Shown: positions 1 through 64,000 of the stretch, one piece after another
Layout of the letters: every line of letters starts with the position of its first letter
How positions within the stretch are numbered: the stretch's first letter is position 1
Position numbers and translations under genes: made by a program
The notes under the pieces: model-generated
Told to the model about the DNA's origin: nothing
The model's input: the letters and a program-made list of their open reading frames with translations, nothing else
The model's database searches: none
From: Fidelibacterota bacterium
GTDB taxonomy: Bacteria > Fidelibacterota > UBA8477 > JABMPR01
Assembly (NCBI GenBank): GCA_016784025.1
Contig: JADHVL010000002.1
Location: 52,490 to 116,489, forward strand
DNA length: 64,000 bases
Direction: 5' to 3'

Positions 1-1
1 T

Positions 2-172
2 GCTCATGTTTCGGGGAACATCGACACAGATGAATTGGGTCTCGTAAAGCAAAGTAATCCACAAGCCCGTCTGGGATTCATTGAAGGTGAACCTCAATTA
101 ATGAAGCTCACTTCGTCCCGGGATTTTGACCTCATTAAACTGTTTTTATCAAACGAATCCATCACTGCGTAA
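2..172 (+). CDS. 3' end of a CDS that enters from upstream of the window (C-terminal 56 aa, ...LIKLFLSNESITA*); product unknown
   Basis: Frame-2 reading frame is open from base 2 to a TAA at 170-172; no recognisable motif. It may belong to the same glycan locus as the downstream genes. Confidence 0.3.
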   Translation, partial: AHVSGNIDTDELGLVKQSNPQARLGFIEGEPQLMKLTSSRDFDLIKLFLSNESITA

Positions 173-180
173 GCTGCTGA

Positions 181-1257
181 ATGCACTCTAGCCAACCCCA
201 ACGTCTGGATTTTATATATAGCGCTGAGAAGGAAAAATCTGCGCTGCTGCCTCTCTACACTCACATGAAACAACACAATAGTGATGTCAGGATGGTTAAA
301 ATTCATCGACGAAGTATTTTTAAAAGTTATATCCGAAACCTTGCTCCCGTTGTGGTGGCCAGCTATGACATGACTTTAGATCGCGTAAAAAAGGCGGGGT
401 GGGTTGGCCGAACTGTGTACGTGGATCATGGGTTGAGTCCCGTCAAATACTATGCTTATCGATATGAAACATTTCACGATATAGACTTACTCTTTTACCC
501 CGGACCCGTTTTCAAAAAAATAATGGAAGTTCTCAACCCTGAGTTTAAGCAGGGTTTGCTTGGTGGACTTCCAAAGATGGATGAATTCATGGGTAGCAAA
601 ATCAATAAGGTGGATTACTGTGCAGAGTTGGGTCTAGATCCACAAAAACCAGTCGTATTGTTCGCGCCAACCTGGGGGGGTAAGTATGAATCAACTTGGG
701 GTATCAATAACGCCAGGTTTTTGTCAGGAATTCCAAACCTGGTAATCAGTCCACATCCTGCTGATTTCAAAGCGGCAAAGCGCTTTAATGCCATCCTCCC
801 TAAACAACCAGGTTCAACCAACGACTTGATCAAGATCGCCGATGTCGTCATCAGTGATGTGTCATCAATAGTAGGTGAGGCAGCCCTATTGGGGAAACCA
901 ACAATTCAACTTGAATTGCCAAATTATCCTGGATGCTTCCCAAATCCGGACAAACGCAAAAAGGGGGATTGGCTAGATGCGACGCGACTTTCTTTCTTCG
1001 CTGAGCAGGCGGATCCTATCAAGCGACCTTTTAAGCTGGCATTTTTAGATGAAGATTGGGTTTTGGGTTATACCAGCAAACCTGAGAACTTAATTGACAC
1101 CGTCGAAAGAGCCCTTTCCGAGCCAGAGCGTTTTGCTGAAAAACGAGCCTACTGGAATGAACAGAACTGCTATATGCCAGATGGAAATACCAATGAAAGA
1201 TTGACCAAAATGATATTTCATTATATTGACACTGGTGTTCTAAAACAATTTGGGTGA
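181..1257 (+). CDS. CDP-glycerol/CDP-ribitol poly(alditol-phosphate) phosphotransferase, TagF/TarL-like
   Basis: LFAPTWGGKYE (TagF 'APTWR' motif) and VISDVSSIVGEAALLGKP (TagF 'ITDYSS' motif) match the Glyphos_transf catalytic C-terminal half. The true start may be an internal Met. Confidence 0.65.
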   Translation: MHSSQPQRLDFIYSAEKEKSALLPLYTHMKQHNSDVRMVKIHRRSIFKSYIRNLAPVVVASYDMTLDRVKKAGWVGRTVYVDHGLSPVKYYAYRYETFHDIDLLFYPGPVFKKIMEVLNPEFKQGLLGGLPKMDEFMGSKINKVDYCAELGLDPQKPVVLFAPTWGGKYESTWGINNARFLSGIPNLVISPHPADFKAAKRFNAILPKQPGSTNDLIKIADVVISDVSSIVGEAALLGKPTIQLELPNYPGCFPNPDKRKKGDWLDATRLSFFAEQADPIKRPFKLAFLDEDWVLGYTSKPENLIDTVERALSEPERFAEKRAYWNEQNCYMPDGNTNERLTKMIFHYIDTGVLKQFG

Positions 1258-1329
1258 GCAGGAAACTCAACTATTTTTTTCGGTGCTGACCAACCAATCC
1301 AATTAAAAGAGAGATAACGTGGGTACTAT

Positions 1330-2625
1330 ATGAATGTAGCAATAATTCTGGCCGGTGGAAAAGGTGAGCGTTTTGGTGGTGAAGTCCCCAAGCAATTTGT
1401 CGTTCTTCACGGACACCGAGTAATGGATTATGCCATAAAAGCCTTCGAGCAGCATCCGGAAATTGATAAAATTATTATTGTGGTACCTGCAAATTGGAAG
1501 GCTGAGCTTGCCTTAGAATATCCACAACATCTGGTCGTCCTGGGAGGAGATACTCGACGAGAGTCATCCTATAATGGCTTAATTGCATGCCCTGAAGATA
1601 CAGATAAGGTGCTATTGCATGATGCTGCCAGACCCTTTTTGGACTATGACACTATTCAAAGAGTACTGGATGCATTAAAGAATTACGATGCTGTCGATAC
1701 AGCAATTGCTGCAACAGATACTATCATAGAAGTAAAAGACAATATCATTACTGACATGCCTGTCAGAGATTTTTTATACCAGGGCCAGACCCCCCAGGGG
1801 TTCAACTACAAGGTCATTCGTAAAGCACATGAAAGCATTTTTGTAGAGACCACTGATGACATACGCCTAGCCATTGAAATGGGTATACAATGTGTGTCCG
1901 TAGCTGGTTCTCAATTCAACTTTAAGATTACCTCTTCCAACGATTTATACATGGCTGAACGAGTCACCCAAATTAATGCAGTAAAAACCGCAGAAACCCC
2001 TCAGTTGGATGGCAAAAAAGTTTTAATTTTTGGTGGAACAGGTGGCATTGGTTCAGCACTAAGTGAGATTCTTAAAAGCCAAAATGCCGATGTAACTGCT
2101 TTGGGCTCAGAGGTGGATCTCACCAAAGACACCCTCCCTGAAAGTCTCACCAGAGACTGGGATATCATTATTCACACTGCAGGTATATTCATAAAGAAAC
2201 CGTTTTCTGAATTGAGTGTGGCCGAATGGGACAAAGTGATGGCCGTGAATTTGCGATCAGCGTTTCTAGTAGCTCAGCTTGCTCGAAAAACAATGAAACA
2301 GGGTGGGTGGCTCACTTTTATTGGATCCAGCTCATCCCATAGAGGACGAACCAGCCAGTCTGTTTACGCCGCTTCAAAAGCAGCACTAAACAATCTTACA
2401 CAATCGCTTGCTGCTGAATTTCTAGATGATAATATCAGGGTGAATTGTATAAATCCCCCGCGGACCGATACACCTATGCGGCACCAGGCTTTTCCTGGAG
2501 AAAATCGCGACTTATTAGCTGACCCTGGACAAGTGGCCAAAGATATTTTAAAATATTGCTCTGGTGAGGAAACGGGTCACATCGTAAACCTCAAATACAC
2601 CACGCAATTCCGGGCAAAGAGATGA
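1330..2625 (+). CDS. Bifunctional CDP-ribitol synthase, Bcs1-like: N-terminal IspD/TarI-type cytidylyltransferase fused to a C-terminal SDR reductase
   Basis: N-terminus ILAGGKGERFGGEVPKQF is the IspD/TarI cytidylyltransferase P-loop. C-terminal half has a Rossmann GGTGGIGSA motif and the SDR catalytic S...YAASKAA segment. Its ATGA stop/start overlaps the next gene. Confidence 0.8.
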   Translation: MNVAIILAGGKGERFGGEVPKQFVVLHGHRVMDYAIKAFEQHPEIDKIIIVVPANWKAELALEYPQHLVVLGGDTRRESSYNGLIACPEDTDKVLLHDAARPFLDYDTIQRVLDALKNYDAVDTAIAATDTIIEVKDNIITDMPVRDFLYQGQTPQGFNYKVIRKAHESIFVETTDDIRLAIEMGIQCVSVAGSQFNFKITSSNDLYMAERVTQINAVKTAETPQLDGKKVLIFGGTGGIGSALSEILKSQNADVTALGSEVDLTKDTLPESLTRDWDIIIHTAGIFIKKPFSELSVAEWDKVMAVNLRSAFLVAQLARKTMKQGGWLTFIGSSSSHRGRTSQSVYAASKAALNNLTQSLAAEFLDDNIRVNCINPPRTDTPMRHQAFPGENRDLLADPGQVAKDILKYCSGEETGHIVNLKYTTQFRAKR

Positions 2626-3713
2626 TTCAAACCCTGGGTAAGGTCTTTAAAGCATTGGACCGCGTAGGCCTGGAAAGTTGCATTGGGGATGAATCATTAT
2701 TTGGATTAGCTGAAGGTAATCTAGAAAAATATATATTCGATCCAGTCATTTATCAGTTCCCCACCAGACTCTCAGGAATCCGCTATATCGCTTTGACAGT
2801 CATCCTGTATTTTCAAGGTATCGTTGTAAAGCCTAAGTGGGTGCATGGAAGTTTTAGACTAAAAATAAGAGGGAAAACTGATACTGGCAGGAAGGCTGCT
2901 AATTTCATTTTTTTAATGCGACTAAAAAAAACACCTGATCATCTAGGTATATACGAAAATAACCGATCCTGCGTTTTCCCTGAGTCGGCCATGAGACCGC
3001 GGGAAGATTTCCCTTATAAGGATATAATTATTAAAACGCCCCCTCATCTGCACCAGTTTTCTACCGACTTCAAAAAACAACTTTTTTCAAATACCTATAG
3101 AACACACCCCACTAACTTTGACCAACAGACTGCTGATCAGGCAGAATCCATGCTTTTCCGGATTGCTGACATTCTAAATACCCAGGGAAGTCATTGGTGG
3201 CTTGAAGGGGGTACACTTCTTGGACTATTCCGAGATGGTAAATTATTGGATTGGGATCATGATATCGATCTTGGTCTCAAGTTTGAATCTGACGCGCAAA
3301 TTTCAAAGCTGATCCTTGAACTGAAAAAAACTCCCTACTACATCAAAATCTTAGACTTCCCCCAGAAGGAGGGTCTCTGGAACCTTGGTAACATCCGCCT
3401 GATAAAAATTTATCCACGACGTTTCTATTTTTTTCACACAGATCTCTGTCTTGATCTCTTTGTCTTTTATCGGGAAGCGTTTGAAAACGAAACTGATCCG
3501 GTTTACAAGTATGTTGTGCATCAGAGAAACGGATATCATTCGGCCTCCATTCTCGATGATTTAACAGATTTGTTCCATAAAGGTCATCGTCTTGGTCGGC
3601 CAGAGCAAACGGAAACTTTCTTGGCCAATAAGTATGGTGATAATTGGAGTACCCCTGTAAAAGAGTGGCATGTAGCCATTGATGATAAATCTATCCTCAA
3701 TAACATGGATTAG
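2622..3713 (+). CDS. LicD-family (fukutin/FKRP-fold) phospho-alcohol transferase
   Basis: WWLEGGTLLGLFRDGKLLDWDHDIDLGL matches the LicD nucleotidyltransferase-fold core. The N-terminal ~180 aa are unassigned, with a possible TM at YIALTVILYFQGIVV. Translationally coupled to the CDP-ribitol synthase. Confidence 0.7.
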   Translation: MIQTLGKVFKALDRVGLESCIGDESLFGLAEGNLEKYIFDPVIYQFPTRLSGIRYIALTVILYFQGIVVKPKWVHGSFRLKIRGKTDTGRKAANFIFLMRLKKTPDHLGIYENNRSCVFPESAMRPREDFPYKDIIIKTPPHLHQFSTDFKKQLFSNTYRTHPTNFDQQTADQAESMLFRIADILNTQGSHWWLEGGTLLGLFRDGKLLDWDHDIDLGLKFESDAQISKLILELKKTPYYIKILDFPQKEGLWNLGNIRLIKIYPRRFYFFHTDLCLDLFVFYREAFENETDPVYKYVVHQRNGYHSASILDDLTDLFHKGHRLGRPEQTETFLANKYGDNWSTPVKEWHVAIDDKSILNNMD

Positions 3714-3724
3714 GTCTGAGGCGA

Positions 3725-4357
3725 ATGCATACAATCGATTTATCATACCTACCTCAATTTTTAAAAAATGGGGTGTCTAAAAAAACCATCATTATAGGGA
3801 ACGGCCCCAGTGCAGCTGGGCACGCATTGGGCAAAGAGATTGATGACTTTGAGCAGATCATTCGCATTAATAATTATGTTACCCATAACATGGAAACCCA
3901 TGTTGGATCTCGAACAGATATCTGGGTCAATGGTGCCAATCAGGGTTTAAAGCGTCGTTCTGATATCCCTGAGAATATATTGGTGATGATTCCCCCCGTA
4001 GTTTTAAAGCATAAAGGTGATACCATACATCCTCGCATTACCAAACGACTTGGGACAAAAAATTATGCACTTCTACCAATAGAGATCATGTCTGAAATGG
4101 AATCAAGCTGTGGTCTTGATCGACCGACAACCGGATTCTTTGCCATTTATTTCTTTTACCTCTTGGGTCTTGACCTGACGCTTCACGGTTTCGATTTTTT
4201 TGTCGGTTCAACTGCTCATTATTTTGATAGTCCCCTTAAACGCTGGCTCAAAGAAAAGGGGCTCATTCGCAAAGCAGGAAAACATGATGTGAGTGGAGAA
4301 AAGGAATTTGTTGAGTCTCTTATCGGGCAGGAAAAAATAAAGCTTCTGACCGGTTAA
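3725..4357 (+). CDS. Cst-like (GT42 / DUF115 MAF-type) putative sialyl/nonulosonate transferase, short form
   Basis: IIIGNGPSAAGHALGKEIDDFEQIIRINNY resembles the Campylobacter Cst-II N-terminal 'IAGNGPSLKEID...FDVFRCNQ' CMP-sugar binding region. At 210 aa it is shorter than Cst-II. Confidence 0.45.
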   Translation: MHTIDLSYLPQFLKNGVSKKTIIIGNGPSAAGHALGKEIDDFEQIIRINNYVTHNMETHVGSRTDIWVNGANQGLKRRSDIPENILVMIPPVVLKHKGDTIHPRITKRLGTKNYALLPIEIMSEMESSCGLDRPTTGFFAIYFFYLLGLDLTLHGFDFFVGSTAHYFDSPLKRWLKEKGLIRKAGKHDVSGEKEFVESLIGQEKIKLLTG

Positions 4358-5256
4358 TGTCCGCGTTTCAAGGTCAGCAGTACCAGTCCTGAAATCGTAA
4401 TTACACCTCCTACAATCACATTCAAGGATACGATCTCACCAAAAAACAACCAGGCTAGAATCGATGCTAAAATTGGTTCTCCGAAAGGCATGGCTCCAAC
4501 AATTGTGGGCCGTATATACCTGACTGCATAGTTCATACTGTTATGCCCTATCAGGGTAGGCAAAATGACCAGGCCCAACAACCATTTGACATCGCTGGAT
4601 GAAAATTTCATATCGATACCTAGTCCCAGGATTACTCCTATCAGAGTCAAGGCAGCAAACAAGTAAAGCCAACGGGTATACATAATATTGGTAATATCCC
4701 TGCGTACTCGTTGACCTATAAGAAGCACAACTGACATGAAGGCTGAGCTGGCCAAAGCATAGAGATTTCCTGTGGTTGCCTCAGTTCCCCAATCAAACCC
4801 AGAACCTTGAACAATGAAGGCCCCAATAATTGCGATCCACAACCCCAGCAAGGCAGCTAAAGGCAACTTGTGCTTAAGAACGAACCGTTCATAAATAAGC
4901 GTAAAGATGGGAGCCATGGTCGCGAAGAGGGTGGCGTTTGCGATTGAAGTAAGTTTTATGGCTGAATAAAAAAATGCGAAATGTAATGCCAGGAATATGC
5001 CTGCAATGATAATTGCAGGGAATTTAGCAGTCTCTAGAGGTTTCTGGGGCTGGATGATACCGTGGGTCCATAGCATCGTGGAAGCACCGGCCATTCGCCA
5101 AAATGCGATTGTGAGTGCCGCCATTTCCGGGAGAAAACGAGCAAGCGGACCACCAAAGCTGACACCCAAAAGTCCAAATGCGAGGATGAAATAAACTTTA
5201 TTATTCATAGGCTTGAACATAAACCAGGTGAAGGATTCGGACACGTGCTGATTCAT
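4354..5256 (-). CDS. EamA/DMT-superfamily transporter (about 10 TM)
   Basis: Highly hydrophobic 300-aa protein with two repeated 5-TM halves, typical of the EamA duplication. It sits on the opposite strand inside the glycan locus. Confidence 0.65.
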   Translation of the reverse strand: MNQHVSESFTWFMFKPMNNKVYFILAFGLLGVSFGGPLARFLPEMAALTIAFWRMAGASTMLWTHGIIQPQKPLETAKFPAIIIAGIFLALHFAFFYSAIKLTSIANATLFATMAPIFTLIYERFVLKHKLPLAALLGLWIAIIGAFIVQGSGFDWGTEATTGNLYALASSAFMSVVLLIGQRVRRDITNIMYTRWLYLFAALTLIGVILGLGIDMKFSSSDVKWLLGLVILPTLIGHNSMNYAVRYIRPTIVGAMPFGEPILASILAWLFFGEIVSLNVIVGGVITISGLVLLTLKRGH

Positions 5257-5338
5257 GCCATCCCCACCATATCAGACTCAAGGGGTAAGTCGTTAAAATT
5301 GTGGGCTGTGATGGGCATCTCTCCATATATATTGCAGG

Positions 5339-6016
5339 ATGTCAATTTTTTGCATAATTCCAGCTCGTGGTGGCTCCAAGGGTGTTCCACATAAAAATAT
5401 TGCACCGTTCCTGGAGCAACCCTTGATAAGTCACTCTATCAAGTACGCCTTGGAATCCAGCTTGGTTGACAGGGTATTTGTGTCTACCGATGATGAACAG
5501 ATTACAGAAATATCCAGAAGTGATGGAGCTGAAGTCATCCCGAGACCCGCAGAACTTGCTGGTGATTCGGCGACTACCGAATCCGCTATTTCACATGCAA
5601 TCGAGTGGTGGCAAGAACAGAATTTGAATCCAACAATCATTGTTTTGCTCCAGGCTACCAGTCCGCTTAGGCCCAATGGCTCTTTGGACAATGCTCTAGA
5701 GAAGTTTCAAGCAGAAGGTTTCGATTCTTTACTCAGCATCTCTCCCACCCACAGATTTTTCTGGAGGGTTGACGAAAAAGAAGCACATGCCGAGTATGAT
5801 TTTATGAATCGACCAAGACGTCAAGATATGACAGAGGCTGATATCAGATATGTTGAAAATGGTTCCGTTTACATTTTTACATCAGACCATTTCAAGCGCA
5901 CTGGAAATAGACTTGGAGGGAGAATCGGATATACCATTTTTCCAGAAGAGTACAGTCCTGAAATAGATACACCGAGCGATTTTTTATTGCTGGAAAAAAT
6001 TGCTGAAAATTTATAA
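5339..6016 (+). CDS. neuA: CMP-nonulosonic acid synthetase (acylneuraminate cytidylyltransferase, NeuA/KdsB family)
   Basis: N-terminal IIPARGGSKGVPHKNI is the NeuA-family signature; length 225 aa. Confidence 0.8.
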   Translation: MSIFCIIPARGGSKGVPHKNIAPFLEQPLISHSIKYALESSLVDRVFVSTDDEQITEISRSDGAEVIPRPAELAGDSATTESAISHAIEWWQEQNLNPTIIVLLQATSPLRPNGSLDNALEKFQAEGFDSLLSISPTHRFFWRVDEKEAHAEYDFMNRPRRQDMTEADIRYVENGSVYIFTSDHFKRTGNRLGGRIGYTIFPEEYSPEIDTPSDFLLLEKIAENL

Positions 6017-6039
6017 AGATAGATCGTTTTACTAAAATA

Positions 6040-7101
6040 TTGGAGGTTGCTTTGCCAACTTTACAACTAGGCTCACATTGGGTAGGTAATAGTGAGCCAA
6101 CCTATATCATCGCTGAAATTGGTATCAATCACCAGGGTGAGGTGGAAATTGCAAAAAGGCTGATTCAAGAAGCGGCTGATGCAGGAGCCAATGCGGTTAA
6201 ATTTCAAAAGCGCAGTATAAAGCGCATCCTGACCCACGAAGGTCTGGAGATGCCCTATGACAATCGTAATTCATTTGGTAAAACCTATGGTGAGCATAAA
6301 AAAGCTCTGGAGCTTTCTGAGGATGACTATCAGGAACTCTTGAGTTTCGCCGCTGAACATAAAGTTGACTTTATCGCTTCTGGATGGGATGAAGAAAGTA
6401 TCGATTTTCTAGATACTTTAGGTGTCCCTTTTTTCAAAATGGCTTCAGCAGATTTGACCAACATACCATTGCTCATACATACGGCAAAAAAGAACAAGCC
6501 CATGATTCTATCAACCGGCATGGCTAACATGGAAATGGTAGAAACGGCTGTGAACGCCGTCAAGCCATTCGATGTGCCTCTATGCGTTCTACAGTGTACA
6601 TCGACATATCCATCAGTATTTGAAGAGGTTAATCTTGGTGTGATTCATACCTTCAAACAAAGATTTCCTGATGCAGTGATTGGCTATTCAGGGCACGAAT
6701 TAGGTATCGCTATCACTGAAGCGGCTGTAGCTCTTGGTGCTAAAATTGTTGAACGTCACTTTACCCTTGATCGTACCATGAAAGGTGGTGATCATGCCGC
6801 CTCCCTTGAACCAGGTGGCTTTTCAAAACTGGTTCGGGATATCCGCCATATTGAAGCGGCCATGGGTGGTTCATCCAAGCATGTACAGGAATCAGAAGCT
6901 CCCATTTTCAAAAAATTAGCTAAAAGTGTTGTCTCACAGGTAGTGATTCCTTCAGGGACTGTTCTTACAAGAGACATGCTAACAACTAAGGGTCCAGGAA
7001 CCGGTATTTCACCTGCTCGGATGGATGAGCTATTAGGAAAAATGGTTATCAAGGACATCGCCGCAGACGTTGTACTCAAGGATGAAGACATCAACTGGTA
7101 A
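6040..7101 (+). CDS. neuB: Nonulosonic acid (Neu5Ac/KDN 9-phosphate) synthase, NeuB family with C-terminal SAF domain
   Basis: YIIAEIGINHQGEVEIAKRLIQEAADAGANAVKFQ is the NeuB PEP-condensing core, followed by an SAF-like C-terminus. The start is probably TTG at 6040 or 6050, as there is no ATG. Confidence 0.85.
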   Translation: MEVALPTLQLGSHWVGNSEPTYIIAEIGINHQGEVEIAKRLIQEAADAGANAVKFQKRSIKRILTHEGLEMPYDNRNSFGKTYGEHKKALELSEDDYQELLSFAAEHKVDFIASGWDEESIDFLDTLGVPFFKMASADLTNIPLLIHTAKKNKPMILSTGMANMEMVETAVNAVKPFDVPLCVLQCTSTYPSVFEEVNLGVIHTFKQRFPDAVIGYSGHELGIAITEAAVALGAKIVERHFTLDRTMKGGDHAASLEPGGFSKLVRDIRHIEAAMGGSSKHVQESEAPIFKKLAKSVVSQVVIPSGTVLTRDMLTTKGPGTGISPARMDELLGKMVIKDIAADVVLKDEDINW

Positions 7102-7113
7102 TCAGGAGTTCTA

Positions 7114-7611
7114 ATGATATCTGAACAACTTCAGGCCAAAGCTCAAAAGATCAAATTGGTAGTAACTGATATAGATGGTGTCTGGACAGATGCAAAAATC
7201 TATTACACAGGAGAAGGGGAGTTACTAAAGGCATTTAGCTATTATGATGGTATGGGAACCGCCCTTCTTACTAAGGCCAATATCAGAACAGCCATCATTA
7301 CTGGCGAAAATTCAGAGCCTGTTGCCCGAAGAGCTGAGAAACTCAAAATTGAGGATGTTTTTCTTGGAGTTCATGATAAGCTTGAAGCCTTTGAGTCTCT
7401 TCTGGAAAAATACCAGCTCCACCCATCGGAAGTAGCCTATATCGGTGATGATCTAAATGACTATAATGTTATGCAGGTAGCCGGTCTCACTGCAGCACCT
7501 TCCAGCACGCCAGCCTTCCACATTCTCAAACCAGACATTTTGTTAAGCCGCGCTGGTGGTGATGGTGCCTTTAGAGAGTTTGCTGATCTCATCATAGCAT
7601 CTCAGCGATGA
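7114..7611 (+). CDS. KdsC-family HAD phosphatase (Kdo-8-P / Neu5Ac-9-P / KDN-9-P phosphatase type)
   Basis: VVTDIDGVWTD (HAD motif I, DxDG) and IGDDLNDYNVM (motif IV); 165 aa is typical of KdsC-type C0 HAD phosphatases. Confidence 0.75.
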   Translation: MISEQLQAKAQKIKLVVTDIDGVWTDAKIYYTGEGELLKAFSYYDGMGTALLTKANIRTAIITGENSEPVARRAEKLKIEDVFLGVHDKLEAFESLLEKYQLHPSEVAYIGDDLNDYNVMQVAGLTAAPSSTPAFHILKPDILLSRAGGDGAFREFADLIIASQR

Positions 7612-8879
7612 AAACGCTTTTCTATTCTCTCTATAATCTTCTTCTTTATTTAGTTTTACCCATACTATGGGTAAGCGCCTACTTTAATGATAAGCTTGCC
7701 GGGAGTTTATCAGGACAGAAAGATATAACTTCGAGAGTTTTACGTTTCAAAGATAAAGTTAAGTCTGATCCCAAACCAATTATCTGGACTCACTCAGCCT
7801 CAGCAGGTGAGTTCGAGCAGATGCGTCCTGTATTAAGCAGACTCTCTGAACTGGATGTTTACATCTACCAGACATTCACCTCTGCCACCATTTTCTACAA
7901 AGCATCACACAATAAAACCTTCCATGGTGTGAGCTTTCTTCCATGGGACCTATATACACGAGTGAATCATTTCGTTACACTTCTAGAACCTGATTTGTTT
8001 ATCAACACAAGGCACGATATCTGGCCCAATCTCCACTTCTCACTTCGTAATAACCAGATTAGAAATATTCTCATCAATGCCAACCTTTATCAGAATTCGA
8101 AACGGCTACTTCCTGGCCTGCGTGGGATCAATGCATTGGTTTTTAATCAAATAGATCACATATATACTGGATCTACTACTCTCAAATCATTGTTAGAGCA
8201 AATATATGCTGGACAAATAGATGTCGTGGGTGACTCACGGTTCGATCAAGTTCACGAACGCTCGATAAAAAACAAGGAAGTGTTGATAACTAATGATTTA
8301 ATAGCTGACCGACGGGTCGTTATATATGGATCTGTGGGTGATAGCGATTTAAAGATTATTACTGATGCCATTGCTCAAGTCCCAGGTGACAAGGCTTTTA
8401 TGCATATTATTGTTCCCCACGAAATTGCTGAACGAGATCTCATTCCTTGGGAGGCTGAGCTTTTCCGACAAAAGATTAAATCAATACGAAAAAGTGAACT
8501 TGCGCAGTTCAAAAATGAATCTGTGATCATCTGGGACAGTGTGGGTCAATTGGCAGACCTGTATAAATACGCCGATCTGGCATTTATTGGAGCTGGTTTT
8601 GGCGCAGGCGTACACTCTGTAACTGAAGCTGCCATATATAAAGTACCTAGTGCCCATGGCCCCAATTATGATATTCTAGCCGAAGCCATTGATCTAGTTG
8701 AGAAAGGACTATCAGCAGTAGTAAATGATGTTGTTGATCTCACAACCTTCTTGTCAATGCCTGAGGAAATCATTTCTGAAATTTCGGTGCAAATTGAGGT
8801 ATACGTTAACGAGGGACTTGGTGCTACTGATAGAATAATAAAGAGCGAACCTCTACTTCGTTCTCTTGCTCCACAATAA
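7608..8879 (+). CDS. GT30 glycosyltransferase, Kdo-transferase (WaaA/KdtA) homolog
   Basis: N-terminal TM followed by IWTHSASAGEFEQMRPVL, cf. the WaaA 'WxHxxSVGE' N-domain motif. Length 423 aa matches WaaA. Start overlaps the stop of the phosphatase. Confidence 0.6.
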   Translation: MKTLFYSLYNLLLYLVLPILWVSAYFNDKLAGSLSGQKDITSRVLRFKDKVKSDPKPIIWTHSASAGEFEQMRPVLSRLSELDVYIYQTFTSATIFYKASHNKTFHGVSFLPWDLYTRVNHFVTLLEPDLFINTRHDIWPNLHFSLRNNQIRNILINANLYQNSKRLLPGLRGINALVFNQIDHIYTGSTTLKSLLEQIYAGQIDVVGDSRFDQVHERSIKNKEVLITNDLIADRRVVIYGSVGDSDLKIITDAIAQVPGDKAFMHIIVPHEIAERDLIPWEAELFRQKIKSIRKSELAQFKNESVIIWDSVGQLADLYKYADLAFIGAGFGAGVHSVTEAAIYKVPSAHGPNYDILAEAIDLVEKGLSAVVNDVVDLTTFLSMPEEIISEISVQIEVYVNEGLGATDRIIKSEPLLRSLAPQ

Positions 8880-9088
8880 AATTAAGCAACAATTCCTGTC
8901 CAATATCTGGAGGGAATGTCACGAGAGATTCACCATCAATACATTCAATCAGCACTAATCTATTGATCCCAATCTGTTTTCCAATGTTATGGCAGAAAAC
9001 ACATGTTTTAATAAAACTTCTGAATGTCATCACATAGTTCTCAATTGTTTTATGAATAATTTAAATCATGTTTATTAAAATGAAATGG

Positions 9089-9128
9089 CCTTTCTATTTC
9101 CCATGGCACTCCAATGGAAATAGAAAGG
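9089..9128. terminator. 13-bp perfect inverted repeat (CCTTTCTATTTCC...GGAAATAGAAAGG), likely a bidirectional terminator between convergent genes
   Basis: Read directly in the sequence; lies between the convergent GT30 gene and tpx. Confidence 0.45.
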
Positions 9129-9160
9129 CGTTTAAATATTTACCATTCTGATGAAAAGTC

Positions 9161-9661
9161 TTATGCCAGTTTGGCGACGACCTCGTCATAATTTGGTTCG
9201 TCAGAAACAACAGGTACCTGCTGGGTGTAGGTTACTGTTCCGGCACTGTCCACCAGGATCACAACTCTAGACAAAAACCCTTTCATTGGACCATCAATAA
9301 CCTGCAATCCATAATCTTTTCCAAACTGTCCTGTTTCAAAATCAGAAAGAGTGATGACATTCTCCAGGCCTTCAGCGCCACAAAACCTTGATTGGGCAAA
9401 TGGCGTATCACGCGATATGCACAATACTTTTGTGTCTGGGAGCTTTCCTGCAAGTTCGTTAAAATAACGGACAGAAGCTGCACAGGTCCCAGTGTCAAGA
9501 CTGGGGAAGATATTTAGTACAAGGCGTTGTCCTTTAAAATCGACAATGCTTACTCTAGAGAGATCTTTGGCTACCAATTCAAAGTCTGCTGCCTTAGATC
9601 CTATCTCAGGTAACTCACCAATAGTGTGAACTGGATTACCACGTAAAGATATTGTTGCCAT
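9161..9661 (-). CDS. tpx: Thiol peroxidase (Tpx, atypical 2-Cys peroxiredoxin)
   Basis: SLDTGTCAASVRYFNE contains the Tpx peroxidatic Cys motif; 166 aa. Confidence 0.85.
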   Translation of the reverse strand: MATISLRGNPVHTIGELPEIGSKAADFELVAKDLSRVSIVDFKGQRLVLNIFPSLDTGTCAASVRYFNELAGKLPDTKVLCISRDTPFAQSRFCGAEGLENVITLSDFETGQFGKDYGLQVIDGPMKGFLSRVVILVDSAGTVTYTQQVPVVSDEPNYDEVVAKLA

Positions 9662-9804
9662 ATTTAATTTTCCTTTATAATTGTTTAAAATACTATTCCT
9701 GTCAATCTAACTCTGAATCAAGTTGCTGAATATTAAAATGCCACAATTAGTTCTTCACTAGGCTTTCAAAGCATCCTCAAAATGCACATGCAACCGTGAG
9801 ACTC

Positions 9805-10233
9805 CTATCGAATCTCCCAATCTTCCACATCACCTTCGATCAGGTTGAAGAGAGGATGAAGCTGTAACTCGATAGTCTCATTCAGCTTATGATATTTACC
9901 CAAGTCCCTCACTCTTAATTTTCCCAACAAATGAGTTTGTTCATAGAATAACTGTCCCGTGGTTACTGCTATAAATTTAGCGTCCACAGATGAGCCTATC
10001 TTGCTCTCATCAAAATGAAACCCACGTTGCTTAGCTTCTTCAAGAACACTAAGGAGATAAGAGTTAATATGGTTTAAGGGGTGATTTGTGGCTTTAAAGC
10101 GATGAAGTTGGGGATGATTCTGATACCCCTTGGTCATGCCTTCCAGGACACGTTTTGCCAACAAAGTTTCTCGCCAGAGAGCGGCCAATCCTTTGCTATC
10201 TAAATACATGGGATGAAGGGACCAAATTCTCAT
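9805..10233 (-). CDS. Pyrimidine-dimer DNA glycosylase (T4 endonuclease V-like, Pyr_excise family)
   Basis: N-terminus MRIWSLHPMYLDSKGLAALWRETLLAKRVL matches the conserved start of bacterial Pyr_excise proteins. Confidence 0.5.
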   Translation of the reverse strand: MRIWSLHPMYLDSKGLAALWRETLLAKRVLEGMTKGYQNHPQLHRFKATNHPLNHINSYLLSVLEEAKQRGFHFDESKIGSSVDAKFIAVTTGQLFYEQTHLLGKLRVRDLGKYHKLNETIELQLHPLFNLIEGDVEDWEIR

Positions 10234-10302
10234 TACTTAAACCTATATAAATAAGGAAAAAGAACTATGAAATCAATTTAACCATTAAGCTTGAGTGTTT
10301 AC

Positions 10303-11586
10303 TTAAGGTGTTCTGTGTCCTGAGGGTCTACGACGTTTAGGTCGACTTCCACCGCCACCTGAATTTGCAGGCTTCGATTTCTTCCGTAAGCCATATGGTA
10401 CTGCAGCATCCTTAGCTGCCACTTCAGGACTATAATTCAAAAAAGGATGCTCAGAGACAACTTTGATTTTTTGCTTGATCAATTTTTCAATATCTCGGAG
10501 AAATGCTTTTTCTTCCTCATCACAAAAGGAAAGGGCTATACCACTGAAACCAGCTCTCCCCGTTCGTCCGATACGGTGTACATATGTCTCGGAGATATTA
10601 GGAAGGTCATAGTTAACCACATGGGACAATTCATCAATATCAATCCCACGTGCAGCAATGTCTGTGGCCACCAGAACTTTAGTTTCTCCACTTTTAAAAT
10701 TTCCCAGCGCCCGTTGTCGAGCCGTCTGTGACTTATTGCTATGAATAGCTTCTGCTGAAACGCCTGCTCGATCCAAAAACTTGACAATTTTATTAGCGCC
10801 GTGTTTTGTCCGGGAAAAAACCAGGACAGACTCCATGGCTAAGGTGTTTAGTAAATGAATTAGAAGTTTTGTTTTACCCGGCTTACTGACAAAGTAAACG
10901 GCTTGTTCAACTTTCTCAGCAGTTGTCTGGTCAGGAGTCACAGACACTTTTTCAGGATTGCCCAGGATCTTACGAGAAAGGGCTACAATATCTGGAGGCA
11001 TAGTTGCAGAGAAAAACAAAGATTGACGCTTTGGTGGTAGCAGGGCAATCAGCTTTCTGATATCATGGATAAATCCCATGTCCAACATTCTGTCCGCTTC
11101 GTCTAGAACTGAGTATTCAACATCCTTTAAACTGATAAAACCCTGTCCAATGAGATCAAGGAGACGTCCAGGAGTAGCAACCAGGACATCAATACCCCGG
11201 TCGAGAATTTTGGTCTGGGCTCCCTGTTTTACACCACCAAAGATTACCGTGTTTTTAATCCCGGTATGCTTGCCATATACGCTAAAACTCTCGCCTATCT
11301 GTATGGCCAGTTCCCTCGTGGGGGTAACTATGAGAGCCTTTATTTTTCGATGGTCTCGATGGTCTCGATGGTTCTGCTTGTTTTGATGCTTCAGGTACAG
11401 GTGTTGGAGAATGGGTATGGCGAAGGCAGCCGTTTTCCCTGTTCCTGTCTGAGCACAACCAAGAAGATCCTTACCCCGTAATAGAATGGGAATGGATTGT
11501 TCCTGAATGGGAGTAGGATTGGTATAGCCTTCGGCACTCAATGCCCTGAGGATTGGGTCAATAAGCCCTAACTGTTGAAAAGTCAT
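10303..11586 (-). CDS. rhlE: DEAD-box ATP-dependent RNA helicase (RhlE-like) with a basic Gly/Arg-rich C-terminal tail
   Basis: Q-motif, GTGKT (motif I), [13 protein letters not shown] (motif II) and [10 protein letters not shown] (motif VI) are all present. Confidence 0.9.
11348..11377. repeat. In-frame 9-bp tandem repeat (CGATGGTCT x2.8) inside the RhlE-like helicase gene, encoding HRDHRDHR
   Basis: Read directly in the sequence. Confidence 0.6.
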
Positions 11587-11595
11587 ACTAGGCTA

Positions 11596-13446
11596 TCACT
11601 TCTTACGACTTCGACGTGGACTGATGCCACTCTTTTTTCCACGATCACTACGTCTACCGCCCTGACTCATTCCATATTCTTTTTGCTTGGAAAATTTTTT
11701 CTTTTTTGTTGGCAAAGGAGTTGGCTTTTCTGTAGAAACTTCCAGTTGAACTTTGACGCCTTCATGTTCCTGACCATGCAGCTTGTCAACCAGTGTATTC
11801 ACAACACCCTGTTCAATATCGAAAAAGGCAAACTTCTTCATAATTTCAATGGCACCCACATCAGCTTCATTGGAGTTTAAAGTTTTATTAATTAAACCAA
11901 TCAAGCGCGTTGGTGTTAAATCATTTTTCATCCCCAGATTGATAAACAATCTGGTGAAAGTTTTATGACGGGGGCCTTGCTCTCGCTGGACATCCGGCCT
12001 ATCACCCTGCTTGGTTCTATCTCTTCGGGTGTCTGGCTTATCGCCCCTCTTGTTTCTATCTCGTCGACCTAGGCGTTCCCCACGTTCCGGTTTATCATTA
12101 GCTGAAACGTTAATATCAGTAGCATGCTTGTAATAGGCCAGGAAACGATTGAACTCTGCTGACACAAAATGCTTTATAAGTTCTTCTCGACTCAACCATT
12201 CCAGTTTTTCATAGATGGCTGGCATGAAGGGACCAATTTGCTTTTCGTCAACTTCAACTTTTTCAATTTTATCAATTAGAGAGTATAGCTGCTTGCTACA
12301 AATATCTTTCCCCGTAGGGACAAGTTCTTTGGTGAATTTTAGTTTGAATTTATTTTCTATTGATCTGATTTTTCCAAACTCACGGGTATGAATGATGGCA
12401 ATTGAGATACCATTCTTTCCAGCCCTTCCAGTTCTACCACTTCTATGGATATAAACTTCTGAATCATCAGGTAGGTTGTAGTTAACCACATGGGTGAGAT
12501 CGTTAATATCCAGCCCACGTGCAGCAACATCAGTAGCAACTAGAATCTGTATTTTTTTAGATCGAAATCTTTTCATCACTTCATCGCGTTGTGCCTGTGA
12601 CAATTCACCATGCAGGGCATCGGCATTATAACCGTCATGCATAAATTTATGCGCCACATCCTTGGTCTCTTGCCTTGTTCGACAAAAAACCAGACCATAA
12701 ATGGTTGGATTTGAATCAGCGATTCGCTTCAGAACTTCGTATCTGTTCTTGGCTTGAACCATATAATAAATATGCCTGACGTTCACAGCACCTGTGTTCA
12801 TTTTTGTGGCAGCAATTTCAATAGGATCCTTCATGTAAGTCTTGGTCATCCGCTGCACTTCTTTTGACATGGTCGCTGAAAACAGGAGTGTCTGTTTTGT
12901 AGCTGAAGTCTCGCTCAGGATGGCGTCCAGATCTTCCTTAAAACCCATATTGAGCATCTCATCAGCTTCATCTAAAACCACCCGTTCAACATTCCCCAGG
13001 AGCAATCTTTTTCGCTTAATTAAATCTTTGGCGCGGCCAGGTGTGGCCACGACGATTTGAGCAGATTTTCTGAGTGCTCTAATCTGGGTATCAATAGGGG
13101 CACCACCATACACTGCAACGATACCAATCTCTTTGATTTTTTTAGCGAAATTATTCAAATCCTTCGTAATCTGGATACACAGTTCCCTAGTGGGGCAAAG
13201 AATGAGTGTCTGTGTTCTTTTATCTTCAGGTTTTGTGAGATGTACTGCCGGTAAACCAAAAGCTCCGGTTTTTCCTGTCCCCGTTTGAGCAAAGGCTACT
13301 AGGTCCTGAGTTGAGGTTAATAAGTGTGGAATTGTCTTTTCCTGAATAGGGGTTGGGCTTTCAAAACCTAATTCTTGAATTGCCTGAACAATGTCATCAT
13401 TTAGGCCGAGTTGTGCAAAAACATTCATGGTGATAGTTTGATCCAA
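11596..13446 (-). CDS. deaD: DEAD-box RNA helicase DeaD/CsdA-like with C-terminal DbpA-type RNA-binding domain and an RD/K-rich linker
   Basis: [21 protein letters not shown] and HRSGRTGRAG motifs are present. The 616-aa length with a C-terminal extension is typical of CsdA. Confidence 0.9.
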   Translation of the reverse strand: MDQTITMNVFAQLGLNDDIVQAIQELGFESPTPIQEKTIPHLLTSTQDLVAFAQTGTGKTGAFGLPAVHLTKPEDKRTQTLILCPTRELCIQITKDLNNFAKKIKEIGIVAVYGGAPIDTQIRALRKSAQIVVATPGRAKDLIKRKRLLLGNVERVVLDEADEMLNMGFKEDLDAILSETSATKQTLLFSATMSKEVQRMTKTYMKDPIEIAATKMNTGAVNVRHIYYMVQAKNRYEVLKRIADSNPTIYGLVFCRTRQETKDVAHKFMHDGYNADALHGELSQAQRDEVMKRFRSKKIQILVATDVAARGLDINDLTHVVNYNLPDDSEVYIHRSGRTGRAGKNGISIAIIHTREFGKIRSIENKFKLKFTKELVPTGKDICSKQLYSLIDKIEKVEVDEKQIGPFMPAIYEKLEWLSREELIKHFVSAEFNRFLAYYKHATDINVSANDKPERGERLGRRDRNKRGDKPDTRRDRTKQGDRPDVQREQGPRHKTFTRLFINLGMKNDLTPTRLIGLINKTLNSNEADVGAIEIMKKFAFFDIEQGVVNTLVDKLHGQEHEGVKVQLEVSTEKPTPLPTKKKKFSKQKEYGMSQGGRRSDRGKKSGISPRRSRKK

Positions 13447-13701
13447 TTAATATTTAGTATGTTGTTATTTTCATTTCGTTTAGTATAAACGAGTTCAACC
13501 CTTCAACTAACCATATCTGAAAATGAGAGTAATTCAGTATTTTTTGATTTGAATGGTAACAGGTAAGGGCTATAGCCATTCCTCATACCCTGAAAACTCC
13601 ATGATGTACCCTAAATGATTGAATTTTGGGGAAAGATCTTCAGCCTAAATGGTCACGACCGGGAAGCGAGGATGATTCAACCGACCCTATTTTTTCACAA
13701 C

Positions 13702-14394
13702 TTAGGAGCGTTTGTTGAGTTCCTTGAGTGCCTGCTTAAGTAGCTTTGACATTTTCATATAGCCTGCCTTATTGGGATGTACACCATCATAGGTGTACTT
13801 TTCCTTTAGACCATTTTTATTATCTGCCATGGGAGTAAAATAATCCAGATAGGTGATCCCATTCGCTCTAGCGTATGCCTGCAACATTTTGTTCAGCTCC
13901 ACGATCTGCTCTGCTGGCTGAATCTCCTTCTTCCAGGGATATTCGTATGCAGGCAAAACAGATGACAAAATAATACTTATATCATTGGCAAGGGCCAACT
14001 CACACATGGAGACAATGTACCCCTGAATCTCGTCAAGCGTCATGGGTCCAGTGTTCCCGGCGATATCATTTGTCCCTCCTAGAATGACCACTACATCAGG
14101 TTCCAGATCGATGACATCCTGCCTGAAGCGCAGCAGCATTTGTGGTGTGGTTTGTCCACTGATACCCCTGGCGATATATTGAGGGGATTCAAAGAATTCG
14201 GGATAGAACTTGGGCCACCCCTCAATAATGGAATTTCCCATGAGTACAACTCGTGATTCTCCAGGAGCTGAAGGGTTCAGGTTGAGATTTTCCTCACGGA
14301 AGCGCTCCAAATTTGCCCAATCCTGAGCCGCTACCTCCAGGGATGATCCTATCACCATCAGGGAGATTATGAATATGGGATGGAAAATTTTCAT
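13702..14394 (-). CDS. Secreted SGNH/GDSL-family hydrolase (lipase/esterase)
   Basis: Signal peptide; VVLMGNSI (catalytic Ser block I), GxND block, and DGVHP (catalytic His block V). Confidence 0.75.
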   Translation of the reverse strand: MKIFHPIFIISLMVIGSSLEVAAQDWANLERFREENLNLNPSAPGESRVVLMGNSIIEGWPKFYPEFFESPQYIARGISGQTTPQMLLRFRQDVIDLEPDVVVILGGTNDIAGNTGPMTLDEIQGYIVSMCELALANDISIILSSVLPAYEYPWKKEIQPAEQIVELNKMLQAYARANGITYLDYFTPMADNKNGLKEKYTYDGVHPNKAGYMKMSKLLKQALKELNKRS

Positions 14395-14472
14395 GCCTTA
14401 ACTCTCCTCAAATATTGCCAGATGTCTCTCATGCTATCCTCTGGCGTTCCACCAAACTTTTAGGTGTTAATT

Positions 14473-17022
14473 TTAAGCTGAATTTCTGCTTGCATTAATG
14501 TTTCCGTACAGGGATCGTTGAACAATTTTCTCATAGCTACTTACTTGATCCCCACCTTCTTCAATCTTTTGCATGGCGTACTGTTGAATCAACAGAAGGG
14601 GTAGCACAATTCGTTTCCGAACTTCAATCGATTCTCTGGAAACAGCTTCTTCCTCCATGAGATGATCAAAATCTGAGATGGATAGAAGCATTTCACTTGA
14701 TAACTGGTATTCATCCAGGAGAATATTCCAGAATTCAGAATACTCGCTGTCGTTGGCTATATATCGGGTGAGCTCAAAATCGCATTTAAAAAGTGACATC
14801 ATACTATTTAGCATGAGTGTTTTGAAGTACGGAACATCTACAAACAGTCGTTTTAGTTTATCCAATTTTCCCTGATCAACGAGGGCTTTAACAGCAGTAC
14901 CCACCCCAAAATAACCTGGTACATTTTGCTTCATCTGACTCCAGGATCCGACAAAAGGTATCGCTCGTAAATCATCCAATTCCAGGTTCTTTTGAGTTCC
15001 CCTCTTTACCGGTCTACTCCCAATATTGGCCTCCGAATAATATGGCAGTGTGCTCTTATTTTCCAGGTAGGGAATAAACTTCTCATGGTTCTTAAGGTTG
15101 ATATATTTCTCGTGACTCAACTTGGCCAAATCCTTTAGAAGGTCCCTCTCCTCTTGGGAAATCGTGATCTCCTTGTCGTAGATGACATTGGATAGTCCCG
15201 CCGTTAGTAATTGTTCACAATTGTGTGTGAAATGTTCTTTGGTTCCATAACGACTGGTGATGGTCTGTCCCTGAATGGTCAACTGAATTTCATGTTTGGC
15301 AATCTGTTTACTCTGAGAGGCATAAAAACGATTTGTCTTCCCACCACCTCGAGCCGGTGGTCCACCGCGACCATCAAAAAAGATGGCTTTAATTTCATGA
15401 CGTTCACAGACAGCTGATAAGGCTTCCTTGGTTTTAAAAATTGCCCAATTTGCCTGGAGATAGCCACCATCCTTTGTTCCATCGGAGAATCCCAACATGA
15501 CAGTCTGTTTATTGTCACGCTGCAGCAGATGATTTCTATATAGAGGGGTATTAAAGAGTGCATCCATGATAGCCTCTGAATGATCCATTCCTATCATGGA
15601 TTCAAATAGAGGAACAATATCAAAGGGCAGTTGATCCCCTTTCCAGCCGCACCATCTGAAAAGTGCAAAGACAAAAAGCACTGAAAAGACATCCTCAGAG
15701 TTGCTGATGATGTAACGATGGCAACCCATCTCTCCGTTCTTATCCTGGATCTCTTTTAAAGAACAAATGGTCTGTATGGTATCTCGGATAAGTTCATCAT
15801 CGTACTGGGTGATATCCAGCAACAATTCTTTTGTGGTCAGGATGTTTACCAGCTCATCTGGATCAAGCTCTTCCAGCTTGGTATGAACCAGCTGTTCTTT
15901 CACCAGAATCGCTTCGATGGTTTTATAGTGGACGTGGTGATTCTGACGAATATCCAATGAGGCAAAATGTGATTTAAATATTTTTACTTTATCAATCACT
16001 CTATCCAGGTCATCCAGATACAATCCATTGTTTTTTATCCGAACTGTGTCCCTCACCTGAAGCAGGGGATCTAGAATCTCTCTATATGGGATACCTTTGT
16101 CAGAATCATAAGTGGCTTTGTATAGTTTGTTTCGCAATTTACCGATAATTTCGTCCACACCCTTAAAGGTCAATTTTGACGCAAGACCTTTGATGTCCCA
16201 ATAGTAGCACTTCATCAGACTCATTCTGAGATCATTGGCGACCTGCATGGTCGTTCTTGAAGTAACAAAGGGATTTCCATCTCGGTCTCCCCCTGGCCAA
16301 AAACCAAGCTGAATAATGTTAGGATTGTCAAAATCATCATTGCCAAGCTTGTGCTTGATTTTCCAATAGAGATCTCCAATGGCATCATAGTATACATATT
16401 TGAGGTAGTAGATTAGATTTTTGGCTTCCTCAAATGGTGTGGGTCGTTTGGCGTTGAGTAATGATGTCATCCCCAGCTGCTGAAGCACCTGGTCGATATG
16501 ATTAATATCATTCTTTTTGATGAGCTTGCGCAAATCACTTATAATATCGAGAACAGCCTGCGGGTAAAACTGAGTTGGATGGGCAGTGAGGACCAGGCGG
16601 GCACTAAATTCAGAGAGTTTTTCTAAAATTTCTTCGCTCTTGTTTCTGGAGTTTAAGAGGGTAAAAAAATCATTTAAGGAGAGATCGGAGTTGTGTTTTT
16701 GAAGCTGTCCGAAAGAAGCATCTTCAACACTATCAAACAAGACCACCTGCCGCTCAACATATTGGATAACATTGAACATAAATTCAATTTTTTCAGTTTC
16801 CGTACCAATATTCGTATGCGTGGTGCAAAATGTATCCAGAATTTCCAGCGGCTCTAACCCATCAGTCAGTCCCTTTTTAGACACTTCATGCAAAAGCGGA
16901 ATGAGAATACCGACATTGCTTATGCTCTCTGAAGGAAGATTTAAAAAAAGACTGTTGTAGATATTAAATTTATTTTTGACCCACTTTTCGTAGGTTTCGA
17001 TTCGTGCTGTTTGATTCTTCAA
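14473..17022 (-). CDS. ppc: Phosphoenolpyruvate carboxylase
   Basis: VMLGFSDGTKDGGY and FDGRGGPPARGGG are PEPC signature motifs; 849 aa. Confidence 0.9.
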   Translation of the reverse strand: MKNQTARIETYEKWVKNKFNIYNSLFLNLPSESISNVGILIPLLHEVSKKGLTDGLEPLEILDTFCTTHTNIGTETEKIEFMFNVIQYVERQVVLFDSVEDASFGQLQKHNSDLSLNDFFTLLNSRNKSEEILEKLSEFSARLVLTAHPTQFYPQAVLDIISDLRKLIKKNDINHIDQVLQQLGMTSLLNAKRPTPFEEAKNLIYYLKYVYYDAIGDLYWKIKHKLGNDDFDNPNIIQLGFWPGGDRDGNPFVTSRTTMQVANDLRMSLMKCYYWDIKGLASKLTFKGVDEIIGKLRNKLYKATYDSDKGIPYREILDPLLQVRDTVRIKNNGLYLDDLDRVIDKVKIFKSHFASLDIRQNHHVHYKTIEAILVKEQLVHTKLEELDPDELVNILTTKELLLDITQYDDELIRDTIQTICSLKEIQDKNGEMGCHRYIISNSEDVFSVLFVFALFRWCGWKGDQLPFDIVPLFESMIGMDHSEAIMDALFNTPLYRNHLLQRDNKQTVMLGFSDGTKDGGYLQANWAIFKTKEALSAVCERHEIKAIFFDGRGGPPARGGGKTNRFYASQSKQIAKHEIQLTIQGQTITSRYGTKEHFTHNCEQLLTAGLSNVIYDKEITISQEERDLLKDLAKLSHEKYINLKNHEKFIPYLENKSTLPYYSEANIGSRPVKRGTQKNLELDDLRAIPFVGSWSQMKQNVPGYFGVGTAVKALVDQGKLDKLKRLFVDVPYFKTLMLNSMMSLFKCDFELTRYIANDSEYSEFWNILLDEYQLSSEMLLSISDFDHLMEEEAVSRESIEVRKRIVLPLLLIQQYAMQKIEEGGDQVSSYEKIVQRSLYGNINASRNSA

Positions 17023-17110
17023 TTATCTATTTATCCTATTAAGTCTACTTCCGCCCATCATGAGCAGGAAACAACTTGATTTATCTCTGGATGAGTGGAT
17101 TACAACTTTA

Positions 17111-17746
17111 TTATAACCACCCTAATCCCAGACCAAAAATTAACACAGCCAGAGCATCAATTCCCCAGATTGCTCCTACAGTGATTAGCCTTTTTTTCAT
17201 GGTAGGCATATCATAGACCCAGAAGGCAACAACAAAAAAGGTGAGATAGCCAAACAGGAATATGAGCCAGGGAGTATTTGCATCCCAAAAGGCCCAATCC
17301 CAGGTGAGGGCATCAACGGCATTGAGAAGTATCTCGATAAACACACAAAAAATGGAACCGGCAATAGCTATGAACCATCTGTTAGGCACACCAAGAATTT
17401 TATCCTCTTTGTAGGGGAGTAAAAATTTTGTCCATATTATTCCTGATACGGCGAACATAAACATGATCTCAATATTCAGCCCGACGAGGATGAGATATGC
17501 CGTATCCCCTGGTGCACACCAGAGTGGAGCCCACCCTGCAAGTTTAAAAATAACTGAGTTCATGATCTCGTTGAACCAGTCCATCCCCCAGAATGCCAAA
17601 CCAGCTAGAACAGCGATATAATTTTTTTTCTCCATTTCAACGGCATAGACATAAAACACAAATGCCAGTAGTGGAATGACGTACCATTGGAAATTTGAAC
17701 CATCACGAAGATGGGTCAGCGCTTGTTGCGAAAAGTCACTGGGCAT
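17111..17746 (-). CDS. Hypothetical integral membrane protein (about 6 TM, Trp-rich)
   Basis: Hydrophobicity only; no family recognised. Confidence 0.4.
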   Translation of the reverse strand: MPSDFSQQALTHLRDGSNFQWYVIPLLAFVFYVYAVEMEKKNYIAVLAGLAFWGMDWFNEIMNSVIFKLAGWAPLWCAPGDTAYLILVGLNIEIMFMFAVSGIIWTKFLLPYKEDKILGVPNRWFIAIAGSIFCVFIEILLNAVDALTWDWAFWDANTPWLIFLFGYLTFFVVAFWVYDMPTMKKRLITVGAIWGIDALAVLIFGLGLGWL

Positions 17747-17836
17747 ATTGCCTCCCCTCTTAAGAATTTGCCAAGAAATTAACTGTACGGCAATATAGTT
17801 AAAGCTCTAAGTGAAGGGATAAGCAATCCTATCCGA

Positions 17837-18979
17837 TTATGAGTGCCTACACTTTTTCCATTCAATAAAGATGAGAGCAGTTAAACCTGTGGCGATAATA
17901 GCAAAAGCTACAGCAGGAGGTTGTCCCACCGAAAAAGCGATACCGATTGCTGACATCAAGACAATTAGCATACGGGGGACCAGAAATAATTTGCTCATTC
18001 GCCACACAGAAGCGGCGGTGAAGGATACAAAAAGTACGTAGCCACCACCTAATGCCAACGCAACTGGAAGAGAGAGTACATCATGGGGATGACTGATAAT
18101 TTTCTCGAAACCTATGGCTATACCAATAATGCCACATATGAGAGGGAAATGCATCACGCTGTATGCATCCCTTGCAACACGACCTTGCTCACCTCTCTTT
18201 GTTTTTGCGAAATGCTCTTCGAGATGTTCATTAATCCACGAAAAATAGCTCCACCATAACAGGCAGGTAACCAGGACTGCCAGCCCGCCATTGACTAGAA
18301 GTGCCTGTGTTCGCTCTTGAATATCGATTGCGCTGGCTGCTACAATGAGGGATTCCCCCAAGGCAATAATCACAATCAGACCGTGACGTTCAGCAAAATG
18401 CTTTGGTCTCAATTTGAAACCGTCTGAGCGCCCTCCAATTCCACTTGCCATCAAATCAAGTGCAATGGCTGCCAGCCACCATATAATTCGTTGAGAGGGA
18501 GATACCAATGCGCCGCCAATCACAGCAGCCAGACCGGTAATTGAAAGAACTGCGAACATGGTGGCTGCAGATTGTTGGTCTTTATGATTCGAAGTAACTC
18601 GAATATACAATCCCAGGCCTAATACTCTGATAATGACATATGGAATGGCGAACCACATCACTTTGTCGCTGAAGGCTTCACTAATAGAAGCTGCCAGGAC
18701 AAAGGCTACAGCAGTAGCAATCAAGACCCCCATTCTGACTTCAGCAATTCTGGTGTTGGCTGCATTTAAAGCCCAGGTGAATTGTGTCCAACCCCACCAA
18801 ATCAGCCAGAAGATTAATATGGATTGGACCACACTTATCACACTAAAATGTTCTGCTGTAATGCCAGTGATTCTGGTAATGGCAAAGACAAAAACCAGAT
18901 CAAAGAAGAGTTCGACAAAATCAGCACCTTGCTCATCAGGTGAAACCAAATGCTCAACTGGGGTTAGTATTTTTTTCAT
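17837..18979 (-). CDS. LtrA (low-temperature-requirement A) family membrane protein
   Basis: N-terminal VELFFDLVFVFAITRIT is the LtrA family signature; polytopic. Confidence 0.65.
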   Translation of the reverse strand: MKKILTPVEHLVSPDEQGADFVELFFDLVFVFAITRITGITAEHFSVISVVQSILIFWLIWWGWTQFTWALNAANTRIAEVRMGVLIATAVAFVLAASISEAFSDKVMWFAIPYVIIRVLGLGLYIRVTSNHKDQQSAATMFAVLSITGLAAVIGGALVSPSQRIIWWLAAIALDLMASGIGGRSDGFKLRPKHFAERHGLIVIIALGESLIVAASAIDIQERTQALLVNGGLAVLVTCLLWWSYFSWINEHLEEHFAKTKRGEQGRVARDAYSVMHFPLICGIIGIAIGFEKIISHPHDVLSLPVALALGGGYVLFVSFTAASVWRMSKLFLVPRMLIVLMSAIGIAFSVGQPPAVAFAIIATGLTALIFIEWKKCRHS

Positions 18980-19082
18980 AAGTAATTTTTGCTCTTTCAG
19001 GTTGATGTTTAGAGTTGTCCAAATAATAATCTAGAATCTGAATCTTGGAGCTAACCATGTTGATTAAAACTTTGGGAGAGAC

Positions 19083-20657
19083 TTATTCTAGCATATCCAT
19101 ATCCCTATTCCCGGGTTTAGGGTGAATGAAGATCAAAGCCATTAGCCCGCCCAGGAATGTTAGAAGGGAAGCTGTGTAAGCCACTCTATTAAACGCTAAA
19201 ATAAACGAAGTTTTAAAAAGGTGCTCTACGACTGTCTTCTGGTCATCTGGAAGCGAGGTAGGGACCTCAGCTCCTGCAAATTTTGAAGCTTCCAGCCTGA
19301 TCTCATTTTTAATCGACTCAGATATTTGCATAAGACCCAGGTTCTTCTCAACGGAATTGTTGAAGTAGAACAAAACAAGGGCCCCCAATAATGCTACAGC
19401 AAGTACACCGGCTGCTCTGGCCACAGTATTATTAATCCCCGATGCAATTCCCGCATTATTTGGAGAGACAGCACCCATTACTGCAGATGTCAGAGGTGCA
19501 ACTGTGATACCCATTCCCACGCCTAGCAGGCAAAAAGAAATAAAGAAGGTTTGCCAATAATCAACTGGACCCTGTGTGATCCCATAAGTTGAAAAAAGAA
19601 AAAAACCAGCACTGGCAAACAGGGGTCCTATAATGAGGGGTAATCGAACACCTCTCTTATCCACATATTGTCCCATAAGTGGAGATATACTTGCTATGGA
19701 GATAATCATGGGCAACATGGCCATCCCTGCATAAATCTCACTGTAGTTTTGAATCTGGATTAAATTCAAGGGTAAAAAGAACAAAGCACCACCTAGTGCG
19801 CCATAGACAAACAGAGTTAACAGATTACCCCCGCTAAATGTGGACGATCGGAATAATTTCAAAGGCATCATGGGATGTTTTGATGTGTACTCTACTCTGA
19901 TAAATGCCGTCAGAGCTAATATGCCTACAATGAGAGAGGTGATGATTATGGGATTTCCCAGACCTTGTTTGGGAGATTCGATAAGCCCATATGTAATGCC
20001 CACGAGACCAAGGGTCACCCACAAAGCACCCCACACATCTAATTTTTTAGCGTCAGGATTGACCGATTCAGGCACCTTGGCCAGCATGGTGATCAATACA
20101 ATAAGGGAAAGTGGGATGTTAATAATAAATATAATTCTCCACCACCCCATACCGGCTAACCAGCCACCTAAAATGGGCCCAAATACAGCTGTGAGGGCAC
20201 TAAAGGTAGACCAGAGCCCGATGGCGCGACCGCGACTATCTGATCCAAATTGAGAGCTTAGTATTGAAAGACTGCCCGGCGTCAGTAAGGCTGCACCGAC
20301 TCCTTGAAAGGAACGGGCAACAATCAATTGAAGTGGGGTTTGGGAGATGCCACAGACAAGTGAGGATAGGGAAAATAAACCGAGCCCCATCAAGAATACT
20401 TTATTGCGACCGTACAGATCTCCAAGTGAACCACCGACCAACAATAAAGCGGAGAGAAACAGGGCATACCCATTGATTACCCATAGTAATTGTGTCGCAG
20501 AAATGCCCAGGTCCTCTTGAAGAGCAGGAAGAGCAATATTCAGCGCTGTACTGTCTATAAACACCAGACTGGAGGCCAAAATGGTTGCCAATAAAGTCCA
20601 TTTTTGGGTTGCTGTGAAACGAGATATTTCACCCGATGGAGAGGATTTACCTGTCAT
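19083..20657 (-). CDS. MFS transporter, DHA2 (EmrB/QacA-like, 14 TM) drug:H+ antiporter family
   Basis: 524 aa with 14 predicted TM segments and an MFS motif A-like GRNKVFLMG/LGDLYGR region. Confidence 0.8.
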   Translation of the reverse strand: MTGKSSPSGEISRFTATQKWTLLATILASSLVFIDSTALNIALPALQEDLGISATQLLWVINGYALFLSALLLVGGSLGDLYGRNKVFLMGLGLFSLSSLVCGISQTPLQLIVARSFQGVGAALLTPGSLSILSSQFGSDSRGRAIGLWSTFSALTAVFGPILGGWLAGMGWWRIIFIINIPLSLIVLITMLAKVPESVNPDAKKLDVWGALWVTLGLVGITYGLIESPKQGLGNPIIITSLIVGILALTAFIRVEYTSKHPMMPLKLFRSSTFSGGNLLTLFVYGALGGALFFLPLNLIQIQNYSEIYAGMAMLPMIISIASISPLMGQYVDKRGVRLPLIIGPLFASAGFFLFSTYGITQGPVDYWQTFFISFCLLGVGMGITVAPLTSAVMGAVSPNNAGIASGINNTVARAAGVLAVALLGALVLFYFNNSVEKNLGLMQISESIKNEIRLEASKFAGAEVPTSLPDDQKTVVEHLFKTSFILAFNRVAYTASLLTFLGGLMALIFIHPKPGNRDMDMLE

Positions 20658-20757
20658 AATTTGTTCGGATCGGATAGTTCACCGTCAAGAGTTAAACCTC
20701 CCCTGCCCACTTGGTGAAAAATGTATGCCCGCTTACCTCCCACACCTTCGGATATGA

Positions 20758-21252
20758 TTACTCCTGTGAAGTTTCGGGTTTTGCCTTCAGGAAAAAAGCC
20801 ACAACAGCACTTGTGATAACTCCCATAACCGGTGCAAATATTGTACTCTGAATGATATAATTTTTGAGGTTGAAATATGCCTCTGCATCTGCCTGGGAAG
20901 TCAAGTTATTGGCAACTCCATAGGCTATGGCATTCTCAAAATAATGTGGACTAATGACATAAGCGGTAATCAGTTGTCCAAAGGGGCTTAACACACCAAC
21001 AATAAGTGAAATAACAACTCCACTCATAAAGCCCTCTTTGTATGTCATTTTACCACCAAAATCGGTGGCCCGCTTATTCCTTAAAGCGAACACATAAACT
21101 GCGATGGCAATAGGTGCAAAAACGTTGGTATAGGTTGCATGTTTGTCAATATGAGTACTATGAAGACCTGTAAGACGTTCCAGGAGCATCCAGACCAGGG
21201 TCACACCCATAAAGATGAGCCCCCATTTTATCTCTGTTTTATATTTCTGCAT
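20758..21252 (-). CDS. Small membrane protein (DUF4199-like, 4 TM)
   Basis: Hydrophobicity pattern; the family assignment is tentative. Confidence 0.4.
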   Translation of the reverse strand: MQKYKTEIKWGLIFMGVTLVWMLLERLTGLHSTHIDKHATYTNVFAPIAIAVYVFALRNKRATDFGGKMTYKEGFMSGVVISLIVGVLSPFGQLITAYVISPHYFENAIAYGVANNLTSQADAEAYFNLKNYIIQSTIFAPVMGVITSAVVAFFLKAKPETSQE

Positions 21253-21260
21253 GATGCCTC

Positions 21261-21638
21261 CTATTGCCTGGAGTGGATTCCGATGGAATTACCTTCACTA
21301 TCTTCAAGGATGGCCACAAAGCCATGTTCTCCAATGGCATGTTTGGGCACTAGGACCTTGCCTCCGGCTGCAACCACACGACCTTCCTCCTGAGCACAAT
21401 CGGCTGAGTTGAAGTAGACCATAGTTCCACCCTTGCCTGGTGAGTATCCATCACTCTTTACCAGTGCGCCAGCTGCATAAAGACCGTTTTCAACTCCAGG
21501 GAATCCTAAGAGCTGTTCACCACCAAAACTAAAATCTGTGAACTCCCCACACGCTAATACTGCCATATAAAAATTGACTGCTCTATCCATATCCTCGACA
21601 TAGATCTCAAACCAACCAACTACATTTGCTTGACTCAT
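21261..21638 (-). CDS. VOC-family (glyoxalase/bleomycin-resistance fold) protein
   Basis: GWFEIYVEDMDRAVNFY resembles the N-terminal VOC beta-alpha-beta module; 125 aa. Confidence 0.65.
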   Translation of the reverse strand: MSQANVVGWFEIYVEDMDRAVNFYMAVLACGEFTDFSFGGEQLLGFPGVENGLYAAGALVKSDGYSPGKGGTMVYFNSADCAQEEGRVVAAGGKVLVPKHAIGEHGFVAILEDSEGNSIGIHSRQ

Positions 21639-21737
21639 AATAGCTCCTTAACTTGAATAAATACATGACTCCAATGGTCACCTATTAATATTCACCTCAT
21701 TCAGATGAAATACAAGTCCGTTTAGAGTTTCAGCTTT

Positions 21738-22331
21738 TCAGCGACGATATTTATCAGAAAGACCCACACCATCCAGGATCATTGAAGTGATTTTTTCCAG
21801 GCGATTGAGTTTTGTTTCTACTCGTTTTGCGTTAGAAATATATTCAGCATACTCCCGTCGTTTTGAAAGGGTAAATGCATCAAAACTAGAGCGAAATTTT
21901 GTATCTGATTTTAAAACTTTCTCAAGTTCTTCAGGGATAATGAGAGGTTTCCTGGTATCTGCCTTGATTTCTTTACCAGACCTATGGTTCTCAATTGCCT
22001 CAAGAGTATAGGACCTCACAATGGTAGCATTTATCTCATCAATATGATGGAAGCGCATTTGTCGTTGAGCTTTAGTCACACCCTCCTGGGCATTTACTAA
22101 AAGCGCTTTTTCATCTTTGAGTAAAGCACCTTGGTAATACCATAAACTGACAAATGATTTATAACCACCAATACTAACAATGTTCTTTTTCTCATGCATG
22201 TAAACAGGACCACCCCACTTGATGGTCTCTTCTAAACCCAGTTCTAACAAAATCTTCCTAAGTTTTGATAGAGCCTCAGCCCATTGGGGTTGATTCTGGA
22301 TGTATTGTTCAACACTGGTGGCTCTATACAT
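21738..22331 (-). CDS. DUF1801 / YdeI-OmdA family protein
   Basis: N-terminal DUF1801-like region plus a C-terminal SKRREYAEYISNAKRVETKLNRLEK YdeI/OmdA-type segment. Confidence 0.45.
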   Translation of the reverse strand: MYRATSVEQYIQNQPQWAEALSKLRKILLELGLEETIKWGGPVYMHEKKNIVSIGGYKSFVSLWYYQGALLKDEKALLVNAQEGVTKAQRQMRFHHIDEINATIVRSYTLEAIENHRSGKEIKADTRKPLIIPEELEKVLKSDTKFRSSFDAFTLSKRREYAEYISNAKRVETKLNRLEKITSMILDGVGLSDKYRR

Positions 22332-22356
22332 GTTACGACTATTGGGAAGCCAGGAG

Positions 22357-23634
22357 CTACCTCCCGCGATGGCTCACAAGTTTATTCAGGAAAGTTGATT
22401 TTAGTGGCTCAATGGCCATGAGTGCTTTCACCGGAGAGGTTTTTTCAAGTACACTTAATACCCTGCCAAGGGTTCGATGACTAAATCCATCGTAGTCATA
22501 AAAGATTAAATCAGAAAGCTTGCCTCGCTCTATTGCCATGTTAGCATATTTATCGAAGCTACTTTCAGGTGTGTAGATTCTTTGTGGGCGTGCCTTCATC
22601 GTTGCAGAACCTGTGGTACAATAGGTTGGGCAGACACCGCAACCGAGACAAACCTCTTCATCCCTGGAAGCTTTCTGCTTCTTGCGCCCATTTTTTTCAT
22701 ATTTTACCATCTCAATGGCATCTACTGGACAGGCAGATTCGCATTTTGCACAACCGCTACAGGTTTCCTCATTGATATCCAGAATCCAGCTGGATGACAC
22801 GATGGCATTGTTCATATCAAAAGTTTTGATGGCCTCCATCATCCCACAACAACAGCCACAACAATTACAGATATAACTCAGATCGTTCTGAACATTGTCT
22901 CCCGTCTGAGCTAACCCAGCTTTCTTGCTCATTTCCAGAAGTCTCATGGATTCAGATTCTGAGATGTGCTGAGCCAGGCCATTGTGAACCAGAACATCTG
23001 CTGCCCCACCAAATGAGAGACAATTGCTTTGCTCATGGTCACATGCCGTGCCTAAATGTTCAGCTTTATGGCGACAGGCACACAGAGAAACCGCGTGCGA
23101 GCTGGCGTTTTTGACTACATGGGATGCGCGATCGTAATCCAGTATTTCAATGTGATCCCCCTGGGGCAAAGATTCTTCTCTGGGTAAAGACCGCCCCACC
23201 TGAGTTTGTCCCTCAAATACTGCCCGGCTGAAGCGATCATTCTCCAGCATATATTTTTCAAATAATCGGGCAATTTCGGCCATGGGAGCATCAGGTCTGG
23301 AGCGCATAAATGTATATTCAAAAAAACCGATGACCACAGGGGGGAGGGCAACATAACGACGACCTTTATGCTCGATATCCACCACCAGGCCGCGATGGGC
23401 TAAATCCTGAATCAGGTCATTCAGCTTGGCTTCATCCATCTTGAGTTTTTCAGCCAATTTGGAGGTACGAGTTGGTATGGTGGGGAAACGACGCACGAGC
23501 CGGGCTTCGTCAGGAGTGAATAGAAGTTCTAATATTTTGGTGAAGGTTGGTGATGCAGGTGCGCCTGTGATGTGACGATCAAAACGTTGCTGAAGTAGGC
23601 GATAGTCTCGGTGCTCACTGACAATATGTCCCAT
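22357..23634 (-). CDS. Iron-sulfur protein: N-terminal winged-helix-like region, a Cys-rich CNCCGCCCG segment and a 2x[4Fe-4S] ferredoxin domain
   Basis: CSGCAKCESACP and CLGCGVCPTYC are two CxxCxxCxxxCP ferredoxin motifs, with further Cys clusters upstream. The specific family was not recognised. Confidence 0.55.
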   Translation of the reverse strand: MGHIVSEHRDYRLLQQRFDRHITGAPASPTFTKILELLFTPDEARLVRRFPTIPTRTSKLAEKLKMDEAKLNDLIQDLAHRGLVVDIEHKGRRYVALPPVVIGFFEYTFMRSRPDAPMAEIARLFEKYMLENDRFSRAVFEGQTQVGRSLPREESLPQGDHIEILDYDRASHVVKNASSHAVSLCACRHKAEHLGTACDHEQSNCLSFGGAADVLVHNGLAQHISESESMRLLEMSKKAGLAQTGDNVQNDLSYICNCCGCCCGMMEAIKTFDMNNAIVSSSWILDINEETCSGCAKCESACPVDAIEMVKYEKNGRKKQKASRDEEVCLGCGVCPTYCTTGSATMKARPQRIYTPESSFDKYANMAIERGKLSDLIFYDYDGFSHRTLGRVLSVLEKTSPVKALMAIEPLKSTFLNKLVSHRGR

Positions 23635-23975
23635 TGTTCCCTCAAATTGAATTAGCGGATAATATAGGTGCGAAGCGCAACAATATATGCCCTGTTTTTA
23701 ATTGAAAGAGCTTGGCCTTGGGAGACCTTTTGCTATATTGCTCCACATGAGAGCTGGCATTCATGTGACCCCAAATTCCCCACTCATCTCCGACCTCTCA
23801 AAAACAACAACCCTGGCAGGTTATGCCTTAAACCGATGGAAGCTTCACAAGCGCTAGACCATGCATTTTAAGGTGGAACATATCAGTACCAACGCTTTCA
23901 CACCGGCACTGGCTCTACCAGCAAAACAGTCACCATCTAACTTACAGTCAATTAAAAGAAATATTTGAGGATTCT

Positions 23976-25598
23976 ATGGAAGCGCATCAAGCCAAACATA
24001 TCATTGTAACAGGGGGTGTCATCTCCGGTCTTGGAAAAGGTATTGCGGCTGCTTCCCTGGGAATGTTGTTGGAGCTAAAGAATAAGAAAGTCACTATCCA
24101 GAAACTGGATCCCTACCTGAATGTTGATCCTGGCACGATGAATCCATTTCAACACGGAGAAGTTTTTGTCCTGGATGATGGAACCGAAACCGATCTGGAT
24201 TTAGGTCACTACGAACGGTTTATTGATGCAGACATGACCAAGGCCAACAACAGTACGGCTGGTAGTATCTACTATGAGGTCCTGGAAAGAGAACGTCGCG
24301 GGGATTACCTCGGTGGAACTGTACAAATCATTCCTCATGTAACTGATGAAATCATTAAAAGAATTGAAAAGCCAGAACGAATTGATCCTGATCTTGATGT
24401 GGTTATCACGGAAATTGGTGGTACGGTTGGTGATATCGAAAGTCTTTCATTTCTTGAGGCAGTGCGCCAATTTCAACAGGCACGTGGTCGTGAGAATGTC
24501 ATCATCCTGCATGTTACCCTTATTCCATACATTGAAGCCAGTGAAGAGCTAAAAACGAAACCCAGTCAGCATTCCGTCATGCGCTTAAGAGAAATCGGTT
24601 TGCAGCCAGATATACTTTTCTGTCGCACACAGCACGAGCTAACAGATGATGTGAGACAGAAACTAGCCCTTTTCACAAATGTAAAACCCAATGCTGTCAT
24701 CCAGGGTCTGGATGCAAAATCAATTTATGAAGTCCCCCTCTTACTGCAAAAAGAACACCTTGCTGGTATTGTTATGGAAAAACTCCAGATGGAAAACGTT
24801 GAGTCTGATACCTCAAAATGGGAACAATTTGTTCATCATATTTTGAATCCAGAAGATGAAATCACAGTGGCCGTCGCAGGTAAATACACCGCCATGGTGG
24901 ATGCATATAAGAGCATCATTGAATCCTTTATTCATTCTGGAGTTGACAATCGCTGTAAAGTGAATATTGAATTTGTGGATGCTGAAGATCTTGAGTCCGA
25001 CTCTGGTTTGGAAAAAGTATTGGGGCATGTCCATGGAATTCTAATTCCCGGTGGTTTTGGCTCACGAGGTATCGAAGGCAAAATTCGGGCGGCTCAATAT
25101 GCCAGAGAAAAGCAAGTCCCGTTTCTGGGCCTGTGTCTCGGCTTGCAGGTAGCAGTCATTGAATACGCAAGGAATATGATGGGTCTTAGCGATGCAGACT
25201 CTGAAGAGTTTTCAGAAACCACTCCTCATCCGGTCATTCACCTCATGCTCTCACAACATCATGTGACCCACAAAGGTGCCAGCATGCGCTTAGGCGCTTA
25301 TGATTGTGTCCTGAAAGAGGGGACCAAAGCTTTCGAGGCCTACGGTGAAGTAAATGTTTCAGAGCGTCATCGTCATCGCTTTGAGGTGAACAATGCCTAT
25401 CGAGATCAATTGGAAAAAGCTGGTATGATCATTTCTGGAGCATCCCCGGATGATGAGCTGGTTGAGATGGTTGAAATAGCAGATCATCCTTGGTTTGTTG
25501 CAACTCAAGCCCACCCTGAGTTCAAGTCCAGAGTAGCTAAAACCCATCCCTTGTTTAAAGATTTTGTGAAAGCATCACTTCATTTTAAGAATCATTAG
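23976..25598 (+). CDS. pyrG: CTP synthase
   Basis: TGGVISGLGKGIAAAS in the synthetase domain and a GLCLGLQ class-I glutamine amidotransferase catalytic Cys; 540 aa. Confidence 0.95.
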   Translation: MEAHQAKHIIVTGGVISGLGKGIAAASLGMLLELKNKKVTIQKLDPYLNVDPGTMNPFQHGEVFVLDDGTETDLDLGHYERFIDADMTKANNSTAGSIYYEVLERERRGDYLGGTVQIIPHVTDEIIKRIEKPERIDPDLDVVITEIGGTVGDIESLSFLEAVRQFQQARGRENVIILHVTLIPYIEASEELKTKPSQHSVMRLREIGLQPDILFCRTQHELTDDVRQKLALFTNVKPNAVIQGLDAKSIYEVPLLLQKEHLAGIVMEKLQMENVESDTSKWEQFVHHILNPEDEITVAVAGKYTAMVDAYKSIIESFIHSGVDNRCKVNIEFVDAEDLESDSGLEKVLGHVHGILIPGGFGSRGIEGKIRAAQYAREKQVPFLGLCLGLQVAVIEYARNMMGLSDADSEEFSETTPHPVIHLMLSQHHVTHKGASMRLGAYDCVLKEGTKAFEAYGEVNVSERHRHRFEVNNAYRDQLEKAGMIISGASPDDELVEMVEIADHPWFVATQAHPEFKSRVAKTHPLFKDFVKASLHFKNH

Positions 25599-25764
25599 GA
25601 GCATCAGGCTTTAGATCCAGTTCGATCCTTTTTTAATAAAAAGAAGTCAATTTCACCAAAAATATATTTAATTTAAAGCCTGAACAGCTAACCCAAACTC
25701 AGTCGAATTCATCATCTTGTGCCGTTGGGCACCAATATCCAATTATCAAATTCAGGAGTATGTC

Positions 25765-26448
25765 ATGCAGGCAAAGACTGTAGCAAGTTCAGGTCATCGA
25801 CAGAGATTAAGAGATCGATTTTTCCAAAATGGGATTGAATCCTTCCATGATTATGAAGTCCTGGAGCTCTTACTCACCCTGGCAACGCCCAGGAAAGACA
25901 TGAAGCCCCAGGCCAAAGAACTTATCCGACGATTTGGAAGTCTGGCTGGCGTATTGGAAGCTCCTACCTCAGTCCTCCTCGATGTAAAAGGGATGGGCCA
26001 TACAAATGTTTTTGTACTCAAACTTCCCCACGCAGTTGGCCGGAGGTACTTATTTGAACAGGCAAAGGGCAAAGATTATCTGAGATCCAGTAAAACAGTG
26101 AGGGATTATCTAACCCATAACTTACGTGAAAGAAATCGTGAGATTTTTATGGTCATCTTCCTGGATGGTCAAAATCAGATTATCAAAATGGAGGAGCTTT
26201 TTACTGGATCGCTCACCACTTCGGCTATCTACCCAAGGGAAGTCATTCAAAAGGTCTTGAGCTATGATGCAGCCAGTGTCATTCTGGTTCACAACCACCC
26301 CTCAGGTTCACTCACCCCCTCTGGTAGTGACCGGGCTGTGACTAAAAAACTGAAAGTAGCCCTGGCTTCCATTGATGTAGAAATTCTTGATCATCTCATT
26401 GTAGGGGGCAACGATTTTTTCTCATTCGCAGATCATCGACTTTTGTAA
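25765..26448 (+). CDS. radC: RadC-family JAB/MPN (JAMM) domain protein
   Basis: ILVHNHPSGSLTPSGSDRAVT is an intact JAMM motif (HxH...S..D) preceded by an HhH-like N-domain. The in-frame Met at 25765 is preferred over the track start at 25717. Confidence 0.85.
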   Translation: MQAKTVASSGHRQRLRDRFFQNGIESFHDYEVLELLLTLATPRKDMKPQAKELIRRFGSLAGVLEAPTSVLLDVKGMGHTNVFVLKLPHAVGRRYLFEQAKGKDYLRSSKTVRDYLTHNLRERNREIFMVIFLDGQNQIIKMEELFTGSLTTSAIYPREVIQKVLSYDAASVILVHNHPSGSLTPSGSDRAVTKKLKVALASIDVEILDHLIVGGNDFFSFADHRLL

Positions 26449-26631
26449 GATCCCTGAGAAATTTTAATCGCAGCCAATAAAAGCTGGAAGCATATTCAAC
26501 GTGATGTCCAGTATTGTATCTTCTTATTTTATCTAAACCTACGACTCTACCAAACCATGTTTTATATTGACAATTATTAATTGTGATATATATTCTCATC
26601 ATTAAGATTCAATGACGACCGGGGAGATTGT

Positions 26632-27180
26632 TTGAGAAATATATATCTAATTCTATTGGTGGCAGGTTTATCATCTTGTGGTTTGCCCCCCAAAGCGGAT
26701 TCAAATCCGCACCACTCATCAAGGCGAGCTCACACAGGTAAATACATCACTGAACAGACACATGTTGCCGGTAGTCGCAATCTCTTTGTCCAGCCTGACG
26801 GCAAACATTGTCTTAACTCCAGTAAAGCAGTGACAGAATATTTTAATGAGCGCCATCGAGAACGTAATCGAGATGCTGTTTTTATTATTCTCCTTGATGG
26901 AAAAAACCAGGTTTTAAATATGGATGAGTTAGGCTCAGAAATCTTCACAGCACCATCAATTTACATGTCGGAAGTGACACAAAAAGCAACCGACATTGAA
27001 GCCACCTCTGTGATTCTTGTACAATGCCTCCCCACACGATCATCAACACCCTACAATAACGACCGAGAGCTTTCAAAAAATTTGAAACTGGCTCTTGGAA
27101 CCATCAATGTGGGCTTGCTTGATCATCTTATTATTGGCCGCAATAAGTGCTTTTCCTTTGCTGACAATCAACTTCTATAA
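26632..27180 (+). CDS. Degenerate RadC-like JAB-domain paralog with a lipoprotein signal peptide (predicted pseudo-enzyme)
   Basis: About 45% identical to the C-terminal 120 aa of the upstream RadC, but the JAMM motif is replaced by QCLPTRSSTPYNNDRELS. N-terminus MRNIYLILLVAGLSSCG has an LSSC lipobox. TTG start at 26632 with GGGGAG 5 nt upstream. Confidence 0.5.
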   Translation: MRNIYLILLVAGLSSCGLPPKADSNPHHSSRRAHTGKYITEQTHVAGSRNLFVQPDGKHCLNSSKAVTEYFNERHRERNRDAVFIILLDGKNQVLNMDELGSEIFTAPSIYMSEVTQKATDIEATSVILVQCLPTRSSTPYNNDRELSKNLKLALGTINVGLLDHLIIGRNKCFSFADNQLL

Positions 27181-27193
27181 AAGCGAAAATATT

Positions 27194-28141
27194 ATGAGAT
27201 TTCTTTTAGTTCTGGTGCTCATGCTTAGTCTTATTTCATGCAGCATGCTTCTACCTATCAAAGTTGACAAAGCTGGAGATATCAAGATTAAATCTACTCC
27301 AGAGCGGCTGGTTCGTGGTGAATATCTTGTTGAACATGTCGCTGGGTGCGCTGATTGCCATAGCCAGCGGGACTGGTCAATATTTATGGCTCCCTCTATA
27401 GCTGGAACACATGGAGCCGGTGGTGAGGTATTCAATGAAGCGATGGGAACTCCTGGGACCATCTATGCTCCCAATATCACGCCTGCAGCACTTGATTCCT
27501 GGACAGATGGAGAGATTGTAAGGGCGATTACCTGCGGAGTGAATAAGGAGGGGGTTCCACTTTCTCCTATTATGCCTTATCCTAATTATGCTCGAATGAG
27601 TCAGGAAGATATCTATAGTATTGTGGCTTATCTAAGAACGCTGGCTCCTATCGCAAACGAGGTCCCAAAGCGTAAATTGAATTTCCCTTTAAACTTGATC
27701 GTCCGCACCATTCCAAAACAGGCTGAGTTTGGTACTCTCCCCTATAAAACTGATGCCATCGCCTATGGGAAATACATGACAAACGCAGCAGGTTGCACAG
27801 ACTGCCATACACCAATGGAAAAAGGCCAACCAGTAGCAGGGATGGAATTCGCAGGTGGTTTCACCATGGGAATGTTATCAGGCGGTACTGTGAATTCAGC
27901 GAATATTACCCCCCATGAAACAGGAATTAAAAGCTGGACGAAAGAGGGTTTCATCCAGCGCTTCAAGGCTTTGGATATTCCTGCAGCGCGTGAAGTCCCT
28001 CTGGCAGCGAACCAGGTAAACACCCCCATGCCCTGGACATATTATGCGACGATGCGGGCTGAGGATTTAGGAGCGATCTACGATTATCTGAGAAGCATTC
28101 CTGCAATAAACAATACAGTTATCAAATACCCCGAACTGTAA
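27194..28141 (+). CDS. Diheme c-type cytochrome (two class-I cytochrome c domains) lipoprotein
   Basis: CADCH and CTDCH heme-binding sites about 145 residues apart, each followed by a class-I cytochrome c fold pattern. N-terminus MRFLLVLVLMLSLISCS has a lipobox. The Met at 27194 is preferred over the track start at 27095. Confidence 0.8.
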   Translation: MRFLLVLVLMLSLISCSMLLPIKVDKAGDIKIKSTPERLVRGEYLVEHVAGCADCHSQRDWSIFMAPSIAGTHGAGGEVFNEAMGTPGTIYAPNITPAALDSWTDGEIVRAITCGVNKEGVPLSPIMPYPNYARMSQEDIYSIVAYLRTLAPIANEVPKRKLNFPLNLIVRTIPKQAEFGTLPYKTDAIAYGKYMTNAAGCTDCHTPMEKGQPVAGMEFAGGFTMGMLSGGTVNSANITPHETGIKSWTKEGFIQRFKALDIPAAREVPLAANQVNTPMPWTYYATMRAEDLGAIYDYLRSIPAINNTVIKYPEL

Positions 28142-28150
28142 GGACTGGGT

Positions 28151-28747
28151 TTAGTCTTCTTGCTCTTCTTTCAAAATAATAACTGATTCTAAATCAGGAT
28201 GGTCACCCCTGATATCAGCATAAAACTCTCGGATAAGATCCATATCCTTCTTGATATCACCAGACGGAATAAATGCCGGGCCTGTCCCAGCTATTTTGTT
28301 GGCAAAATCTACATAGCCCAGCAAAAGCGGCACCTGGGCCTTATACCCCATATGATAAAAACCTGACTTCCAATGATCCCTTTTAGCGCGTGTCCCTGAT
28401 GGAGCCAGAGCAATAATTAAATTATCATTTGCGGCAAAATGATCTGCAATTTGATCAACCACACCATGGGTGCTTCGTCGATCAATGGGAATACCCCCCA
28501 ACCATTTCATAAACCCGCCAAAAGGTTTTTTAAACAGAGTATGCTTACCCAACCAGGAAATTTTTATACGCATGATAAACATGACTCCCAGGAGATGAAT
28601 AAAGTCCCAATTACTGGTATGAGGTTCACAAATCAGAATAAACTTACCCTGGGGTGACAGCTCACCCTTAAACTCCCATCCTGTTAGTCGAAACCAGGCC
28701 TTTCCCAGCATCAATTTTAAAAAGCCAGATCGTTTATTATTCTTCAT
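28151..28747 (-). CDS. Lysophospholipid/1-acylglycerol-3-phosphate acyltransferase family (PlsC-like)
   Basis: CEPHTSNWDF is the acyltransferase HX4D motif; 198 aa. Confidence 0.7.
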   Translation of the reverse strand: MKNNKRSGFLKLMLGKAWFRLTGWEFKGELSPQGKFILICEPHTSNWDFIHLLGVMFIMRIKISWLGKHTLFKKPFGGFMKWLGGIPIDRRSTHGVVDQIADHFAANDNLIIALAPSGTRAKRDHWKSGFYHMGYKAQVPLLLGYVDFANKIAGTGPAFIPSGDIKKDMDLIREFYADIRGDHPDLESVIILKEEQED

Positions 28748-28750
28748 GAT

Positions 28751-30022
28751 CTATCTCCCAAAATCATTATTTCGCATTGATCGCCCGGCCAGAAATCCCG
28801 TTGACCAACTAGAGGTCAAATTATAGCCACCGGTTTCACCGTTTACATCAATAACTTCACCGGCAAAATATAGGTTTGATGTTAATTTTGATTCCATGGT
28901 TGTGGGATCTATCTCCTTCAGTGAAACACCACCAGATGTAACGATGGCACGATCATAAGAATCGTGACCAATGACCTGCATGGGAAATTCTTTCAAGAGC
29001 ATTCTCAAGCGTTTACGCTCTTCTCCAGTGACTTGATGCAACTTTTTAGCAGGATCTATTTCCAGCAGATCCACAAAAAGGTCGATCATTTTTAGGGGTA
29101 AAAGGGATTTCAATAGGCTTCTAAAATTCTGCTTACTATTATTTGATAACTCTCGAAGCAGTCGCTGATCCAATTTTTTGTGATCCAAAGCTGGTTTAAG
29201 ATCAATTTTAATTTGGACTTCCTTCGTGGACTCCAGCATGGCCACCAGGGTTTCACTTAAGGTCAGAATAATGGGACCTGTCACACCTTTTCGAGTGAAC
29301 ATCATTTCCCCAAACATTTCAGCGACTTTTTTACCTTCATCCCAGATTGAGAGTGAAATATTTCGCAGACTTACACCCATCACCCGTTTTGCAGTGTCAC
29401 CGGCAGTTAAGACAGGCACCAGAGATGGAGCCGTATCTACAATAGTATGGTCAAAGGCCTTAGCCATGGTGTATCCATCACCCGTTGATCCAGTTGCCGG
29501 GTATCCCAAGCCTCCAGAGCATATACACACTTGATCCGCCAGAACTTGCGTCTGGTGTTCTCCCTGTTTCACCTGCAGAACATATTGGCCCCCATCAATT
29601 TTTTGAATTCCAGTCACATGTGTTTTCATGGCAATAGGGATATTTAAATCACTTAGTTTTTTTTCAAATGCTACAACAATATCTGTCGCTCGATCACTTT
29701 CGCAGAAGTATCGCCCTCCCCTCTCCAGCTTGGTAGGAACCCCCAGATCATTTATGTATTTGAGCAAATCATGATTGAAAAATTGTGAAAACGCATACTT
29801 GAGAAAGCGACCTTTTTTTCCAAACCGATTCAGGAAGCTTTGCATGCTCTCCTCGTTGGTGATATTGCAGCGTCCCTTGCCTGAGATACGCAATTTGAGA
29901 CCCGTTTTGTGCATTTTTTCCAGGATGACTATGCTGTGATTAGGATTGAACGCCTCAACCCCTGCAATGAGACCTGCTGGTCCAGCGCCAATAATGACGG
30001 TATTGTAGTGGGGCTCTAGCAT
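28751..30022 (-). CDS. HI0933/BaiN-family NAD(P)/FAD-dependent flavoprotein
   Basis: VIIGAGPAGLIAG dinucleotide-binding motif and GKGRCNITN family signature. Confidence 0.8.
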   Translation of the reverse strand: MLEPHYNTVIIGAGPAGLIAGVEAFNPNHSIVILEKMHKTGLKLRISGKGRCNITNEESMQSFLNRFGKKGRFLKYAFSQFFNHDLLKYINDLGVPTKLERGGRYFCESDRATDIVVAFEKKLSDLNIPIAMKTHVTGIQKIDGGQYVLQVKQGEHQTQVLADQVCICSGGLGYPATGSTGDGYTMAKAFDHTIVDTAPSLVPVLTAGDTAKRVMGVSLRNISLSIWDEGKKVAEMFGEMMFTRKGVTGPIILTLSETLVAMLESTKEVQIKIDLKPALDHKKLDQRLLRELSNNSKQNFRSLLKSLLPLKMIDLFVDLLEIDPAKKLHQVTGEERKRLRMLLKEFPMQVIGHDSYDRAIVTSGGVSLKEIDPTTMESKLTSNLYFAGEVIDVNGETGGYNLTSSWSTGFLAGRSMRNNDFGR

Positions 30023-30028
30023 ATCAAA

Positions 30029-30577
30029 TCATTGCGCCTGCCAGGTTGAAGACAGTTTCCCATAAACGGCCATATCAACAAATTTATCCCATTTGAGAGC
30101 ATGTTGTTTGAGGACACCTTCTGGTTCCATACCGATTTTTTGCATGACACGTCCAGAAGCCGGATTTCGAGTCATATGACTGGCATGAATCTTATTCAAC
30201 TGTAGCGTCTCAAATCCATATTTGAGTAATGCCTTCGATGCTTCTGTGGCATATCCATTTCCCCAAAATGGCTTGCCAACCCAGTAACCCAATTCCGCCC
30301 GATTAAATCGCTGCATCACCGTAAGACCGACAGCACCAACCAATTTTCCCGAATACAATTCAATCATAGCAAAGACAACTCCACTGCCTGAATTAAATTC
30401 TGATTGATGTGAATTCATCCAGGTTTCAGCCATACCATCTAGATAGGGGTGGGGAATATTGAGTGTCATTTCAGCGATTTCAAATGCTCCAGCCAGCTCC
30501 TGGATCTTGGGAGCATCAGTTGGGAGGAAACCCCTTAGCATGAGTCGTTCTAGTTTTATTTCTGGATATTTTTTCAT
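30029..30577 (-). CDS. GNAT N-acetyltransferase (RimJ/RimL-like)
   Basis: VGAVGLTV...ELGYWVGKPFWGNGYATEA is an acetyl-CoA binding motif A/B pattern. Confidence 0.75.
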   Translation of the reverse strand: MKKYPEIKLERLMLRGFLPTDAPKIQELAGAFEIAEMTLNIPHPYLDGMAETWMNSHQSEFNSGSGVVFAMIELYSGKLVGAVGLTVMQRFNRAELGYWVGKPFWGNGYATEASKALLKYGFETLQLNKIHASHMTRNPASGRVMQKIGMEPEGVLKQHALKWDKFVDMAVYGKLSSTWQAQ

Positions 30578-30626
30578 GGGATTCTTACCCCCATACTGGT
30601 GCTTGCATCATCTGGGCAATATATCG

Positions 30627-31994
30627 TTATAATAAATCCTGAATCTCCGTTTTAAATTCATTGACCAGGGAAGCCGCAACTGTCTGGCTTGATCCTTCGG
30701 CAAAGATACGGACAATAGGTTCTGTATTTGATGCCCGAAAGTGGACCCAGCGATCCTTCCAGCTAATTTTCACCCCATCCTCAAGGTTTGGAACCAGACT
30801 GGCATATTTTTCAGCCAAGGACTGGAGGATATCTGCTGGCTGGTATCCCTGAACATTGATTTTGTCCTTAACCATTTCATAGCGGGGTAGATCATCTGCA
30901 ATTTCGCGTATGGATTGTTTGGTTTCAGCCATAAGCGAAAGAATGAGACCTGAAGCAACAAGTGAATCACGGCCAAGATGAGATTCAGCTAAAATCACAC
31001 CACCGTTACCTTCACCTCCAATGAGTGTATCTACTTGCTGCATTTTGCGAGCAACGTGAATTTCACCAACAGGAGTTCTTAAAACCCTGCGACCATAGCG
31101 TTCAGCCAGATCATCCAGAGCCTTGGTTGAACTTAAGTTGGTAACCAGAGGTCGACGATCATCATCGGCAGCATGGCGGAGGGCGTGGTAAGCAGCCAGC
31201 ACCAGTGTATATTCTTCAACAAGAGGATTGCCATATCCATCGATGACTGCCAGTCTGTCAGCATCAGGATCAGTAGCGATTCCAATATCTGCTCCCAGGC
31301 GACTCACAGTCTTTCTTAGTTCCATAAGGTTTTCAGGGAGAGGCTCAGGGGTATGGACAAAATTTCCATCATTATTGCAGTTAATGGGGAATACTTCACA
31401 GCCTATTCGTTCCAGGAAGGCAGGTAGTGCCTCTGACCCGGCGCCATTGATGGCATCAATAACAACCTTCGGTCGCAACTCACGAATCGCATCCACATTT
31501 ACAAGATCCAGAGCCATCACATTCTCAATGTGCCGCTCAATCCTATCATCTAACTTGGTAACAGAGCCAGTCAACTCAGATACAAGCGGACCAGCCACCT
31601 TCACTTTAGCCAATTCGATTTGAAGTTGTCTGTGTTCTTCAGAATCTAGAAACAAACCTTCATCACCTACAAATTTCAGCGCATTCCATTCGATGGGGTT
31701 GTGGCTGGCGGTAACGATGATTCCGCCTCTGGCATTCAGGTCTTTTACCATCAGTTGAGCTGTGGGTGTGGGACAGATCCCACAATCAATAATTTCACAA
31801 CCCAATTGGTTTAAAGCTTTTTCAACGACACCCTTGAACATTTCTCCAGAGGGTCGGCTGTCCTGAGCAATAACGATACGCCCATTATCCATGAGTTGAG
31901 CAAAAGCTCTGGTATAAACTTCAACGACCTCTTCATCGAAGCCATCATTGATGATTCCGCGAACTCCTGAGATTCCTGATATTAAAATAGGCAT
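30627..31994 (-). CDS. Phosphohexomutase (phosphomannomutase/phosphoglucosamine mutase family)
   Basis: GIIVTASHNP active-site phosphoserine loop; a four-domain 455-aa architecture. Confidence 0.8.
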   Translation of the reverse strand: MPILISGISGVRGIINDGFDEEVVEVYTRAFAQLMDNGRIVIAQDSRPSGEMFKGVVEKALNQLGCEIIDCGICPTPTAQLMVKDLNARGGIIVTASHNPIEWNALKFVGDEGLFLDSEEHRQLQIELAKVKVAGPLVSELTGSVTKLDDRIERHIENVMALDLVNVDAIRELRPKVVIDAINGAGSEALPAFLERIGCEVFPINCNNDGNFVHTPEPLPENLMELRKTVSRLGADIGIATDPDADRLAVIDGYGNPLVEEYTLVLAAYHALRHAADDDRRPLVTNLSSTKALDDLAERYGRRVLRTPVGEIHVARKMQQVDTLIGGEGNGGVILAESHLGRDSLVASGLILSLMAETKQSIREIADDLPRYEMVKDKINVQGYQPADILQSLAEKYASLVPNLEDGVKISWKDRWVHFRASNTEPIVRIFAEGSSQTVAASLVNEFKTEIQDLL

Positions 31995-32021
31995 TTTTCC
32001 TCCCTGAGGGATACAGCTGAT

Positions 32022-32522
32022 CTAGATCAGTTTGTATCCATATAAATGTTCTATGGTCGTTTTTCCAATGGTAAAAGGCTTGGTATCCTCAAAGATAAAT
32101 CCCTGATGATTATACCAGTCAATGGCGGGCAGGTTTTCAACCATGACACCCAGCCATACACGATCAACGTTATATTTTTTTCTAGCGTTATTAATTCCAT
32201 ATTGCATCATACGCTTTCCCAGCTTCAATTTTTGATATGATGGTAAAACATAGAGCGATGTGATGAAAAACTGGAGATCCTGTTGATTCCAGTAGGTTTT
32301 GCTATATCCTACGATGAATTGGTCAACCAGAGCGACACACCCATCTACTATTTTGGAGTCATACAAATTCTGGAGTTTTGTAAGGGCATAATAAGAATCA
32401 TGAAATTCTTTCCGATCCTCTTCTGGTACAAATGCTCCGTAGGCATCAGCCCAGGTATCCCAAGCGACCCTTTGAATAGAGGGCAGATCAGATCTACGCC
32501 ATGGCCGCACGCCATTCTTCAT
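32022..32522 (-). CDS. GNAT-family acetyltransferase
   Basis: Size, and a GNAT-like core around VWLGVMVENLPAIDWYNHQGF. Confidence 0.6.
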   Translation of the reverse strand: MKNGVRPWRRSDLPSIQRVAWDTWADAYGAFVPEEDRKEFHDSYYALTKLQNLYDSKIVDGCVALVDQFIVGYSKTYWNQQDLQFFITSLYVLPSYQKLKLGKRMMQYGINNARKKYNVDRVWLGVMVENLPAIDWYNHQGFIFEDTKPFTIGKTTIEHLYGYKLI

Positions 32523-32902
32523 CGAAAAGTGGCCTTAAAGAGAGCGTAGGCCAGCCATGACCAACCTGCAATAAATGCTACGCCACCAATTGGGGTAATT
32601 GCTCCAAAATATTTCTTTCCACTGATGGCCAGGATGTAAAGACTTCCCGAGAAAAATAAAATACCAATGATAATCAAGTATCCTGTAATGTTTAACTCTT
32701 TGGGGGACATATAATTTGAGAGACCAGGTAGAATCAGGAGAAGCAAGGAGTGAATCGCTTGATAGAAGACTGCTTTTTCCCAGATGCTTTGTCCATAGCT
32801 GTCCAGAATATTTTTTAAAGCATGAGCACCGAAAGCACCTAAACCGACGGTTAGGATTCCAAACATAGCACCCATAAAAGCAAAAAAAGTTGCTGGCATC
32901 AT
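32519..32902 (-). CDS. DUF423 (YgdD-like) small membrane protein
   Basis: FGILTVGLGAFGAHAL is the N-terminal signature of DUF423; 4 TM. Confidence 0.6.
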   Translation of the reverse strand: MMPATFFAFMGAMFGILTVGLGAFGAHALKNILDSYGQSIWEKAVFYQAIHSLLLLILPGLSNYMSPKELNITGYLIIIGILFFSGSLYILAISGKKYFGAITPIGGVAFIAGWSWLAYALFKATFR

Positions 32903-33951
32903 GCTTCCATGTCTCGGGCTCGTTTTTGACCACGTATAAAGTATTGGAAGAAAATGGAGCCCCCATACATCCTGCGTAGAGTGGCTGCAACCGCCTGGGG
33001 TTTCCGCTTTTTCCCAGCTTCTTGATGTTTTTTTATCAGGAGAAATGGATGGCTAAGATTCCAACCAATGGCCATGAGAATTGCGGCCATTCGTTTCCAG
33101 TCGCGAATCAATGCCGAGAACACAAAAGCCACGCCTTCAAGGGCGATGCGAGCAGGTAAAATGGCGGCGAGATAGACAAAGGGATAGTTTTTGACTATCA
33201 TCATCAGATTATTCCGATGATTCAAATACTTTTTCTGGTAACGATCCGGGGGTAAAGTCCAACCTGAATGGTGGAATATTCTGGATTTGGGAGCGTTCAC
33301 AACCCGCCATCCTGCGTTATGGAATCGCCAGCACAGGTCTATCTCTTCCATGTGGGCAAAGAAATCTTCGTCAAATAAGCCTACATCCTGAAGGGCTGTT
33401 CCACGTATCAAAAGGGCAGTTCCACTGGCCCAAAAGATATCTCTCGGTGTATCGTAATAGCCATCATCCTTCTCGGTAGTTGTAAAAATCCGGCCCAGCG
33501 CGTAGGGAAAAGCCAGGACATCCAACAACCCACCAACACCTCCAGCATAGTCAAAAACTTCGGGGTTTTGAGCAGACATTATTTTGGGCTGCACAGCTGC
33601 AATTTTTGAGTCCATCTCCATCTGCTCAACCAGAGGGCTGATCCAATTCGAGTCATGGGTTGTATCATTATTGAGCACGAGATAATACTCTGATTCAACT
33701 TCTCGTAATCCAACATTACACCCACCAGCAAATCCCAGATTTTCAGAGTTCTGAATAACTGTTACATCAGGGAATTCTCGTTGAACAAAGGCAACACTAT
33801 CATCGGATGATGCATTATCTACTACCACAATTTCCAGATGATTATAATCAGTAGCTTCCAAAGAGCGAAGGCAGGGCTCCAGCACCTCAATTCCATTCCA
33901 ATGCGGAATAACAACTGTCACTTTAGGGTTATTTTTTTGGTGTGTTGTCAT
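32899..33951 (-). CDS. GT2-family glycosyltransferase with C-terminal membrane anchor
   Basis: VTVVIPHWNG...VVDNASSDDS...LNNDT pattern (GT-A fold, DxD region) and C-terminal TMs. Confidence 0.8.
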   Translation of the reverse strand: MTTHQKNNPKVTVVIPHWNGIEVLEPCLRSLEATDYNHLEIVVVDNASSDDSVAFVQREFPDVTVIQNSENLGFAGGCNVGLREVESEYYLVLNNDTTHDSNWISPLVEQMEMDSKIAAVQPKIMSAQNPEVFDYAGGVGGLLDVLAFPYALGRIFTTTEKDDGYYDTPRDIFWASGTALLIRGTALQDVGLFDEDFFAHMEEIDLCWRFHNAGWRVVNAPKSRIFHHSGWTLPPDRYQKKYLNHRNNLMMIVKNYPFVYLAAILPARIALEGVAFVFSALIRDWKRMAAILMAIGWNLSHPFLLIKKHQEAGKKRKPQAVAATLRRMYGGSIFFQYFIRGQKRARDMEA

Positions 33952-34135
33952 AGCTTTAAAGATACACGGGAGGGATGGTGATTCAAATCATTGTGGATTT
34001 AAAAAGATAAATCGACCAGAGATTTTCGGAAAGTGGACCAACGCATCGTTTTCTAAACCAATCAGAACGCTTGTTTTAAGACAAGTATTTGATACTGTTG
34101 AATTATTTTGTAAATAAGACGCTCGAAAAGATAAG

Positions 34136-34579
34136 ATGTCAATTGACCACAAAGGGAAGCGAGAGACTTCAATGGATAAGATTAGCGTTCGTGATTTTAT
34201 GACAAAAGAACTGGTTGTCTTTACTCCTGAAACAGATATCTACACCGCTATAGATGAATTGGTGAAATCTGAAATCTCAGGGGCACCTATTGTAGATGGT
34301 GATGGTCGACTCGTTGGTATTATTTCTCAAAAGGATTGTCTACGTACCCTGGCAAATGGTGCCTTTCATAATGCACCTGCAGGTCCCGTCAGCGAATACA
34401 TGACCGAGGCTGTAATGAGTATTGGTCCGGATATGGACATTTTTACAGTGGCTGACCTCTTCTTGAACAATGTATATCGTAGAATTCCTGTTGTAGAAGA
34501 GGATGTGGTCATTGGCCAGATCAGCCGACGTGACATTTTACGTGCAATCCAACACATGATCGGAAGCGCTAAAGCTTAA
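34136..34579 (+). CDS. CBS-domain pair protein
   Basis: Two CBS repeats (VRDFMTKELVVFTPETDIYTA... and VSEYMTEAVMSIGPDMDIFTV...). Confidence 0.75.
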   Translation: MSIDHKGKRETSMDKISVRDFMTKELVVFTPETDIYTAIDELVKSEISGAPIVDGDGRLVGIISQKDCLRTLANGAFHNAPAGPVSEYMTEAVMSIGPDMDIFTVADLFLNNVYRRIPVVEEDVVIGQISRRDILRAIQHMIGSAKA

Positions 34580-34722
34580 ATTCAATTGCCGGCCTTTGAA
34601 GCGGTACACCACAGCATTAAAATTGGTAAAAACTCCTCTTGTCAGGGGCAGGTGTTCAGATATCTTGGCGCCATGATAATTGATACTAATATAGTAATAT
34701 TAACCAACACAGGAGAGACCCA

Positions 34723-35865
34723 GTGAAGATCGGTATACCCGTCGAGACAACTTCTGGAGAGACCCGCGTTGCGATGGTCCCCGGAATGGTTACTGCATTT
34801 ACTCGCTTGGAGCATGAAGTCATCATTCAAAAGAATGCCGGAGCAAGCTCATTCATTTCAGATGAAGAATTTGAAAAGGCTGGAGCCAGCATAGTTGATG
34901 ATGCAAAATCGCTTTTTGCAGGAGCAGATGTCATCTTTAAAGTTCAGCCACCCAGTGCTGATGAAGTCAAAATGATGCGGGATGGAGCCATATACATGGG
35001 TTATCTCGCTCCACTGAGCAATCATGAAACCCTCAATGCCATGAATGCAAAAAAGGTTACCAGCTTTGCCACCGAGTTTATTCCTCGAATTTCCCGGGCA
35101 CAAAGTATGGATACACTGAGCTCTATGGCGACTCTGGCTGGTTACAAGGCAGTGCTCATTGCTGCTAACCATCTTGGCAAAATATTCCCCCTACTTATGA
35201 CTGCTGCCGGATCAATTCCCCCAGCAAATACCTTCATATTGGGTGCTGGTGTTGCCGGACTACAGGCTATTGCCACGGCAAAACGGTTGGGCTCTAGAGT
35301 GGAAGCATTTGATCCACGACCTGCCGTCGAAGAGCAGGTAAAAAGTCTTGGCGCTACTTTTGTCCACATGGAAGTTCCAGAAGAAAATGTTGAAACAACA
35401 GGTGGATACGCGAAACAACAGTCTGATGCATTCCTCATTGCAGAGCAGGAAGCGATTGGCGCACGCTTGCCTAAAGTGGATGTTATTATCACAACTGCTC
35501 AGATTTTTGGTAAGGCAGCACCCATTCTCATTACTGAAAAGATGGTTAAAATGATGCGACCTGGTTCTGTCATTATTGATCTGGCCATTGAAGGTGGTGG
35601 AAATTGTGAGCTTTCAGAGGCTGGCAAGACTGTGGTTAAACACGGAGTCACCATCGTGGGTACTTTGAATCTACCTGCCACCTTACCTATTAATGGTAGT
35701 GGCATGTTTTCAAAAAACCTCCTCAACCTTTTCAAAAACATCTTTCAGAATGAAGACAACTCCCTTGATTTTGATGAAGAAGTCACTGCAGGAGCTTGCA
35801 TCACTCACGCTGGAGAAATTCAAAATGATCTTGTTAAAAAATCTATAACAGGAGGGAATGCATAA
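34723..35865 (+). CDS. pntAA: NAD(P) transhydrogenase subunit alpha part 1 (dI, NAD(H)-binding)
   Basis: GTG start; VKIGIPVETTSGETRVAMVPG N-terminus and an alanine-dehydrogenase/PNT fold with GAGVAGLQA. Confidence 0.9.
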   Translation: MKIGIPVETTSGETRVAMVPGMVTAFTRLEHEVIIQKNAGASSFISDEEFEKAGASIVDDAKSLFAGADVIFKVQPPSADEVKMMRDGAIYMGYLAPLSNHETLNAMNAKKVTSFATEFIPRISRAQSMDTLSSMATLAGYKAVLIAANHLGKIFPLLMTAAGSIPPANTFILGAGVAGLQAIATAKRLGSRVEAFDPRPAVEEQVKSLGATFVHMEVPEENVETTGGYAKQQSDAFLIAEQEAIGARLPKVDVIITTAQIFGKAAPILITEKMVKMMRPGSVIIDLAIEGGGNCELSEAGKTVVKHGVTIVGTLNLPATLPINGSGMFSKNLLNLFKNIFQNEDNSLDFDEEVTAGACITHAGEIQNDLVKKSITGGNA

Positions 35866-36164
35866 TGGAAAGTCTAATTGTATCCATCTATGTTTTCACT
35901 CTCGCCGTCTTTATCGGCTTTGAGTTGATTACAAAGGTTCCGCCACTACTGCATACCCCTCTCATGTCTGGTTCAAATGCCATTTCAGGTATCACTGTAG
36001 TCGGTGCTCTATTGGCAGCCAATGCCAATAACTGGAAAGTCAGCACCCTCCTCGGAGTTCTGGCCATCGTTTTCGCCATGATCAACGTGATTGGTGGATT
36101 TATGGTAACTGATCGCATGCTGGGCATGTTTAGAAAAGATAAAAAGACTGAGAAAGGAGCCTGA
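35865..36164 (+). CDS. pntAB: NAD(P) transhydrogenase subunit alpha part 2 (membrane)
   Basis: 99-aa 3-TM protein immediately following pntAA, with overlapping stop/start. Confidence 0.85.
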   Translation: MESLIVSIYVFTLAVFIGFELITKVPPLLHTPLMSGSNAISGITVVGALLAANANNWKVSTLLGVLAIVFAMINVIGGFMVTDRMLGMFRKDKKTEKGA

Positions 36165-37552
36165 TGATGATCTATTTAGAACAGTTCACCTATCTCCTGG
36201 CTTCAGCACTTTTTATTATTGGATTGAAGTATCTTGGTTCAGCTAAAACTGCCCGTAAGGGTAACCAATATGCTATGATGGCCATGGCCATCGCCATTGT
36301 GATCACCTTGGTGGTCTCTGGTATAGCAGGTCCCGTTCAAATCATAGTCGGTATGGTTGTCGGTGGACTCATTGGTGGAGTCGTTGCCAAAAAAATCGAA
36401 ATGACATCCATGCCACAAATGGTGGCCCTATTCAATGGGTTTGGTGGTATCGCCTCAACTCTGGTGGCTTATTCGGAATATCTTGAGCCAACCACGCTTC
36501 CTGTGCCATTGGATGTGAACATTACCCTCATTTTGAGTTTGTTCATTGGTACGGTCACCTTAACTGGTTCATTGATCGCCTTCGCTAAACTGCAAGGTCT
36601 CATGCCAGGTCGACCCCTTGTTCTGCCATTGCATCAGTTACTTAACTTTGTGCTGATGATCGGTGTAGTAATCTTTGGTGTCATGTATGTCATGGCCCCA
36701 GATGTACCAATGTGGCCTCTGCTTATCATCGCAGCTGCTGCAATCTTTGGTGTCACCTTTGTAATTCCAATTGGTGGTGCAGATATGCCTGTAGTTATTG
36801 CACTCTTGAATTCCTATTCAGGTCTGGCCGCCTCAGCCACAGGTTTTGTCCTGTCCAATAATGTTCTCATTATTGCTGGTGCACTGGTTGGCGCCTCTGG
36901 GTTGATTTTGACCCAGTTAATGTGTGATGCCATGAACCGCAGTCTTTTCAATGTACTATTTGGTGCTGTCGGCACAGATGACAGTACAGGTGATGCAGGA
37001 ACTGGTGGTGGCGAGCAAAAGACAGTGACTCGTTACACTGCTGAAGATGCTGCCATGATCATGGATACGGTTCAATCAGTTATCATCGTTCCTGGCTATG
37101 GGCTGGCTGTAGCTCAGGCTCAGCATGTTTTACATGAAATGGCTGAGATCCTCACTGCCCGGGGAATCGATGTCAAATATGCCATTCACCCTGTGGCTGG
37201 TAGAATGCCCGGTCATATGAATGTCCTGTTGGCAGAAGCCAACGTTCCCTACGATGTGCTTTATGAAATGGATGACATTAATGATGAATTCCAGAACACA
37301 GATGTGGCTTTGATTATCGGTGCAAATGACGTTGTGAATCCAGCTGCCCGGACCAAGAAAGACAGTCCACTTTACGGCATGCCGATTTTGAATGTTGATT
37401 ATGCCCGAACCGTCATGTTTGTCAAACGATCCATGGGTGCCGGTTTTGCCGGTGAAGCCAATCCCTTGTTCTTTGACGATAAAACCATGATGGTCTTTGG
37501 AGATGCCAAGGCCGTTGTTACAGGTCTTGTGAAATCCCTCAAAGAAGAGTAA
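36164..37552 (+). CDS. pntB: NAD(P) transhydrogenase subunit beta
   Basis: N-terminal TM bundle plus a C-terminal dIII NADP(H)-binding domain (GYGLAVAQAQH...GANDVVNPAA). Confidence 0.9.
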   Translation: MMIYLEQFTYLLASALFIIGLKYLGSAKTARKGNQYAMMAMAIAIVITLVVSGIAGPVQIIVGMVVGGLIGGVVAKKIEMTSMPQMVALFNGFGGIASTLVAYSEYLEPTTLPVPLDVNITLILSLFIGTVTLTGSLIAFAKLQGLMPGRPLVLPLHQLLNFVLMIGVVIFGVMYVMAPDVPMWPLLIIAAAAIFGVTFVIPIGGADMPVVIALLNSYSGLAASATGFVLSNNVLIIAGALVGASGLILTQLMCDAMNRSLFNVLFGAVGTDDSTGDAGTGGGEQKTVTRYTAEDAAMIMDTVQSVIIVPGYGLAVAQAQHVLHEMAEILTARGIDVKYAIHPVAGRMPGHMNVLLAEANVPYDVLYEMDDINDEFQNTDVALIIGANDVVNPAARTKKDSPLYGMPILNVDYARTVMFVKRSMGAGFAGEANPLFFDDKTMMVFGDAKAVVTGLVKSLKEE

Positions 37553-37642
37553 TGCTCGTCATCCCCAGCGGCCTACAGGGGCATAGCACCTGTGGTACGT
37601 AGACCTGAGTCGAGGGATAACAGATAAATGATAGATGTTTAA

Positions 37643-37668
37643 AAGCCTCGGGAAACCGAGGCTTTTTT
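37643..37668. terminator. Rho-independent bidirectional terminator (AAAAGCCTCGGgaaaCCGAGGCTTTTTT)
   Basis: 8-bp GC-rich stem with a 4-nt loop flanked by an A-tract and a T-tract, between the convergent pntB and 2H-phosphoesterase genes. Confidence 0.75.
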
Positions 37669-37671
37669 ATG

Positions 37672-38127
37672 TCAGCTGAATGGAATTCGGATGACTTCCT
37701 GCCATTGATCGGGACCACCATTCGTTTCAACCAGTACAGCCTCTTTTATGGTCACGGCGAGGGGGGATCCAATGGCAAGACTTTCCATCAACAACTTCTT
37801 GTTAGCAAGTTTGAGATGACTATAGAGTAAGCTCAGATGTGGCACAAAGGTGTTATTGGTCTTTACCTCAAATTGCTCCATGGCGCTTGCATGTAAACGA
37901 TGAAGAGCTGGATTGAGATGGGTGTGAATGATGACACTTCTGAAGTATTGATCGAACATCCCGACATGACTAAAACTGATCTGAAAGGGCTCTATCGTTT
38001 GGGTAAAATCAATCAACTTTGCCATAATCCAATCTATGTTTTGGTTCAATTGACCAAGCAAGGTGATATGTGGAGAAAAATCAGGTGTTTCTCCTCGCTC
38101 CGAAAGCTGGGTAATCAAGTTTTGCAA
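37672..38127 (-). CDS. 2H-phosphoesterase superfamily protein (LigT/ThpR-like RNA 2',3'-cyclic phosphodiesterase)
   Basis: Two HxT/SxL motifs (HITLLG, HLSLLY) at the expected spacing; at 151 aa it is shorter than typical. Confidence 0.6.
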   Translation of the reverse strand: MQNLITQLSERGETPDFSPHITLLGQLNQNIDWIMAKLIDFTQTIEPFQISFSHVGMFDQYFRSVIIHTHLNPALHRLHASAMEQFEVKTNNTFVPHLSLLYSHLKLANKKLLMESLAIGSPLAVTIKEAVLVETNGGPDQWQEVIRIPFS

Positions 38128-38264
38128 GTATTCATATTCTGGTTCTGCTGGAATGAGCCAGATTGAATGACCCCTGGTATTTTCAGCTACGATTTTTCAC
38201 CCCCAAAGTTTGTTATACAATAATTGTAAAATATTCAATCCTCTGCTTTCCCCAAGTTTAATCG

Positions 38265-41200
38265 CTAACGGATCAAATATACTTTCTTCAAGCGACTCCA
38301 CACCTTTCCGGCTTGGTCATCGAATAATAACTTCATGATATAGAGGCCTGTCACTGCCTTTCCACCATAATTAGCCTCCCCATCCCAAAGCACTTGTCCC
38401 CGGTGACCTACTGGTTTTATTTGCACTGGTTCTGCAATCTTCCGGCCGGCCATATCAAACACCATAACAGACATCAGTCCATGTTCAAATGGCAACTCAT
38501 AGTGAATAGCGATTTGATCAGCATGACCATCCCCATTGGGTGTAAAGGGGTTTGGATCCAGGTCAACGACTAGTTCTGATGAGAGGACATCCAGATAGAG
38601 ACTATTCTCTGCTCCAGGAGTTGAGCCCCAATCGTCAATACAAACACTCCAGTTTCCAGTGTACTGTCCCGAAACCTCTGGTCGAATTCGTTCCAGGGAG
38701 CGTCCCAGCACTAACTCCGTTGATGGACTATAAGACACGTCATCCATGTGGATTTTTTGTGGGTCAAATATAATAATCAAATCTTCAGAATTATTAAGTG
38801 TGGGAAAGTGCAGGATCCCCTGATAAATCCCACTATGTAATGCTGGTCCCAGAGATTGATCATCCCCTATCACCAGATACCCATCACCTTCCAACAATAG
38901 ACTGGTATCGGAGATACTGATTCCTGATCCCGAATTGTCTGCAATGAGCCACCCCAGCATGTCCACGGTATCAGTACTTCTGTTGTAAATCTCTATCCAC
39001 TCATTCTGGTCATTCGTAGGAAGCGGCATGATTTCATTTATTACAAGCGGTGAAGTGTTTTCCGAAATAAATAACCGCTGAATATGTGTGTTATCCCCGG
39101 GTATTCCATCTCCCTCAGATTGAACAACAACTTCAAGAGATATCCAGCCAGAAGATTCTGAAATAAGTTCAATATCCCAGGATAAAGTATCCCCAGCGTC
39201 AATGGGTGGCAGCATCTCTGACCATTCCCCAATCTCAGTTCTATTGTGTTGTGTATTGAGACTCAACACAGCATTCTCAACTAGACTCACACCAGCATTG
39301 ATTATAGATATCCCAGCCAAAAATGAAGCATCCCTCCACAGAATCGAATCTAGAATAACCACATCCTGGACCGCGAGGTTATTGGGCGGTATGAGCATTG
39401 AGTTTTGCCGACCAGGAGTAATACCAAGCGGATCCTGACATACCGACCAACTGGACTCCAATGCCTGGTCTTTCCACAGCGCCAGACGCTCCAGACTTTT
39501 GCCAGGTTCATCATTTGGCGGTGCGAGATAAGCATGTTCAATCATCCTGTGCCCCAGAGGATCCAGGATAACAATTGAATCAGAACTATTATTCAGACTA
39601 GGCCAGGAAGATAGCTCACAGATCTTGGCAGAAGCGGGTGCCCAATCCACCAACTTGATAGCATCACCTGTCCATAAAAACAGACTGTCTGGTTGAATGA
39701 GGAAACTGGACATCACTTCACCCCTACTCCCACTGCCATCCCTAAAACTCCAACCCTTCAGATCTATTTGCATTGAACTGATGTTTACAAATTCGAGAAA
39801 TTCAACCTGGTCCTCATGAGGGAGATAGTGAATCTCATTGATTGCAATTTGGCCAGGCGAGTAACCCAATACTACCTGAACTGAGGTATCAGCAAGAACT
39901 TCACCTTCATGAATCAAGCGGATTGGGATTTCGTTATAACCTGGCCAGAGGGAAGTGCTGGGAAATATGAGCGAATCTGATCCAAAACTTGACAGAACCC
40001 CATGCCAGTAAATATCCGCATCAGATTCAAGTTCAAGCGAATACAGAGTGTCTATCCCCAGATTTTGAAACCCAAGAAACACTTCAGCCTGGGTTAGACC
40101 AATCGATGTGGGTGTCTCTACACGAATTTCATTAATTCGAATTTCCACTGGAAGCAGATGTCTGGTGTTCATACTAGAAGGGGTTCCACCATCTACATGG
40201 GTGCTGGCAACCCAGTTTATCTCCTCATAGGGATAAATATCTGGATGACGCCGTTCCAGGGAAGTAGCAGACTCGCCCCAACTTCCTCGATAAAACACTG
40301 AAGCCACGAGTTGACCGGTGGCATCAAATAAACGAACTGAATCAGATGAGGTGTTCAGGGCGGGCCAAGAATTGAGTTCAAGACCTTCTCTGGGCTCCAC
40401 ACCAAAATAATTTGTCATATTTGAGGAAGCACACAGGGATAAATAGTCAAATGAGTCAATAAATAGAAGACTATCGCTAATGAGGTGTCGAGTTTGATTC
40501 GCATCTGACATCGTCCAGCCTTGTAATGAAACTTCCCCTCCGCTTCTATTCTGAAGTTCTATCCACTCTCCCTGTTGTTCTGGCGATGGACTAAACATGA
40601 TCTCAGTGATGCTGATGATATCCTTGGGATATGGCCCTATTATTTGAAACCTGAGGGAATCATCTTCTGCAATTTCATCGTTTTCAACGAGGACTCTGGC
40701 TTCCAGTTGATGCAACCCAGGAACCAGAGAAAATAAGGTTAGGGGTATTTGAAGCTCTTCCTGTGTAATCAGTTGGGAATTGAAGTGAACATTAAGGTCC
40801 CACTCCTGCTCATCTTTTTCACCATTTTGATTATCATCACGATAGACGGAAACATCGAATTCAGAGACCAGATACTCCCCCAGGTTTTTGATGTGGAGTA
40901 GGATTTCAACAGGTTCTGAGTTCAATAACGACTCGTATTCAATTCCAATTAAACTCAGGTTTATCAGGGGTGGCGTAACTGAATTGCGATACCCTGGAGT
41001 CCCGTTAATATCAATTGACTGAAGCCATGAGCTCAATGAATCAGCCGAGCTAACAGAGACCCGCTCCCAGGAGTACCCGTTTTCAGTTGAGGTTGTCCAT
41101 GACATTTCACTTGAACTAGATGAATCTGGACTGCGAATGATTACAGATTCACCTCCATTGGAAAGCCCTCCACTCCCAAAGCTTGCATCTGTGGAAATAG

Positions 41201-41510
41201 TATAGACAGGAAGAGAATCATTTGTGATATCAGGGTATGGTCCAGTTAGAAAATTGTATCCAGGATCCATGATAAGAGCATAGTGAGAAGGTTGAATCCA
41301 AATTGGACCTGATAAATGGGAGATGGTATCCACTCCATTTCCATCGCTGAGAACCCAGCCATTGATTTGCATCACATGATCTGTGGCATTAAATATCTCT
41401 ATGAATTCGTTTTCATATTCTGATCCCTGAGGATTTGACATCACTTCAGAGATACGTATGTCATTGGCATGTAAGCATATAGCCAACAACACAAGGCATG
41501 TCTTGTGCAT
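38265..41510 (-). CDS. Large secreted protein with four lamin-tail domains (LTD) and a T9SS C-terminal sorting domain
   Basis: Four repeats of the LTD pattern (I.I.E.M.P....E.IEi.N.s...v.l.GW.lsD). Signal peptide. C-terminus ...GHRGQVLWDGEANYGGKAVTGLYIMKLLFDDQAGKVWSRLKKVYLIR resembles a type-A T9SS CTD. Confidence 0.7.
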   Translation of the reverse strand: MHKTCLVLLAICLHANDIRISEVMSNPQGSEYENEFIEIFNATDHVMQINGWVLSDGNGVDTISHLSGPIWIQPSHYALIMDPGYNFLTGPYPDITNDSLPVYTISTDASFGSGGLSNGGESVIIRSPDSSSSSEMSWTTSTENGYSWERVSVSSADSLSSWLQSIDINGTPGYRNSVTPPLINLSLIGIEYESLLNSEPVEILLHIKNLGEYLVSEFDVSVYRDDNQNGEKDEQEWDLNVHFNSQLITQEELQIPLTLFSLVPGLHQLEARVLVENDEIAEDDSLRFQIIGPYPKDIISITEIMFSPSPEQQGEWIELQNRSGGEVSLQGWTMSDANQTRHLISDSLLFIDSFDYLSLCASSNMTNYFGVEPREGLELNSWPALNTSSDSVRLFDATGQLVASVFYRGSWGESATSLERRHPDIYPYEEINWVASTHVDGGTPSSMNTRHLLPVEIRINEIRVETPTSIGLTQAEVFLGFQNLGIDTLYSLELESDADIYWHGVLSSFGSDSLIFPSTSLWPGYNEIPIRLIHEGEVLADTSVQVVLGYSPGQIAINEIHYLPHEDQVEFLEFVNISSMQIDLKGWSFRDGSGSRGEVMSSFLIQPDSLFLWTGDAIKLVDWAPASAKICELSSWPSLNNSSDSIVILDPLGHRMIEHAYLAPPNDEPGKSLERLALWKDQALESSWSVCQDPLGITPGRQNSMLIPPNNLAVQDVVILDSILWRDASFLAGISIINAGVSLVENAVLSLNTQHNRTEIGEWSEMLPPIDAGDTLSWDIELISESSGWISLEVVVQSEGDGIPGDNTHIQRLFISENTSPLVINEIMPLPTNDQNEWIEIYNRSTDTVDMLGWLIADNSGSGISISDTSLLLEGDGYLVIGDDQSLGPALHSGIYQGILHFPTLNNSEDLIIIFDPQKIHMDDVSYSPSTELVLGRSLERIRPEVSGQYTGNWSVCIDDWGSTPGAENSLYLDVLSSELVVDLDPNPFTPNGDGHADQIAIHYELPFEHGLMSVMVFDMAGRKIAEPVQIKPVGHRGQVLWDGEANYGGKAVTGLYIMKLLFDDQAGKVWSRLKKVYLIR

Positions 41511-41660
41511 AATAATCCCATCTATTTATATTGAGGTTTACTCGATGAGTGGAAATTAGTCAGGAACAAAACCTATTGCCAACTTTTTCATGATATCAGG
41601 AAGAATTAACTTATATTCAAATCGCTTCGCCAAAGTGAGTTTGAATAATTAGGAGGAAAC

Positions 41661-42239
41661 ATGAAGATAGTGAAACTAGGTTTTTTAATTGTACTGACCG
41701 CTTTGGTCATGTTCAACTGTTCAGGTGGAAAAGAAGTCATTGACATGCCCAAAGATGCAAATAATCCCAAGGGACCGGCTGATTTACCAGATTGGTTTAC
41801 CAATCCCCCTGAAGAAGATGATATGTATATCTATGCTGTGGGGATGGGTGAATCCCGGAAAATGGATCTGGCCATGGATAAAGCCAAACAAGCTGGTAAG
41901 GTTGAGCTATCAGAACGCATTTCAGCCAAAGTCCAAAGCCAGGTTAAAAGTTTTACCCAGGAAGCAGGCATGACTGAGAATACTCAGATTGTTGAATTCT
42001 ATCAATCCACATCAAAAACAGTTACTAACAACACCTTGAATGGTGTGACAGTCTTAAAGCGCTACCCCTATGAAAAGTCTGGTGGTAGCTGGATTGCTTA
42101 TGTCCAACTTGGTTTGAAAAAAGATGCCGTTAGCACGGCTGTGGTTAATGTTATTAAGAATGAAGAAGCGCTCTACGCAGAGTTCAAAGCTTCCCAGGCT
42201 TTTAAGGAATTAGAAGCTTCCATGGAACAAACCAAGTAG
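41661..42239 (+). CDS. LPP20-like lipoprotein
   Basis: Lipobox LVMFNCSG; the mature part (YIYAVGMGESRKMDLAMDKAKQAGKVELSERISAKV) resembles the LPP20 lipoprotein family. Confidence 0.5.
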   Translation: MKIVKLGFLIVLTALVMFNCSGGKEVIDMPKDANNPKGPADLPDWFTNPPEEDDMYIYAVGMGESRKMDLAMDKAKQAGKVELSERISAKVQSQVKSFTQEAGMTENTQIVEFYQSTSKTVTNNTLNGVTVLKRYPYEKSGGSWIAYVQLGLKKDAVSTAVVNVIKNEEALYAEFKASQAFKELEASMEQTK

Positions 42240-42259
42240 ATTTTATTCCAGAGTTTTAT

Positions 42260-42290
42260 CAAAAGGGCTGTCAGGTGACAGCCCTTTTTT
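42260..42290. terminator. Rho-independent bidirectional terminator (AAAAGGGCTGTCAggTGACAGCCCTTTTTT)
   Basis: 9-bp perfect stem plus a T-tract, between the convergent lipoprotein and response-regulator genes. Confidence 0.75.
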
Positions 42291-42293
42291 GTA

Positions 42294-43013
42294 TCAATTC
42301 CCGATAAAATTGACCTGCTCGAAAAACGCCTGCTTATAGGAATCCCCGATGGGAATCTCCTTGCCATCAATCTGTACAAACTGTTTGTGGATCACTTCAA
42401 TCCTGGGGATGGCCACCAGATAGGAACGGTGGATCTGGATGAATTCATCTCCTGGTAGCAGTTCCAGCAGTTGAGCGAAGGTCATCCTGGAGAGCAACTC
42501 CTTACCATCGATCTTAAATATTATGTAATGTCCATCTTTTTGAATAAGCGAGATCTTGCGGGTATCCACCTGATGAATTTGTGAACCACTCTTGATGAAT
42601 ATCTTATGATTGATTTTTCCTGTCTCACCATCATGACTTGGAGTTTCCGTTTCCGGTTTTGAAAATTTGTTTACCGCTGCTAGAAAGCGATCAAAAGGGA
42701 TGGGTTTTAGCAGGTAGTCCAGTGCAGGAATCTCATAGCTCTCCACGGCATGCTGTGAGTAAGCAGTACAAAAAATTACCGATGTATTGTCGGTAGGTAT
42801 CAAGCGAGACAATTGAAGACCGCTTAGATCCGGCATATTGATATCCATAAAGACCAGGTCTACGCTGTTTTGGGAGAGATGGTTCAGAGCTTCGAGTGGA
42901 TCAGTGAAAGTGGCATCCAGCTGTAGCCAACTCACTTTGGAAACATACTTTTTCAAGACCTCAATGGCACCATGTTCGTCATCAACGATAATACACCTAA
43001 CCAGATTGGTCAC
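42294..43013 (-). CDS. LytTR-family two-component response regulator
   Basis: Receiver domain (IIVDDEHGAIEVL...DINMPDLSG) plus a C-terminal LytTR DNA-binding domain. Confidence 0.85.
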   Translation of the reverse strand: MTNLVRCIIVDDEHGAIEVLKKYVSKVSWLQLDATFTDPLEALNHLSQNSVDLVFMDINMPDLSGLQLSRLIPTDNTSVIFCTAYSQHAVESYEIPALDYLLKPIPFDRFLAAVNKFSKPETETPSHDGETGKINHKIFIKSGSQIHQVDTRKISLIQKDGHYIIFKIDGKELLSRMTFAQLLELLPGDEFIQIHRSYLVAIPRIEVIHKQFVQIDGKEIPIGDSYKQAFFEQVNFIGN

Positions 43014-44080
43014 AACTGAATCTCCAATTTTATGCCGTATTCATCCTCTGATTCGTCGATTGAGAGGTTATGCCTTTCAGGATAGTGATGTTCCAATCGT
43101 CGTTTCACATTCTCAAGACCGATTCCCTTGTGGTCAGTGGATGCATTCCTTCCCTGGAAGTGTGAATTCTCGACAGCGAAGCTGAGTTTCTCTGATGACA
43201 TGTTCAGTAGAATGTGAATCCACCCTTTCCCCTGATTGTCAATTCCATGTTTGAAGGCATTTTCAACAAATGGCAGCAGCAGTAGCGGTGCCACCTGAAT
43301 AGCATCTGGAGAACCTTTAACCACCAGCTCAACCTCTGGTGGGCTGTCACTGCTATACTTGAGCAACATAAGATCCATGTAGTCCTGCAGGTGGTCTATT
43401 TCTTTTTGGAGGGCAGTCAGATCCCCTTCACTATCATACAGCATATAACGCATGAGTCCAGAGAGACGTAATAAGGCGTCGCTGCCTTCATGATCATCAT
43501 GGCGTTGGGTAATGGCATAGATGTTATTCAGGGTATTAAAAAGAAAATGGGGATTGATCTGGGACCGTAGATATTTTACCTCGGCTGCCAGATTTTCCAG
43601 CTCCAGACGTTCCTGGCGATGCATCTGCTGATTGCGTTCGCGCATAAGTCCATAAAAGATACCGCCAACCATAACCAGCACATTTCCAGAGAGGATGGTC
43701 AAATTCAAGATCTCTTTGCGGGAGGTGAGCAACATCTTATCAGATACTTCCCCCGGCGCAGTAGGCAGGTTGAACACCCTCAGAGTCATTTGATCCCAAG
43801 CCCATTCCAAACCTGAGCTCACCAACAACAACCCTAAGAAAAGCCCTGCAACTTGTAAAAGACTTTTGATGTTTAGGCGTTTGGGAATCAGGATTCTAGC
43901 TACCAGCATAACCAAAACAATGGAGATTAGCATATCAAAGATGCGAACAGCATACAAGCTTCCGTCCAAATTATTGAACTCGCCATAAAAAACCGGTCTG
44001 GTGGCCGATTGAATAGGTGAAAAATAAGCAACCCCGAAGAGGAGCATGAGTAGGACAGGTTCAATCCACTTACGTAACAT
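43010..44080 (-). CDS. LytS/YehU-type sensor histidine kinase (His_kinase PF06580 + HATPase)
   Basis: INPHFLFNTLNNI is the His_kinase H-box; N-terminal multi-TM sensor. Overlaps the response-regulator start. Confidence 0.85.
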   Translation of the reverse strand: MLRKWIEPVLLMLLFGVAYFSPIQSATRPVFYGEFNNLDGSLYAVRIFDMLISIVLVMLVARILIPKRLNIKSLLQVAGLFLGLLLVSSGLEWAWDQMTLRVFNLPTAPGEVSDKMLLTSRKEILNLTILSGNVLVMVGGIFYGLMRERNQQMHRQERLELENLAAEVKYLRSQINPHFLFNTLNNIYAITQRHDDHEGSDALLRLSGLMRYMLYDSEGDLTALQKEIDHLQDYMDLMLLKYSSDSPPEVELVVKGSPDAIQVAPLLLLPFVENAFKHGIDNQGKGWIHILLNMSSEKLSFAVENSHFQGRNASTDHKGIGLENVKRRLEHHYPERHNLSIDESEDEYGIKLEIQL

Positions 44081-44293
44081 AGTGAGCTAATATATCTTTT
44101 TTTTGTACTTCTTCGACCCCTAAGGCGGTCAATCCACCTATCCCTGGCATCAATGCCCCATTACATGGCATCAATGAGATATTGTCCAAATCAAATGATT
44201 CAGAGCCAGAAATCGATGGGTTCATGCCATTAATCTCATTTACTGTTTTTTTGCTCTATCTTCCCCAACATAAACATTGAAAAGGAGTCTATT

Positions 44294-45085
44294 ATGACAT
44301 CAAGGAAACACATACTACTTATACTACTCATTGGTCTTTTTACCCTTTCGGCGCTAGCCCAGGAAAAAAGGGTCGTTATCCACAAAAAACCCCATGGTGA
44401 GGAAGTCCACAAAGAAGTCTTTATCACCCAGGATGGTGAAGTGTCTGATTCAGTTCTGACAAAGATCTTTGTACGCAGAATGCCCAGGCATGAGCAAAAG
44501 GTTGCTCGGATCGTTATCAAAAAATCAGGTTTCTTCAAAAAGAACAAGATCGTTATCGATTTTGACCCCATGACCAAAAAGATCATGAAAGTATTGGATA
44601 ATGGAAAAGAGATGCCTGAAAAGAAATTTCATAAATATCAGGAATACCTTGAGGATGCCACTGAACTCGCTCCATTGGAAGCCCTCCACCCTGCCATGGA
44701 AGAGATGGATCTCAAGATTGAATTGGGAGAACTCCCCTCCCTGGAGGGGTTGGAAGGTCTAGACTCCCTGATAATTCATCTTGAAGCTCTTGAATCGGCA
44801 CATGCTGTTTATAAAAAAGAACACTACAAATCGATTAAACATGTCATCGAGTTAGATAACCTGGCCGAGACCATTCAAAACATCCTGGGTGAAAGTGGCG
44901 CCACACCCCCACAAAAAATCGAAACCATTTCGATAAAAAAAGGCAAGTTTTATGTCAACGGTGATGAGATAAAAGGTGATACTGGGAAAAAATGTATTCA
45001 AGCCTATATAGCCAATTCAGATCTTACCCCTGAAGACATGCAGAAAAAGGGAGAAGAGATCAGTATTAAAATTCGCTTCGACTGA
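44294..45085 (+). CDS. Hypothetical secreted Lys/Glu-rich protein
   Basis: Signal peptide MTSRKHILLILLIGLFTLSALAQ; no family recognised. Confidence 0.4.
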   Translation: MTSRKHILLILLIGLFTLSALAQEKRVVIHKKPHGEEVHKEVFITQDGEVSDSVLTKIFVRRMPRHEQKVARIVIKKSGFFKKNKIVIDFDPMTKKIMKVLDNGKEMPEKKFHKYQEYLEDATELAPLEALHPAMEEMDLKIELGELPSLEGLEGLDSLIIHLEALESAHAVYKKEHYKSIKHVIELDNLAETIQNILGESGATPPQKIETISIKKGKFYVNGDEIKGDTGKKCIQAYIANSDLTPEDMQKKGEEISIKIRFD

Positions 45086-45130
45086 TCTACAGATAAAGGA
45101 ATCTTCCACTAACGCAGGATCATATCGGGG

Positions 45131-45270
45131 TCTGGCGTTTGAAAACCGTCCTTTTCGGGCGGTTTTTGCTATAACCATTATTAAGCGATGGGCGAAAACC
45201 GCTGCTTCCAGGTGGTTTTTGCGATAACCATTGTTAAGTGATGGGCGAAAACCGCTGCTTTCGGACGGTT
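45131..45270. repeat. Three tandem GAAAACCG...CGGTTTTC hairpins separated by two near-identical 26-nt spacers (GCKATAACCATTRTTAAGYGATGGGC); about 51-bp period
   Basis: Read directly: hairpin 1 at 45141-45167, unit 2 at 45161-45211, unit 3 at 45212-45263. Lies between convergent genes. Confidence 0.55.
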
Positions 45271-45272
45271 TT

Positions 45273-45503
45273 CTATTTTTGTCTCAGGTCTTTTTCATTC
45301 CCAAGTTTGAACTGACCCGTGACTCTGGCCATGATCAGTTGAGAGCCCGCTTCATCGGTTGATTCATTCTTTGAAAGGAAACGAAGCGCTTCCTTTCCAC
45401 GGAGCGTGGTGGCAAGCTTGTTTGACCTGAAAATTCTGACCTTACCATCCTTACTCGCCTGATAGGAAAAGGGTTTTTGAGTCAGTGAATCATTTACTGC
45501 CAT
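45273..45503 (-). CDS. Small hypothetical protein (76 aa); possibly the frameshifted C-terminal part of the gene upstream
   Basis: ORF only; it starts 15 nt after the stop of the 45518..46138 ORF, in a different frame. Confidence 0.3.
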   Translation of the reverse strand: MAVNDSLTQKPFSYQASKDGKVRIFRSNKLATTLRGKEALRFLSKNESTDEAGSQLIMARVTGQFKLGNEKDLRQK

Positions 45504-45517
45504 CTCTGCCGAAAATC

Positions 45518-46138
45518 CTACTGGTCCATACTCAGCATTAAGAATCCAGTAAAGGCCGCATTATTGGGTGCCAACCGACTATCAACCTTGGTTTTCATCA
45601 CATTAATAATGGATCTGAATTCTTTATAGAACTCCCAACTGGGACGCGGTTTGTATACCAGGGTATCCAGCTCAAATTGCTGGATCACGCCCTTTGCCGT
45701 TGTGGGTTTCACAAACACTTCATCATAAGGCTTATGATAGACTGGAAGAACAGAAATCAGGGACCACTTGGCCATTTTACCAGTAATGAGGACATCCAGC
45801 ATCATATTGAAGCCCTGCTCTTGATTGCCATGCAGCATTTCTCTTAGTCCATTGGCCAGAATTGTTTCATGCTGATTGTGGAGACTATTGACAAAATCTC
45901 TAAATTTGGGTTTCTCGAAGAGACTGACCATGGATGACCGACTCACCATTTTGCTCATGGCCTGGACAATTGCTTTTGAATCTCCAAATTGATCCTCAGC
46001 AAATTCTTCCTGAACTGTGATAATCATCTTGTCCATCTTATGCTTTTTACCAATGGCTACCATGTCGGGGTGTTCAAAACCACCTGGATACACATTTAAA
46101 AATTTTGCTTCTGACTGCTTTAATTTATCGAGATTCAT
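45518..46138 (-). CDS. Hypothetical protein (206 aa)
   Basis: ORF with plausible coding composition; no family recognised. Confidence 0.4.
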   Translation of the reverse strand: MNLDKLKQSEAKFLNVYPGGFEHPDMVAIGKKHKMDKMIITVQEEFAEDQFGDSKAIVQAMSKMVSRSSMVSLFEKPKFRDFVNSLHNQHETILANGLREMLHGNQEQGFNMMLDVLITGKMAKWSLISVLPVYHKPYDEVFVKPTTAKGVIQQFELDTLVYKPRPSWEFYKEFRSIINVMKTKVDSRLAPNNAAFTGFLMLSMDQ

Positions 46139-46280
46139 AGACGCTCCCTCTGATCATCATTTCATTCATATTGGTGTTGGCATAATTAATCGCTTTTAGA
46201 AGATAATCCATAAGGAACAAATATTATCACAATTCGTTGATCAGGTAAGTATATTCACAAGTCTAAGGGTTGAAGGAGTA

Positions 46281-47225
46281 TTGATGAGATTCAAGTGGTT
46301 TCCAAAACAGATATCCAAATCAATTTCTATCCTTAGTTTAACTTTATTATTCTTTAACTGCAATCAAGCGCAGGAGCCTATGAACTACAATAAACTAACC
46401 CCTGAAGAACAAAGAGTAATTCTCAATAAAGGCACTGAAAGACCATTCAGCGGAAAATTCGAACATCATGAAGAAACTGGGACCTATACCTGTAAACAGT
46501 GTGATGCCCCTCTTTATCGTTCCGGAGATAAATTTGATGCTCAGTGCGGCTGGCCCAGCTTTGATGATGAAATACCTGGGGCTGTAAAACGAGTGACTGA
46601 CTCCGATGGCAGCAGAACAGAAATTCTTTGTTCCAATTGTGGTGGTCATCTCGGCCATGTATTTTTGGGAGAAGGATTTACATCCAAGAATACCCGACAT
46701 TGTGTCAACTCAATTTCCCTGAATTTTGAACCTGTGGAGATTAACATGGAAAAAGCAATTTTCGCCTCTGGTTGTTTCTGGGGTGTGGAGTATCAACTTC
46801 AAAAAGTGGATGGCGTCATTTCAACCAGTGTGGGCTATACCGGTGGATTTCTACCCAACCCGACTTATAAACAGGTTTGTACGGGGACCACAGGACATGC
46901 AGAAGCGGTAGAAGTTGTATTCGACCCTAAAAAGGTAAGCTATGAGACTTTGACCAGATTATTTTTCGAAACCCATGATCCCACTCAAATCGATGGTCAG
47001 GGACCAGATATTGGCACCCAGTATCGATCAGAAATTTTCTATCTCTCTAATGATCAGAAAGCCACCGCTGAAAAACTGATTAAACTGCTTGAAGATAAGG
47101 GTCTGGATGTTGCGACAGCATTGACACCAGCAGTTGAGTTTTTCCATGGTGAGGATTATCATCAGGACTACTACATCAAATCAGGTGGTACACCCTATTG
47201 TCACGCTTACACCAAGAGATTTTGA
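46281..47225 (+). CDS. msrBA: Bifunctional peptide-methionine sulfoxide reductase MsrB-MsrA fusion, secreted/lipoprotein
   Basis: MsrB: CDAPLYRSGDKFDAQCGWPSF and CSNCGGHLGHVF (Zn-binding CxxC pairs, catalytic Cys). MsrA: ASGCFWGVE. Signal peptide with FFNC lipobox. Confidence 0.9.
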   Translation: MMRFKWFPKQISKSISILSLTLLFFNCNQAQEPMNYNKLTPEEQRVILNKGTERPFSGKFEHHEETGTYTCKQCDAPLYRSGDKFDAQCGWPSFDDEIPGAVKRVTDSDGSRTEILCSNCGGHLGHVFLGEGFTSKNTRHCVNSISLNFEPVEINMEKAIFASGCFWGVEYQLQKVDGVISTSVGYTGGFLPNPTYKQVCTGTTGHAEAVEVVFDPKKVSYETLTRLFFETHDPTQIDGQGPDIGTQYRSEIFYLSNDQKATAEKLIKLLEDKGLDVATALTPAVEFFHGEDYHQDYYIKSGGTPYCHAYTKRF

Positions 47226-47241
47226 TCAATTCCCCTCTAAA

Positions 47242-48834
47242 CTAGGATTTGTCTATATCAACATCTCCATAGAGTTTCTGCAACCTGACTAATTCTTGTT
47301 TGGTTTCCTGAACGATTTTCGCATAGGCTGGATCTGAGTAAACATTGTTCATCTCGGATGGGTCTTGCTCCAGATCAAACAGTTCCCAAAAACCATCTTC
47401 CTCATAGAAGTGAATTAACTTATAGCGTTCTGTTCTAACACCATAGTGTCGTCTCACATCATGCCAGCCATGAGGGTGTTCATAGTAGTGGTAGTATATG
47501 GATTCGCGCCAGTCATCAGGAGTGTTTCCCCTCACGATACCACGCAATGAATGACCCTGCATCTCGGCTGGAATTGCAATTCCGGCGAAGTCAAGGAAAG
47601 TGGATGAAAAATCCAGATTCATAACCATGCTATCTGCAACCTGACCTGCCTGAATCTCCAAGGGGTATCGCATTACCAGAGGCATGCTCAATGATTCCTC
47701 ATACATAAATCGTTTGTCATACCAACCATGTTCACCCAGATAAAAACCTTGATCAGATGTGTACACCACAAGCGTGTTCTCCGTCAAGCCATTTTGATCT
47801 AGATAGTCAAGAACACGACCAACATTTTCGTCAACTGATAGGATGCAACGCAGATAATCTTTGAGATAGTGCTGATATTTCCAGTTTAGTAACTCATCAC
47901 CGGTAAGCTTGAGACGCTTAAATTCCTCATTTACTTTATCGTAATGGGCATCCCAACCTGCTTTCTGCTCATCAGTCATCCGGTTGTATGTACGCTTCCA
48001 GGTCTCAGTAACTTTTTCCGCAAAAGATTTCTTACCGCCGGATCCTGTCTCTTCTTCAATTGACTGGGAGTGGAGCTTCATGTCAAAAGTGAGGTACATA
48101 TCGTCGATGCGCATATCAGCTTCACCTGCGGCAATACGACCGGTGTATTCATCGTGAAAATTTGCCGGCAGAGGGATATCCTGGTCATTGTAGGCATCCA
48201 GATGTTTCAGATTCGGCATCCAGTTGCGGTGGGGTGCTTTATGGTGGATCAGCATACAAAACGGTTTTGATTTATCCAATTTGTCCAGAGTCTCAAGCGC
48301 CTGGTCTGTGATGATATCAGTGGTATAACCTATGTGGGTTCTCTTTTCACCATTTTCTGTAAAATCCGGGTTGTAGTATTGCCCCTGACCTTTGAGGATA
48401 TTCCAATAATCAAACCCTGTTGGTTCTGTTTTTAGATGCCATTTCCCAACAATCGATGTGTGGTAACCTGCCTGTTGAAGCAGTTTAGGAAAAGTGAGTT
48501 GACTGCCATCAAAGGTACAGCTATGATCCAACATCCCATTCAGATGTGAATACTTACCCGTCAACAGAGTTGCTCGGCTGGGTCCGCAGATTGAATTGGT
48601 GACAAAACTATTCTGGAATCGAATCCCCTCAGATGCAATACGATCAATATTGGGTGTGTGGATCAATGTGTCATTATAGCAACTGATAGCCCTCTCGGCG
48701 TGATCGTCACTCATAATGAAAACAATGTTGGGGCGATCCTGCTTCATACATGAATTCAAGAATAAGTTTGGCGCCATCAAAGCGGTGGTACCCATACCAA
48801 CGGATTTGAGAAATTCTCTGCGAGTTGTTTTCAT
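47242..48834 (-). CDS. Formylglycine-dependent sulfatase (arylsulfatase family) with Tat signal
   Basis: RREFLKSVGMGTTALMA is a Tat motif. SICGPSRATLLTGK is the CxPxR sulfatase signature. IVFIMSDDHA is the metal-binding N-terminus. Confidence 0.85.
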   Translation of the reverse strand: MKTTRREFLKSVGMGTTALMAPNLFLNSCMKQDRPNIVFIMSDDHAERAISCYNDTLIHTPNIDRIASEGIRFQNSFVTNSICGPSRATLLTGKYSHLNGMLDHSCTFDGSQLTFPKLLQQAGYHTSIVGKWHLKTEPTGFDYWNILKGQGQYYNPDFTENGEKRTHIGYTTDIITDQALETLDKLDKSKPFCMLIHHKAPHRNWMPNLKHLDAYNDQDIPLPANFHDEYTGRIAAGEADMRIDDMYLTFDMKLHSQSIEEETGSGGKKSFAEKVTETWKRTYNRMTDEQKAGWDAHYDKVNEEFKRLKLTGDELLNWKYQHYLKDYLRCILSVDENVGRVLDYLDQNGLTENTLVVYTSDQGFYLGEHGWYDKRFMYEESLSMPLVMRYPLEIQAGQVADSMVMNLDFSSTFLDFAGIAIPAEMQGHSLRGIVRGNTPDDWRESIYYHYYEHPHGWHDVRRHYGVRTERYKLIHFYEEDGFWELFDLEQDPSEMNNVYSDPAYAKIVQETKQELVRLQKLYGDVDIDKS

Positions 48835-48908
48835 AGACTCCCCTTTGCCATTCTGTCTGAACTGACAGTTATCCCAATTCTTGTATTCTTTCTATATCTC
48901 GAAACAGC

Positions 48909-50123
48909 TTAATTAAGCTTTCCTGCAATAAATGCTGTGGTCCAGGCTGCTTGAAAATTGTATCCGCCGGTGATGCCGTCAATGTCCAGGATCTCCCCGG
49001 CAAAATATAGATTCTCACACGCTTTGCTCTGCATTGATTTCCCATCGATACTGTCCAGACTCACCCCTCCACAGGTCACAAACTCATCCTTAAACCCTGT
49101 TTTTCCAGATACTGAATATGAGTCGTTGGTAAGGACTGTGACCAACTTATTTAGCCCCCTCTTTCCAAGTTCACTCCACCTTTTCGTCTGAGGAAGCCCA
49201 CTTTTATTGAGCAGATAACGCCACAATCTATCCGGTAAACCAAAGGGTCTAATATTAGGTAAGAGCTTGCGAGCATGTTCTTCAACCAAATCATTTAAAT
49301 GACTCAAAACGAGTTCATGATTGGCTTGATCCAACCAATTAACCCTGATATCAAAGTTATAGTCTTTTTCATTAAAGATTCTGGCACCAAAAGCTGAAAG
49401 CTTCAGAATCGCCGGTCCACTAAAGCCCCAGTGCGTGATAAGTAGGGGTCCTCTTGTTTTTAAACTGGTTCCTGGAATGCTGACCAGCACAGGATCCACT
49501 GCTACACCTGTTAATTCCACAATGGCTTCATTAGGCATATTAAATGTGAAGAGGGAAGGCACAGGCTCAACGATCTCATGGCCAAGCTTTTCTATCCATT
49601 CCAGACCCTGGGATCTGGGTGATCCCCCACTGGCTATGATGACCTTATCAAAACTCCGGGGAGGTAAATCCTGTCTGGAAAAACTCAATTCTAGTTGTTC
49701 ACCTCTGGGAGAAATTGCCTCTATCCCCGACCAATATTCGCACACTATTCCCTGAGCTTCCGCCTGATCCAGCAGACAATTAATAATACTGCTTGAATCC
49801 TGAGATACGGGGAAAACGCGCATATCATCCTGGATGAATAGCGGCACTCCTCTTGATTCAAACCACGCCATGGTGTGTTTTGTGTTAAACGTTCTCAGCG
49901 CTCGTTTCATGAGAGCCTTTCCGCGTGGGTAGCCTGCGGCCAGCGCGCTGATAGATGTATTTCCGTTGGTGACATTACATCTACCCCCTCCGGAAATTTT
50001 GACTTTGGCCAGGGAAAAACGTGTCTTTTCAAATATAACCACTTTGGCATCAGGAAAGTTTTCTTTGACTGAGATGGCTGAAAAATAGCCTGCTGCTCCT
50101 CCCCCTATGATGGCAACATCCAC
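48909..50123 (-). CDS. HI0933/BaiN-family flavoprotein (second paralog)
   Basis: VAIIGGGAAGYFSA and GGGRCNVTN. Confidence 0.8.
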   Translation of the reverse strand: MDVAIIGGGAAGYFSAISVKENFPDAKVVIFEKTRFSLAKVKISGGGRCNVTNGNTSISALAAGYPRGKALMKRALRTFNTKHTMAWFESRGVPLFIQDDMRVFPVSQDSSSIINCLLDQAEAQGIVCEYWSGIEAISPRGEQLELSFSRQDLPPRSFDKVIIASGGSPRSQGLEWIEKLGHEIVEPVPSLFTFNMPNEAIVELTGVAVDPVLVSIPGTSLKTRGPLLITHWGFSGPAILKLSAFGARIFNEKDYNFDIRVNWLDQANHELVLSHLNDLVEEHARKLLPNIRPFGLPDRLWRYLLNKSGLPQTKRWSELGKRGLNKLVTVLTNDSYSVSGKTGFKDEFVTCGGVSLDSIDGKSMQSKACENLYFAGEILDIDGITGGYNFQAAWTTAFIAGKLN

Positions 50124-50140
50124 ATCAGGACCCTTTACGA

Positions 50141-50851
50141 TTATTTGTTCAGAAGATGTTGGAAGTAGCTGGGAATCTTTGCTTCGAAGGTCATTCTTTG
50201 TTTTGTGCCGGGGTGTTTAATATTGATCGAGCCTGCATGGAGGGTCAATCTCTTGATACCTCTAGCACTATCGCCATAGACCTTGTCTCCAGCAACGGGG
50301 CAGTCAATATCAGCAAAGTGTACGCGTATTTGATTTTTTCGGCCGGTGAGCAAGTCAATTTCAACTAGGCTAAATCTTTTAGATTCCTGGAGAACTTTGT
50401 AACCTGTTTTGGCGAGCTTGCCTACCTTTTGATCCTCGGTGGAATACATCTTATGGACCACATTTTCCGCTAGATATGAAGAAAGGACACCCTCCTTCTC
50501 AGCGAGGTTCCCATGGATAACTGCGTAGTATTTTTTTGTGAAGTTCTTCCACTCTTCCTGAAGATAGCGTTTATTCTTTTCACTTTTTGCAAAGACCAGC
50601 ACACCTGATGTATCCCTATCCAAACGATGGACGATATAGATCCGTTTTCGAGATTTTGGATTGCCTTTGCGGACATAATTATTTAAGGCAAAATAGGCCG
50701 TTCTATCACGAGTTTTGGCATTACTCATAGAAAGGAGACCACTCATCTTATCAACAACCAGAATATCGTCGTCTTCAAATATAATGGTGAGCCCACGGGG
50801 TTGGTGACGCTTGGAAGGTTTTTTTGTTTTCTTGCTTTCGAAGGGATCCAT
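50141..50851 (-). CDS. RluA-family pseudouridine synthase
   Basis: YIVHRLDRDTSGVLVFAK contains the catalytic Asp motif (HRLD..TSG). Confidence 0.85.
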   Translation of the reverse strand: MDPFESKKTKKPSKRHQPRGLTIIFEDDDILVVDKMSGLLSMSNAKTRDRTAYFALNNYVRKGNPKSRKRIYIVHRLDRDTSGVLVFAKSEKNKRYLQEEWKNFTKKYYAVIHGNLAEKEGVLSSYLAENVVHKMYSTEDQKVGKLAKTGYKVLQESKRFSLVEIDLLTGRKNQIRVHFADIDCPVAGDKVYGDSARGIKRLTLHAGSINIKHPGTKQRMTFEAKIPSYFQHLLNK

Positions 50852-50879
50852 GGCTTTTTGAATTTACCTCAATTATACA

Positions 50880-51446
50880 TTAAGAATTTGAAGGTTCTTG
50901 GAAATAATCTCGTTTAAAATAAACATAGGCCACAAAACCCCACCATGCGACCAGAGTTGCAACCACTGTCAATGCCGATGCCTGGGCAATCAGCTCTTGT
51001 TCCCCGGCACCCATCATTTGCCCATAGTCACTTAGCAGGCTTGATGTAGCTTGACCATACATGATAAAAAGAAGCCTGTCAACGGTGTAGATCAGGGTTC
51101 CAGTAAACATCATCTGAAAGCCCCAGTGTTTGGCAGTCCACAGACCCAGCCCCATGCCCCCATATATACCCAGGTACAAGAGGTGATAAACAACGGCAAT
51201 AATCCCGCTGCGATCAGCACCAAACAATGCTACAGGAGAACTAATTGAAACGAGCTCTATCAATGCGGAGATGAGGAAAAAGAATGCTGCGAATCTCATG
51301 GTAAAGCGTGGTCCCATGATACCGCTACTTTCAGCACTTTTTGTTGAAGAAGGTGGTATCCAGAGATCGTTCTCTTTCATGGCTGAACAGTAGCGACAAA
51401 AAATTGCGTCATCCTGGATTTCTTCAGCACAATATGGACATTTCAT
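50880..51446 (-). CDS. Zinc-ribbon domain membrane protein
   Basis: N-terminal CPYCAEEI...CRYCSA zinc ribbon followed by 4 TM segments. Confidence 0.5.
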   Translation of the reverse strand: MKCPYCAEEIQDDAIFCRYCSAMKENDLWIPPSSTKSAESSGIMGPRFTMRFAAFFFLISALIELVSISSPVALFGADRSGIIAVVYHLLYLGIYGGMGLGLWTAKHWGFQMMFTGTLIYTVDRLLFIMYGQATSSLLSDYGQMMGAGEQELIAQASALTVVATLVAWWGFVAYVYFKRDYFQEPSNS

Positions 51447-51539
51447 TCAACACACCTCATTATTTGGTGAGAGTATAATATTAATTCCCCCTGATTCCTC
51501 TATGAAGCTTGATCTATGGGAGGAAATAATTAATAGTTT

Positions 51540-51986
51540 TTAACGGCCTTTGAGCTGAACGATCTCGTAAGTATAGAGGAAATCATAAAATTCATAATCC
51601 ATTTTCAGTTCGAAGTAAAACTCTGTTGAGTAGCCTGGATTGAGGGGTTCACGAACCACAAAATTCTGAGAGAGAAGTAATTTTGAGGGATCCAGAGAAT
51701 CGTTTCCTGTGTACTTCATTGCTGAGCTTTCATTTATTAGATTCGTCTTTCCCGAAATCTCTGAGTTACCAGTGTATATTTCAAACTTGAAGATGGATGA
51801 GGTGATATCATGCTCGCCATGATTCTGGATTTTGCCTCTTATATAATCCCTCTGCATATTGACTTCAAAGTCGCTAATCTGAACCTGGTTGAACTGATCC
51901 CTGGAGAGAGAATTATCATCCATGATGGAGCAATTCACAAATAGAATTGCTGGTAGCCACATTACTATTGATTTGATTCCCATCAA
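51540..51986 (-). CDS. Hypothetical secreted protein
   Basis: N-terminal signal-like hydrophobic segment; no family recognised. Confidence 0.35.
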   Translation of the reverse strand: MMGIKSIVMWLPAILFVNCSIMDDNSLSRDQFNQVQISDFEVNMQRDYIRGKIQNHGEHDITSSIFKFEIYTGNSEISGKTNLINESSAMKYTGNDSLDPSKLLLSQNFVVREPLNPGYSTEFYFELKMDYEFYDFLYTYEIVQLKGR

Positions 51987-51989
51987 AGC

Positions 51990-53006
51990 TCAGCCTCCAG
52001 AATCCTTGATTTCTTCTGTTCCATCAGAGTATCTGGCAAATCTGCCCTGGTCTGCTGAATTAACGGGATCACGTCTATCCCACGGCCACCCTCCAAATTC
52101 TGTGGCTCTATAATCATCAAAGGCTTTCTGGATTTCAGCCTGGGTGTTCATAACAAAAGGACCATAACGAACCACGGGTTCTCCGATGGGCTTACCTTGG
52201 AGGAGAAGTAGTCTGGATTGTGTCGAACCATTTTTTATGTGGATCTCATCTGAAGAAGAAATTTCAAGGGCATGGTATTCAGGGATATTCTGCCCTGCGA
52301 TTTTCAACGATTCGCCTTCGTAAAAATAAAGGTCTCGATTTACACCTGCCTCACACGATGGGAGCACAAATTCAGCGTCAGCATCCAGCGTAATCACCCA
52401 GATCGCTACCTGGTTTGTTGATTTAGATGCCCAGGAATCGGGGGCAGGAGCAGGGGCGGAAGTTGTTTCAAATTTGCCTGCAATAACGCGGGTTTCTGCT
52501 TTTCTGTCTTCCTTGTCATGAGTTTGGATGATCGGAATGGATTCTGACCAGAGCATTTTAAAGGCCGGTTCTGCAGTTTTTGATCTGGCTGGCAGGTTGA
52601 GCCAGATTTGAAACAGTTCCATAGGGTTGGGCTGATCTTCTTTTACTAATGGGAACATTTCAGAATGCTGTAGACCACTTCCTGCAGTCATCCATTGCAC
52701 ATCTCCATTTCCATAGCGACCTGCAGCTCCAGCTGAGTCGTGGTGATCCACCAGACCATCCAGCACGACTGTCACTGTTTCAAACCCACGATGTGGATGG
52801 GCAGGGAATCCCGGTATCTCACGACCGTGATACATATTCCAACCATCTTTTTGGTCAAAATCCTGACCAATATTTCGTCCAGACAGGGATGCGGCTGGAC
52901 CCATATTATCATTGCCAACAGGGTAGGCATCGTTATGGTGAACGCAGAAAAGAAAGGGGTCTCTGGTTTCCCACATGAATCCCAGGGGCTTTATATTTTT
53001 AATCAT
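51990..53006 (-). CDS. Pirin-family bicupin protein (quercetin 2,3-dioxygenase-like)
   Basis: PAHPHRGFETVTVVLDGLVDHHDSAG is the pirin N-terminal cupin metal-binding motif; 338 aa. Confidence 0.85.
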   Translation of the reverse strand: MIKNIKPLGFMWETRDPFLFCVHHNDAYPVGNDNMGPAASLSGRNIGQDFDQKDGWNMYHGREIPGFPAHPHRGFETVTVVLDGLVDHHDSAGAAGRYGNGDVQWMTAGSGLQHSEMFPLVKEDQPNPMELFQIWLNLPARSKTAEPAFKMLWSESIPIIQTHDKEDRKAETRVIAGKFETTSAPAPAPDSWASKSTNQVAIWVITLDADAEFVLPSCEAGVNRDLYFYEGESLKIAGQNIPEYHALEISSSDEIHIKNGSTQSRLLLLQGKPIGEPVVRYGPFVMNTQAEIQKAFDDYRATEFGGWPWDRRDPVNSADQGRFARYSDGTEEIKDSGG

Positions 53007-53130
53007 TAATTATTACTTCCTTATATCCCCCGAGATACAAGCATAACAATAGCTCAACTAAAAGCATTGAATATTGTTCAGAAAACTATTCCTGAACTCG
53101 TCCGAGACAAGCTGGATTTAGGCTGGGTGT

Positions 53131-53496
53131 TTATTCATTATTCTCTGGCTCAGCCCAAACGGCAAATTCGTTTCCGTTGGGATCAGAAAAGTGAAAACGT
53201 CTCCCTCCTGGAAACGAAAATATTGGTTTCATGATCTTACCTTTTGCCTGCTCAACTTTCGCTAGTGTTTCCTCGAGTCTATCACTGAAGAAGACGATCA
53301 GTACACTTCCTGAATTTGTCTCGGCTGTCAGGTCTGATTTAAAAAATCCCACATCAATTCCGGCATTGGCGCAGGCGACATAATCGGGTCCATAATCAAC
53401 AAATGACCAATCAAACACCTCTCCGAAGAAGGTTTTGGTTTGCTCCATATCTTTTGCAGGAAATTCCAGATAATTAATTTTTTCATGATTACTCAT
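53131..53496 (-). CDS. VOC-family (glyoxalase-like) protein
   Basis: Paired beta-alpha-beta VOC modules. The MSNHEK start is preferred; overlaps the upstream gene by 8 nt. Confidence 0.65.
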   Translation of the reverse strand: MSNHEKINYLEFPAKDMEQTKTFFGEVFDWSFVDYGPDYVACANAGIDVGFFKSDLTAETNSGSVLIVFFSDRLEETLAKVEQAKGKIMKPIFSFPGGRRFHFSDPNGNEFAVWAEPENNE

Positions 53497-55150
53497 TTGA
53501 TACTCCTCCAAAAGCCACACCACTGAGATCTGCCATGTCTCGTTTCCACGTAGTAAGATCGTTTTGATTAAACTGATTTAAATGGGTATGTCCACAGGCT
53601 CTGGCCATGACTTGCATCAATTCAGTAGATGCTCTGAAAAAGTTGTTCAGCTGTTGAGCTCCCTTTTCAATTTTAATGCGTGCTCTCAACTCCGGTTTCT
53701 GCGTCGCAATCCCTACAGGGCAATTGTTGGTATGGCAGGCACGCATCCCGAGACACCCGATGGCCTGGATGGCAGAATTTGAGACTGCAATGGCATCGGC
53801 ACCCAAAGCCAGGGCTTTGATAAAATCTGCAGGGAGGCGCAATCCCCCGGTGATAATCAGTGATATGTCTTGGCGACCCTGCTGATCCAGATAACGGCGC
53901 GCACGAGCAAGAGCAGGTATGGTTGGAATGGATATATTGTCTCTGAATATCAGAGGTGCAGCGCCAGTTCCTCCGCCCCTACCATCCAGGATGATGTAGT
54001 CCACACCAATATCCAGAGCTGCCTGAATATCTTTTTCGATATGCTGAGCAGAAAGTTTTACACCGATTGGTATTCCACCGGTGGCCTCTCTGACCTCCTC
54101 AGCAAACCGCTTATAATCTTCTATGTTCTCCCAGTCTGGAAAACGAGGTGGTGAGATGGCTGGTTCTCCTTCAGCCAGACCACGTACTTCTGCAATCTTG
54201 CCCTGTACTTTATTTCCAGGAAGATGACCGCCTGTTCCAGTTTTTGCCCCTTGCCCGCACTTAAAATGAAAGGCCTGACATATCTGGACCTTATCCATGG
54301 AATAGCCAAATCGAGCTGAAGCTAATTCGTAGAGATAGCGGCTATTGGCCGCCTGTTCATCGGGAAGCATACCGCCCTCACCTGAGCAGATTCCAGTTCC
54401 TGCCAGCTCTGCCCCTTTTGCCAGGGAGACTTTTGCTTCTTCAGAGAGCGCGCCAAAACTCATGTCTGATACAAAGAGGGGTCGTTCCAGAACCAGAGGT
54501 TTCCTGGCATTGGGACCAATAACTACCTCTGTTCCAACCTTAGCATCATCCAGGAGGGGTACTTTATGCAGTTGAGCAGTAAGCAATTGAATGTCTTTCC
54601 AATTGGGTAAATCCTGTCTGGGAACCCCCATGGCATCGACTCGTCCATGATGACCGGTTTCACTCAAACCTTTTTCAGTTAAATGTTGAATATATTGGGC
54701 ATGTGGCTCCTCTGGAGCACCATGAATATCTTGATATAAACCTTGATATGCATCTCGGTTATAGGGCTGAGGATTATGATCTTCCCAGCTTTTAATTTCG
54801 TCTTCATCTACCCAAACCTGATCTTTTTCAATCCAGACTGAAAATTTTTGAAGCTTCTCATCATTATTGTAAGCACTCACACCTGACTTGTAATTGTAAT
54901 CCCAATTATGCAAGCCACAGATAAGGTCATTCCCTTGAATATGCCCGTCAGACAAGAGCGCTCCCCTATGGTGACAACGGCCATAAAGCACAGAGACTTC
55001 GTCCTTCTCTGAAAATCGTGTGATGACAAGATCTACATTTCCCACCAGCGCATAGGTGGGTTCCAGTGGTTTTAATTCTGAGAAATGAGCAATTGAAACT
55101 TTATGCATATATGATCCTATTGATTTTGACGACAATTTAAATTTGGACAA
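53489..55150 (-). CDS. Fusion of a Rieske [2Fe-2S] domain with a glutamate-synthase-like FMN/Fe-S (GltB domain-2 type) domain
   Basis: CHHRGALLSDGHIQGNDLICGLHNWDY is a Rieske CxH...CxxH motif. The C-terminal ~400 aa resemble GltS FMN-binding domain proteins (ILDGRGGGTGAAP). Confidence 0.7.
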   Translation of the reverse strand: MSKFKLSSKSIGSYMHKVSIAHFSELKPLEPTYALVGNVDLVITRFSEKDEVSVLYGRCHHRGALLSDGHIQGNDLICGLHNWDYNYKSGVSAYNNDEKLQKFSVWIEKDQVWVDEDEIKSWEDHNPQPYNRDAYQGLYQDIHGAPEEPHAQYIQHLTEKGLSETGHHGRVDAMGVPRQDLPNWKDIQLLTAQLHKVPLLDDAKVGTEVVIGPNARKPLVLERPLFVSDMSFGALSEEAKVSLAKGAELAGTGICSGEGGMLPDEQAANSRYLYELASARFGYSMDKVQICQAFHFKCGQGAKTGTGGHLPGNKVQGKIAEVRGLAEGEPAISPPRFPDWENIEDYKRFAEEVREATGGIPIGVKLSAQHIEKDIQAALDIGVDYIILDGRGGGTGAAPLIFRDNISIPTIPALARARRYLDQQGRQDISLIITGGLRLPADFIKALALGADAIAVSNSAIQAIGCLGMRACHTNNCPVGIATQKPELRARIKIEKGAQQLNNFFRASTELMQVMARACGHTHLNQFNQNDLTTWKRDMADLSGVAFGGVSNE

Positions 55151-55279
55151 CCTATTCCAGAAATTACTGGATCAAGCAAGCTATGAAACATAAACCTCAA
55201 TGCGCACGAGACCAGCCAGTTTCACATTCAATGCGTGAGGCCTTTGTCATGCCCTGAGATTTCTCTATTCCTGATGTAT

Positions 55280-55828
55280 TCATTCTGAAACCGCTATAAG
55301 TGAAAAGCGTTTGATGGTTTCGAAATCAAGGTGATCACCTTCATCCTTACCATAATAAGCTTCCTGAATTATACCCTCTCGATCAACCAGAAAATCAGCC
55401 GGCATAATAGTCAGACCCCCAGTAAACAAGTTTGGAAGGTACCCTTTTATAAACATTCCTTTCAGAAGCGTTGGCAGGCGCATAATCATACCTGTAAAAA
55501 AACCCAGGACTGAATTCTCAATTCCATATTTTCTATAATACTTGCCATGTGGATCTGCCAGTATTGGGAATGAGGCTTGGTGTTTTTCTGTATGGCGAGT
55601 GAGTTGCTCAAGGTCAGCATTAAATATGGCCACTGTGGTGAAATCCTCACCAAATTCATCGAAACGTTGTACCAGGCTGTTCACTCTCAAATTACAGAAA
55701 GGACAAGATGCAAATCGATAGAATGATAGCATATAAGGTTTACCTGAGAATGAATCCAAATCGAACTCCGTTCTGGCTATATCCATCAATTTGATGTTCT
55801 TTACCTTTTCCCCGCTTTTGAGTCTCAC
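55280..55828 (-). CDS. AhpC/TSA-redoxin family thiol-disulfide oxidoreductase
   Basis: FYRFASCPFCNLRV is the redoxin CxxC active site in thioredoxin-fold context. Confidence 0.6.
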   Translation of the reverse strand: MRLKSGEKVKNIKLMDIARTEFDLDSFSGKPYMLSFYRFASCPFCNLRVNSLVQRFDEFGEDFTTVAIFNADLEQLTRHTEKHQASFPILADPHGKYYRKYGIENSVLGFFTGMIMRLPTLLKGMFIKGYLPNLFTGGLTIMPADFLVDREGIIQEAYYGKDEGDHLDFETIKRFSLIAVSE

Positions 55829-56364
55829 CTTTCCCCACTTTCATCATTTTTTTTCGTATGGACCCAGTCATCCCCATTCAGATTCATCCTGAGAAGTGTC
55901 CATCCCTCATCTTCATGATTTGGGATCGTCTTATATATTTTGAAACCAAACTGCTGGTAACAGTGAATTGCTGATTTATTAAATGCGAATACCCCCAGGT
56001 CTATGTCTTCCAACTCTAAATCTTCGAAGGCGAAATGGAGGGCCAGCCGTATCATCATTTTGCCCCAGCCCTGTCCCCTATATTGTTTTGGACCTATGAG
56101 TACTCTGGCAAGCACGGCACTTTTCTCAACATAATTCACCCCCATGAGTTCGATATGACCGATAGGGGTTCCATCCAGCAGGGCTTTGAACATAAACTGA
56201 GGGGGACGATCCGTTCTAGTCACTTCTAAAGAGGCAATGAGCTGCTTTTCATCCAGGGGGAACATGTATTTTGGGCCTGACCACTGTAATAAAAAGTCTG
56301 CATCTGGCACCCAATCAATCAGTCTCTGGATATCGCTTGCCTCAAATTTTTCCAGAGTGATCAT
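55825..56364 (-). CDS. GNAT N-acetyltransferase
   Basis: RGQGWGKMMIRLALHFAFE is GNAT motif A; 4-nt overlap with the downstream redoxin. Confidence 0.7.
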   Translation of the reverse strand: MITLEKFEASDIQRLIDWVPDADFLLQWSGPKYMFPLDEKQLIASLEVTRTDRPPQFMFKALLDGTPIGHIELMGVNYVEKSAVLARVLIGPKQYRGQGWGKMMIRLALHFAFEDLELEDIDLGVFAFNKSAIHCYQQFGFKIYKTIPNHEDEGWTLLRMNLNGDDWVHTKKNDESGER

Positions 56365-56522
56365 TTACTATTGCTCCCATCCTTCTATATTTGAATAAAT
56401 CTCAACCCAAACTGTTCCCACGTTAACAACTGACGCTAAAACAATCTTTCAGGTTAAACAATAATATATTTTTTGAATCTTGGTGTCTTGAAGCTTACAG
56501 AAAGCTGGAAGGTGGGGGTTTT

Positions 56523-57692
56523 TTAGAAGCCCATTAAACCGCAACAGCGACTGCATTGAGGTAGTGTGCCACCCTCCTTATTTAGAAGGGTTCTGAATTC
56601 ACGGAAACGGTCATTGTTCCATAATTCAAGTAAGGGGGTTTCCTGAATATTACCCACTTTGACATCGATATAATCACGACAGGTCACAACATCTCCATTG
56701 GGCATGATATCTATCATCATGTAGGGGGCAACACAGGGTCCGAAGCCCAGGAAATCCTCGGGCTGTTCATAGTAGGGTACGATTTTTTCGGTATCCATAA
56801 AGGGTACTGGAAACCAGCCAAAAGGATACTTCTTCTTTGATATCTTTTCAATGGTCTGTTTTACATGCTCAGCCTTGATAGTGGTATTTTGACCGATATA
56901 GGATTTCCAGGTTTCTGCATCTACACCCATTTCTCTCTTTAGGATATCGGCGTGCTGTTCACCAATCTCCTGGGTTGTGAACCAGGATAGATACAGGATA
57001 AGACCATCAGGACCCAGATCGGCAACTGTATCAAACATACTCTCGAGATGATCCTGATTGGTATCCGATACTGTTGCAGAGATCAAGAAATAGGGATCAG
57101 GTTTTTTCCCGCGCTCTTCAAGCAGCAATTTGATGCCTCTGGAAGTCTTTTTGAATGTCCCTGGGACTCCTCTGGCCTGATCATGAATATCCTCAGGACC
57201 ATCCAGAGAACAGGTCAGCATATCCCATTTTTGTTCCACTATTTGCTTGGCATTGCGCTCCAGGGCTGCACCATTTGTGATGACGTACACATAACAACCT
57301 TTTTCTTTGATATAGGCTGTCAGTTTAAACAGATCCTTGTAGAGCAGGGCCTCACCGCCGGTTATATAGAAAATGGGCTTATAGTGAGCAGTCTCGTCGA
57401 CTATTTTTTTATAGTCTTCAAAGGTCAATTCTGAAAGCAGGTGATCACCGGCTCCTTCATTCATATAACCATTGTCACCAAACTGACCACAGATAGCACA
57501 ACGTTGATTACAGCGATTGGTAATTCGTAGACTGATTTGATAAGGAGGACGTCTGGCGACTCCCAGCCCTGCTTTTAGATCACCATTAACATGAAGATGC
57601 TTACGCCAGGCGGCACGGGTGACAACGGGTAAATATTTTAATCTGGGGGCGAGTGCTTTGGCAAACATACCAACAGGGAGACGACTTAACAT
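56523..57692 (-). CDS. Radical SAM enzyme with C-terminal SPASM-like Cys cluster
   Basis: CNQRCAICG is the CxxxCxxC radical-SAM motif; the C-terminal CRDY...CSRCCGL Cys cluster fits a SPASM/twitch domain. Confidence 0.7.
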   Translation of the reverse strand: MLSRLPVGMFAKALAPRLKYLPVVTRAAWRKHLHVNGDLKAGLGVARRPPYQISLRITNRCNQRCAICGQFGDNGYMNEGAGDHLLSELTFEDYKKIVDETAHYKPIFYITGGEALLYKDLFKLTAYIKEKGCYVYVITNGAALERNAKQIVEQKWDMLTCSLDGPEDIHDQARGVPGTFKKTSRGIKLLLEERGKKPDPYFLISATVSDTNQDHLESMFDTVADLGPDGLILYLSWFTTQEIGEQHADILKREMGVDAETWKSYIGQNTTIKAEHVKQTIEKISKKKYPFGWFPVPFMDTEKIVPYYEQPEDFLGFGPCVAPYMMIDIMPNGDVVTCRDYIDVKVGNIQETPLLELWNNDRFREFRTLLNKEGGTLPQCSRCCGLMGF

Positions 57693-57934
57693 ATAATGAT
57701 TCCTAATCTATGACAATTCCGATTCTCTACAGGAGCCTCCTATATTAGTCTTTATCGCAAATAATCAGATAGTGAGTTTCATCTTTTTTTGATCAAATCA
57801 AATATAGCAATTGGCTGCCATCAATAATTGCCAAGATTTCTTTCTAATTCTCCTTGAATAATACTAGATTACAGACCGGCTCAAAAAAGAAACCGACTAG
57901 AATTGATCATATCTATGTACTTGAGAATAAGACT

Positions 57935-59587
57935 ATGACATATAACTCCTTTTCCCTCTCTGGAAACATTGTTGATGTATTAAATCAACGCATTTTCCCT
58001 GGAACCATTCATGTTGAAAACGGCAGAATCAAGTCTGTCGTTGAAGAATCTGTTTCAGAAACGCACTGCATACTTCCAGGACTCATCGATGCCCATATTC
58101 ACATTGAAAGTTCCATGCTGGTTCCCACAGAATTCGCCCGAGCTGCAGTTAATCACGGGACAGTTGCCACTGTTTCTGATCCTCATGAAATAGCCAATGT
58201 TCTGGGCATGCGCGGCGTAGAATTTATGCTTGAAAATGCAGAGCAAACCCCTTTTAAGTTCCACTTCAGTGCGCCTTCCTGCGTCCCCGCCACACCCTTT
58301 GAAACAGCAGGTGCAGAACTGTCCGCTCCTGAAATAGAATCTCTATTGCAGCGACCAGATATTGTCAGTCTATCAGAAATGATGAATGTTCCAGGTGTTT
58401 TGAATGACGCTGAGGACGTGAACGAAAAATTGAGACTCGCCCGAGTTGCTGGAAAAGTTGTTGATGGTCATGCACCCGGATTACGGGGTGAAGCAGTTAA
58501 GAAGTATGTTGAAGCAGGCATTACCACAGATCATGAATGCTTTAGTCTGGAAGAGGCTCTGGAAAAATTATCTCTAGGTATGCGCGTACAAATCCGCGAA
58601 GGATCTGCCGCTCGCAATCTGAATGATTTGATGTCTCTCCTCAATGAGCATTTTAAAGAATGTATGCTGTGCAGCGATGACAAACATCCCGACGATCTGG
58701 CAGAAGGTCATATCAATCTCATGGTTAAAAGAGCCATCGCGGCAGGAATTGATCCACTCAAGGTTTTATGGAGCGCTTCGGTTACACCAGTAAAAACCTA
58801 TGGACTTAATGTCGGACTGTTACAAACCAATGACCCTGCTGATCTGATGATCGTTGATAATCTGACAGATTTTAATGTTCTGCGAACCTATATAACGGGG
58901 AATCTTGTAGCTGAGCAAGGCACCACAAAGCTTGAATCTCTACCCGTTCTGGCAGTGAATCGCTTTGAAGCGGAACTTCAAAATCCTGATGCTTTTAAAA
59001 TCAAAACAAATCTATCTGAAGTACCGGTGATTGAAGTTATTGATGGACAGCTCGTAACAAAAAAACACCTGTGGCATCCGGACCTGGATTCAGAAGGATT
59101 TATCAAGACGAATACGGATCAGGACATATTGAAAATTGCTGTTTTGAATAGATACTCTCTCTCCAAACCCGCAGTAGCCTTGATTAAAAATTTTGGTCTG
59201 AAAGAAGGAGCTATTGCTTCATCTGTTGCCCACGATTCACACAATATTGTTGCTGTAGGCACCTCGGATGAAAGTCTGGCAAGAGCCATTAACCTCATCA
59301 TTGAGAACAATGGTGGAGTTTTGGCAGTCAACAGTAAAGGTGATCACGTTTTACCACTACCCGTAGCTGGGATTATGAGTGATGATGATGCCTTTAAGGT
59401 TGGCAAAAGATATGGCGAGATGGATGATATAGCTAAAGAGATGGGCTCACAACTCAGTGCACCGTATATGACCCTGTCATTTATGGCACTATTGGTAATT
59501 CCCGATATCAAACTTAGTGATAAGGGACTATTTGATGGTAAAACATTCCAATTCATAGATGCCTTTGAAACTGCTGGGGCATTATAG
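57935..59587 (+). CDS. ade: Adenine deaminase
   Basis: GLIDAHIHIESSML matches the adenine deaminase metal-binding motif (B. subtilis AdeC GFIDGHVHIESSML). About 550 aa; the Met at 57935 is preferred over the track start at 57854. Confidence 0.8.
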   Translation: MTYNSFSLSGNIVDVLNQRIFPGTIHVENGRIKSVVEESVSETHCILPGLIDAHIHIESSMLVPTEFARAAVNHGTVATVSDPHEIANVLGMRGVEFMLENAEQTPFKFHFSAPSCVPATPFETAGAELSAPEIESLLQRPDIVSLSEMMNVPGVLNDAEDVNEKLRLARVAGKVVDGHAPGLRGEAVKKYVEAGITTDHECFSLEEALEKLSLGMRVQIREGSAARNLNDLMSLLNEHFKECMLCSDDKHPDDLAEGHINLMVKRAIAAGIDPLKVLWSASVTPVKTYGLNVGLLQTNDPADLMIVDNLTDFNVLRTYITGNLVAEQGTTKLESLPVLAVNRFEAELQNPDAFKIKTNLSEVPVIEVIDGQLVTKKHLWHPDLDSEGFIKTNTDQDILKIAVLNRYSLSKPAVALIKNFGLKEGAIASSVAHDSHNIVAVGTSDESLARAINLIIENNGGVLAVNSKGDHVLPLPVAGIMSDDDAFKVGKRYGEMDDIAKEMGSQLSAPYMTLSFMALLVIPDIKLSDKGLFDGKTFQFIDAFETAGAL

Positions 59588-59593
59588 ACTAAG

Positions 59594-61858
59594 ATGCCAC
59601 TATCTACTCAAGTGATTGGTACAAGACTTAAACGGGTTGATGCTCGTGGCAAAACCACGGGTGAAACCAAGTTTCTTACTGATATCAAAGTAGATAATAT
59701 GCTCCATGGAGCTCCGGTATTCTCTCAGGTAGCCTTTGGGAAGCTCCTGGGGATAGATACTCGGGTGGCAGAAAATGACCCCGATTATATCGCATTCTTC
59801 TCAGCCAAGGATATTCCCGGAGAAAATCAAGTCGGTGTCATTCTGGAAGATCAACCACTCATAGCTAGTGATGTGGTTCGCTATGTTGGCGACAGTGTGG
59901 GTATTCTCATTGCTAAAACAGCGGAATCAGCTCAGCGTCTTTCTAGGTTAGTTCTCGTAAATATCGAGCCCTCCCACCCCATCTTCTCCATCAATGATAG
60001 CCGGGATGCTGCGGATAATTTTATCCACGAAACCAATCTTGCTTGTGAGCATCAAGTAAAACGGGGAGACCTTGATAGCGCATTTAAAGAAGCGGATCAC
60101 ATTATCGATGGCCATTTTGAGACCCCCTTCCAGGAACACTATTATCTTGAGCCACAAGCTTGCATTGCTCAAGTGACCCCTGAGGGTGGAATTGAGATTC
60201 TAGGATCCATTCAGTGTCCCTTCTATGTTCAAAAAGCGGTTTCCAAAGCCCTGGCTATTCCCTTTTCCAAGATACGAGTGGAACAAGCAACCACAGGAGG
60301 GGCCTTCGGAGGCAAGGAGGATATTCCCTCAGAAACCTGCACTCGTGCAGCTCTGGCAGCTCTGATTCTCAAACGACCCATTAAAATGGTATACGATCGA
60401 ACTACTGATGTTCAACTCACCAGTAAGCGCCACCCTTTTCAAATGCACTACAAAGTTGGGGTATCTGAGTCAGGAAAACTGCTTGCTGCTGAAATTCTCC
60501 TCGAGGAAAATGCTGGAGCTTATGCCACACTATCATCCGTGGTCTCATATCGTTCAGCCATGCAGGCCATGGGACCGTATGTCATCGATAACATCTCAGT
60601 CGAGTCTAAATCCTATTATACCAATCTACCTCCTACAGGAGCTTTCCGTGGATTCGGATCGCCTCAGGCAGCCTTTGGTCACGAACGGATGATGGATGTC
60701 ATTGCAGCAGAACTGGATATGGATCCAATAGAGTTACGTTTGCAAAATATCTTGAAAGTCGACACTTCAACACTTACAGGTCATCATCTAAAAAGCAGTG
60801 TTGGGGCGGAAGAAACCCTGGTAACAGCGGCCAGTGCCTGTGACTGGAAAAAGCGTGATTCAAACCAAGATGCTCGCTGGAAAACTGGATATGGGATTTC
60901 TCTGATTCACTATGGGAATTGTCTCGGTGCAGCAGGATGGTTCATGGATGGCAGTGGTGTCAGGATCAAGCTCCACCGAGATGGTTCCATTTCAGTCGCC
61001 TTTGGTCTCATCGAGATGGGTCAGGGCGCACTTACCGTCGTCCAGCAAATGACAGCGGAGGCCCTGGGTGTAGAACCTGCAAGAATCACTGTACTGCCCA
61101 CAGATACAGATCAGGTACCTGATAGTGGTCCTTCAGTTGCCAGCCGGAATGTGGTCATGACGGGAAATGCCATTCGAAACGCAGCCAGTAAATTATTACC
61201 TGTGTTAAAGGAAGCCGCCGCCGAACTCATGCAATGTGACCTGAAAGAAATAAATATTGAACGGGGTGAAGTAAGTAATATTCGGAATAGCGAAACACTA
61301 AGTTTTACAGAACTCAGCAATTATCTCTACTTGTCCAACCGACCTATGGATGTGTTGGGCTGGTGGCATGTTCCGGAGCTTGATTATGATGCAGCAAACG
61401 GAGTTGGTGAAGCCTATTTCACCTATTCCTATGCTACTCATATCGCACGAGTCAAAGTAGACACCCTCACAGGTCAAGTGAAGGTGGATAAAATATGGGC
61501 GTCACATGATGTGGGAAGAGCAATTAATCCTGCTGGTTTGGAAGCTCAAATTGAGGGGGGTACTGTCCAGGGGATTGGCTGGGCACTCACAGAGGATTTC
61601 AAATTTGAGGGGGGTAAAGTCTTAACCGACAATCTCACAACCTATCTATTACCAACAGCCCTGGATGTGGGTGAAATCGAATCAATTCTGGTGGAAGATC
61701 CTGAACCTGAGGGTCCCTGGGGTGCTAAAGGTATCGGAGAGCCTGCCATCATTCCAACTGCAGCTGCTATAGCTAATGCAGTGAGTAATGCCCTAGGAAA
61801 ATCAGTTACTCACATTCCAATAAAACCGGATTACATTTTAGAAATGGCAGGTGATTGA
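59594..61858 (+). CDS. Xanthine dehydrogenase / aldehyde oxidase family molybdopterin-binding subunit
   Basis: a/b-hammerhead N-domain and MoCo-binding domains (GGAFGGKED, active-site Glu region near GIGEPA). Confidence 0.85.
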   Translation: MPLSTQVIGTRLKRVDARGKTTGETKFLTDIKVDNMLHGAPVFSQVAFGKLLGIDTRVAENDPDYIAFFSAKDIPGENQVGVILEDQPLIASDVVRYVGDSVGILIAKTAESAQRLSRLVLVNIEPSHPIFSINDSRDAADNFIHETNLACEHQVKRGDLDSAFKEADHIIDGHFETPFQEHYYLEPQACIAQVTPEGGIEILGSIQCPFYVQKAVSKALAIPFSKIRVEQATTGGAFGGKEDIPSETCTRAALAALILKRPIKMVYDRTTDVQLTSKRHPFQMHYKVGVSESGKLLAAEILLEENAGAYATLSSVVSYRSAMQAMGPYVIDNISVESKSYYTNLPPTGAFRGFGSPQAAFGHERMMDVIAAELDMDPIELRLQNILKVDTSTLTGHHLKSSVGAEETLVTAASACDWKKRDSNQDARWKTGYGISLIHYGNCLGAAGWFMDGSGVRIKLHRDGSISVAFGLIEMGQGALTVVQQMTAEALGVEPARITVLPTDTDQVPDSGPSVASRNVVMTGNAIRNAASKLLPVLKEAAAELMQCDLKEINIERGEVSNIRNSETLSFTELSNYLYLSNRPMDVLGWWHVPELDYDAANGVGEAYFTYSYATHIARVKVDTLTGQVKVDKIWASHDVGRAINPAGLEAQIEGGTVQGIGWALTEDFKFEGGKVLTDNLTTYLLPTALDVGEIESILVEDPEPEGPWGAKGIGEPAIIPTAAAIANAVSNALGKSVTHIPIKPDYILEMAGD

Positions 61859-63170
61859 GATGGGACAACTCTTACTACACAATTTGCGAATAATCGATCC
61901 ATTTGGTGAACGAGAGTTTCTGGAGCATGCATCCATTCTCATTGAAGATGAAGTCATCAAATTTATTGGACGCGGTTTCTCACACGTTGGCTTTGAGGGA
62001 CAAATTTTGGACATGGAGGGCAAAACGGTCCTACCAGGAATTATCAATGCCCACACCCATCTTTATTCAACGCTGGCCATGGGAATGCACCCACCTCAGA
62101 AAACACCAAAAAATTTTGTTGAACATCTCGAAGAGGTCTGGTGGAAATTAGATCGTGGTCTGGATAGGGCGTCTATGCTGGCCTCGTTTGAAGCCGGGCT
62201 TATGGATTGCATTCAGAATGGTACCACAACCATCATTGATCATCACGCAAGTCCAAACCTTGTTGAAGGTTCCTTGGATATTCTGGCAGCGGTAGCGAAA
62301 TCCTTTGGAGTAAACATCAGTCTCTGTTTTGAAAGTTCAGACAGAAATGGTGAGGCGAATTTTAAAGATGAGTTAGCAGAAAATATCCGCGCCATAAAGA
62401 AGTATACCTCCAATCCTCACATCTCACCCCGCCTTGGGCTGCATGCTTCTTTTACACTTTCAGATGAATCATTAGAGAGTGTGAGCAAAGCTCTGAAGGA
62501 CTTCCCTGATTGTGGTATTCATATCCATGTTGCTGAGGACCTTGCTGATGAAAAGGATGCCCAGGCCAGAGGGTATCGTTCAGTGATTCAGCGGTTGGAT
62601 GATTTCAACCTACTCTCCAATCAGTCTCTGATTATTCATGGTATTTTTATGACCCGCGAAGATCGCCATATCCTGCTAAAACATGGTTGCAAACTTGTTC
62701 ACAATCCGACTTCAAATGCCAATAATCAGGTGGGTGTGCTGGAGACCGAAATTATCGAATCCATGGGACCAGGATTAGGGACTGATGGCATGCAGAACAA
62801 CATGCTGAAGGAAGCCAAAGAAGGTACGCTGGTGCGGGGGGCTACTGAAAGTCCACGCGTTGACTATCTGGAGCTCCTGTTTCAGAACAACCCAGATATT
62901 GCCGTAAAAATATTCGGAAAATTAATCGGGCACATTGAGGAAGAAGCCCAGGCTGACCTGGTATTCTATGATTATGAGCCTCGAACAGAGTTGAATGCTG
63001 ACAATTATAGCTCCCATCTGCTCTTTGGACTGGGAAAACCCTCAGATGTCATGACTCGGGGAAGATTTCGTCTACGAAGCAAAAAACTGGTAGGCATGGA
63101 TGAATCCCAAATTCGTGAAAACTCCCGCAAACAAAGCAAGCGTCTCTGGTCAGCCATGAAGGCACTATAA
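61851..63170 (+). CDS. ssnA: SsnA-family aminohydrolase (amidohydrolase superfamily)
   Basis: Strong similarity to E. coli SsnA as recalled: VWWKLDRGLD vs LWWRLDRALD, IIDHHASP vs VIDHHASP, and LGTDG. 8-nt overlap with the preceding gene. Confidence 0.75.
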   Translation: MIEMGQLLLHNLRIIDPFGEREFLEHASILIEDEVIKFIGRGFSHVGFEGQILDMEGKTVLPGIINAHTHLYSTLAMGMHPPQKTPKNFVEHLEEVWWKLDRGLDRASMLASFEAGLMDCIQNGTTTIIDHHASPNLVEGSLDILAAVAKSFGVNISLCFESSDRNGEANFKDELAENIRAIKKYTSNPHISPRLGLHASFTLSDESLESVSKALKDFPDCGIHIHVAEDLADEKDAQARGYRSVIQRLDDFNLLSNQSLIIHGIFMTREDRHILLKHGCKLVHNPTSNANNQVGVLETEIIESMGPGLGTDGMQNNMLKEAKEGTLVRGATESPRVDYLELLFQNNPDIAVKIFGKLIGHIEEEAQADLVFYDYEPRTELNADNYSSHLLFGLGKPSDVMTRGRFRLRSKKLVGMDESQIRENSRKQSKRLWSAMKAL

Positions 63171-63205
63171 GTGCAAAGTGAATGTAATAACAAGAAAGCA
63201 ACCAT

Positions 63206-64000
63206 ATGAACATTGATTTCCAACAGATACTCAACCAGGCCGAAAAATATCGTCCGGAGATTTCCAGGTTTTTGCGAGATATGATTGCCATCCCTAGCGA
63301 AAGTACCCAGGAAGAACTTGCCATCTTGCGTATCAAAGAGGAGATGGAAAAAGTTGGTTTTGATAAGATAGAGATTGATGAGATGGGTAATATTTATGGT
63401 ACCATTGGCCATGGCTCTCATGTCATCGCCATGGATGCTCACATCGATACAGTGGGTGTTGGCAACCTTGAAAACTGGAATGTAGATCCCTACGAGGGCT
63501 TTGAAGATGATGAAATCATCATGGGGCGGGGAGCTTCAGACCAGGAAGGTGGCATGGCCAGCATGGTCTATGCTGGAAAAATTATCAAAGATCTTGGACT
63601 GGAAGCTGACTATACATTAGTGGTTACTGGAACGGTTCAGGAAGAGGATTGTGATGGCCTGTGTTGGCAGTACATCATGGATAATAAGAAGATTCAACCT
63701 GAATTTGTGGTGAGCACTGAGCCCACCTCCTGCAGAATTTATCGAGGTCAACGTGGGCGTATGGAAATCAAGGTTACCACCTCTGGGATCAGCGCCCATG
63801 GGTCAGCACCAGAACGAGGTGACAATGCCATTTACAAGATGGCACCTATTCTCCTGGAACTTCAAGAATTAAATACTCGCCTGGCAGACCATGATTTTCT
63901 AGGCAGGGGTTCCCTCACCGTATCTGAAGTATTCTTCACATCACCTTCACGATGTGCTGTTGCTGATGGTTGCTCAATTTCTGTAGATAGACGTCTCACT
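63206..64000 (+). CDS. ygeY: YgeY-family M20 peptidase / metallo-hydrolase, truncated by the window end
   Basis: Very high similarity to E. coli YgeY as recalled ([74 protein letters not shown]). Confidence 0.8.

Follow-up and report, generated by a model that had tools for sequence, protein, structure and literature searches.

A Marinimicrobia gene cluster that may decorate the lipopolysaccharide core with KDN and an exchangeable phospho-substituent

The gene cluster at the left end of the window (the whole 64,000-nucleotide stretch of DNA that was analysed) most likely serves to add KDN, a sugar resembling sialic acid, and ribitol-phosphate to the inner core of the outer-membrane lipopolysaccharide (LPS). 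With moderate confidence, it is read as an LPS (lipooligosaccharide) inner-core locus that carries a variable phospho-substituent cassette and not as the locus of a capsule- or teichoic-type polymer. The host, an uncultured marine bacterium, belongs to the Marinimicrobia; it is Gram-negative and part of the FCB group, as an earlier note on this DNA had surmised. The eight linked genes described in that note are all present and each scores above the Pfam gathering threshold of its family; judged by sequence, every gene of the cluster falls into a known enzyme family. The gene identities given earlier hold except for ORF4, which had been taken for a Cst-like GT42 transferase and belongs to GT29. 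The features are as follows.

1-171, forward strand: 3′ end of a standalone IspD gene (full gene of 228 aa at L001:9306-9992)
90-3789, strand not given: replaceable cassette of 3.7 kb, bounded by DNA collinearity breakpoints
181-1257, forward strand: ORF1, TagF/TagB-family CDP-alditol phosphotransferase, 358 aa (Glyphos_transf)
1330-2625, forward strand: ORF2, predicted Bcs1-type bifunctional CDP-ribitol synthase (IspD and adh_short)
2622-3713, forward strand: ORF3, LicD/FKRP-family phosphotransferase (LicD)
3725-4357, forward strand: ORF4, short soluble GT29-type sialyltransferase homolog, 210 aa, putative CMP-KDN transferase (Glyco_transf_29)
4354-5256, reverse strand: ORF5, EamA/DMT-family membrane transporter (EamA, 107.7 bits)
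5339-6016, forward strand: ORF6, NeuA-type CMP-nonulosonate (probably CMP-KDN) synthetase (CTP_transf_3)
6040-7101, forward strand: ORF7, NeuB-family nonulosonate (probably KDN-9-phosphate) synthase (NeuB and SAF/AFP); gene callers place its start at 6052, giving 349 aa
7114-7611, forward strand: ORF8, HAD C0 phosphatase with KDN-9-phosphate phosphatase markers (HAD/KdsC subfamily)
7608-8879, forward strand: ORF9, divergent GT30 (WaaA-family) CMP-ulosonate transferase (Glycos_transf_N)

The cluster starts outside the window, with a standalone IspD gene immediately to the left. This IspD scores 195.6 bits with TIGR00453 (ispD), which is above the cut-off, and 152-166 bits with MEP-type models, versus only 88.9 bits with the ribitol-5-phosphate cytidylyltransferase model. 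Its identity among relatives follows phylogeny and not cassette type. It is probably the housekeeping MEP-pathway cytidylyltransferase and is a separate neighbor of the Bcs1-like ORF2, which is distinct from it; an MEP-pathway setting for ORF2, a possibility raised in the earlier note, is not borne out. An ATGA overlap couples ORF2 and ORF3 translationally, as had been proposed, and a second one couples ORF8 and ORF9; the latter is present in most related loci. The cluster is split by the antisense EamA gene ORF5, whose relation to the pathway is uncertain. Its position between the GT29 and NeuA genes is kept in most loci, and it is missing from L025, L028-L030, and L045. The LPS-core reading explains no role for this gene or for an upstream NagB-like gene.

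The same gene order was found in about 20 species-level Marinimicrobia (SAR406) genomes, down to 35-50% protein identity and with different flanks, and the grouping is therefore not a matter of chance. NeuB, the phosphatase, and GT30 stand together in every locus that spans all three; the unit persists through an inversion in L025 and is all that is kept in the L044 lineage, its minimal form. This persistence and the conserved order suggest that the cluster genes are functionally linked. It is highly improbable that a housekeeping KdsC-WaaA pair, a nonulosonate pathway, and a ribitol-phosphate cassette are adjacent by coincidence and share no common product. Such an accident would fit the separable ribitol cassette, the reduced L044 locus, and the interruption by the EamA gene, but it is at odds with an order that survives inversion and changing flanks, with the two translational couplings, with phosphatase markers of the KDN and not the KdsC type, and with a GT29-like gene that adjoins NeuA-NeuB in an Acidimicrobiaceae genome (L031) of another phylum.

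ORF6, ORF7, and ORF8 resemble the characterised CMP-KDN pathway of Bacteroides thetaiotaomicron, which consists of the KDN-9-phosphate synthase BT1714, the KDN-9-phosphate phosphatase BT1713, and the CMP-KDN synthetase BT1715. The same three enzyme families lie adjacent in both organisms, with a predicted phosphorylated intermediate in the window pathway; unlike in B. thetaiotaomicron, their operon also holds a GT30 gene and one for a GT29-like transferase. In the PDB, ORF6 comes closest to CMP-sialate synthetases, with E = 1e-31 to 1e-20, and KdsB follows far behind (1e-7). ORF7 reaches 269.6 bits with the Pfam NeuB model, carries a SAF domain, and matches Neisseria meningitidis NeuB with E = 1.5e-47; its score with TIGR03569 is 340 bits, under the cut-off of 399.65. 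It is a true NeuB-family enzyme and not a KdsA, a confusion against which the earlier note had cautioned. ORF8 scores 168.5 bits with the KDN-9-phosphate phosphatase model NF058599 (cut-off 180, not reached) and 151.8 bits with the KdsC subfamily. It matches BT1713 at the equivalents of Glu56, Arg64, and Lys67; positions 56 and 67 are Arg and Thr in Escherichia coli KdsC and Arg and Glu in the Aquifex enzyme. These phosphatase comparisons indicate a nonulosonate pathway with phosphorylated intermediates, as previously suggested. The nonulosonate is probably KDN and not Neu5Ac, Leg, or Pse, because the gene set is limited to a synthase, a phosphatase, and a CMP-synthetase, as in BT1713-1715, because ORF8 keeps Glu56 and Lys67 of BT1713, and because no NeuC epimerase and no Leg/Pse dehydratase or aminotransferase turned up within ∼10 kb at any of ∼25 loci when the cluster genes served as tblastn queries and the intervening ORFs were checked against Pfam.

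ORF4 scores 59.2 bits with Glyco_transf_29, and the top 30 Foldseek matches of its AF2 model (pLDDT 86.6) are all GT29. In PDB sequence comparisons, ST3Gal-I is found with E = 0.003 versus 0.45 for CstII. The earlier “GT42-fold” label was close, as GT29 and GT42 share a fold class. Four sialylmotifs are kept in ORF4 and conserved across its family: L (GNGPS...RINN), S (PTTG), III (HYFD), and VS (H187...E192). With these motifs, a GT-A variant 2 fold, and neither a transmembrane segment nor disulfide cysteines, ORF4 corresponds to the bacterial GT29-like proteins described by Petit et al. (2018), a group with no characterised member. It differs from eukaryotic GT29 enzymes in its length of only 210 aa and in its donor, which is likely CMP-KDN instead of CMP-Neu5Ac. 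Metagenomes hold a very large number of ORF4 relatives, which fall into 5,836 clusters.

ORF9 is a full-length WaaA (KdtA) homolog with a hydrophobic N-terminus. It scores 95.5 bits with Glycos_transf_N, is 25% identical to E. coli WaaA, and its family profile matches Aquifex WaaA over the full length with E = 2.3e-34. It fails every curated NCBIfam WaaA equivalog cut-off (117 versus at least 363), the entire family is labeled “hypothetical protein” by NCBI, and an invariant RHD replaces the canonical ExE, turning the ExE(F/L)WP motif into TRHDIWP. Given the missed cut-offs and this substitution, ORF9 may not be the lipid A Kdo transferase. Within the LPS reading, KDN might even replace Kdo altogether, a special case in which ORF9 would be the only GT30 of the lineage and would transfer KDN from CMP-KDN directly to lipid IVA, so that a nine-carbon nonulosonate would link core and lipid A. 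The divergence of ORF9 speaks for this, as does the GT30 gene being locked in every lineage to NeuB and a KDN-9-phosphate-type phosphatase, down to the triad of L044, and not to kds genes as WaaA would be; in L045, GT30 lies amid lipid A genes with no kdsA, kdsB, or kdsD nearby. However, ORF9 retains the WaaA motifs SxGEF and GxH..xEP, the GT29-like enzyme suffices to explain KDN transfer, and Kdo is, to our knowledge, near-universal among LPS-producing bacteria, other FCB phyla included. The replacement is possible but rather unlikely.

ORF1-3 would supply the ribitol-phosphate functions. ORF1 scores 47.7 bits with Glyphos_transf (cut-off 22.1); its best NCBIfam match is, weakly, the TarB primase, and it aligns with the TagF-like capsule polymerase Cps3D (8qoy; E = 1e-4) at the PTW and SDxSS motifs. 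ORF2 combines an N-terminal IspD/TarI-like cytidylyltransferase (IspD, 168.5 bits) with a C-terminal classical SDR reductase (adh_short, 114.4 bits), the order found in Haemophilus influenzae type b Bcs1, which also has a TagF-family transferase adjacent. Four of its five best PDB matches are TarI-type ribitol-5-phosphate cytidylyltransferases (3f1c, 4jis, 6xhp, and 2vsh). The architecture occurs in 1,296 homologs, some of which are named [quoted passage not shown]. The alditol could be arabinitol or another pentitol instead of ribitol. ORF3 scores 32.5 bits with LicD (cut-off 22.6), and in the PDB it is related only to human FKRP (with the single sequence, E = 1e-7; with the family profile, 1.2e-11). 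The DxD-containing core aligns (WLEGGTLLG...WDHDIDLG with WLEGGSLLG...WDYDVDLG), and the similarity is limited to ∼45 residues and a weak C-terminal stretch. An IspD-family enzyme forming CDP-ribitol followed by a LicD-family transferase recalls mammalian ISPD/FKTN/FKRP, which act on α-dystroglycan; unlike ISPD, ORF2 is fused to a reductase, and the acceptor is certainly different.

The earlier note had proposed a Hib-like or teichoic-like surface polymer of ribitol-phosphate and nonulosonic acid. TagF-like, Bcs1-like, and LicD-like proteins are the hallmark set for ribitol-phosphate polymers, and a capsule polymerase is the best PDB match of ORF1. The proposal is nevertheless quite unlikely. 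ORF1 is the size of a primase and has just one catalytic domain, the locus lacks the Bcs3-type multi-domain polymerase and the capsule export region of the H. influenzae type b group 2 capsule, and up to 10 kb away from it no Wzx/Wzy, KpsMT/TagGH-type ABC exporter, or initiating transferase was found. The ribitol genes are, moreover, dispensable and exchanged in close relatives, and other lineages have lipid A genes as neighbors. In L045, the order is LpxL, Sua5, MsbA, TagF, IspD-SDR, GT29, NeuA, a sulfatase-fold gene, NeuB, phosphatase, GT30, and DUF3108, followed by RseP, Dxr, LpxA, LpxC/FabZ, LpxD, Skp, and BamA. An MsbA-like ABC transporter gene lies directly upstream of the cluster in both L045 and L029; its best family is MsbA_lipidA (518 bits, under the 602-bit cut-off) with 33-37% identity to E. 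coli MsbA. GT30 of the relatives with this context is only 37-38% identical to ORF9, and no lpx or msbA genes adjoin the locus in the window genome itself. The missing polymerase, flippase, and exporter and the lipid A neighbors elsewhere make LPS core decoration likelier than a polymer. As a precedent, in the marine bacteria where Petit et al. found GT29-like genes, a Kdo residue of the LPS core bears a neuraminic acid (PMC5811610), and the phylum's one cultivated representative is a diderm with an LPS layer (PMC11652737).

What is observed are the families of the genes, their synteny, the limits of the cassette, the marker residues of the phosphatase, and the lipid A genes beside the locus in other lineages. 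For LPS core decoration, we infer from these a pathway, with all its substrates, its acceptor, and the sequence of its reactions, in which ORF4 and ORF6-9 would form a conserved block and ORF1-3 a variable one. ORF7 would condense PEP and mannose-6-phosphate to KDN-9-phosphate, ORF8 would remove the phosphate, and ORF6 would convert KDN to CMP-KDN. GT30 ORF9 and GT29-like ORF4 would then attach ulosonic acids (Kdo and/or KDN) to the precursor of lipid A and to the core as it grows, on the cytoplasmic side of the inner membrane, prior to flipping by MsbA. ORF2 would reduce ribulose-5-phosphate and form CDP-ribitol, from which ORF1 and ORF3 would transfer ribitol-5-phosphate to the core.

Bacterial GT29-like genes, the KDN pathway, and Bcs1 fusions are each already known and widespread; a published description of this combined locus architecture was not found in the literature, in line with the novelty claimed for it. 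The coupling of the ribitol and nonulosonate modules, which the earlier note had placed in a single locus, is not obligate: the ORF1-3 cassette is present in only 5 of ∼21 related loci, and L044 keeps only NeuB, phosphatase, and GT30. The cassette comprises the last IspD codons, ORF1, ORF2, ORF3, and the first ∼21 codons of ORF4, and its breakpoints are sharp and recurrent. L010 is collinear with the window throughout (92% DNA identity); collinearity with L011, L013, and L015 (78-88%) stops at 87-111 and restarts exactly at 3789. In these close relatives, a different cassette takes the place of ORF1-3. Its nucleotidyltransferase is unrelated, and the TagF and LicD proteins that accompany it have diverged; among the cassettes, the type of nucleotidyltransferase goes together with the types of TagF and LicD. 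Different cassettes in close relatives suggest that the phospho-substituent differs between lineages, resembling serotype-type variation.

The cluster at the left end of the window is best read as a locus for the inner core of LPS/LOS, which would be built on the cytoplasmic face before flipping by MsbA. Each of its enzymes belongs to a known family, and several of these families are common in metagenomes. No description of this combination of genes, of the cassette at its left side, or of the coupling of a GT30 gene to NeuB was found in the literature that could be searched. ORF listing and HMM scans recover, at the same coordinates, the eight genes that an earlier note had described; the full gene content is as follows.

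Genes of the cluster (positions in the window)
1–171, plus strand: standalone IspD, 3′ end only (the complete 228-aa gene is visible on the source contig)
181–1257, plus strand: ORF1, TagF-family (Glyphos_transf, 47.7 bits)
1330–2625, plus strand: ORF2, IspD fused to a classical SDR (IspD 168.5 bits, SDR 114.4 bits)
2622–3713, plus strand: ORF3, LicD (Pfam LicD)
3725–4357, plus strand: ORF4, GT29 (Glyco_transf_29, 59.2 bits)
4354–5256, antisense: ORF5, EamA transporter gene between ORF4 and ORF6
5339–6016, plus strand: ORF6, NeuA-type cytidylyltransferase (HMM scan)
6040–7101, plus strand: ORF7, NeuB with SAF domain (HMM scan)
7114–7611, plus strand: ORF8, KdsC-subfamily HAD phosphatase (HMM scan)
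7608–8879, plus strand: ORF9, GT30 (Glycos_transf_N, 95.5 bits)

The window begins within the standalone IspD gene, and ATGA overlaps are found at both ORF2/ORF3 and ORF8/ORF9. A promoter and terminator scan stays at chance level (19 observed, 21 expected). Past position 8879 follow unrelated housekeeping genes (Tpx, a pyrimidine-dimer glycosylase, DEAD-box helicases). The glycosylase gene (Pyr_excise, T4 endoV-like, 9805–10,233) lies between Tpx and a DEAD-box helicase; it has no tblastn match in the loci L013, L015, and L016, is present in other close relatives, and is apparently an accessory gene of variable occurrence.

Homologs of the cluster are annotated as Candidatus Marinimicrobia or FCB group, and a scan of species-representative genomes with the ORF4 family as query yielded 34 loci, 21 of them from Marinimicrobia. 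The order conserved by tblastn is NagB-like (minus strand), IspD, TagF, a variable gene, LicD, GT29, EamA (minus strand), NeuA, NeuB, phosphatase, and GT30. The last four genes are kept together in all loci that span them; the L044 lineage has only NeuB, phosphatase, and GT30. The block persists where it is inverted relative to GT29 (L025), where the right flanks differ (L006, L046), and where GT30 is only 34 to 38% identical. Left of the window on the source contig (L001:6763–9162, minus strand) lies a conserved, divergently oriented gene for a 799-aa protein that has no Pfam match. In NCBIfam it partially resembles “glucosamine-6-phosphate deaminase-like protein” (208 bits, cut-off 384), and in most species it keeps its place beside the locus, with 75 to 96% identity.

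Several insertions accompany the locus in other genomes. In a Marinimicrobia MAG (L024:10749–16616, CALBFA010000076.1), a nitrous-oxide reductase cluster with NosZ propeller, NosD, NosL, ABC ATPase, NosY-like membrane protein, and cytochrome-like genes sits between GT29 and NeuA and splits the glycan locus by ∼7.4 kb. The close relatives L010, L011, L012, and L015 to L017 have an insert of ∼1.5 to 1.8 kb between GT30 and Tpx (L010:15142–16827; corresponding site in the window 8976–8996) that is absent from the genome of the window. Its product is a secreted protein of 561 aa in which a domain resembles the C-terminal part of PNGase F. A ∼650-aa multi-pass protein is encoded between NeuA and NeuB in L019 (12243–14216), L029 (11446–13401), and L045 (6402–8282), as well as in L023 and L030; its sulfatase-fold domain (LtaS/phosphoglycerol-transferase-like) suggests a further periplasmic transfer of a phospho-substituent in these lineages. 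Three MAGs labeled “uncultured Lentisphaeria bacterium” (L012, L018, and L026; CAZDVD01, CAZVSF01, and CAZOBQ01) also carry the locus. Their proteins are 60 to 90% identical to the Marinimicrobia versions and the flanks are the same, and the labels are probably wrong.

In the conserved block, a CMP-synthetase, a NeuB-family synthase, and a C0 HAD phosphatase are encoded side by side. ORF6 clusters with CMP-sialate synthetases and not with KdsB. ORF7 scores 340 bits on NeuB_NnaB, for which the cut-off is 399.65; its HMM scores and its match to N. meningitidis NeuB agree with the NeuB-type assignment made earlier. Neither NeuC nor Leg/Pse precursor genes turned up in ∼25 loci when these were searched by tblastn with genes of the cluster and the intervening ORFs were checked against Pfam. 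The gene content of ORF6 to ORF8 is that of the characterized CMP-KDN pathway of Bacteroides thetaiotaomicron, BT1713 to BT1715. CMP-KDN is made from mannose-6-phosphate in three steps by a synthase, a phosphatase, and a CMP-synthetase (PMC6200933). By analogy, ORF7 is predicted to be a KDN-9-P synthase that would use mannose-6-phosphate as substrate.

For ORF8, a housekeeping KdsC function has to be weighed against that of a KDN-9-P phosphatase, and the HMM score alone nearly ties the two. The protein narrowly misses the cut-off of the KDN-9-P phosphatase model NF058599 (168.5 bits, cut-off 180), and passes that of the broader KdsC/YrbI subfamily (151.8 bits, cut-off 106.95). KdsC and the B. 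thetaiotaomicron KDN-9-P phosphatase BT1713 match it with nearly the same score. Glu56 and Lys67 of BT1713 were reportedly described by Lu et al. in 2009 as specificity markers of KDN-9-P phosphatase; the sole corroboration of this role is the existence of an E56A mutant structure (4hgq). At the marker sites, the aligned segments are ITGENSEPVARRAEKLK in ORF8, LTGEKTEIVRRRAEKLK in BT1713, ITGRKAKLVEDRCATLG in E. coli KdsC, and ISGRDSAPLITRLKELG in the Aquifex protein. The equivalent residues are Glu and Lys in ORF8 and its ortholog, Arg and Thr in E. coli KdsC, and Arg and Glu in Aquifex, which disfavors KdsC.

ORF9 is a full-length, divergent GT30, as its profile matches Aquifex WaaA over residues 15 to 350 (E 2.3e-34). 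Its identity with the E. coli enzyme is 25%, and against the curated WaaA equivalogs, whose cut-offs start at 363 bits, its best score is 117.4 bits. An ExE(F/L)WP motif is seen in WaaA of E. coli and Aquifex, whereas the ORF9 family has TRHDIWP instead (residues 134–140, window 8007–8027), which is invariant in the 20 family members aligned. This divergence, together with the constant coupling to the KDN-9-P synthase and phosphatase genes, makes it conceivable, at low probability, that ORF9 transfers KDN rather than Kdo and might even be the sole lipid-A-proximal transferase. KdsA, KdsB, and KdsD were not found by tblastn in 560 kb of Marinimicrobia DNA, a search of low power as the DNA is mostly from the same region. 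A more extensive reading, to which we give low credence, is that KDN replaces Kdo as the linker of core and lipid A in Marinimicrobia/SAR406 through the divergent GT30 (RHD in place of ExE), with the GT29-like enzyme adding more KDN and the cassette adding ribitol-phosphate or another phospho-substituent. In the NCBI annotation, ORF9 (7608–8879) and its relatives across the whole phylum are named “hypothetical protein”.

ORF4 had been assigned to a GT42 (Cst-I/Cst-II) fold in the earlier note, and this assignment gives way to GT29 by Pfam, phmmer, and Foldseek. The protein matches PF00777 with 59.2 bits in two stretches (cut-off 23 bits), and the Pfam scan gives no GT42-type match; PF00777 is also present in all 79 ORF4 homologs. 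In phmmer, the closest solved proteins are ST3Gal-I and ST6Gal-I (E 0.003–0.008; ST3Gal-I, E 0.0027), with CstII at E 0.45. An AlphaFold model built from 23 family members (pLDDT 86.6) takes on a GT-A variant 2 fold whose nearest solved structures are GT29 enzymes. In a Foldseek search of the PDB, ranks 1 to 30 are all GT29 (E 2.8e-8 to 3e-5, query-normalized TM 0.55–0.66), and the first GT42 chain, CstII, follows at rank 31 (E 1.4e-4). The combined Pfam result, phmmer ranking, and 30 GT29 chains ahead by fold rule out GT42. The sialylmotifs L, S, III, and VS can be aligned to pig ST3Gal-I, and the following residues are invariant or nearly so across the family: N26, G27, S29, R47, and N49 in motif L; P134, T136, and G137 in motif S; H165, Y166, F167, and D168 in motif III; and H187, the motif-VS histidine, and E192 in motif VS.

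Eukaryotic GT29 enzymes have a type II topology, a stem, and conserved disulfide cysteines, whereas the 210-aa ORF4 has none of these: it begins right at motif L, without a hydrophobic N-terminus, and has no conserved cysteine. It matches in this respect the 23 bacterial GT29-like sequences without anchor, stem, and cysteines that were described by Petit et al. in 2018 (PMC5811610). A bacterial GT29-like gene is not new in itself, since the family comprises 5836 representative clusters at E ≤ 1e-3, viral and phage members included; none has been characterized, however. The ORF4-family gene adjoins NeuA and NeuB in Marinimicrobia and is contiguous with them in an Acidimicrobiaceae genome (L031), which supports a nonulosonate donor for this type of transferase. 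From its gene neighborhood alone, ORF4 is a putative sialic-acid/KDN transferase that would use a CMP-donor.

Distant GT29-like proteins (27–32% identity) occur in cultured Paracoccus and Frigidibacter (L037 to L043). In Paracoccus haematequi (L039:8889–10549), it shares an overlap with a GT4 gene, and no NeuA or NeuB is found by tblastn within 10 kb, a context that is uninformative on the donor. P0078, the remotest of the clear ORF4 homologs (39% identity), is encoded on a 47.6-kb contig (ENA ERZ7462356 NODE_297; L004:10001–12104) that is phage-like, with Terminase_6N, PhoH, and many small ORFs; it is followed by an unknown protein of 200 aa and by one that is GT-D-like. Short GT29-fold proteins of tailed phages and giant viruses are also present in the viral structure library.

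The left part of the cluster encodes predicted enzymes of alditol-phosphate metabolism. ORF2 combines an IspD domain (aa 3–211) with an adh_short domain (aa 277–389), and exactly this fusion is common to 1296 proteins, some of which are named bifunctional ribitol-5-P dehydrogenase/cytidylyltransferase, the function of Bcs1. NCBI names the exact ORF2 protein (1330–2625) plainly “2-C-methyl-D-erythritol 4-phosphate cytidylyltransferase”. On the curated models, ORF2 passes TIGR00453 ispD (187.7 bits, cut-off 181.3) and stays below the cut-off of the NCBIfam ribitol-5-P cytidylyltransferase (144.4 bits, cut-off 166). A role as IspD of the MEP pathway is disfavored by the SDR fusion, by the closest solved relatives of the cytidylyltransferase domain, which are the TarI enzymes from B. 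subtilis, S. aureus, and S. pneumoniae, and by the adjoining standalone IspD, on which MEP-type models score far above the ribitol model. With this neighbor as the probable MEP-type enzyme, ORF2 is probably not one, despite its NCBI name, and its domain architecture is that of Bcs1, as proposed earlier. CDP-glucitol or CDP-mannitol as the product was rejected, as those pathways use another enzyme pair. On its domain content and relatives, ORF2 is a predicted Bcs1-type CDP-ribitol synthase that would use ribulose-5-P, NADPH, and CTP.

The genes on either side encode predicted transferases. ORF1 passes Glyphos_transf with 47.7 bits (cut-off 22.1), and its APTWGG and VISDVSSI segments align to APTWRG and LITDYSSI of Cps3D (the PTW(R/G) and (T/S)D(Y/V)SS motifs). 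The Pfam LicD match of ORF3 (32.5 bits, cut-off 22.6) covers aa 191 to 222 only. Within it, W211, D212, H213, D214, and D216 do not vary among family members and align to the Asp-rich WDYDVD motif of human FKRP, a ribitol-5-phosphate transferase that is the sole PDB relative of ORF3 (E 1e-7 with the single sequence, 1.2e-11 with the family profile). The profile spans FKRP 289 to 330 and, weakly, 393 to 435; a single-sequence AF2 model of ORF3 has a pLDDT of 37.4, which is too low for a fold comparison with FKRP.

ORF2 with closely related ORF1 and ORF3 is restricted to the window and four genome species. At the same site, ∼13 species carry an alternative set with an NTP_transf_3 nucleotidyltransferase (226 aa) that falls into no specific family, a TagF-like protein (43–47% identical to that of the window), and a LicD-like protein (35–40%). 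In relatives whose DNA is 78 to 88% identical on both sides, all similarity is lost between window positions 87 to 111 and exactly 3789, a clean 3.7-kb replacement. Hybrids are found as well: L046 has IspD-SDR, a short NTP_transf_3-like gene, and a type-B LicD; L029 has an IspD-only gene, NTP_transf_3, and LicD; and L045 has TagF and IspD-SDR, with LicD absent. The TagF-type and LicD-type transferases co-vary with the type of nucleotidyltransferase, which indirectly supports their use of the CDP-linked product of that enzyme. The linkage of ribitol and nonulosonate pathways that had been proposed is real in this genome, but the swapping of the cassette in close relatives makes the two modules adjacent and separable, not obligately coupled. 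In part, this fulfills the condition for refutation that the earlier note had set.

A capsule or teichoic-type polymer, as suggested by comparison with known ribitol-phosphate polymers, is not borne out for the product. No polymerase, exporter (KpsMT/TagGH, Wzx/Wzy), or priming transferase was found within 10 kb on the window contig or in relatives, and other lineages have no transporter close to the cluster except an MsbA-like one. In L045, the left side of the cluster harbors LpxL, Sua5, and the MsbA-like gene, and the right side harbors DUF3108, RseP, Dxr, LpxA, LpxC/FabZ, LpxD, Skp, and BamA. The best family of this ABC transporter is MsbA_lipidA (518 bits, below the model cut-off of 602); the transporter shares 33 to 37% identity with MsbA of E. 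coli, and in L029 it likewise stands ahead of the cluster. According to Petit et al. (PMC5811610), neuraminic acid is attached to a Kdo of the LPS core in the marine bacteria that possess GT29-like genes. The phylum has a single cultured member, which is diderm and has an LPS layer (PMC11652737). The missing exporter, the lipid A neighbors in L045, the MsbA-like gene in L029, the GT30 gene, and these two reports make the LPS/LOS inner core the best-supported reading. KDN would be added to the core by the GT29-like ORF4 and/or the GT30 ORF9, and ribitol-phosphate would be added by ORF1 and ORF3. No report of ribitol-phosphate together with KDN in an LPS core was found in the literature, nor one that links Marinimicrobia to sialic acid or KDN.

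SAR406/Marinimicrobia are among the most abundant uncultured bacterial groups of the dark ocean, and to our knowledge nothing is known about their cell-surface chemistry. Two annotation problems in public MAGs are flagged here, namely ORF2 as plain IspD and ORF9 as hypothetical protein. ORF4 is a candidate for the first characterization of a bacterial GT29-type enzyme, for which the Paracoccus and Frigidibacter proteins offer culturable candidates, and ORF9 is one for a GT30 that may use a nonulosonate donor. If the GT30 uses KDN, it would depart from the linkage of lipid A and core through Kdo, which is otherwise near-universal. The locus predicts an anionic LPS core that bears KDN and, in some lineages, ribitol-phosphate, and a sharply bounded cassette that changes the substituent among close relatives is what pressure from phages or grazers would be expected to produce.

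Follow-up and report, generated by a model that had tools for sequence, protein, structure and literature searches.

Gene content of the locus

A total of 64 kb of DNA from a marine SAR406 (Marinimicrobia) bacterium, hereafter the window, was analysed. Genes and features of the locus under study are listed in Table 1. The standalone ispD whose 3' end opens the window probably encodes a housekeeping enzyme of the MEP pathway that flanks the locus; its homologue at a related locus (L001) scored 200 bits against TIGR00453 versus 93 bits against the TarI subfamily model. The conserved gene block ends with the GT30-like gene. The GT29-like gene was always found directly 3' of licD and is kept in related loci, and the alignment of its product to ST3Gal-I spans the regions of sialylmotifs L, S, III and VS. 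The EamA/DMT gene varies between loci: some of the related loci have it and others do not. The part of the window between 9 and 38 kb contains housekeeping genes and was uninformative.

Table 1. Genes and sequence features identified at the locus, with their positions in the window.
Feature	Position	Strand	Evidence
Standalone ispD, 3' end (final 56 codons)	2..169	+	tblastn with the 228-aa IspD of L001: 91% identity, residues 173-228
TagF-like CDP-polyol phosphotransferase, 358 aa	181..1257	+	Pfam Glyphos_transf 1.4e-12, 47.7 bits (cutoff 22.1)
Bifunctional CDP-ribitol synthase, Bcs1/TarI-TarJ type (predicted), 431 aa	1330..2625	+	Pfam IspD 2.4e-49 and adh_short 6e-33
ATGA start/stop overlap, synthase/licD	2622..2625	+	Direct sequence reading
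LicD-family protein, 363 aa	2622..3713	+	Pfam LicD
LicD N-terminal domain, residues 1-165, degenerate LicD/NTase fold, presumed non-catalytic	2622..3116	+	Domain model, Foldseek, hhalign
LicD C-terminal catalytic domain (~residues 166-346) and disordered tail	3117..3713	+	Pfam LicD; FKRP sequence and fold matches
Codons of D212-H213-D214-I215-D216, metal-binding DxDxD motif	3255..3269	+	phmmer alignment to 6kaj
D278 codon (LCLDLF strand)	3453..3455	+	Invariant in alignment A1; model strand 276-286
Minimal bacterial GT29-like sialyltransferase, 210 aa	3725..4357	+	Pfam Glyco_transf_29 5.4e-16
EamA/DMT transporter, opposite strand	4354..5256	-	Pfam EamA 7.1e-31
CMP-nonulosonate (Kdn/Sia-type) synthetase	5339..6016	+	Pfam CTP_transf_3 2.3e-24; NCBIfam PseF 134 bits, under cutoff
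NeuB-family nonulosonate(-9-phosphate) synthase	6040..7101	+	Pfam NeuB 3e-80; NCBIfam NeuB_NnaB 340 bits, under cutoff (399.65)
KdsC/Kdn-9-P-type HAD phosphatase	7114..7611	+	NCBIfam KDN-9-P phosphatase 168.5 bits (cutoff 180); KdsC subfamily 151.8 bits, above cutoff (106.95)
Divergent GT30 (Kdo-transferase-like) glycosyltransferase	7608..8879	+	Pfam Glycos_transf_N 3.7e-27; NCBIfam WaaA models <=117 bits, far under cutoffs

Predicted CDP-ribitol synthase and TagF-like transferase

Analysis of the synthase revealed two fused parts, a TarI-like cytidylyltransferase (approximately residues 1-215) and an SDR reductase (approximately residues 222-431). The Pfam IspD match covers residues 3-211, and the best PDB matches were TarI-type ribitol-5-phosphate cytidylyltransferases (3f1c, 4jis, 6xhp and 2vsh). 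Against the model of the ribitol-5-phosphate cytidylyltransferase subfamily (NF001183) the synthase scored 144 bits, which is under the cutoff of 166, versus 93 bits for the standalone IspD. The motifs GGTGGIG and YAASK are visible in its translation. The reductase of Bcs1 is of the SDR type. The sequence shows both parts of a Bcs1/TarI-TarJ-type synthase, a TarI-like domain and, joined to it, an NAD(P)H-dependent reductase whose cofactor and catalytic motifs are present; Bcs1 is the CDP-ribitol synthase of Haemophilus influenzae (PMC10299916).

Directly upstream of the synthase lies the gene for the TagF-like transferase, which the original prediction had overlooked. Its product matched the CgoT region of the TagF-like polymerase Cps3D in the PDB (8qoy, E 1e-4) and contains His83 (VDHG) and His192 (SPHP), candidate counterparts of TagF H444/H584, the latter aligned with the His of Cps3D CgoT. 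In almost every related locus a TagF-like gene precedes licD, and one protein (P0085) is a LicD-TagF fusion. TagF-family enzymes are the established users of CDP-ribitol in bacteria (PMC10299916, PMC10901376). The TagF-like protein of the window is as obvious a CDP-ribitol consumer as the LicD protein, likely the second or even the primary one.

Catalytic domain of the LicD-family protein

The assignment of the ORF downstream of the synthase to the LicD family, made in the original prediction, was confirmed. Pfam LicD (PF04991) was matched at 32.5 bits (gathering score 22.6, E 1.2e-7) over residues 191-222 only, and the same annotation is precomputed on 28 of 28 homologues. FKRP was the only sequence match in the PDB (E 1e-7 with the single sequence and 3.6e-14 with the family profile), and it is the C-terminal region of FKRP that the profile matches. 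Conservation of the N-terminus in 23 full-length homologues supports the licD start codon; a spurious long ORF or a wrong start codon was rejected on this ground.

The AF2 model of the protein (pLDDT 84.9) gave FKRP chains as the best Foldseek matches (E 2.4e-8 over 189 columns), with the NTases LnuA, MenT and ANT(2'') next. The structural comparison proposed along with the prediction thus ended on FKRP and not on a fold other than LicD. Over the 189 columns the entire C-terminal domain could be superposed on the catalytic domain of FKRP. Within this domain 28 positions are invariant across phyla and all acidic residues are kept, the invariant residues including E195-G201, R204, K207, W211, D212, H213, D214, D216 and D278. 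In the phmmer alignment to 6kaj, WDHDID falls on WDYDVD, and D212, D214 and D216 correspond to FKRP D360, D362 and D364. These three residues, whose conservation the prediction had put forward as a check, are invariant in 29 sequences, and the FKRP variants D360A, D362A and D364A are inactive (PMC6965139). Judged by spacing, D278 is the probable counterpart of FKRP D416. Unique to the clade of the query protein (clade A) is a change from Pro to Asp immediately before the WDHD motif.

N-terminal domain of the LicD-family protein

The N-terminus had been suggested to carry a membrane anchor, and this part of the prediction failed. The highest 19-residue hydropathy in the protein is 1.57, at residues 51-69, a segment that forms a helix and a strand inside the folded domain of the model (pLDDT >90) and that is interrupted by Lys/Asn in homologues; an N-terminal anchor was rejected on these grounds. 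Residues 1-165 instead make up a domain that was modelled with a pLDDT of 89.3 and a pTM of 0.85 and gave FKRP as its best Foldseek match (E 2e-5, TMq 0.63-0.66), followed by the LnuA and ANT(2'') NTases. Comparison of the N-terminal and C-terminal halves by hhalign gave E 2e-4, collinear over 143 columns. The family-invariant residues of this domain are G22, S25, L26 and Y37, and no DxD is present. It is a second, degenerate LicD/NTase-fold domain that lacks the acidic triad and is presumably non-catalytic; its role is perhaps in acceptor binding or scaffolding.

Start/stop overlap and gene order in related loci

Direct reading of the sequence bears out the reported ATGA junction: the licD ATG at 2622 overlaps the TGA (2623-2625) of the synthase ORF ('AGATGATTC'). 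The 4-base overlap was present in every clade-A locus examined, at protein identities of 56-96%, and is therefore a conserved feature and not a chance one. Comparison of about 40 related loci revealed that, with few exceptions, the stop overlapped by the licD start is that of a cytidylyltransferase gene; this holds for nearly all loci of the two-domain family. The order of TagF-like gene, synthase and licD is kept in nearly all loci where the flank is covered.

The identity of the overlapped gene differs between clades. The partner is IspD-SDR, the CDP-ribitol synthase, in five of the five clade-A (Group A) lineages and in metagenome contigs (L085-L089), and an NTP_transf_3 enzyme of uncharacterised specificity in the sister clade B, where most loci show an NTGA overlap. 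In Flavobacteriaceae relatives with a single-domain LicD the coupled gene is again NTP_transf_3, conserved at 55-62% identity. One protein (P0121) is an NTP_transf_3-LicD fusion, and this lends support to a rule by which the donor is made by the product of the overlapped gene. The clade-A proteins form a monophyletic group that shares only about 36% identity with clade B. A clade-B cassette is nevertheless what occurs in close relatives of the window organism, whose NeuB is 88-94% identical; A and B are therefore alternative cassettes and not drifted orthologues. No clade-A licD coupled to NTP_transf_3 was found in the genome or metagenome contigs searched, and NTP_transf_3 is missing from all clade-A loci within the flanks examined.

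Two loci depart from these arrangements. The gene order at L010 is TagF, IspD-SDR, NTP_transf_3, LicD; both synthases are present, IspD-SDR adjoins the TagF-like gene, and licD is coupled to NTP_transf_3 and not to IspD-SDR. The adjacency seen in the window could therefore be a deletion scar. At L031 the order is TagD-TagF-LicD.

A phosphocholine (Lic) system was rejected, since a tblastn search of the 64-kb window returned no homologue of LicC-like/NTP_transf_3 or TagD proteins (best E 0.34) and the approximately 30 window ORFs scanned include no choline kinase or transporter.

Comparison with FKRP and fukutin

Comparison with FKRP and fukutin (PDB 6KAJ-6KAN; PMC6965139, PMC4873967) revealed a common NTase/LicD catalytic fold and a CDP-ribitol donor presumed to come from an ISPD/TarI-type enzyme. 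With FKRP the LicD protein also shares the WxEGG(T/S)LLG...WDxDxD motif, including the three catalytic Asp, and a conserved C-terminal FLExK(Y/F)G region. The action of FKTN and then FKRP in series resembles the pair of TagF-like and LicD transferases encoded at the window locus.

The type II anchor, the GT-A-like stem and the C4 zinc-finger loop of FKRP have no counterpart in the LicD protein. No TM-like hydropathy occurs outside its folded domain, and no GT-A-like stem was found, the best Foldseek matches of the N-terminal domain being NTases, while the FKRP stem is ppGalNAcT-like (PMC6965139). The translation is free of cysteine from residue 120 to residue 275, the segment that corresponds to the loop with FKRP C289/C296/C317/C318; the zinc-finger loop is conserved in FKRP orthologues only (PMC6965139). 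The FKRP-specific Rbo-interacting loop is unidentifiable in the LicD protein, which also differs by the Pro-to-Asp change before WDHD and by its cytoplasmic bacterial setting. Fragment 289-331 of FKRP scored 38.2 bits against the clade-A HMM and 50-55 bits against the clade-B, single-domain and mid-length LicD groups, and fragment 395-435 scored 5.7 and 13-16 bits, respectively. By these sequence scores the query clade is the least FKRP-like of the four related LicD groups.

The view of the protein as a bacterial counterpart of fukutin/FKRP therefore stands for the LicD/FKRP-type fold but not for any special kinship with FKRP, which was rejected given the lowest fragment scores and the missing stem, zinc-finger loop and anchor. 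Nor is the idea new: the bacterial ISPD-LicD linkage was the argument behind the discovery of FKTN/FKRP function (PMC4873967), and proposals for LicD3 (PMC4649388) and the EPA LicDs (PMC7188991) precede it. The LicD enzyme is a sound, largely expected member of a known family and has no privileged likeness to the human enzymes of muscular dystrophy. The dystroglycanopathy field gains little, the bacterial LicD/ISPD link having been the first clue to FKTN/FKRP function.

Comparison with other LicD and TagF systems

A likeness in gene content is seen with Actinobacillus pleuropneumoniae, where TagF-family and LicD-family transition transferases (CpsA and CpsC) are encoded with a CDP-polyol synthase (CpsB) and the acceptor contains an ulosonic acid (PMC11666461); the TagD-TagF-LicD order of L031 resembles its cpsB-cpsA-cpsC. 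That system differs in its CDP-glycerol donor, in the N-terminal TPR domain of CpsC and in its setting, a capsule locus that has a kps ABC transporter and involves a poly-Kdo glycolipid. A check of the window, L001 and L002 found no kps ABC-transporter, KpsS/KpsC or poly-Kdo glycolipid genes within 10 kb, and the window locus has GT29-like, GT30-like and Kdn-type genes in addition.

LicD3 of S. pneumoniae / S. oralis (PMC4649388) and the EPA LicDs of E. faecalis (PMC7188991) are proposed ribitol-phosphate transferases of the LicD family, with CDP-ribitol proposed to come from TarI/TarJ homologues encoded nearby; their assignments are likewise mainly genetic or inferential. They differ in a Gram-positive teichoic-acid or rhamnopolysaccharide setting with undecaprenyl carriers, and no tandem pseudo-LicD domain is reported for them. 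The phosphocholine transferases LicD1/LicD2 and Mf1 of Mycoplasma fermentans belong to the same Pfam family, and Mf1 was the best NCBIfam match of the LicD protein at 43.5 bits, far under the cutoff of 225. Unlike in those systems, the window locus is without the choline genes licA/licB/licC and the coupled gene encodes a CDP-ribitol synthase. H. influenzae Bcs1 and Bcs3 CroT (PMC10299916) also belong to a Gram-negative surface-polymer locus in which a one-polypeptide reductase/cytidylyltransferase adjoins a TagF-like ribitol-phosphate transferase; Bcs3 is, however, a large multi-enzyme polymerase with no LicD partner, and its capsule leaves the cell through a kps-type system.

Proposed donor and function of the LicD enzyme

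Overall, our analysis suggests that the ORF encodes a two-domain LicD phosphotransferase, and with moderate confidence we take CDP-ribitol as its most likely donor in clade A, since licD overlaps a cytidylyltransferase stop almost family-wide and in clade A this cytidylyltransferase is the CDP-ribitol synthase. The same donor had been predicted from the placement of licD. The overlap rule in about 40 loci strengthens that argument; the TagF-like consumer upstream and the NTP_transf_3 coupling in the sister clade and L010 weaken it. A changed donor in clade A is indicated by its monophyly, its low identity to clade B, the clade-B cassette of close relatives, the Pro-to-Asp change and the absence of NTP_transf_3/TagD from the window. 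The pairing with TagF, seen in the conserved gene, the LicD-TagF fusion and the TagD-TagF-LicD order of L031, speaks for the joint function proposed below.

We infer the donor, the order of action, the acceptor and the role of the N-terminal domain as follows. The enzyme would be soluble and cytoplasmic, and its C-terminal domain would bind a divalent metal through D212, D214 and D216, probably also D278, and transfer the phospho-alcohol group of a CDP-activated donor onto a hydroxyl of the acceptor glycan, with release of CMP. The N-terminal domain, a duplicated LicD-like fold minus the acidic triad, would probably bind the acceptor or act as a scaffold. CDP-ribitol would be made by the Bcs1/TarIJ-type synthase from ribulose-5-phosphate, NADPH and CTP. 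The LicD enzyme would work with the TagF-like transferase and, by analogy with CpsA/CpsC, one of the two may prime the acceptor with ribitol-phosphate and the other add more. The NeuB, phosphatase, CMP-synthetase, GT29-like and GT30-like proteins would make and transfer a sugar of the Kdn/sialic-acid type, and the product would be a surface glycoconjugate of SAR406 bacteria. The most likely role of the LicD enzyme is the addition of ribitol-phosphate to a sugar chain of the cell surface.

A real but minority chance is given to retention of the ancestral donor by LicD, with CDP-ribitol serving the TagF-like transferase only and the ATGA junction being a deletion scar. The donor would be the CDP-activated product of an NTP_transf_3 enzyme, or another CDP-alcohol such as CDP-choline, CDP-ethanolamine or CDP-glycerol; only 64 kb of the genome is covered, so its synthase could be encoded elsewhere. 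NTP_transf_3 is coupled to licD in clade B and occurs beside the Flavobacteriaceae single-domain LicDs, so this coupling is probably ancestral, and one deletion turns the L010 order into that of the window. The TagF-like enzyme, from a family established as using CDP-ribitol in the sources cited above, could alone explain the CDP-ribitol synthase. The ribitol-binding elements of FKRP (zinc-finger loop and Rbo-interacting loop) are FKRP-specific and missing here, and the motif change of clade A makes its active site less FKRP-like, which counts against CDP-ribitol. Retention of the ancestral donor is opposed by the clade-A loci, all of which keep the 4-base overlap with IspD-SDR and are without NTP_transf_3 in the flanks examined, by the distinct and long-diverged nature of the clade-A LicDs with their altered motif, and by the negative search for an NTP_transf_3/TagD homologue in the window.

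A sub-variant of the CDP-ribitol reading differs in product length: LicD would be a ribitol-phosphate polymerase that makes poly(ribitol-phosphate), as a teichoic-acid-like polymer or linker. The LicD-family CpsC does polymerise glycerol-3-phosphate after the TagF-like primer CpsA (PMC11666461), the TagF-LicD pairing is conserved and sometimes fused, and L031 mirrors cpsB-cpsA-cpsC. We consider a polymerase unlikely, as CpsC has a TPR domain in place of the pseudo-LicD domain, kps-type ABC exporter or KpsS/KpsC genes were not found within 10 kb and the two further glycosyltransferases of the locus suggest a short mixed glycan. It is highly improbable that the protein is a non-enzymatic or repurposed LicD-fold protein matched through a short motif, as the brief Pfam alignment and the degeneracy of one domain might imply, when the C-terminal domain keeps every acidic residue and its invariant positions across phyla, superposes on the FKRP catalytic domain and is matched by profile to the C-terminal region of FKRP.

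Possible donor cassettes in SAR406 and allied bacteria

A wider reading is put forward as a tentative and rather doubtful one. In SAR406 and the allied FCB group, the gene overlapped by licD may be a swappable donor-specificity cassette (CDP-ribitol synthase, NTP_transf_3 enzyme, or TagD ahead of TagF) with a co-evolved LicD clade for each. In the CDP-ribitol version the TagF-like and LicD enzymes might together decorate a Kdn/Kdo-type sugar with ribitol-phosphate, in tandem or as an oligomer. This version might then be a bacterial functional analogue of the tandem ribitol-phosphate step of FKTN to FKRP and of CpsA/CpsC, and the dead N-terminal LicD domain might recognise an acceptor phosphate, as the FKRP stem does in trans.

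LicD enzymes that accompany CDP-ribitol synthesis have been described before. New in this study are the tandem dead/active LicD architecture and a donor-synthase cassette that appears to be swappable, in a glycan locus of SAR406 that also has a bacterial GT29 and a Kdn-type pathway. If the proposal is true, the LicD fold would be available in a bacterial ribitol-phosphate transferase that is soluble, has two domains and is perhaps easier to express; it could aid work on structure and mechanism, as the PDB represents this enzyme class by human FKRP only, and could serve chemoenzymatic synthesis of ribitol-phosphate glycans. The overlap of the licD start with the stop of the donor-maker may matter more, as a simple predictor of the donor for uncharacterised LicDs. 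The comparative pattern reveals cassette-type variation of surface glycans in an abundant, uncultured ocean lineage.

Overlap of licD with the predicted CDP-ribitol synthase gene

Analysis of the window revealed that the licD start codon, ATG at 2622, has three bases in common with the stop codon of the upstream open reading frame, TGA at 2623-2625; the junction reads AGATGATTC. The upstream product matched the Pfam IspD domain at residues 3-211 (2.4e-49) and a short-chain dehydrogenase (SDR) domain (6e-33), and both a cofactor motif (GGTGGIG) and a catalytic motif (YAASK) can be read in its translation. With the NCBIfam model for the ribitol-5-phosphate cytidylyltransferase subfamily, its cytidylyltransferase half scored 144 bits and the standalone IspD flanking the locus 93 bits. 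The top PDB matches of the upstream product were TarI-type enzymes (3f1c, 4jis, 6xhp and 2vsh). We take this domain architecture to be that of Haemophilus influenzae Bcs1. In Bcs1, ribulose-5-phosphate is reduced and then activated with CTP to give CDP-ribitol (PMC10299916). Coordinates, domains and motifs thus confirm that licD overlaps the stop of a gene for a predicted CDP-ribitol synthase of this type. Genes of the locus are listed in the table.

Genes of the window locus and NTP_transf_3 genes of related loci
Feature	Position	Strand	Description
ispD 3' end	2..169		
TagF-like	181..1257		
CDP-ribitol synthase	1330..2625	+	431 codons
licD	2622..3713	+	363 codons (open reading frame list and raw sequence)
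GT29-like 'minimal' sialyltransferase	3725..4357	+	210 aa; Pfam PF00777, 5.4e-16
EamA/DMT-family transporter	4354..5256	-	
CMP-nonulosonate synthetase	5339..6016	+	
NeuB	6040..7101	+	
KdsC/Kdn-9-P-type phosphatase	7114..7611	+	
GT30 Kdo-transferase-like	7608..8879	+	divergent
MobA-like NTP_transf_3, L011	9303..9983		
MobA-like NTP_transf_3, L012	9303..9983		
MobA-like NTP_transf_3, L010	9393..10004		
MobA-like NTP_transf_3, L036-L084	near 11300..12000		

Fold and domains of the LicD protein

The assigned licD start codon is considered correct because the N-terminus is kept in 23 full-length homologues (34-96% identity) that are conserved end to end; the nearest protein in the database, 96% identical, carries the annotation 'LicD family protein [Candidatus Marinimicrobia bacterium]', which places the window in a SAR406/Neomarinimicrobiota genome. 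Pfam LicD matched with 32.5 bits (gathering score 22.6), aligning residues 191-222 only. FKRP was the sole PDB sequence match, with an E value of 1e-7 when the single sequence was searched and of 3.6e-14 when the family profile was used. An AlphaFold model built from the family alignment (mean pLDDT 84.9) contains two alpha/beta domains, and Foldseek against the PDB placed FKRP chains at the top (E 2.4e-8 over 189 columns), followed by the nucleotidyltransferase-fold proteins LnuA, MenT and ANT(2''), in keeping with the LicD-type fold expected at the outset. The expected DxD residues are likewise conserved: WDHDID aligns onto FKRP WDYDVD (D360/D362/D364), and D212, D214 and D216 are invariant, as are E195-G201, R204, K207, W211, H213 and D278 among others. 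Alanine mutants of the three FKRP aspartates are inactive (PMC6965139). Alignment and model together identify the C-terminal part as a catalytic domain of the LicD/NTase type in which all three metal-binding aspartates are in place and activity is predicted.

The original prediction had also allowed for a membrane anchor in the N-terminal region. This was rejected: the highest 19-residue Kyte-Doolittle value, 1.57 at residues 51-69, lies within a confidently folded domain, where these residues form a helix and a strand and homologues carry lysine and asparagine. Modelled by itself, the N-domain reached pLDDT 89.3 and pTM 0.85, and Foldseek matched it best to FKRP (E 2e-5, TMq 0.63-0.66), then to LnuA and ANT(2''). 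The target coordinates are not in the output, and we infer that the match is to the FKRP catalytic domain, since every other top match is an NTase, whereas the stem of FKRP resembles GT-A enzymes. In an hhalign comparison, the N-half and C-half of the family aligned collinearly across 143 columns (E 2e-4, with a probability of 47%). The probable equivalence of D278 with FKRP D416 and the superposition of the N- and C-domains rest on the Foldseek tables and hhalign. The N-domain retains the G-x-x-S-L-x-G turn (G22, S25, L26, G28), and residue conservation in the family alignment revealed no acidic triad in it. From these fold matches, the collinearity of the halves and the missing triad, the protein is read as two LicD-like domains in tandem, the first dead and the second predicted to be active. 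Further tandem proteins among the relatives are P0066 (440 aa) and P0041 (673 aa), with two or three LicD domains.

Distribution of two-domain LicD proteins and exchange of the proposed donor-synthase gene

A scan of 185,579 species genomes yielded 80 loci, onto which homologues of the window genes were mapped. Two-domain LicD proteins occur in Neomarinimicrobiota and in MAGs labelled Lentisphaeria, Cloacimonadota, Eisenbacteria and Chitinispirillum, almost always with a TagF-like gene upstream and a GT29-like gene (directly 3' of licD) and nonulosonate genes downstream. A neighbour-joining tree of the catalytic domain, rooted on single-domain Flavobacteriaceae LicDs, divided the family into two monophyletic clades, A (containing the window protein) and B, with identities of 61% inside clade A, 47% inside clade B and 36% between them. 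Among 75 motif-bearing relatives, 62 carry [LIV]P before W-D-H-D, as does FKRP, and eight, all in clade A, carry LD (codons L209-D210, 3249..3254 in the window); in this set the Pro-to-Asp replacement directly ahead of the motif is unique to clade A.

In every clade-A locus (five lineages and the metagenomic contigs L085-L089), the last 4 bases of the gene for the 431-aa IspD-SDR protein are also the first 4 of licD. Clade-B loci, with few exceptions, have a 4-base NTGA junction of this kind between licD and a preceding gene for a MobA-like NTP_transf_3 nucleotidyltransferase of 226 aa, an enzyme with no NCBIfam equivalog. As a partner of this LicD subfamily the enzyme is conserved across phyla. 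Its gene also adjoins single-domain LicD relatives in Flavobacteriaceae (55-62% identity with Marinimicrobia), and P0121 joins it to LicD in one protein. What the enzyme makes is presumably the ancestral LicD donor. In the Cloacimonadota MAG locus L031 (8521..11059) the order is TagD, TagF-like and two-domain LicD, and the TagD, a glycerol-3-phosphate cytidylyltransferase, scored 191.5 bits with TIGR01518 (equivalog cutoff 165.4). No NTP_transf_3 or TagD homologues were found in the 64-kb window. Four loci close to the window organism (L012, L017, L023 and L025) share NeuB at 88-94% and GT30 at 73-84%, with GT29 and the phosphatase within 73-94%, yet their left module (about 7400..11070 in each) consists of a standalone IspD, TagF (about 45%), NTP_transf_3 and a clade-B LicD of 35-37% identity. 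Because near relatives share the right-hand genes and carry this clade-B module, the left part of the locus is a polymorphic cassette. The overlap of licD is consistently with a cytidylyltransferase gene. The swap looks like serotype-type variation of a SAR406 surface glycan.

Probable donor and partner of the LicD protein

Conservation of both the licD-synthase overlap and the TagF-like neighbour was shown across these loci. CDP-ribitol had been proposed as donor from gene placement; the overlap kept throughout clade A favours this, and L010, with the order TagF, IspD-SDR, NTP_transf_3 and clade-B LicD, counts against it, coupling licD to NTP_transf_3 and placing IspD-SDR beside TagF. On balance we lean towards CDP-ribitol. 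LicD would then take CDP-ribitol, transfer ribitol-5-phosphate to a glycan hydroxyl and release CMP. By analogy with Actinobacillus pleuropneumoniae, where the TagF-like CpsA primes poly-Kdo with one glycerol-3-phosphate and the LicD-family CpsC extends it (PMC11666461), it may act jointly with the TagF-like enzyme; a LicD-TagF fusion, P0085 (560 aa), supports joint action. As a sub-variant, LicD might polymerise ribitol-phosphate, as CpsC does glycerol-phosphate.

The L010 order also fits the main alternative, which is less likely: LicD still uses its ancestral donor, supplied by a gene in another part of the genome, and the TagF-like enzyme alone uses CDP-ribitol, since a single deletion would convert that order into the window order; however, clade A is old and distinct, its motif is altered and NTP_transf_3 is always missing nearby. 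A non-enzymatic LicD protein is unlikely because 28 positions are invariant in the alignment.

Comparison with known systems

The use of CDP-ribitol by bacterial LicD proteins is an established idea: FKTN/FKRP function was inferred from bacterial ISPD-LicD fusions by Gerin et al. (PMC4873967), ribitol-phosphate transfer was assigned to LicD3 of pneumococcus and Streptococcus oralis (PMC4649388), and for LicD homologues of the Enterococcus faecalis EPA locus the proposed donor is CDP-ribitol supplied by a homologue of TarI (PMC7188991). As a suggested bacterial counterpart of FKRP/fukutin, the window protein shares the FKRP-type catalytic fold and motif; orthology did not hold. Unlike FKRP it has neither anchor nor GT-A stem, the segment corresponding to the Zn-finger loop has no cysteine, and FKRP fragments gave their lowest score, 38 bits, with the HMM of clade A and 50-55 bits with those of three other LicD groups, so that it is not an FKRP orthologue. 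Nor is it a CpsC orthologue, because the TPR domain and kps context of CpsC are missing; L031 has the same gene logic as cpsB-cpsA-cpsC. To our knowledge three features are new: the tandem of a dead and a predicted active LicD domain, the overlap of licD with donor-synthase genes that can be exchanged, and the occurrence in SAR406 alongside a bacterial GT29.

Nonulosonate genes of the locus

NeuC is not present in the nonulosonate module (5339..8879), which suggests Kdn rather than Neu5Ac; together with the NeuB-family synthase and the 9-phosphate-type phosphatase, the gene content suggests a Kdn-type nonulosonate. Activation would yield a CMP-sugar, for transfer by the GT29-like enzyme, the GT30-like enzyme or both. 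With the WaaA models, whose cutoffs are 363 bits or higher, the GT30-like protein reached no more than 117 bits. The locus block is also present with a LicD of 56% identity. No initiating transferase, flippase or exporter was found within 10 kb.

We know of no function for bacterial GT29 genes, and their conserved context here (a Kdn-type pathway and ribitol-phosphate enzymes) could offer a clue to what they do. Such genes were reported earlier (PMC5811610). Aligned to porcine ST3Gal-I, the GT29-like protein shows the regions of sialylmotifs L, S, III and VS in recognisable form. The EamA/DMT gene, on the opposite strand inside the glycan locus, is shared by some of the related loci but not by all, and its product weakly matches the triose-phosphate/nucleotide-sugar transporter family. 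At 8869..8979 (minus strand) the window retains only 37 codons (70% identity) of a gene for an N-glycanase_C-domain protein of 560 aa. In the 96%-identical relative L001 (16245..17927) this gene is intact between the GT30 and peroxiredoxin genes; the difference is a recent 1.7-kb deletion or insertion.

Follow-up and report, generated by a model that had tools for sequence, protein, structure and literature searches.

This locus, in a 64-kb window (the whole 64,000-nt stretch analysed here) from an uncultured marine bacterium of the Marinimicrobia (SAR406/Fidelibacterota), raises the question of which nonulosonate its genes make, by which route, and where the sugar is placed. The initial annotation had marked 5339-7611 as a NeuA-NeuB-KdsC module without NeuC. 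The limits of that span coincide exactly with the first gene's start and the third gene's stop, and between them lie a NeuA-type, a NeuB-family and a KdsC-fold HAD phosphatase gene, in that order, all on the plus strand and tightly packed in an operon-like arrangement (Table 1). However, the operon extends one gene further. A 35-nt gap with GGAGG lies upstream of the synthase gene, the phosphatase gene directly follows the synthase gene, as had been proposed, after a 12-nt gap with AGGAG, and the phosphatase stop overlaps the ATG of a GT30-like gene as ATGA. A promoter and terminator scan of positions 1-9800 gave counts equal to the shuffle background. Judged from sequence, we give a probability of roughly 0.78 to the reading that 5339-8879 is a single four-gene Marinimicrobia operon, in which a nonulosonate made by the 9-phosphate route is passed to a glycosyltransferase of the Kdo-transferase family.

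Table 1. Predicted genes of the nonulosonate operon and its upstream neighbourhood (window coordinates)
Position	Strand	Predicted product	Length (aa)	Basis
181-1257	+	TagF-like glycerophosphotransferase		Pfam Glyphos_transf
1330-2625	+	IspD-SDR fusion resembling CDP-ribitol synthase		Pfam IspD + adh_short
2622-3713	+	LicD-family phosphotransferase		Pfam LicD
3725-4357	+	Minimal GT29 sialyltransferase-like protein	210	Pfam Glyco_transf_29, E 5.4e-16
4354-5256	-	EamA/DMT-family transporter		Pfam EamA, E 7e-31; weak TPT match
5339-6016	+	CMP-nonulosonate synthetase (NeuA/CMAS N-domain type)	225	Pfam CTP_transf_3, E 2.3e-24
6052-7101	+	NANS-type nonulosonate-9-phosphate synthase (NeuB family)	349	Pfam NeuB, E 3e-80, + SAF
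7114-7611	+	Putative nonulosonate-9-phosphate phosphatase (C0-type HAD, KdsC fold)	165	NCBIfam/TIGR scores, residue markers
7608-8879	+	Divergent GT30 (Kdo-transferase/WaaA-like) glycosyltransferase	423	Pfam Glycos_transf_N (PF04413), E 3.7e-27

The synthase reading frame can start at TTG 6040 (353 aa) or at TTG 6052 (349 aa), 5 nt after GGAGG. The 349-aa form is on record in metagenomes and NCBI MAGs, unlike the 353-aa form, for which the upstream start was rejected; TTG 6052 is probably the true start. The protein is 49% identical to human Neu5Ac-9-P synthase (NANS, 340 bits; the reference sequence was checked as exact) and 40% identical to the Kdn-9-P synthetase of the alga Prymnesium parvum, versus 33% to N. 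meningitidis NeuB (172 bits). It scored 340 bits on the NeuB model TIGR03569, below the cut-off of 399.65, and was also under the cut-off of the PseI equivalog. Its class signature is KFQKR/SGWDE/CTS/GYSGHE/DRTMKGGDHAASLEP. KFQKR, SGWDE, CTS, GYSGHE and KGGDHAASLEP are common, exactly or with conservative substitutions, to human and mouse NANS and to the P. parvum enzyme (KDN9PS), and the epimerase-linked homologs in our survey carry KFQTF/G.SDHT/PGPDH. The metal- and PEP-binding residues E22, H215, H236 and D247 are invariant in an alignment that takes in both NmNeuB and NANS. The pocket and signature comparison found no match to ManNAc-type NeuB and placed the enzyme with the sugar-6-phosphate class, as represented by NANS of human and mouse and by the P. 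parvum enzyme, which is specific for Man-6-P. Genomic neighbours were compared at 80 loci from many phyla: a KdsC-type phosphatase adjoins 35 of 59 NANS-type versus 0 of 11 NeuB-type synthases (Fisher p = 4e-4), and an epimerase adjoins 3 of 59 versus 8 of 11 (p = 3e-6). Assignment of the synthase to a predicted sugar-6-phosphate-dependent subclass of the NeuB family is well supported. According to the title of Hao 2006, as cited in PMC6200933, Met42 of human NANS affects the preference for KDN or Neu5Ac; we dropped this position as a discriminator because its equivalent is Glu in the window synthase and Lys in relatives, so that E or K occurs within the phylum.

The phosphatase passed TIGR01670 (KdsC/YrbI family) with 151.8 bits against a cut-off of 107, but this is a broad subfamily model that covers BT1713-type enzymes too. 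On the NCBIfam KDN-9-P phosphatase model NF058599 it scored 168.5 bits (cut-off 180), and on the KdsC equivalog PRK09484 it reached 151.4 of the 208 bits required. The ortholog at a related locus (L014) reached the KDN-9-P phosphatase cut-off (180.2 versus 180) and failed that of KdsC (141 versus 208). Overall identity was rejected as a criterion, since the window protein is about equally close to KdsC of E. coli (41%) and to BT1713 (42%); the pairwise scores were 121 bits with BT1713 and 64 bits with the KDO8P phosphatase of B. thetaiotaomicron (4hgn). The enzyme is a capless HAD protein whose DxD residues D19 and D21 align with D10 and D12 of BT1713, and its E65, R73 and K76 correspond to BT1713 Glu56, Arg64 and Lys67. 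The three residues are R/R/T in KdsC of E. coli and R/R/E in that of Aquifex. Lu and colleagues are said to have named Glu56 and Lys67 (plus Arg64), in 2009, as specificity markers of BT1713. Glu56 is present in 41/41 and Lys67 in 38/41 phosphatases beside or fused into NeuB-family operons, a comparative pattern set against only two bona fide KdsC sequences. The full E/R/K triad was found in all nine relatives that we fetched (read from hmmalign for L012-L019 and, for L020, from tblastn with the same pattern) and, where the positions were covered, in 66/66 metagenome phosphatases beside GT30-like genes. The protein also matches PDB 3ewi (E 6e-15), which we take to be the C-terminal domain of mouse CMAS. 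The reading of this gene as a putative 9-phosphononulosonate phosphatase, not KdsC, is well supported.

The product of 5339-6016 is, by sequence comparison, nearer to NeuA/CMAS than to KdsB. It scored about 56 bits on KdsB models with cut-offs of 193-281. Its best solved relative is 9t4z, 'PpNeuA' (E 2.6e-31, 112 bits), whose aligned stretch matches the sequence given for CMP-Kdn synthetase of P. parvum in the PMC6200933 supplement. The next are V. cholerae NeuA and mouse CMAS (100 bits), and KdsB structures score 35 bits at most.

Pfam annotation of every called gene in the 64-kb window revealed no Epimerase_2, NanE, ROK kinase, DAHP_synth_1 (KdsA), SIS-type KdsD or second CTP_transf_3 (KdsB) domain; an IspD gene just upstream of the window has a marginal CTP_transf_3 match. 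A tblastn search with E. coli KdsA, KdsD, WecB and LpxK likewise returned no match in the window, in agreement with the initial annotation, which had noted that a UDP-GlcNAc 2-epimerase is missing there. A neuC-like epimerase was also looked for farther afield. The operons of nine related genome loci are without one, WecB-like tblastn gave no match in L001-L020, and a WecB-like match occurs in one of 80 related metagenome loci. In about 1.1 Mb of Marinimicrobia flanks (some 10 kb on each side of the query gene, sampling the same neighbourhood), kdsA, kdsD, true kdsB, canonical waaA and neuC were all without a match. The proposed 9-phosphate route from a hexose-6-phosphate is well supported by the synthase signature, by the phosphatase Glu/Arg/Lys residues, by a CMP-Kdn synthetase as the nearest solved relative of the NeuA-type enzyme and by the phosphatase, rather than epimerase, neighbours across the 80 loci; neither of the two checks named in the initial annotation, for a neuC-like epimerase and for a ManNAc-type active site, spoke against it.

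We infer the substrates, the KDN product and the donor and acceptor of the GT30-like enzyme as follows. The NANS-type synthase would join PEP to a hexose-6-phosphate and, if this is mannose-6-P, the most likely substrate, form KDN-9-P; ManNAc-6-P, as the alternative substrate, would yield Neu5Ac-9-P. The KdsC-fold HAD phosphatase would remove the 9-phosphate, and the NeuA-type enzyme would form the CMP-sugar. The coupled GT30-like enzyme, the nearby GT29-like enzyme, or both would then move the sugar onto a glycolipid of the cell envelope, probably lipid A-core.

The three-gene module is already widespread in bacteria, and the novelty lies in its GT30 partner. Both halves of the GT30-like protein, which has GT-B architecture, align to Aquifex WaaA (2xci, E 3e-12), and its N-terminal hydrophobic anchor MKTLFYSLYNLLLYLVLPILW resembles E. 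coli MLELLYTALLYLIQPLIW. It failed all five WaaA models, with a best equivalog score of 117 bits against a cut-off of 363; the L014 protein scored 130 bits against the same cut-off. Of the 351 detectable family members, those matched under an organism name belong to Marinimicrobia or the FCB group, apart from a single Lentisphaeria MAG. The motifs, taken from 110 members, read HAASAGE, TRHD[IL]WPN and GVHSVTE. E-x-E-x-W-P of WaaA is thereby replaced by T-R-H-D-[IL]-W-P (R, H and D in 110/110), and G-G-H-N by G-V-H-S (S in 104/110).

Of 71 Marinimicrobia loci, 70 have the phosphatase-GT30 pair, and the synthase almost always accompanies it. The two genes are adjacent and on the same strand at 10/10 genome or contig loci and 60/61 metagenome loci, down to 30% GT30 identity, and 41 of the 46 metagenome loci of sufficient length have a NANS-type synthase no more than 2.3 kb upstream. 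The pair has the same look as would be expected of a kdsC-waaA operon. In at least two lineages lpxA and lpxC-fabZ are found near it, in one of them together with lpxD. L014 carries LpxL, MsbA, RseP, Dxr, LpxA, LpxC-FabZ, LpxD, Skp and BamA; among the ORFs scanned in L017 are RseP, Dxr, LpxA and LpxC-FabZ; and L018 and L019 each have an MsbA-like gene on the upstream side. This recurrence in 70 of 71 loci, together with the lpxA/lpxC-fabZ neighbours, suggests that the nonulosonate is probably destined for LPS.

A second candidate user of the CMP-sugar is the GT29-like protein, whose sialylmotif-like stretches align to ST3Gal-I. Its gene occurs at some related loci only: no GT29 was found to a distance of about 10 kb in L012 and L015-L017 (2.7 kb on the upstream side of L017) or at many metagenome loci, and every one of these loci retains the synthase-phosphatase-GT30 trio. 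Between this gene and the operon, the oppositely oriented EamA transporter gene separates two transcription units and has the same position in L013 and L015. The polyol-phosphate gene set upstream recurs in L013 and, without LicD, in L014.

What the GT30-like enzyme transfers can be read in two ways. It is quite possible, at somewhat less than even odds, that the 9-phosphate pathway is real and the GT30-like protein is simply the ordinary WaaA of the phylum. Kdo, from kdsA and kdsB elsewhere in the genome, would then sit on lipid A. The GT29-like protein or some other transferase would attach the nonulosonate either to a more distal part of the LPS core or to a ribitol-phosphate polymer, and a shared LPS-core operon would be the sole cause of the close linkage. 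The protein does retain the N-terminal hydrophobic segment and the SxGE, WPN, RFD and H..xE motifs, lipid A genes lie near its gene, and a candidate sialyltransferase of the GT29 type is found within the window cluster. Moreover, the WaaA family evolves fast, so that a low score on a narrow NCBIfam equivalog says little about whether the function is new. However, LpxA, LpxC-FabZ and LpxD of the L014 genome pass their equivalog cut-offs while GT30 there reaches only 36% of its own, the E-x-E-x-WP to R-H-D-x-WP and HN to HS changes are invariant and family-specific, GT29 is missing from many loci that keep the trio, and the Marinimicrobia flanks are without kdsA, kdsD and true kdsB. The other way is a more tentative one, namely that the GT30-like enzyme may be a KDN transferase acting on lipid A, with the NANS-type synthase, the 9-phosphate phosphatase and NeuA replacing KdsA, KdsC and KdsB, and a KDN-type sugar serving instead of or beside Kdo as the lipid A-proximal sugar.

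KDN is favoured over Neu5Ac as the product. Synthesis of Neu5Ac by the animal-type Neu5Ac-9-P route, with ManNAc-6-P supplied from elsewhere (by NanE in reverse, or by an epimerase and a kinase), is rather unlikely. It would suit a synthase nearest to animal NANS (45-50% identity, the highest among the sampled bacterial sequences), the retention of the SAF/AFP domain missing from the Man-6-P-specific P. parvum enzyme, and the GT29 'sialyltransferase' homolog nearby. But neither the window nor the operons hold a gene forming ManNAc-6-P, the roughly 90 related loci contributing one WecB-like gene; Man-6-P is a universal metabolite; the KDN-9-P phosphatase model gave the best score of the phosphatase; and human NANS also makes KDN-9-P, as indicated by the title of Hao 2006 cited in PMC6200933.

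Very little favours a plain KdsC and WaaA standing beside a NeuA/NeuB pair of the classical ManNAc route with NeuC elsewhere, or of a legionaminic or pseudaminic route. The JGI labels (YrbI/KdsC for the phosphatase, Kdo transferase for GT30) and the pass on TIGR01670 agree with it, but the synthase signature is NANS-type rather than NeuB/LegI/PseI-type, with scores under the NeuB and PseI cut-offs, the phosphatase has Glu and Lys instead of the KdsC Arg and Thr/Glu and failed the KdsC equivalog, and Pse/Leg accessory genes are absent along with NeuC; the pseudaminic/legionaminic version was rejected on the signature, the scores and the absent accessory genes. Least probable of all is an unconventional Kdo pathway in which the NeuB-family enzyme is a non-orthologous KdsA replacement using PEP and arabinose-5-P: the four genes would fill the KdsA, KdsC, KdsB and WaaA roles beside lipid A genes and kdsA was seen in none of the flanks, but the 49% identity and the signature are those common to hexose-6-phosphate enzymes, the phosphatase markers are of the 9-phosphononulosonate type, and KdsD (arabinose-5-P isomerase) was not seen in the regions searched.

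The prevailing view has Kdo joining lipid A to the rest of LPS almost universally, and GT30 enzymes being specific for Kdo. In this phylum, the only visible GT30 gene is translationally coupled to a 9-phosphononulosonate pathway, which opens the universality of Kdo to direct testing, with the cultured Fidelibacter multiformis as one possible subject. The divergent GT30 beside a phosphate-dependent nonulosonate pathway hints at an unusual outer-membrane sugar. If KDN does replace or accompany Kdo, a nine-carbon sugar would be lipid A-proximal across a whole, globally abundant marine phylum, and the GT30-like protein would be a GT30 enzyme with a non-Kdo donor, of which we know no other. Even on a conservative reading, the animal-type phosphate route is a conserved, core-like trait of SAR406 and not a strain-variable capsule set, and the Marinimicrobia hold the closest bacterial relatives of animal NANS among those sampled. 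Public databases name these genes wrongly or leave them without a meaningful name: the synthase is called 'N-acetylneuraminate synthase', the phosphatase 'HAD-IIIA hydrolase' or 'KdsC', and the GT30-like protein 'hypothetical protein', its name at NCBI, where the GT29-like protein is a 'glycosyltransferase family 29 protein'. Glu/Lys versus Arg in the phosphatase and KFQKR/GYSGHE versus KFQTF/SDHT in the synthase (about 150 loci) can be used as annotation markers. Our literature search on sialic acid or Kdo in Marinimicrobia and on KDN in the LPS inner core found nothing relevant beyond Wagstaff 2018, Petit 2018 and the description of Fidelibacter, which reports only an LPS-like layer.

This bacterium probably has an animal-like, phosphate-dependent pathway of the sialic-acid family with KDN as the predicted product. 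Like the animal Neu5Ac pathway (NANS, NANP, CMAS, GT29), it has a NANS-like synthase with a SAF/AFP domain, a cytidylyltransferase resembling the N-domain of mouse CMAS and a GT29 homolog in the window cluster. Unlike it, the window is without a GNE-type epimerase or kinase, and the genes are arranged as a bacterial operon with an LPS context. The KdsC-fold HAD phosphatase is not a known homolog of NANP.

The KDN pathway of B. thetaiotaomicron comprises the KDN-9-P synthase BT1714, the KDN-9-P phosphatase BT1713 and the CMP-KDN synthetase BT1715 (Wang et al. 2008, as cited in PMC6200933). The window operon shares these three enzyme types, the Glu56/Arg64/Lys67 triad in a phosphatase 42% identical to BT1713, and the lack of a UDP-GlcNAc 2-epimerase. 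However, the probable BT1714-type synthases beside BT1713 orthologs (L023, L027) are fusions of 586-590 aa with a mixed signature (GLSDHT), in contrast to the 349-aa NANS-like window enzyme, and the window operon runs into GT30, which was absent from the partial Bacteroidota flanks sampled. In the CMP-Kdn pathway of P. parvum, the Kdn-9-P synthetase, characterised as Man-6-P-specific (Wagstaff et al. 2018, PMC6200933), shares the class signature at 40% identity, and among solved structures the CMP-Kdn synthetase comes closest to the window NeuA; the algal synthase differs in having no SAF domain, and the alga yielded no KdsC-type phosphatase (PMC6200933).

With the NeuC-NeuB-NeuA route of E. 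coli K1 and N. meningitidis, the operon has in common the NeuB fold, the conserved metal and PEP residues and a NeuA-type cytidylyltransferase, but the window contains a phosphatase and no NeuC, and the synthase reads KFQKR/GYSGHE/KGGDH where NmNeuB has KHQTH/GLSDHT/PGPD. The Kdo pathway (KdsA-KdsC-KdsB-WaaA) follows the same general scheme: an aldol condensation of PEP and a sugar phosphate, a phosphatase of the KdsC fold, CMP activation and a GT30 enzyme. In relatives of the window operon, lipid A genes lie nearby. Each enzyme of the window operon differs from its Kdo counterpart: the synthase has the NeuB fold rather than that of KdsA, the phosphatase carries Glu/Lys where KdsC has Arg and Thr/Glu, the cytidylyltransferase belongs with NeuA, and in GT30, which fails the five WaaA models, RHD replaces ExE.

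The three genes at 5339-7611 all run in one direction and are followed by a fourth, for a GT30 (Kdo-transferase-like) protein. The spacing is operon-like: 35 nt separate the cytidylyltransferase and synthase genes, 12 nt containing AGGAG separate the synthase and phosphatase genes, and the phosphatase stop and GT30 start overlap as ATGA. The TTG start of the synthase sits 5 nt past GGAGG, and the 349-aa form is the recorded one. A convergent thiol peroxidase gene closes the unit. The gene order and the 12-nt gap bear out the initial annotation, which placed a KdsC-like HAD phosphatase directly after a NeuB-family synthase. Proteins identical at every residue are present on metagenome contigs as long as 338 kb and in MAGs deposited at NCBI (MBC8376727-32) under the labels 'FCB group bacterium' or 'Candidatus Marinimicrobia/Neomarinimicrobiota', where the annotation is generic only and the GT30 gene is a 'hypothetical protein'.

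Coordinates of the operon genes and of features in the window and in compared loci (L012-L020, related Marinimicrobia loci; L021 upward, NeuB homologs from a GTDB genome scan; L100-L179, metagenome loci)
Feature	Location	Strand	Remark
CTP_transf_3 cytidylyltransferase	window 5339-6016	+	Pfam
NeuB-family synthase with SAF domain	window, ORF call from 6040; product from TTG 6052	+	349 aa
KdsC/YrbI-type HAD phosphatase	window 7114-7611	+	165 aa
Glycos_transf_N (GT30, Kdo-transferase-like) protein	window 7608-8879	+	fourth gene
Polyol-phosphate glycopolymer genes	window 181-3713	+	
Polyol-phosphate glycopolymer genes	L001 3435-4121		
Minimal GT29 homolog	window 3725-4357	+	210 aa
EamA/DMT transporter	window 4354-5256	-	
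Pyr_excise gene	window 9805-10233	-	
CTP synthase (pyrG), then RadC	window 23976-25598		15 kb from operon
CTP synthase (pyrG), then RadC	L013 11799-13436		one small gene (gatC) from GT30 gene
Two adjacent RadC-like genes	window 25717-27180		
Lamin-tail domain (LTD) protein	window 38265-41510	-	1081 aa
BNR/Asp-box (Sortilin-Vps10-like) repeat protein	L012 7231-8376		directly upstream of synthase
DUF3108 gene	L012 11217-11933; L014 11272-12045; L017 5524-6246; 43 of L100-L179		directly 3' of GT30-like gene
NeuA-HAD fusions	L021 4106-5284; L040 8655-9902; L064, L066, L068, L070, L073, L075, L086, L091, L092		~410 aa
Neighbours of the operon	L014		LpxL, MsbA, RseP, Dxr, LpxA, LpxC-FabZ, LpxD, Skp, BamA
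Neighbours among ORFs scanned	L017		RseP, Dxr, LpxA, LpxC-FabZ

TagF-like, IspD-SDR fusion, LicD-family and GT29 sialyltransferase-like genes lie upstream on the same strand; with a stand-alone IspD, the first three form a polyol-phosphate set adjoining the nonulosonate genes, the fusion resembling CDP-ribitol synthase. In L014-L017 the clusters include large membrane sulfatase/LtaS-like phosphotransferase genes. The EamA/DMT gene, on the opposite strand between this set and the operon, has a weak triose-phosphate/nucleotide-sugar transporter (TPT) match and is conserved just upstream of neuA in L013 (between GT29 and neuA) and L015; the eukaryotic CMP-sialic acid transporter also belongs to the DMT superfamily. 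The GT29 (eukaryote-type sialyltransferase) homolog has recognisable L, S and VS-like motifs and recurs in L013, L014, L018-L020 and many metagenome loci. Petit et al. 2018 (PMC5811610) described GT29 among bacteria from Proteobacteria only. Shortly after the operon comes the Pyr_excise gene (phage T4 endonuclease V-type pyrimidine-dimer glycosylase), with two DEAD-box helicase genes beside it, and the LTD is the sole Pfam match of its protein.

In BLASTP the synthase matched human Neu5Ac-9-P synthase (NP_061819.2) across 340 residues at 49.4% identity (340 bits), compared with 32.9% (172 bits) for N. meningitidis NeuB (NmNeuB), and it fell under the NCBIfam cut-offs of NeuB and PseI alike. 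An alignment revealed that KFQK(R/S), S.(W/M)D, CTS, G(Y/F)SGH and K-G-x-D-H-(A/S)-A-S-L-E-P are common to the window synthase, the NANS of human and mouse, and the Kdn-9-P synthetase of the alga P. parvum, where NmNeuB has KHQTH, TPFS, CTN, GLSDHT and PGPDIVCSMNP. These positions include neighbours of Gln55, Thr110 and Asn184, which are ManNAc contacts in NmNeuB. The signature was tested by scanning GTDB genomes with a NANS-type alignment, which yielded 80 loci from many phyla, and each NeuB homolog was sorted by signature and by neighbouring gene. A KdsC-type phosphatase, free-standing or NeuA-fused, lay within 3 kb of 35/59 NANS-type but 0/11 NeuB-type genes (p = 4e-4), whereas a WecB/NeuC-like epimerase lay within 6 kb of 3/59 and 8/11, respectively (p = 3e-6). 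By sequence, the window enzyme is assigned to the sugar-6-phosphate class. Identity with the P. parvum Kdn-9-P synthetase, which biochemically uses Man-6-P and not mannose (PMC6200933), was 39.8%. In several phyla, NeuB-family synthases are fused to extra domains (L021-L024, L032, L037, L059, L062; central ORFs of 586-751 aa); the 586-590-aa Bacteroidota forms (L023, L027) stand before orthologs of BT1713 and probably represent the BT1714 type.

The phosphatase aligned without gaps to BT1713, the KDN-9-P phosphatase of B. thetaiotaomicron (PDB 3e81). D19/D21 fall at the nucleophile motif, and E65, R73 and K76 correspond to Glu56, Arg64 and Lys67 of BT1713. Glu56 and Lys67 are reportedly the markers telling KDN-9-P from Kdo-8-P phosphatases; the two positions are Arg and Thr in E. 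coli KdsC, and Arg and Glu in Aquifex KdsC. Among KdsC-fold phosphatases adjoining NeuB-family genes in the 80-plus loci, Glu occurred in 41/41 and Lys in 38/41. Plain identity places the window phosphatase equally far from E. coli KdsC (41%) and BT1713 (42%); its score to BT1713 was 121 bits, against 64 bits to B. thetaiotaomicron's own Kdo-8-P phosphatase (4hgn). With the NCBIfam KDN-9-P phosphatase model (cut-off 180), it scored just under (168.5) and the L014 ortholog just over (180.2), and both failed the KdsC equivalog. It is thus classed, from its residues and scores, as a putative 9-phosphononulosonate phosphatase.

Among solved structures the cytidylyltransferase is closest to 9t4z ('PpNeuA'); the part of that entry covered by the alignment agrees with the sequence of the CMP-Kdn synthetase of P. 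parvum (supplement, PMC6200933). KdsB structures scored far lower, and the enzyme is NeuA/CMAS-like. Fusions of a NeuA-type cytidylyltransferase with a KdsC-fold HAD carrying Glu56/Lys67, mostly from Chloroflexi, adjoin short (~295 aa, SAF-less) NANS-type synthases; animal CMAS has the same domain architecture.

Pfam searches of all called genes on an identical contig, spanning the window and ~12 kb beyond, revealed no Epimerase_2, NanE, ROK kinase, DAHP_synth_1 or SIS-type KdsD. A second CTP_transf_3 gene was likewise absent, apart from a marginal match in an IspD gene that lies shortly before the window. E. coli KdsA, KdsD, WecB and LpxK as tblastn queries found no match in the window, in agreement with the earlier statement that it holds no UDP-GlcNAc 2-epimerase. 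KdsA, KdsD and true KdsB were also absent from ~1.1 Mb of Marinimicrobia flanks, all of which sample one and the same neighbourhood. The synthase class, phosphatase markers and NeuA/CMAS-like cytidylyltransferase support the 9-phosphate nonulosonate route first proposed, and we consider this to be how the operon produces a CMP-activated nonulosonate (probability about 0.8).

The synthase-phosphatase-GT30 order was kept in 10/10 cases (the window, three contigs with GT30 homologs of 36-54% identity and six GTDB genomes). A metagenome scan with a GT30 alignment added 80 loci at 30-84% identity. The phosphatase lay directly upstream of GT30 on the same strand in 60/61 of those with enough sequence (the exception being L163), and a NANS-type synthase within 2.3 kb upstream in 41/46. 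One deeper lineage has the order neuB-neuA-phosphatase-GT30. All 66 GT30-linked phosphatases covering the marker positions carry E/R/K, and every operon synthase whose motif regions were covered is NANS-type; one further NeuB-family ORF in the metagenome loci carries a different signature. GT29 was found in only some related loci, and GT30 is therefore the constant transferase partner. The DUF3108 gene occurs in deeper-branching Marinimicrobia and is absent after the window GT30.

The operon adjoins genes for lipid A and the outer membrane in at least two lineages, and L018 and L019 have MsbA-like genes upstream; we consider, with moderate confidence, that the operon's sugar is bound for LPS. 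The GT30-like enzyme could be just a divergent WaaA within a shared LPS-core operon, as it retains the architecture of WaaA together with the hydrophobic N-terminal segment, and both halves align to Aquifex WaaA. The protein is nevertheless far from canonical WaaA: of five NCBIfam WaaA equivalogs even the best gave 117 bits, where the cut-off is 363. In L014, LpxA, LpxC-FabZ and LpxD all exceeded their own cut-offs, while GT30 scored 130 against 363. The family is small (351 detectable members), and its organism-named matches are all Marinimicrobia or FCB-group, save one Lentisphaeria MAG. In 110 full-length members R-H-D-x-W-P invariably stands where WaaA has E-x-E-x-W-P; in place of G-G-H-N the family has G-V-H-S. 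The acidic and amide residues of these motifs matter in WaaA, so their replacement is suggestive, though no proof. The GT30-like enzyme may itself be the nonulosonate transferase, so that KDN would replace Kdo on lipid A or stand beside it, a reading somewhat less probable than that of a divergent WaaA.

As for the product, we lean somewhat towards KDN. Neu5Ac would agree with a synthase most like animal NANS that retains its SAF domain. However, no ManNAc-6-P-forming gene was found in the window or the operons, only one WecB-like gene occurred in ~90 related loci, the best-fitting phosphatase model is the KDN one, and Man-6-P is ubiquitous. Met42 of human NANS, the one residue known to shift its KDN/Neu5Ac preference (Hao 2006, cited in PMC6200933), falls at a position that varies in the aligned Marinimicrobia synthases. 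The BNR/Asp-box protein was seen in one lineage. Such repeats are typical of sialidases.

We found no report, in the literature searchable here, that the module is coupled across the phylum to GT30 and to lipid A genes. The three-enzyme module itself is already known, with characterised examples in both B. thetaiotaomicron and P. parvum, and it is widespread in our survey.
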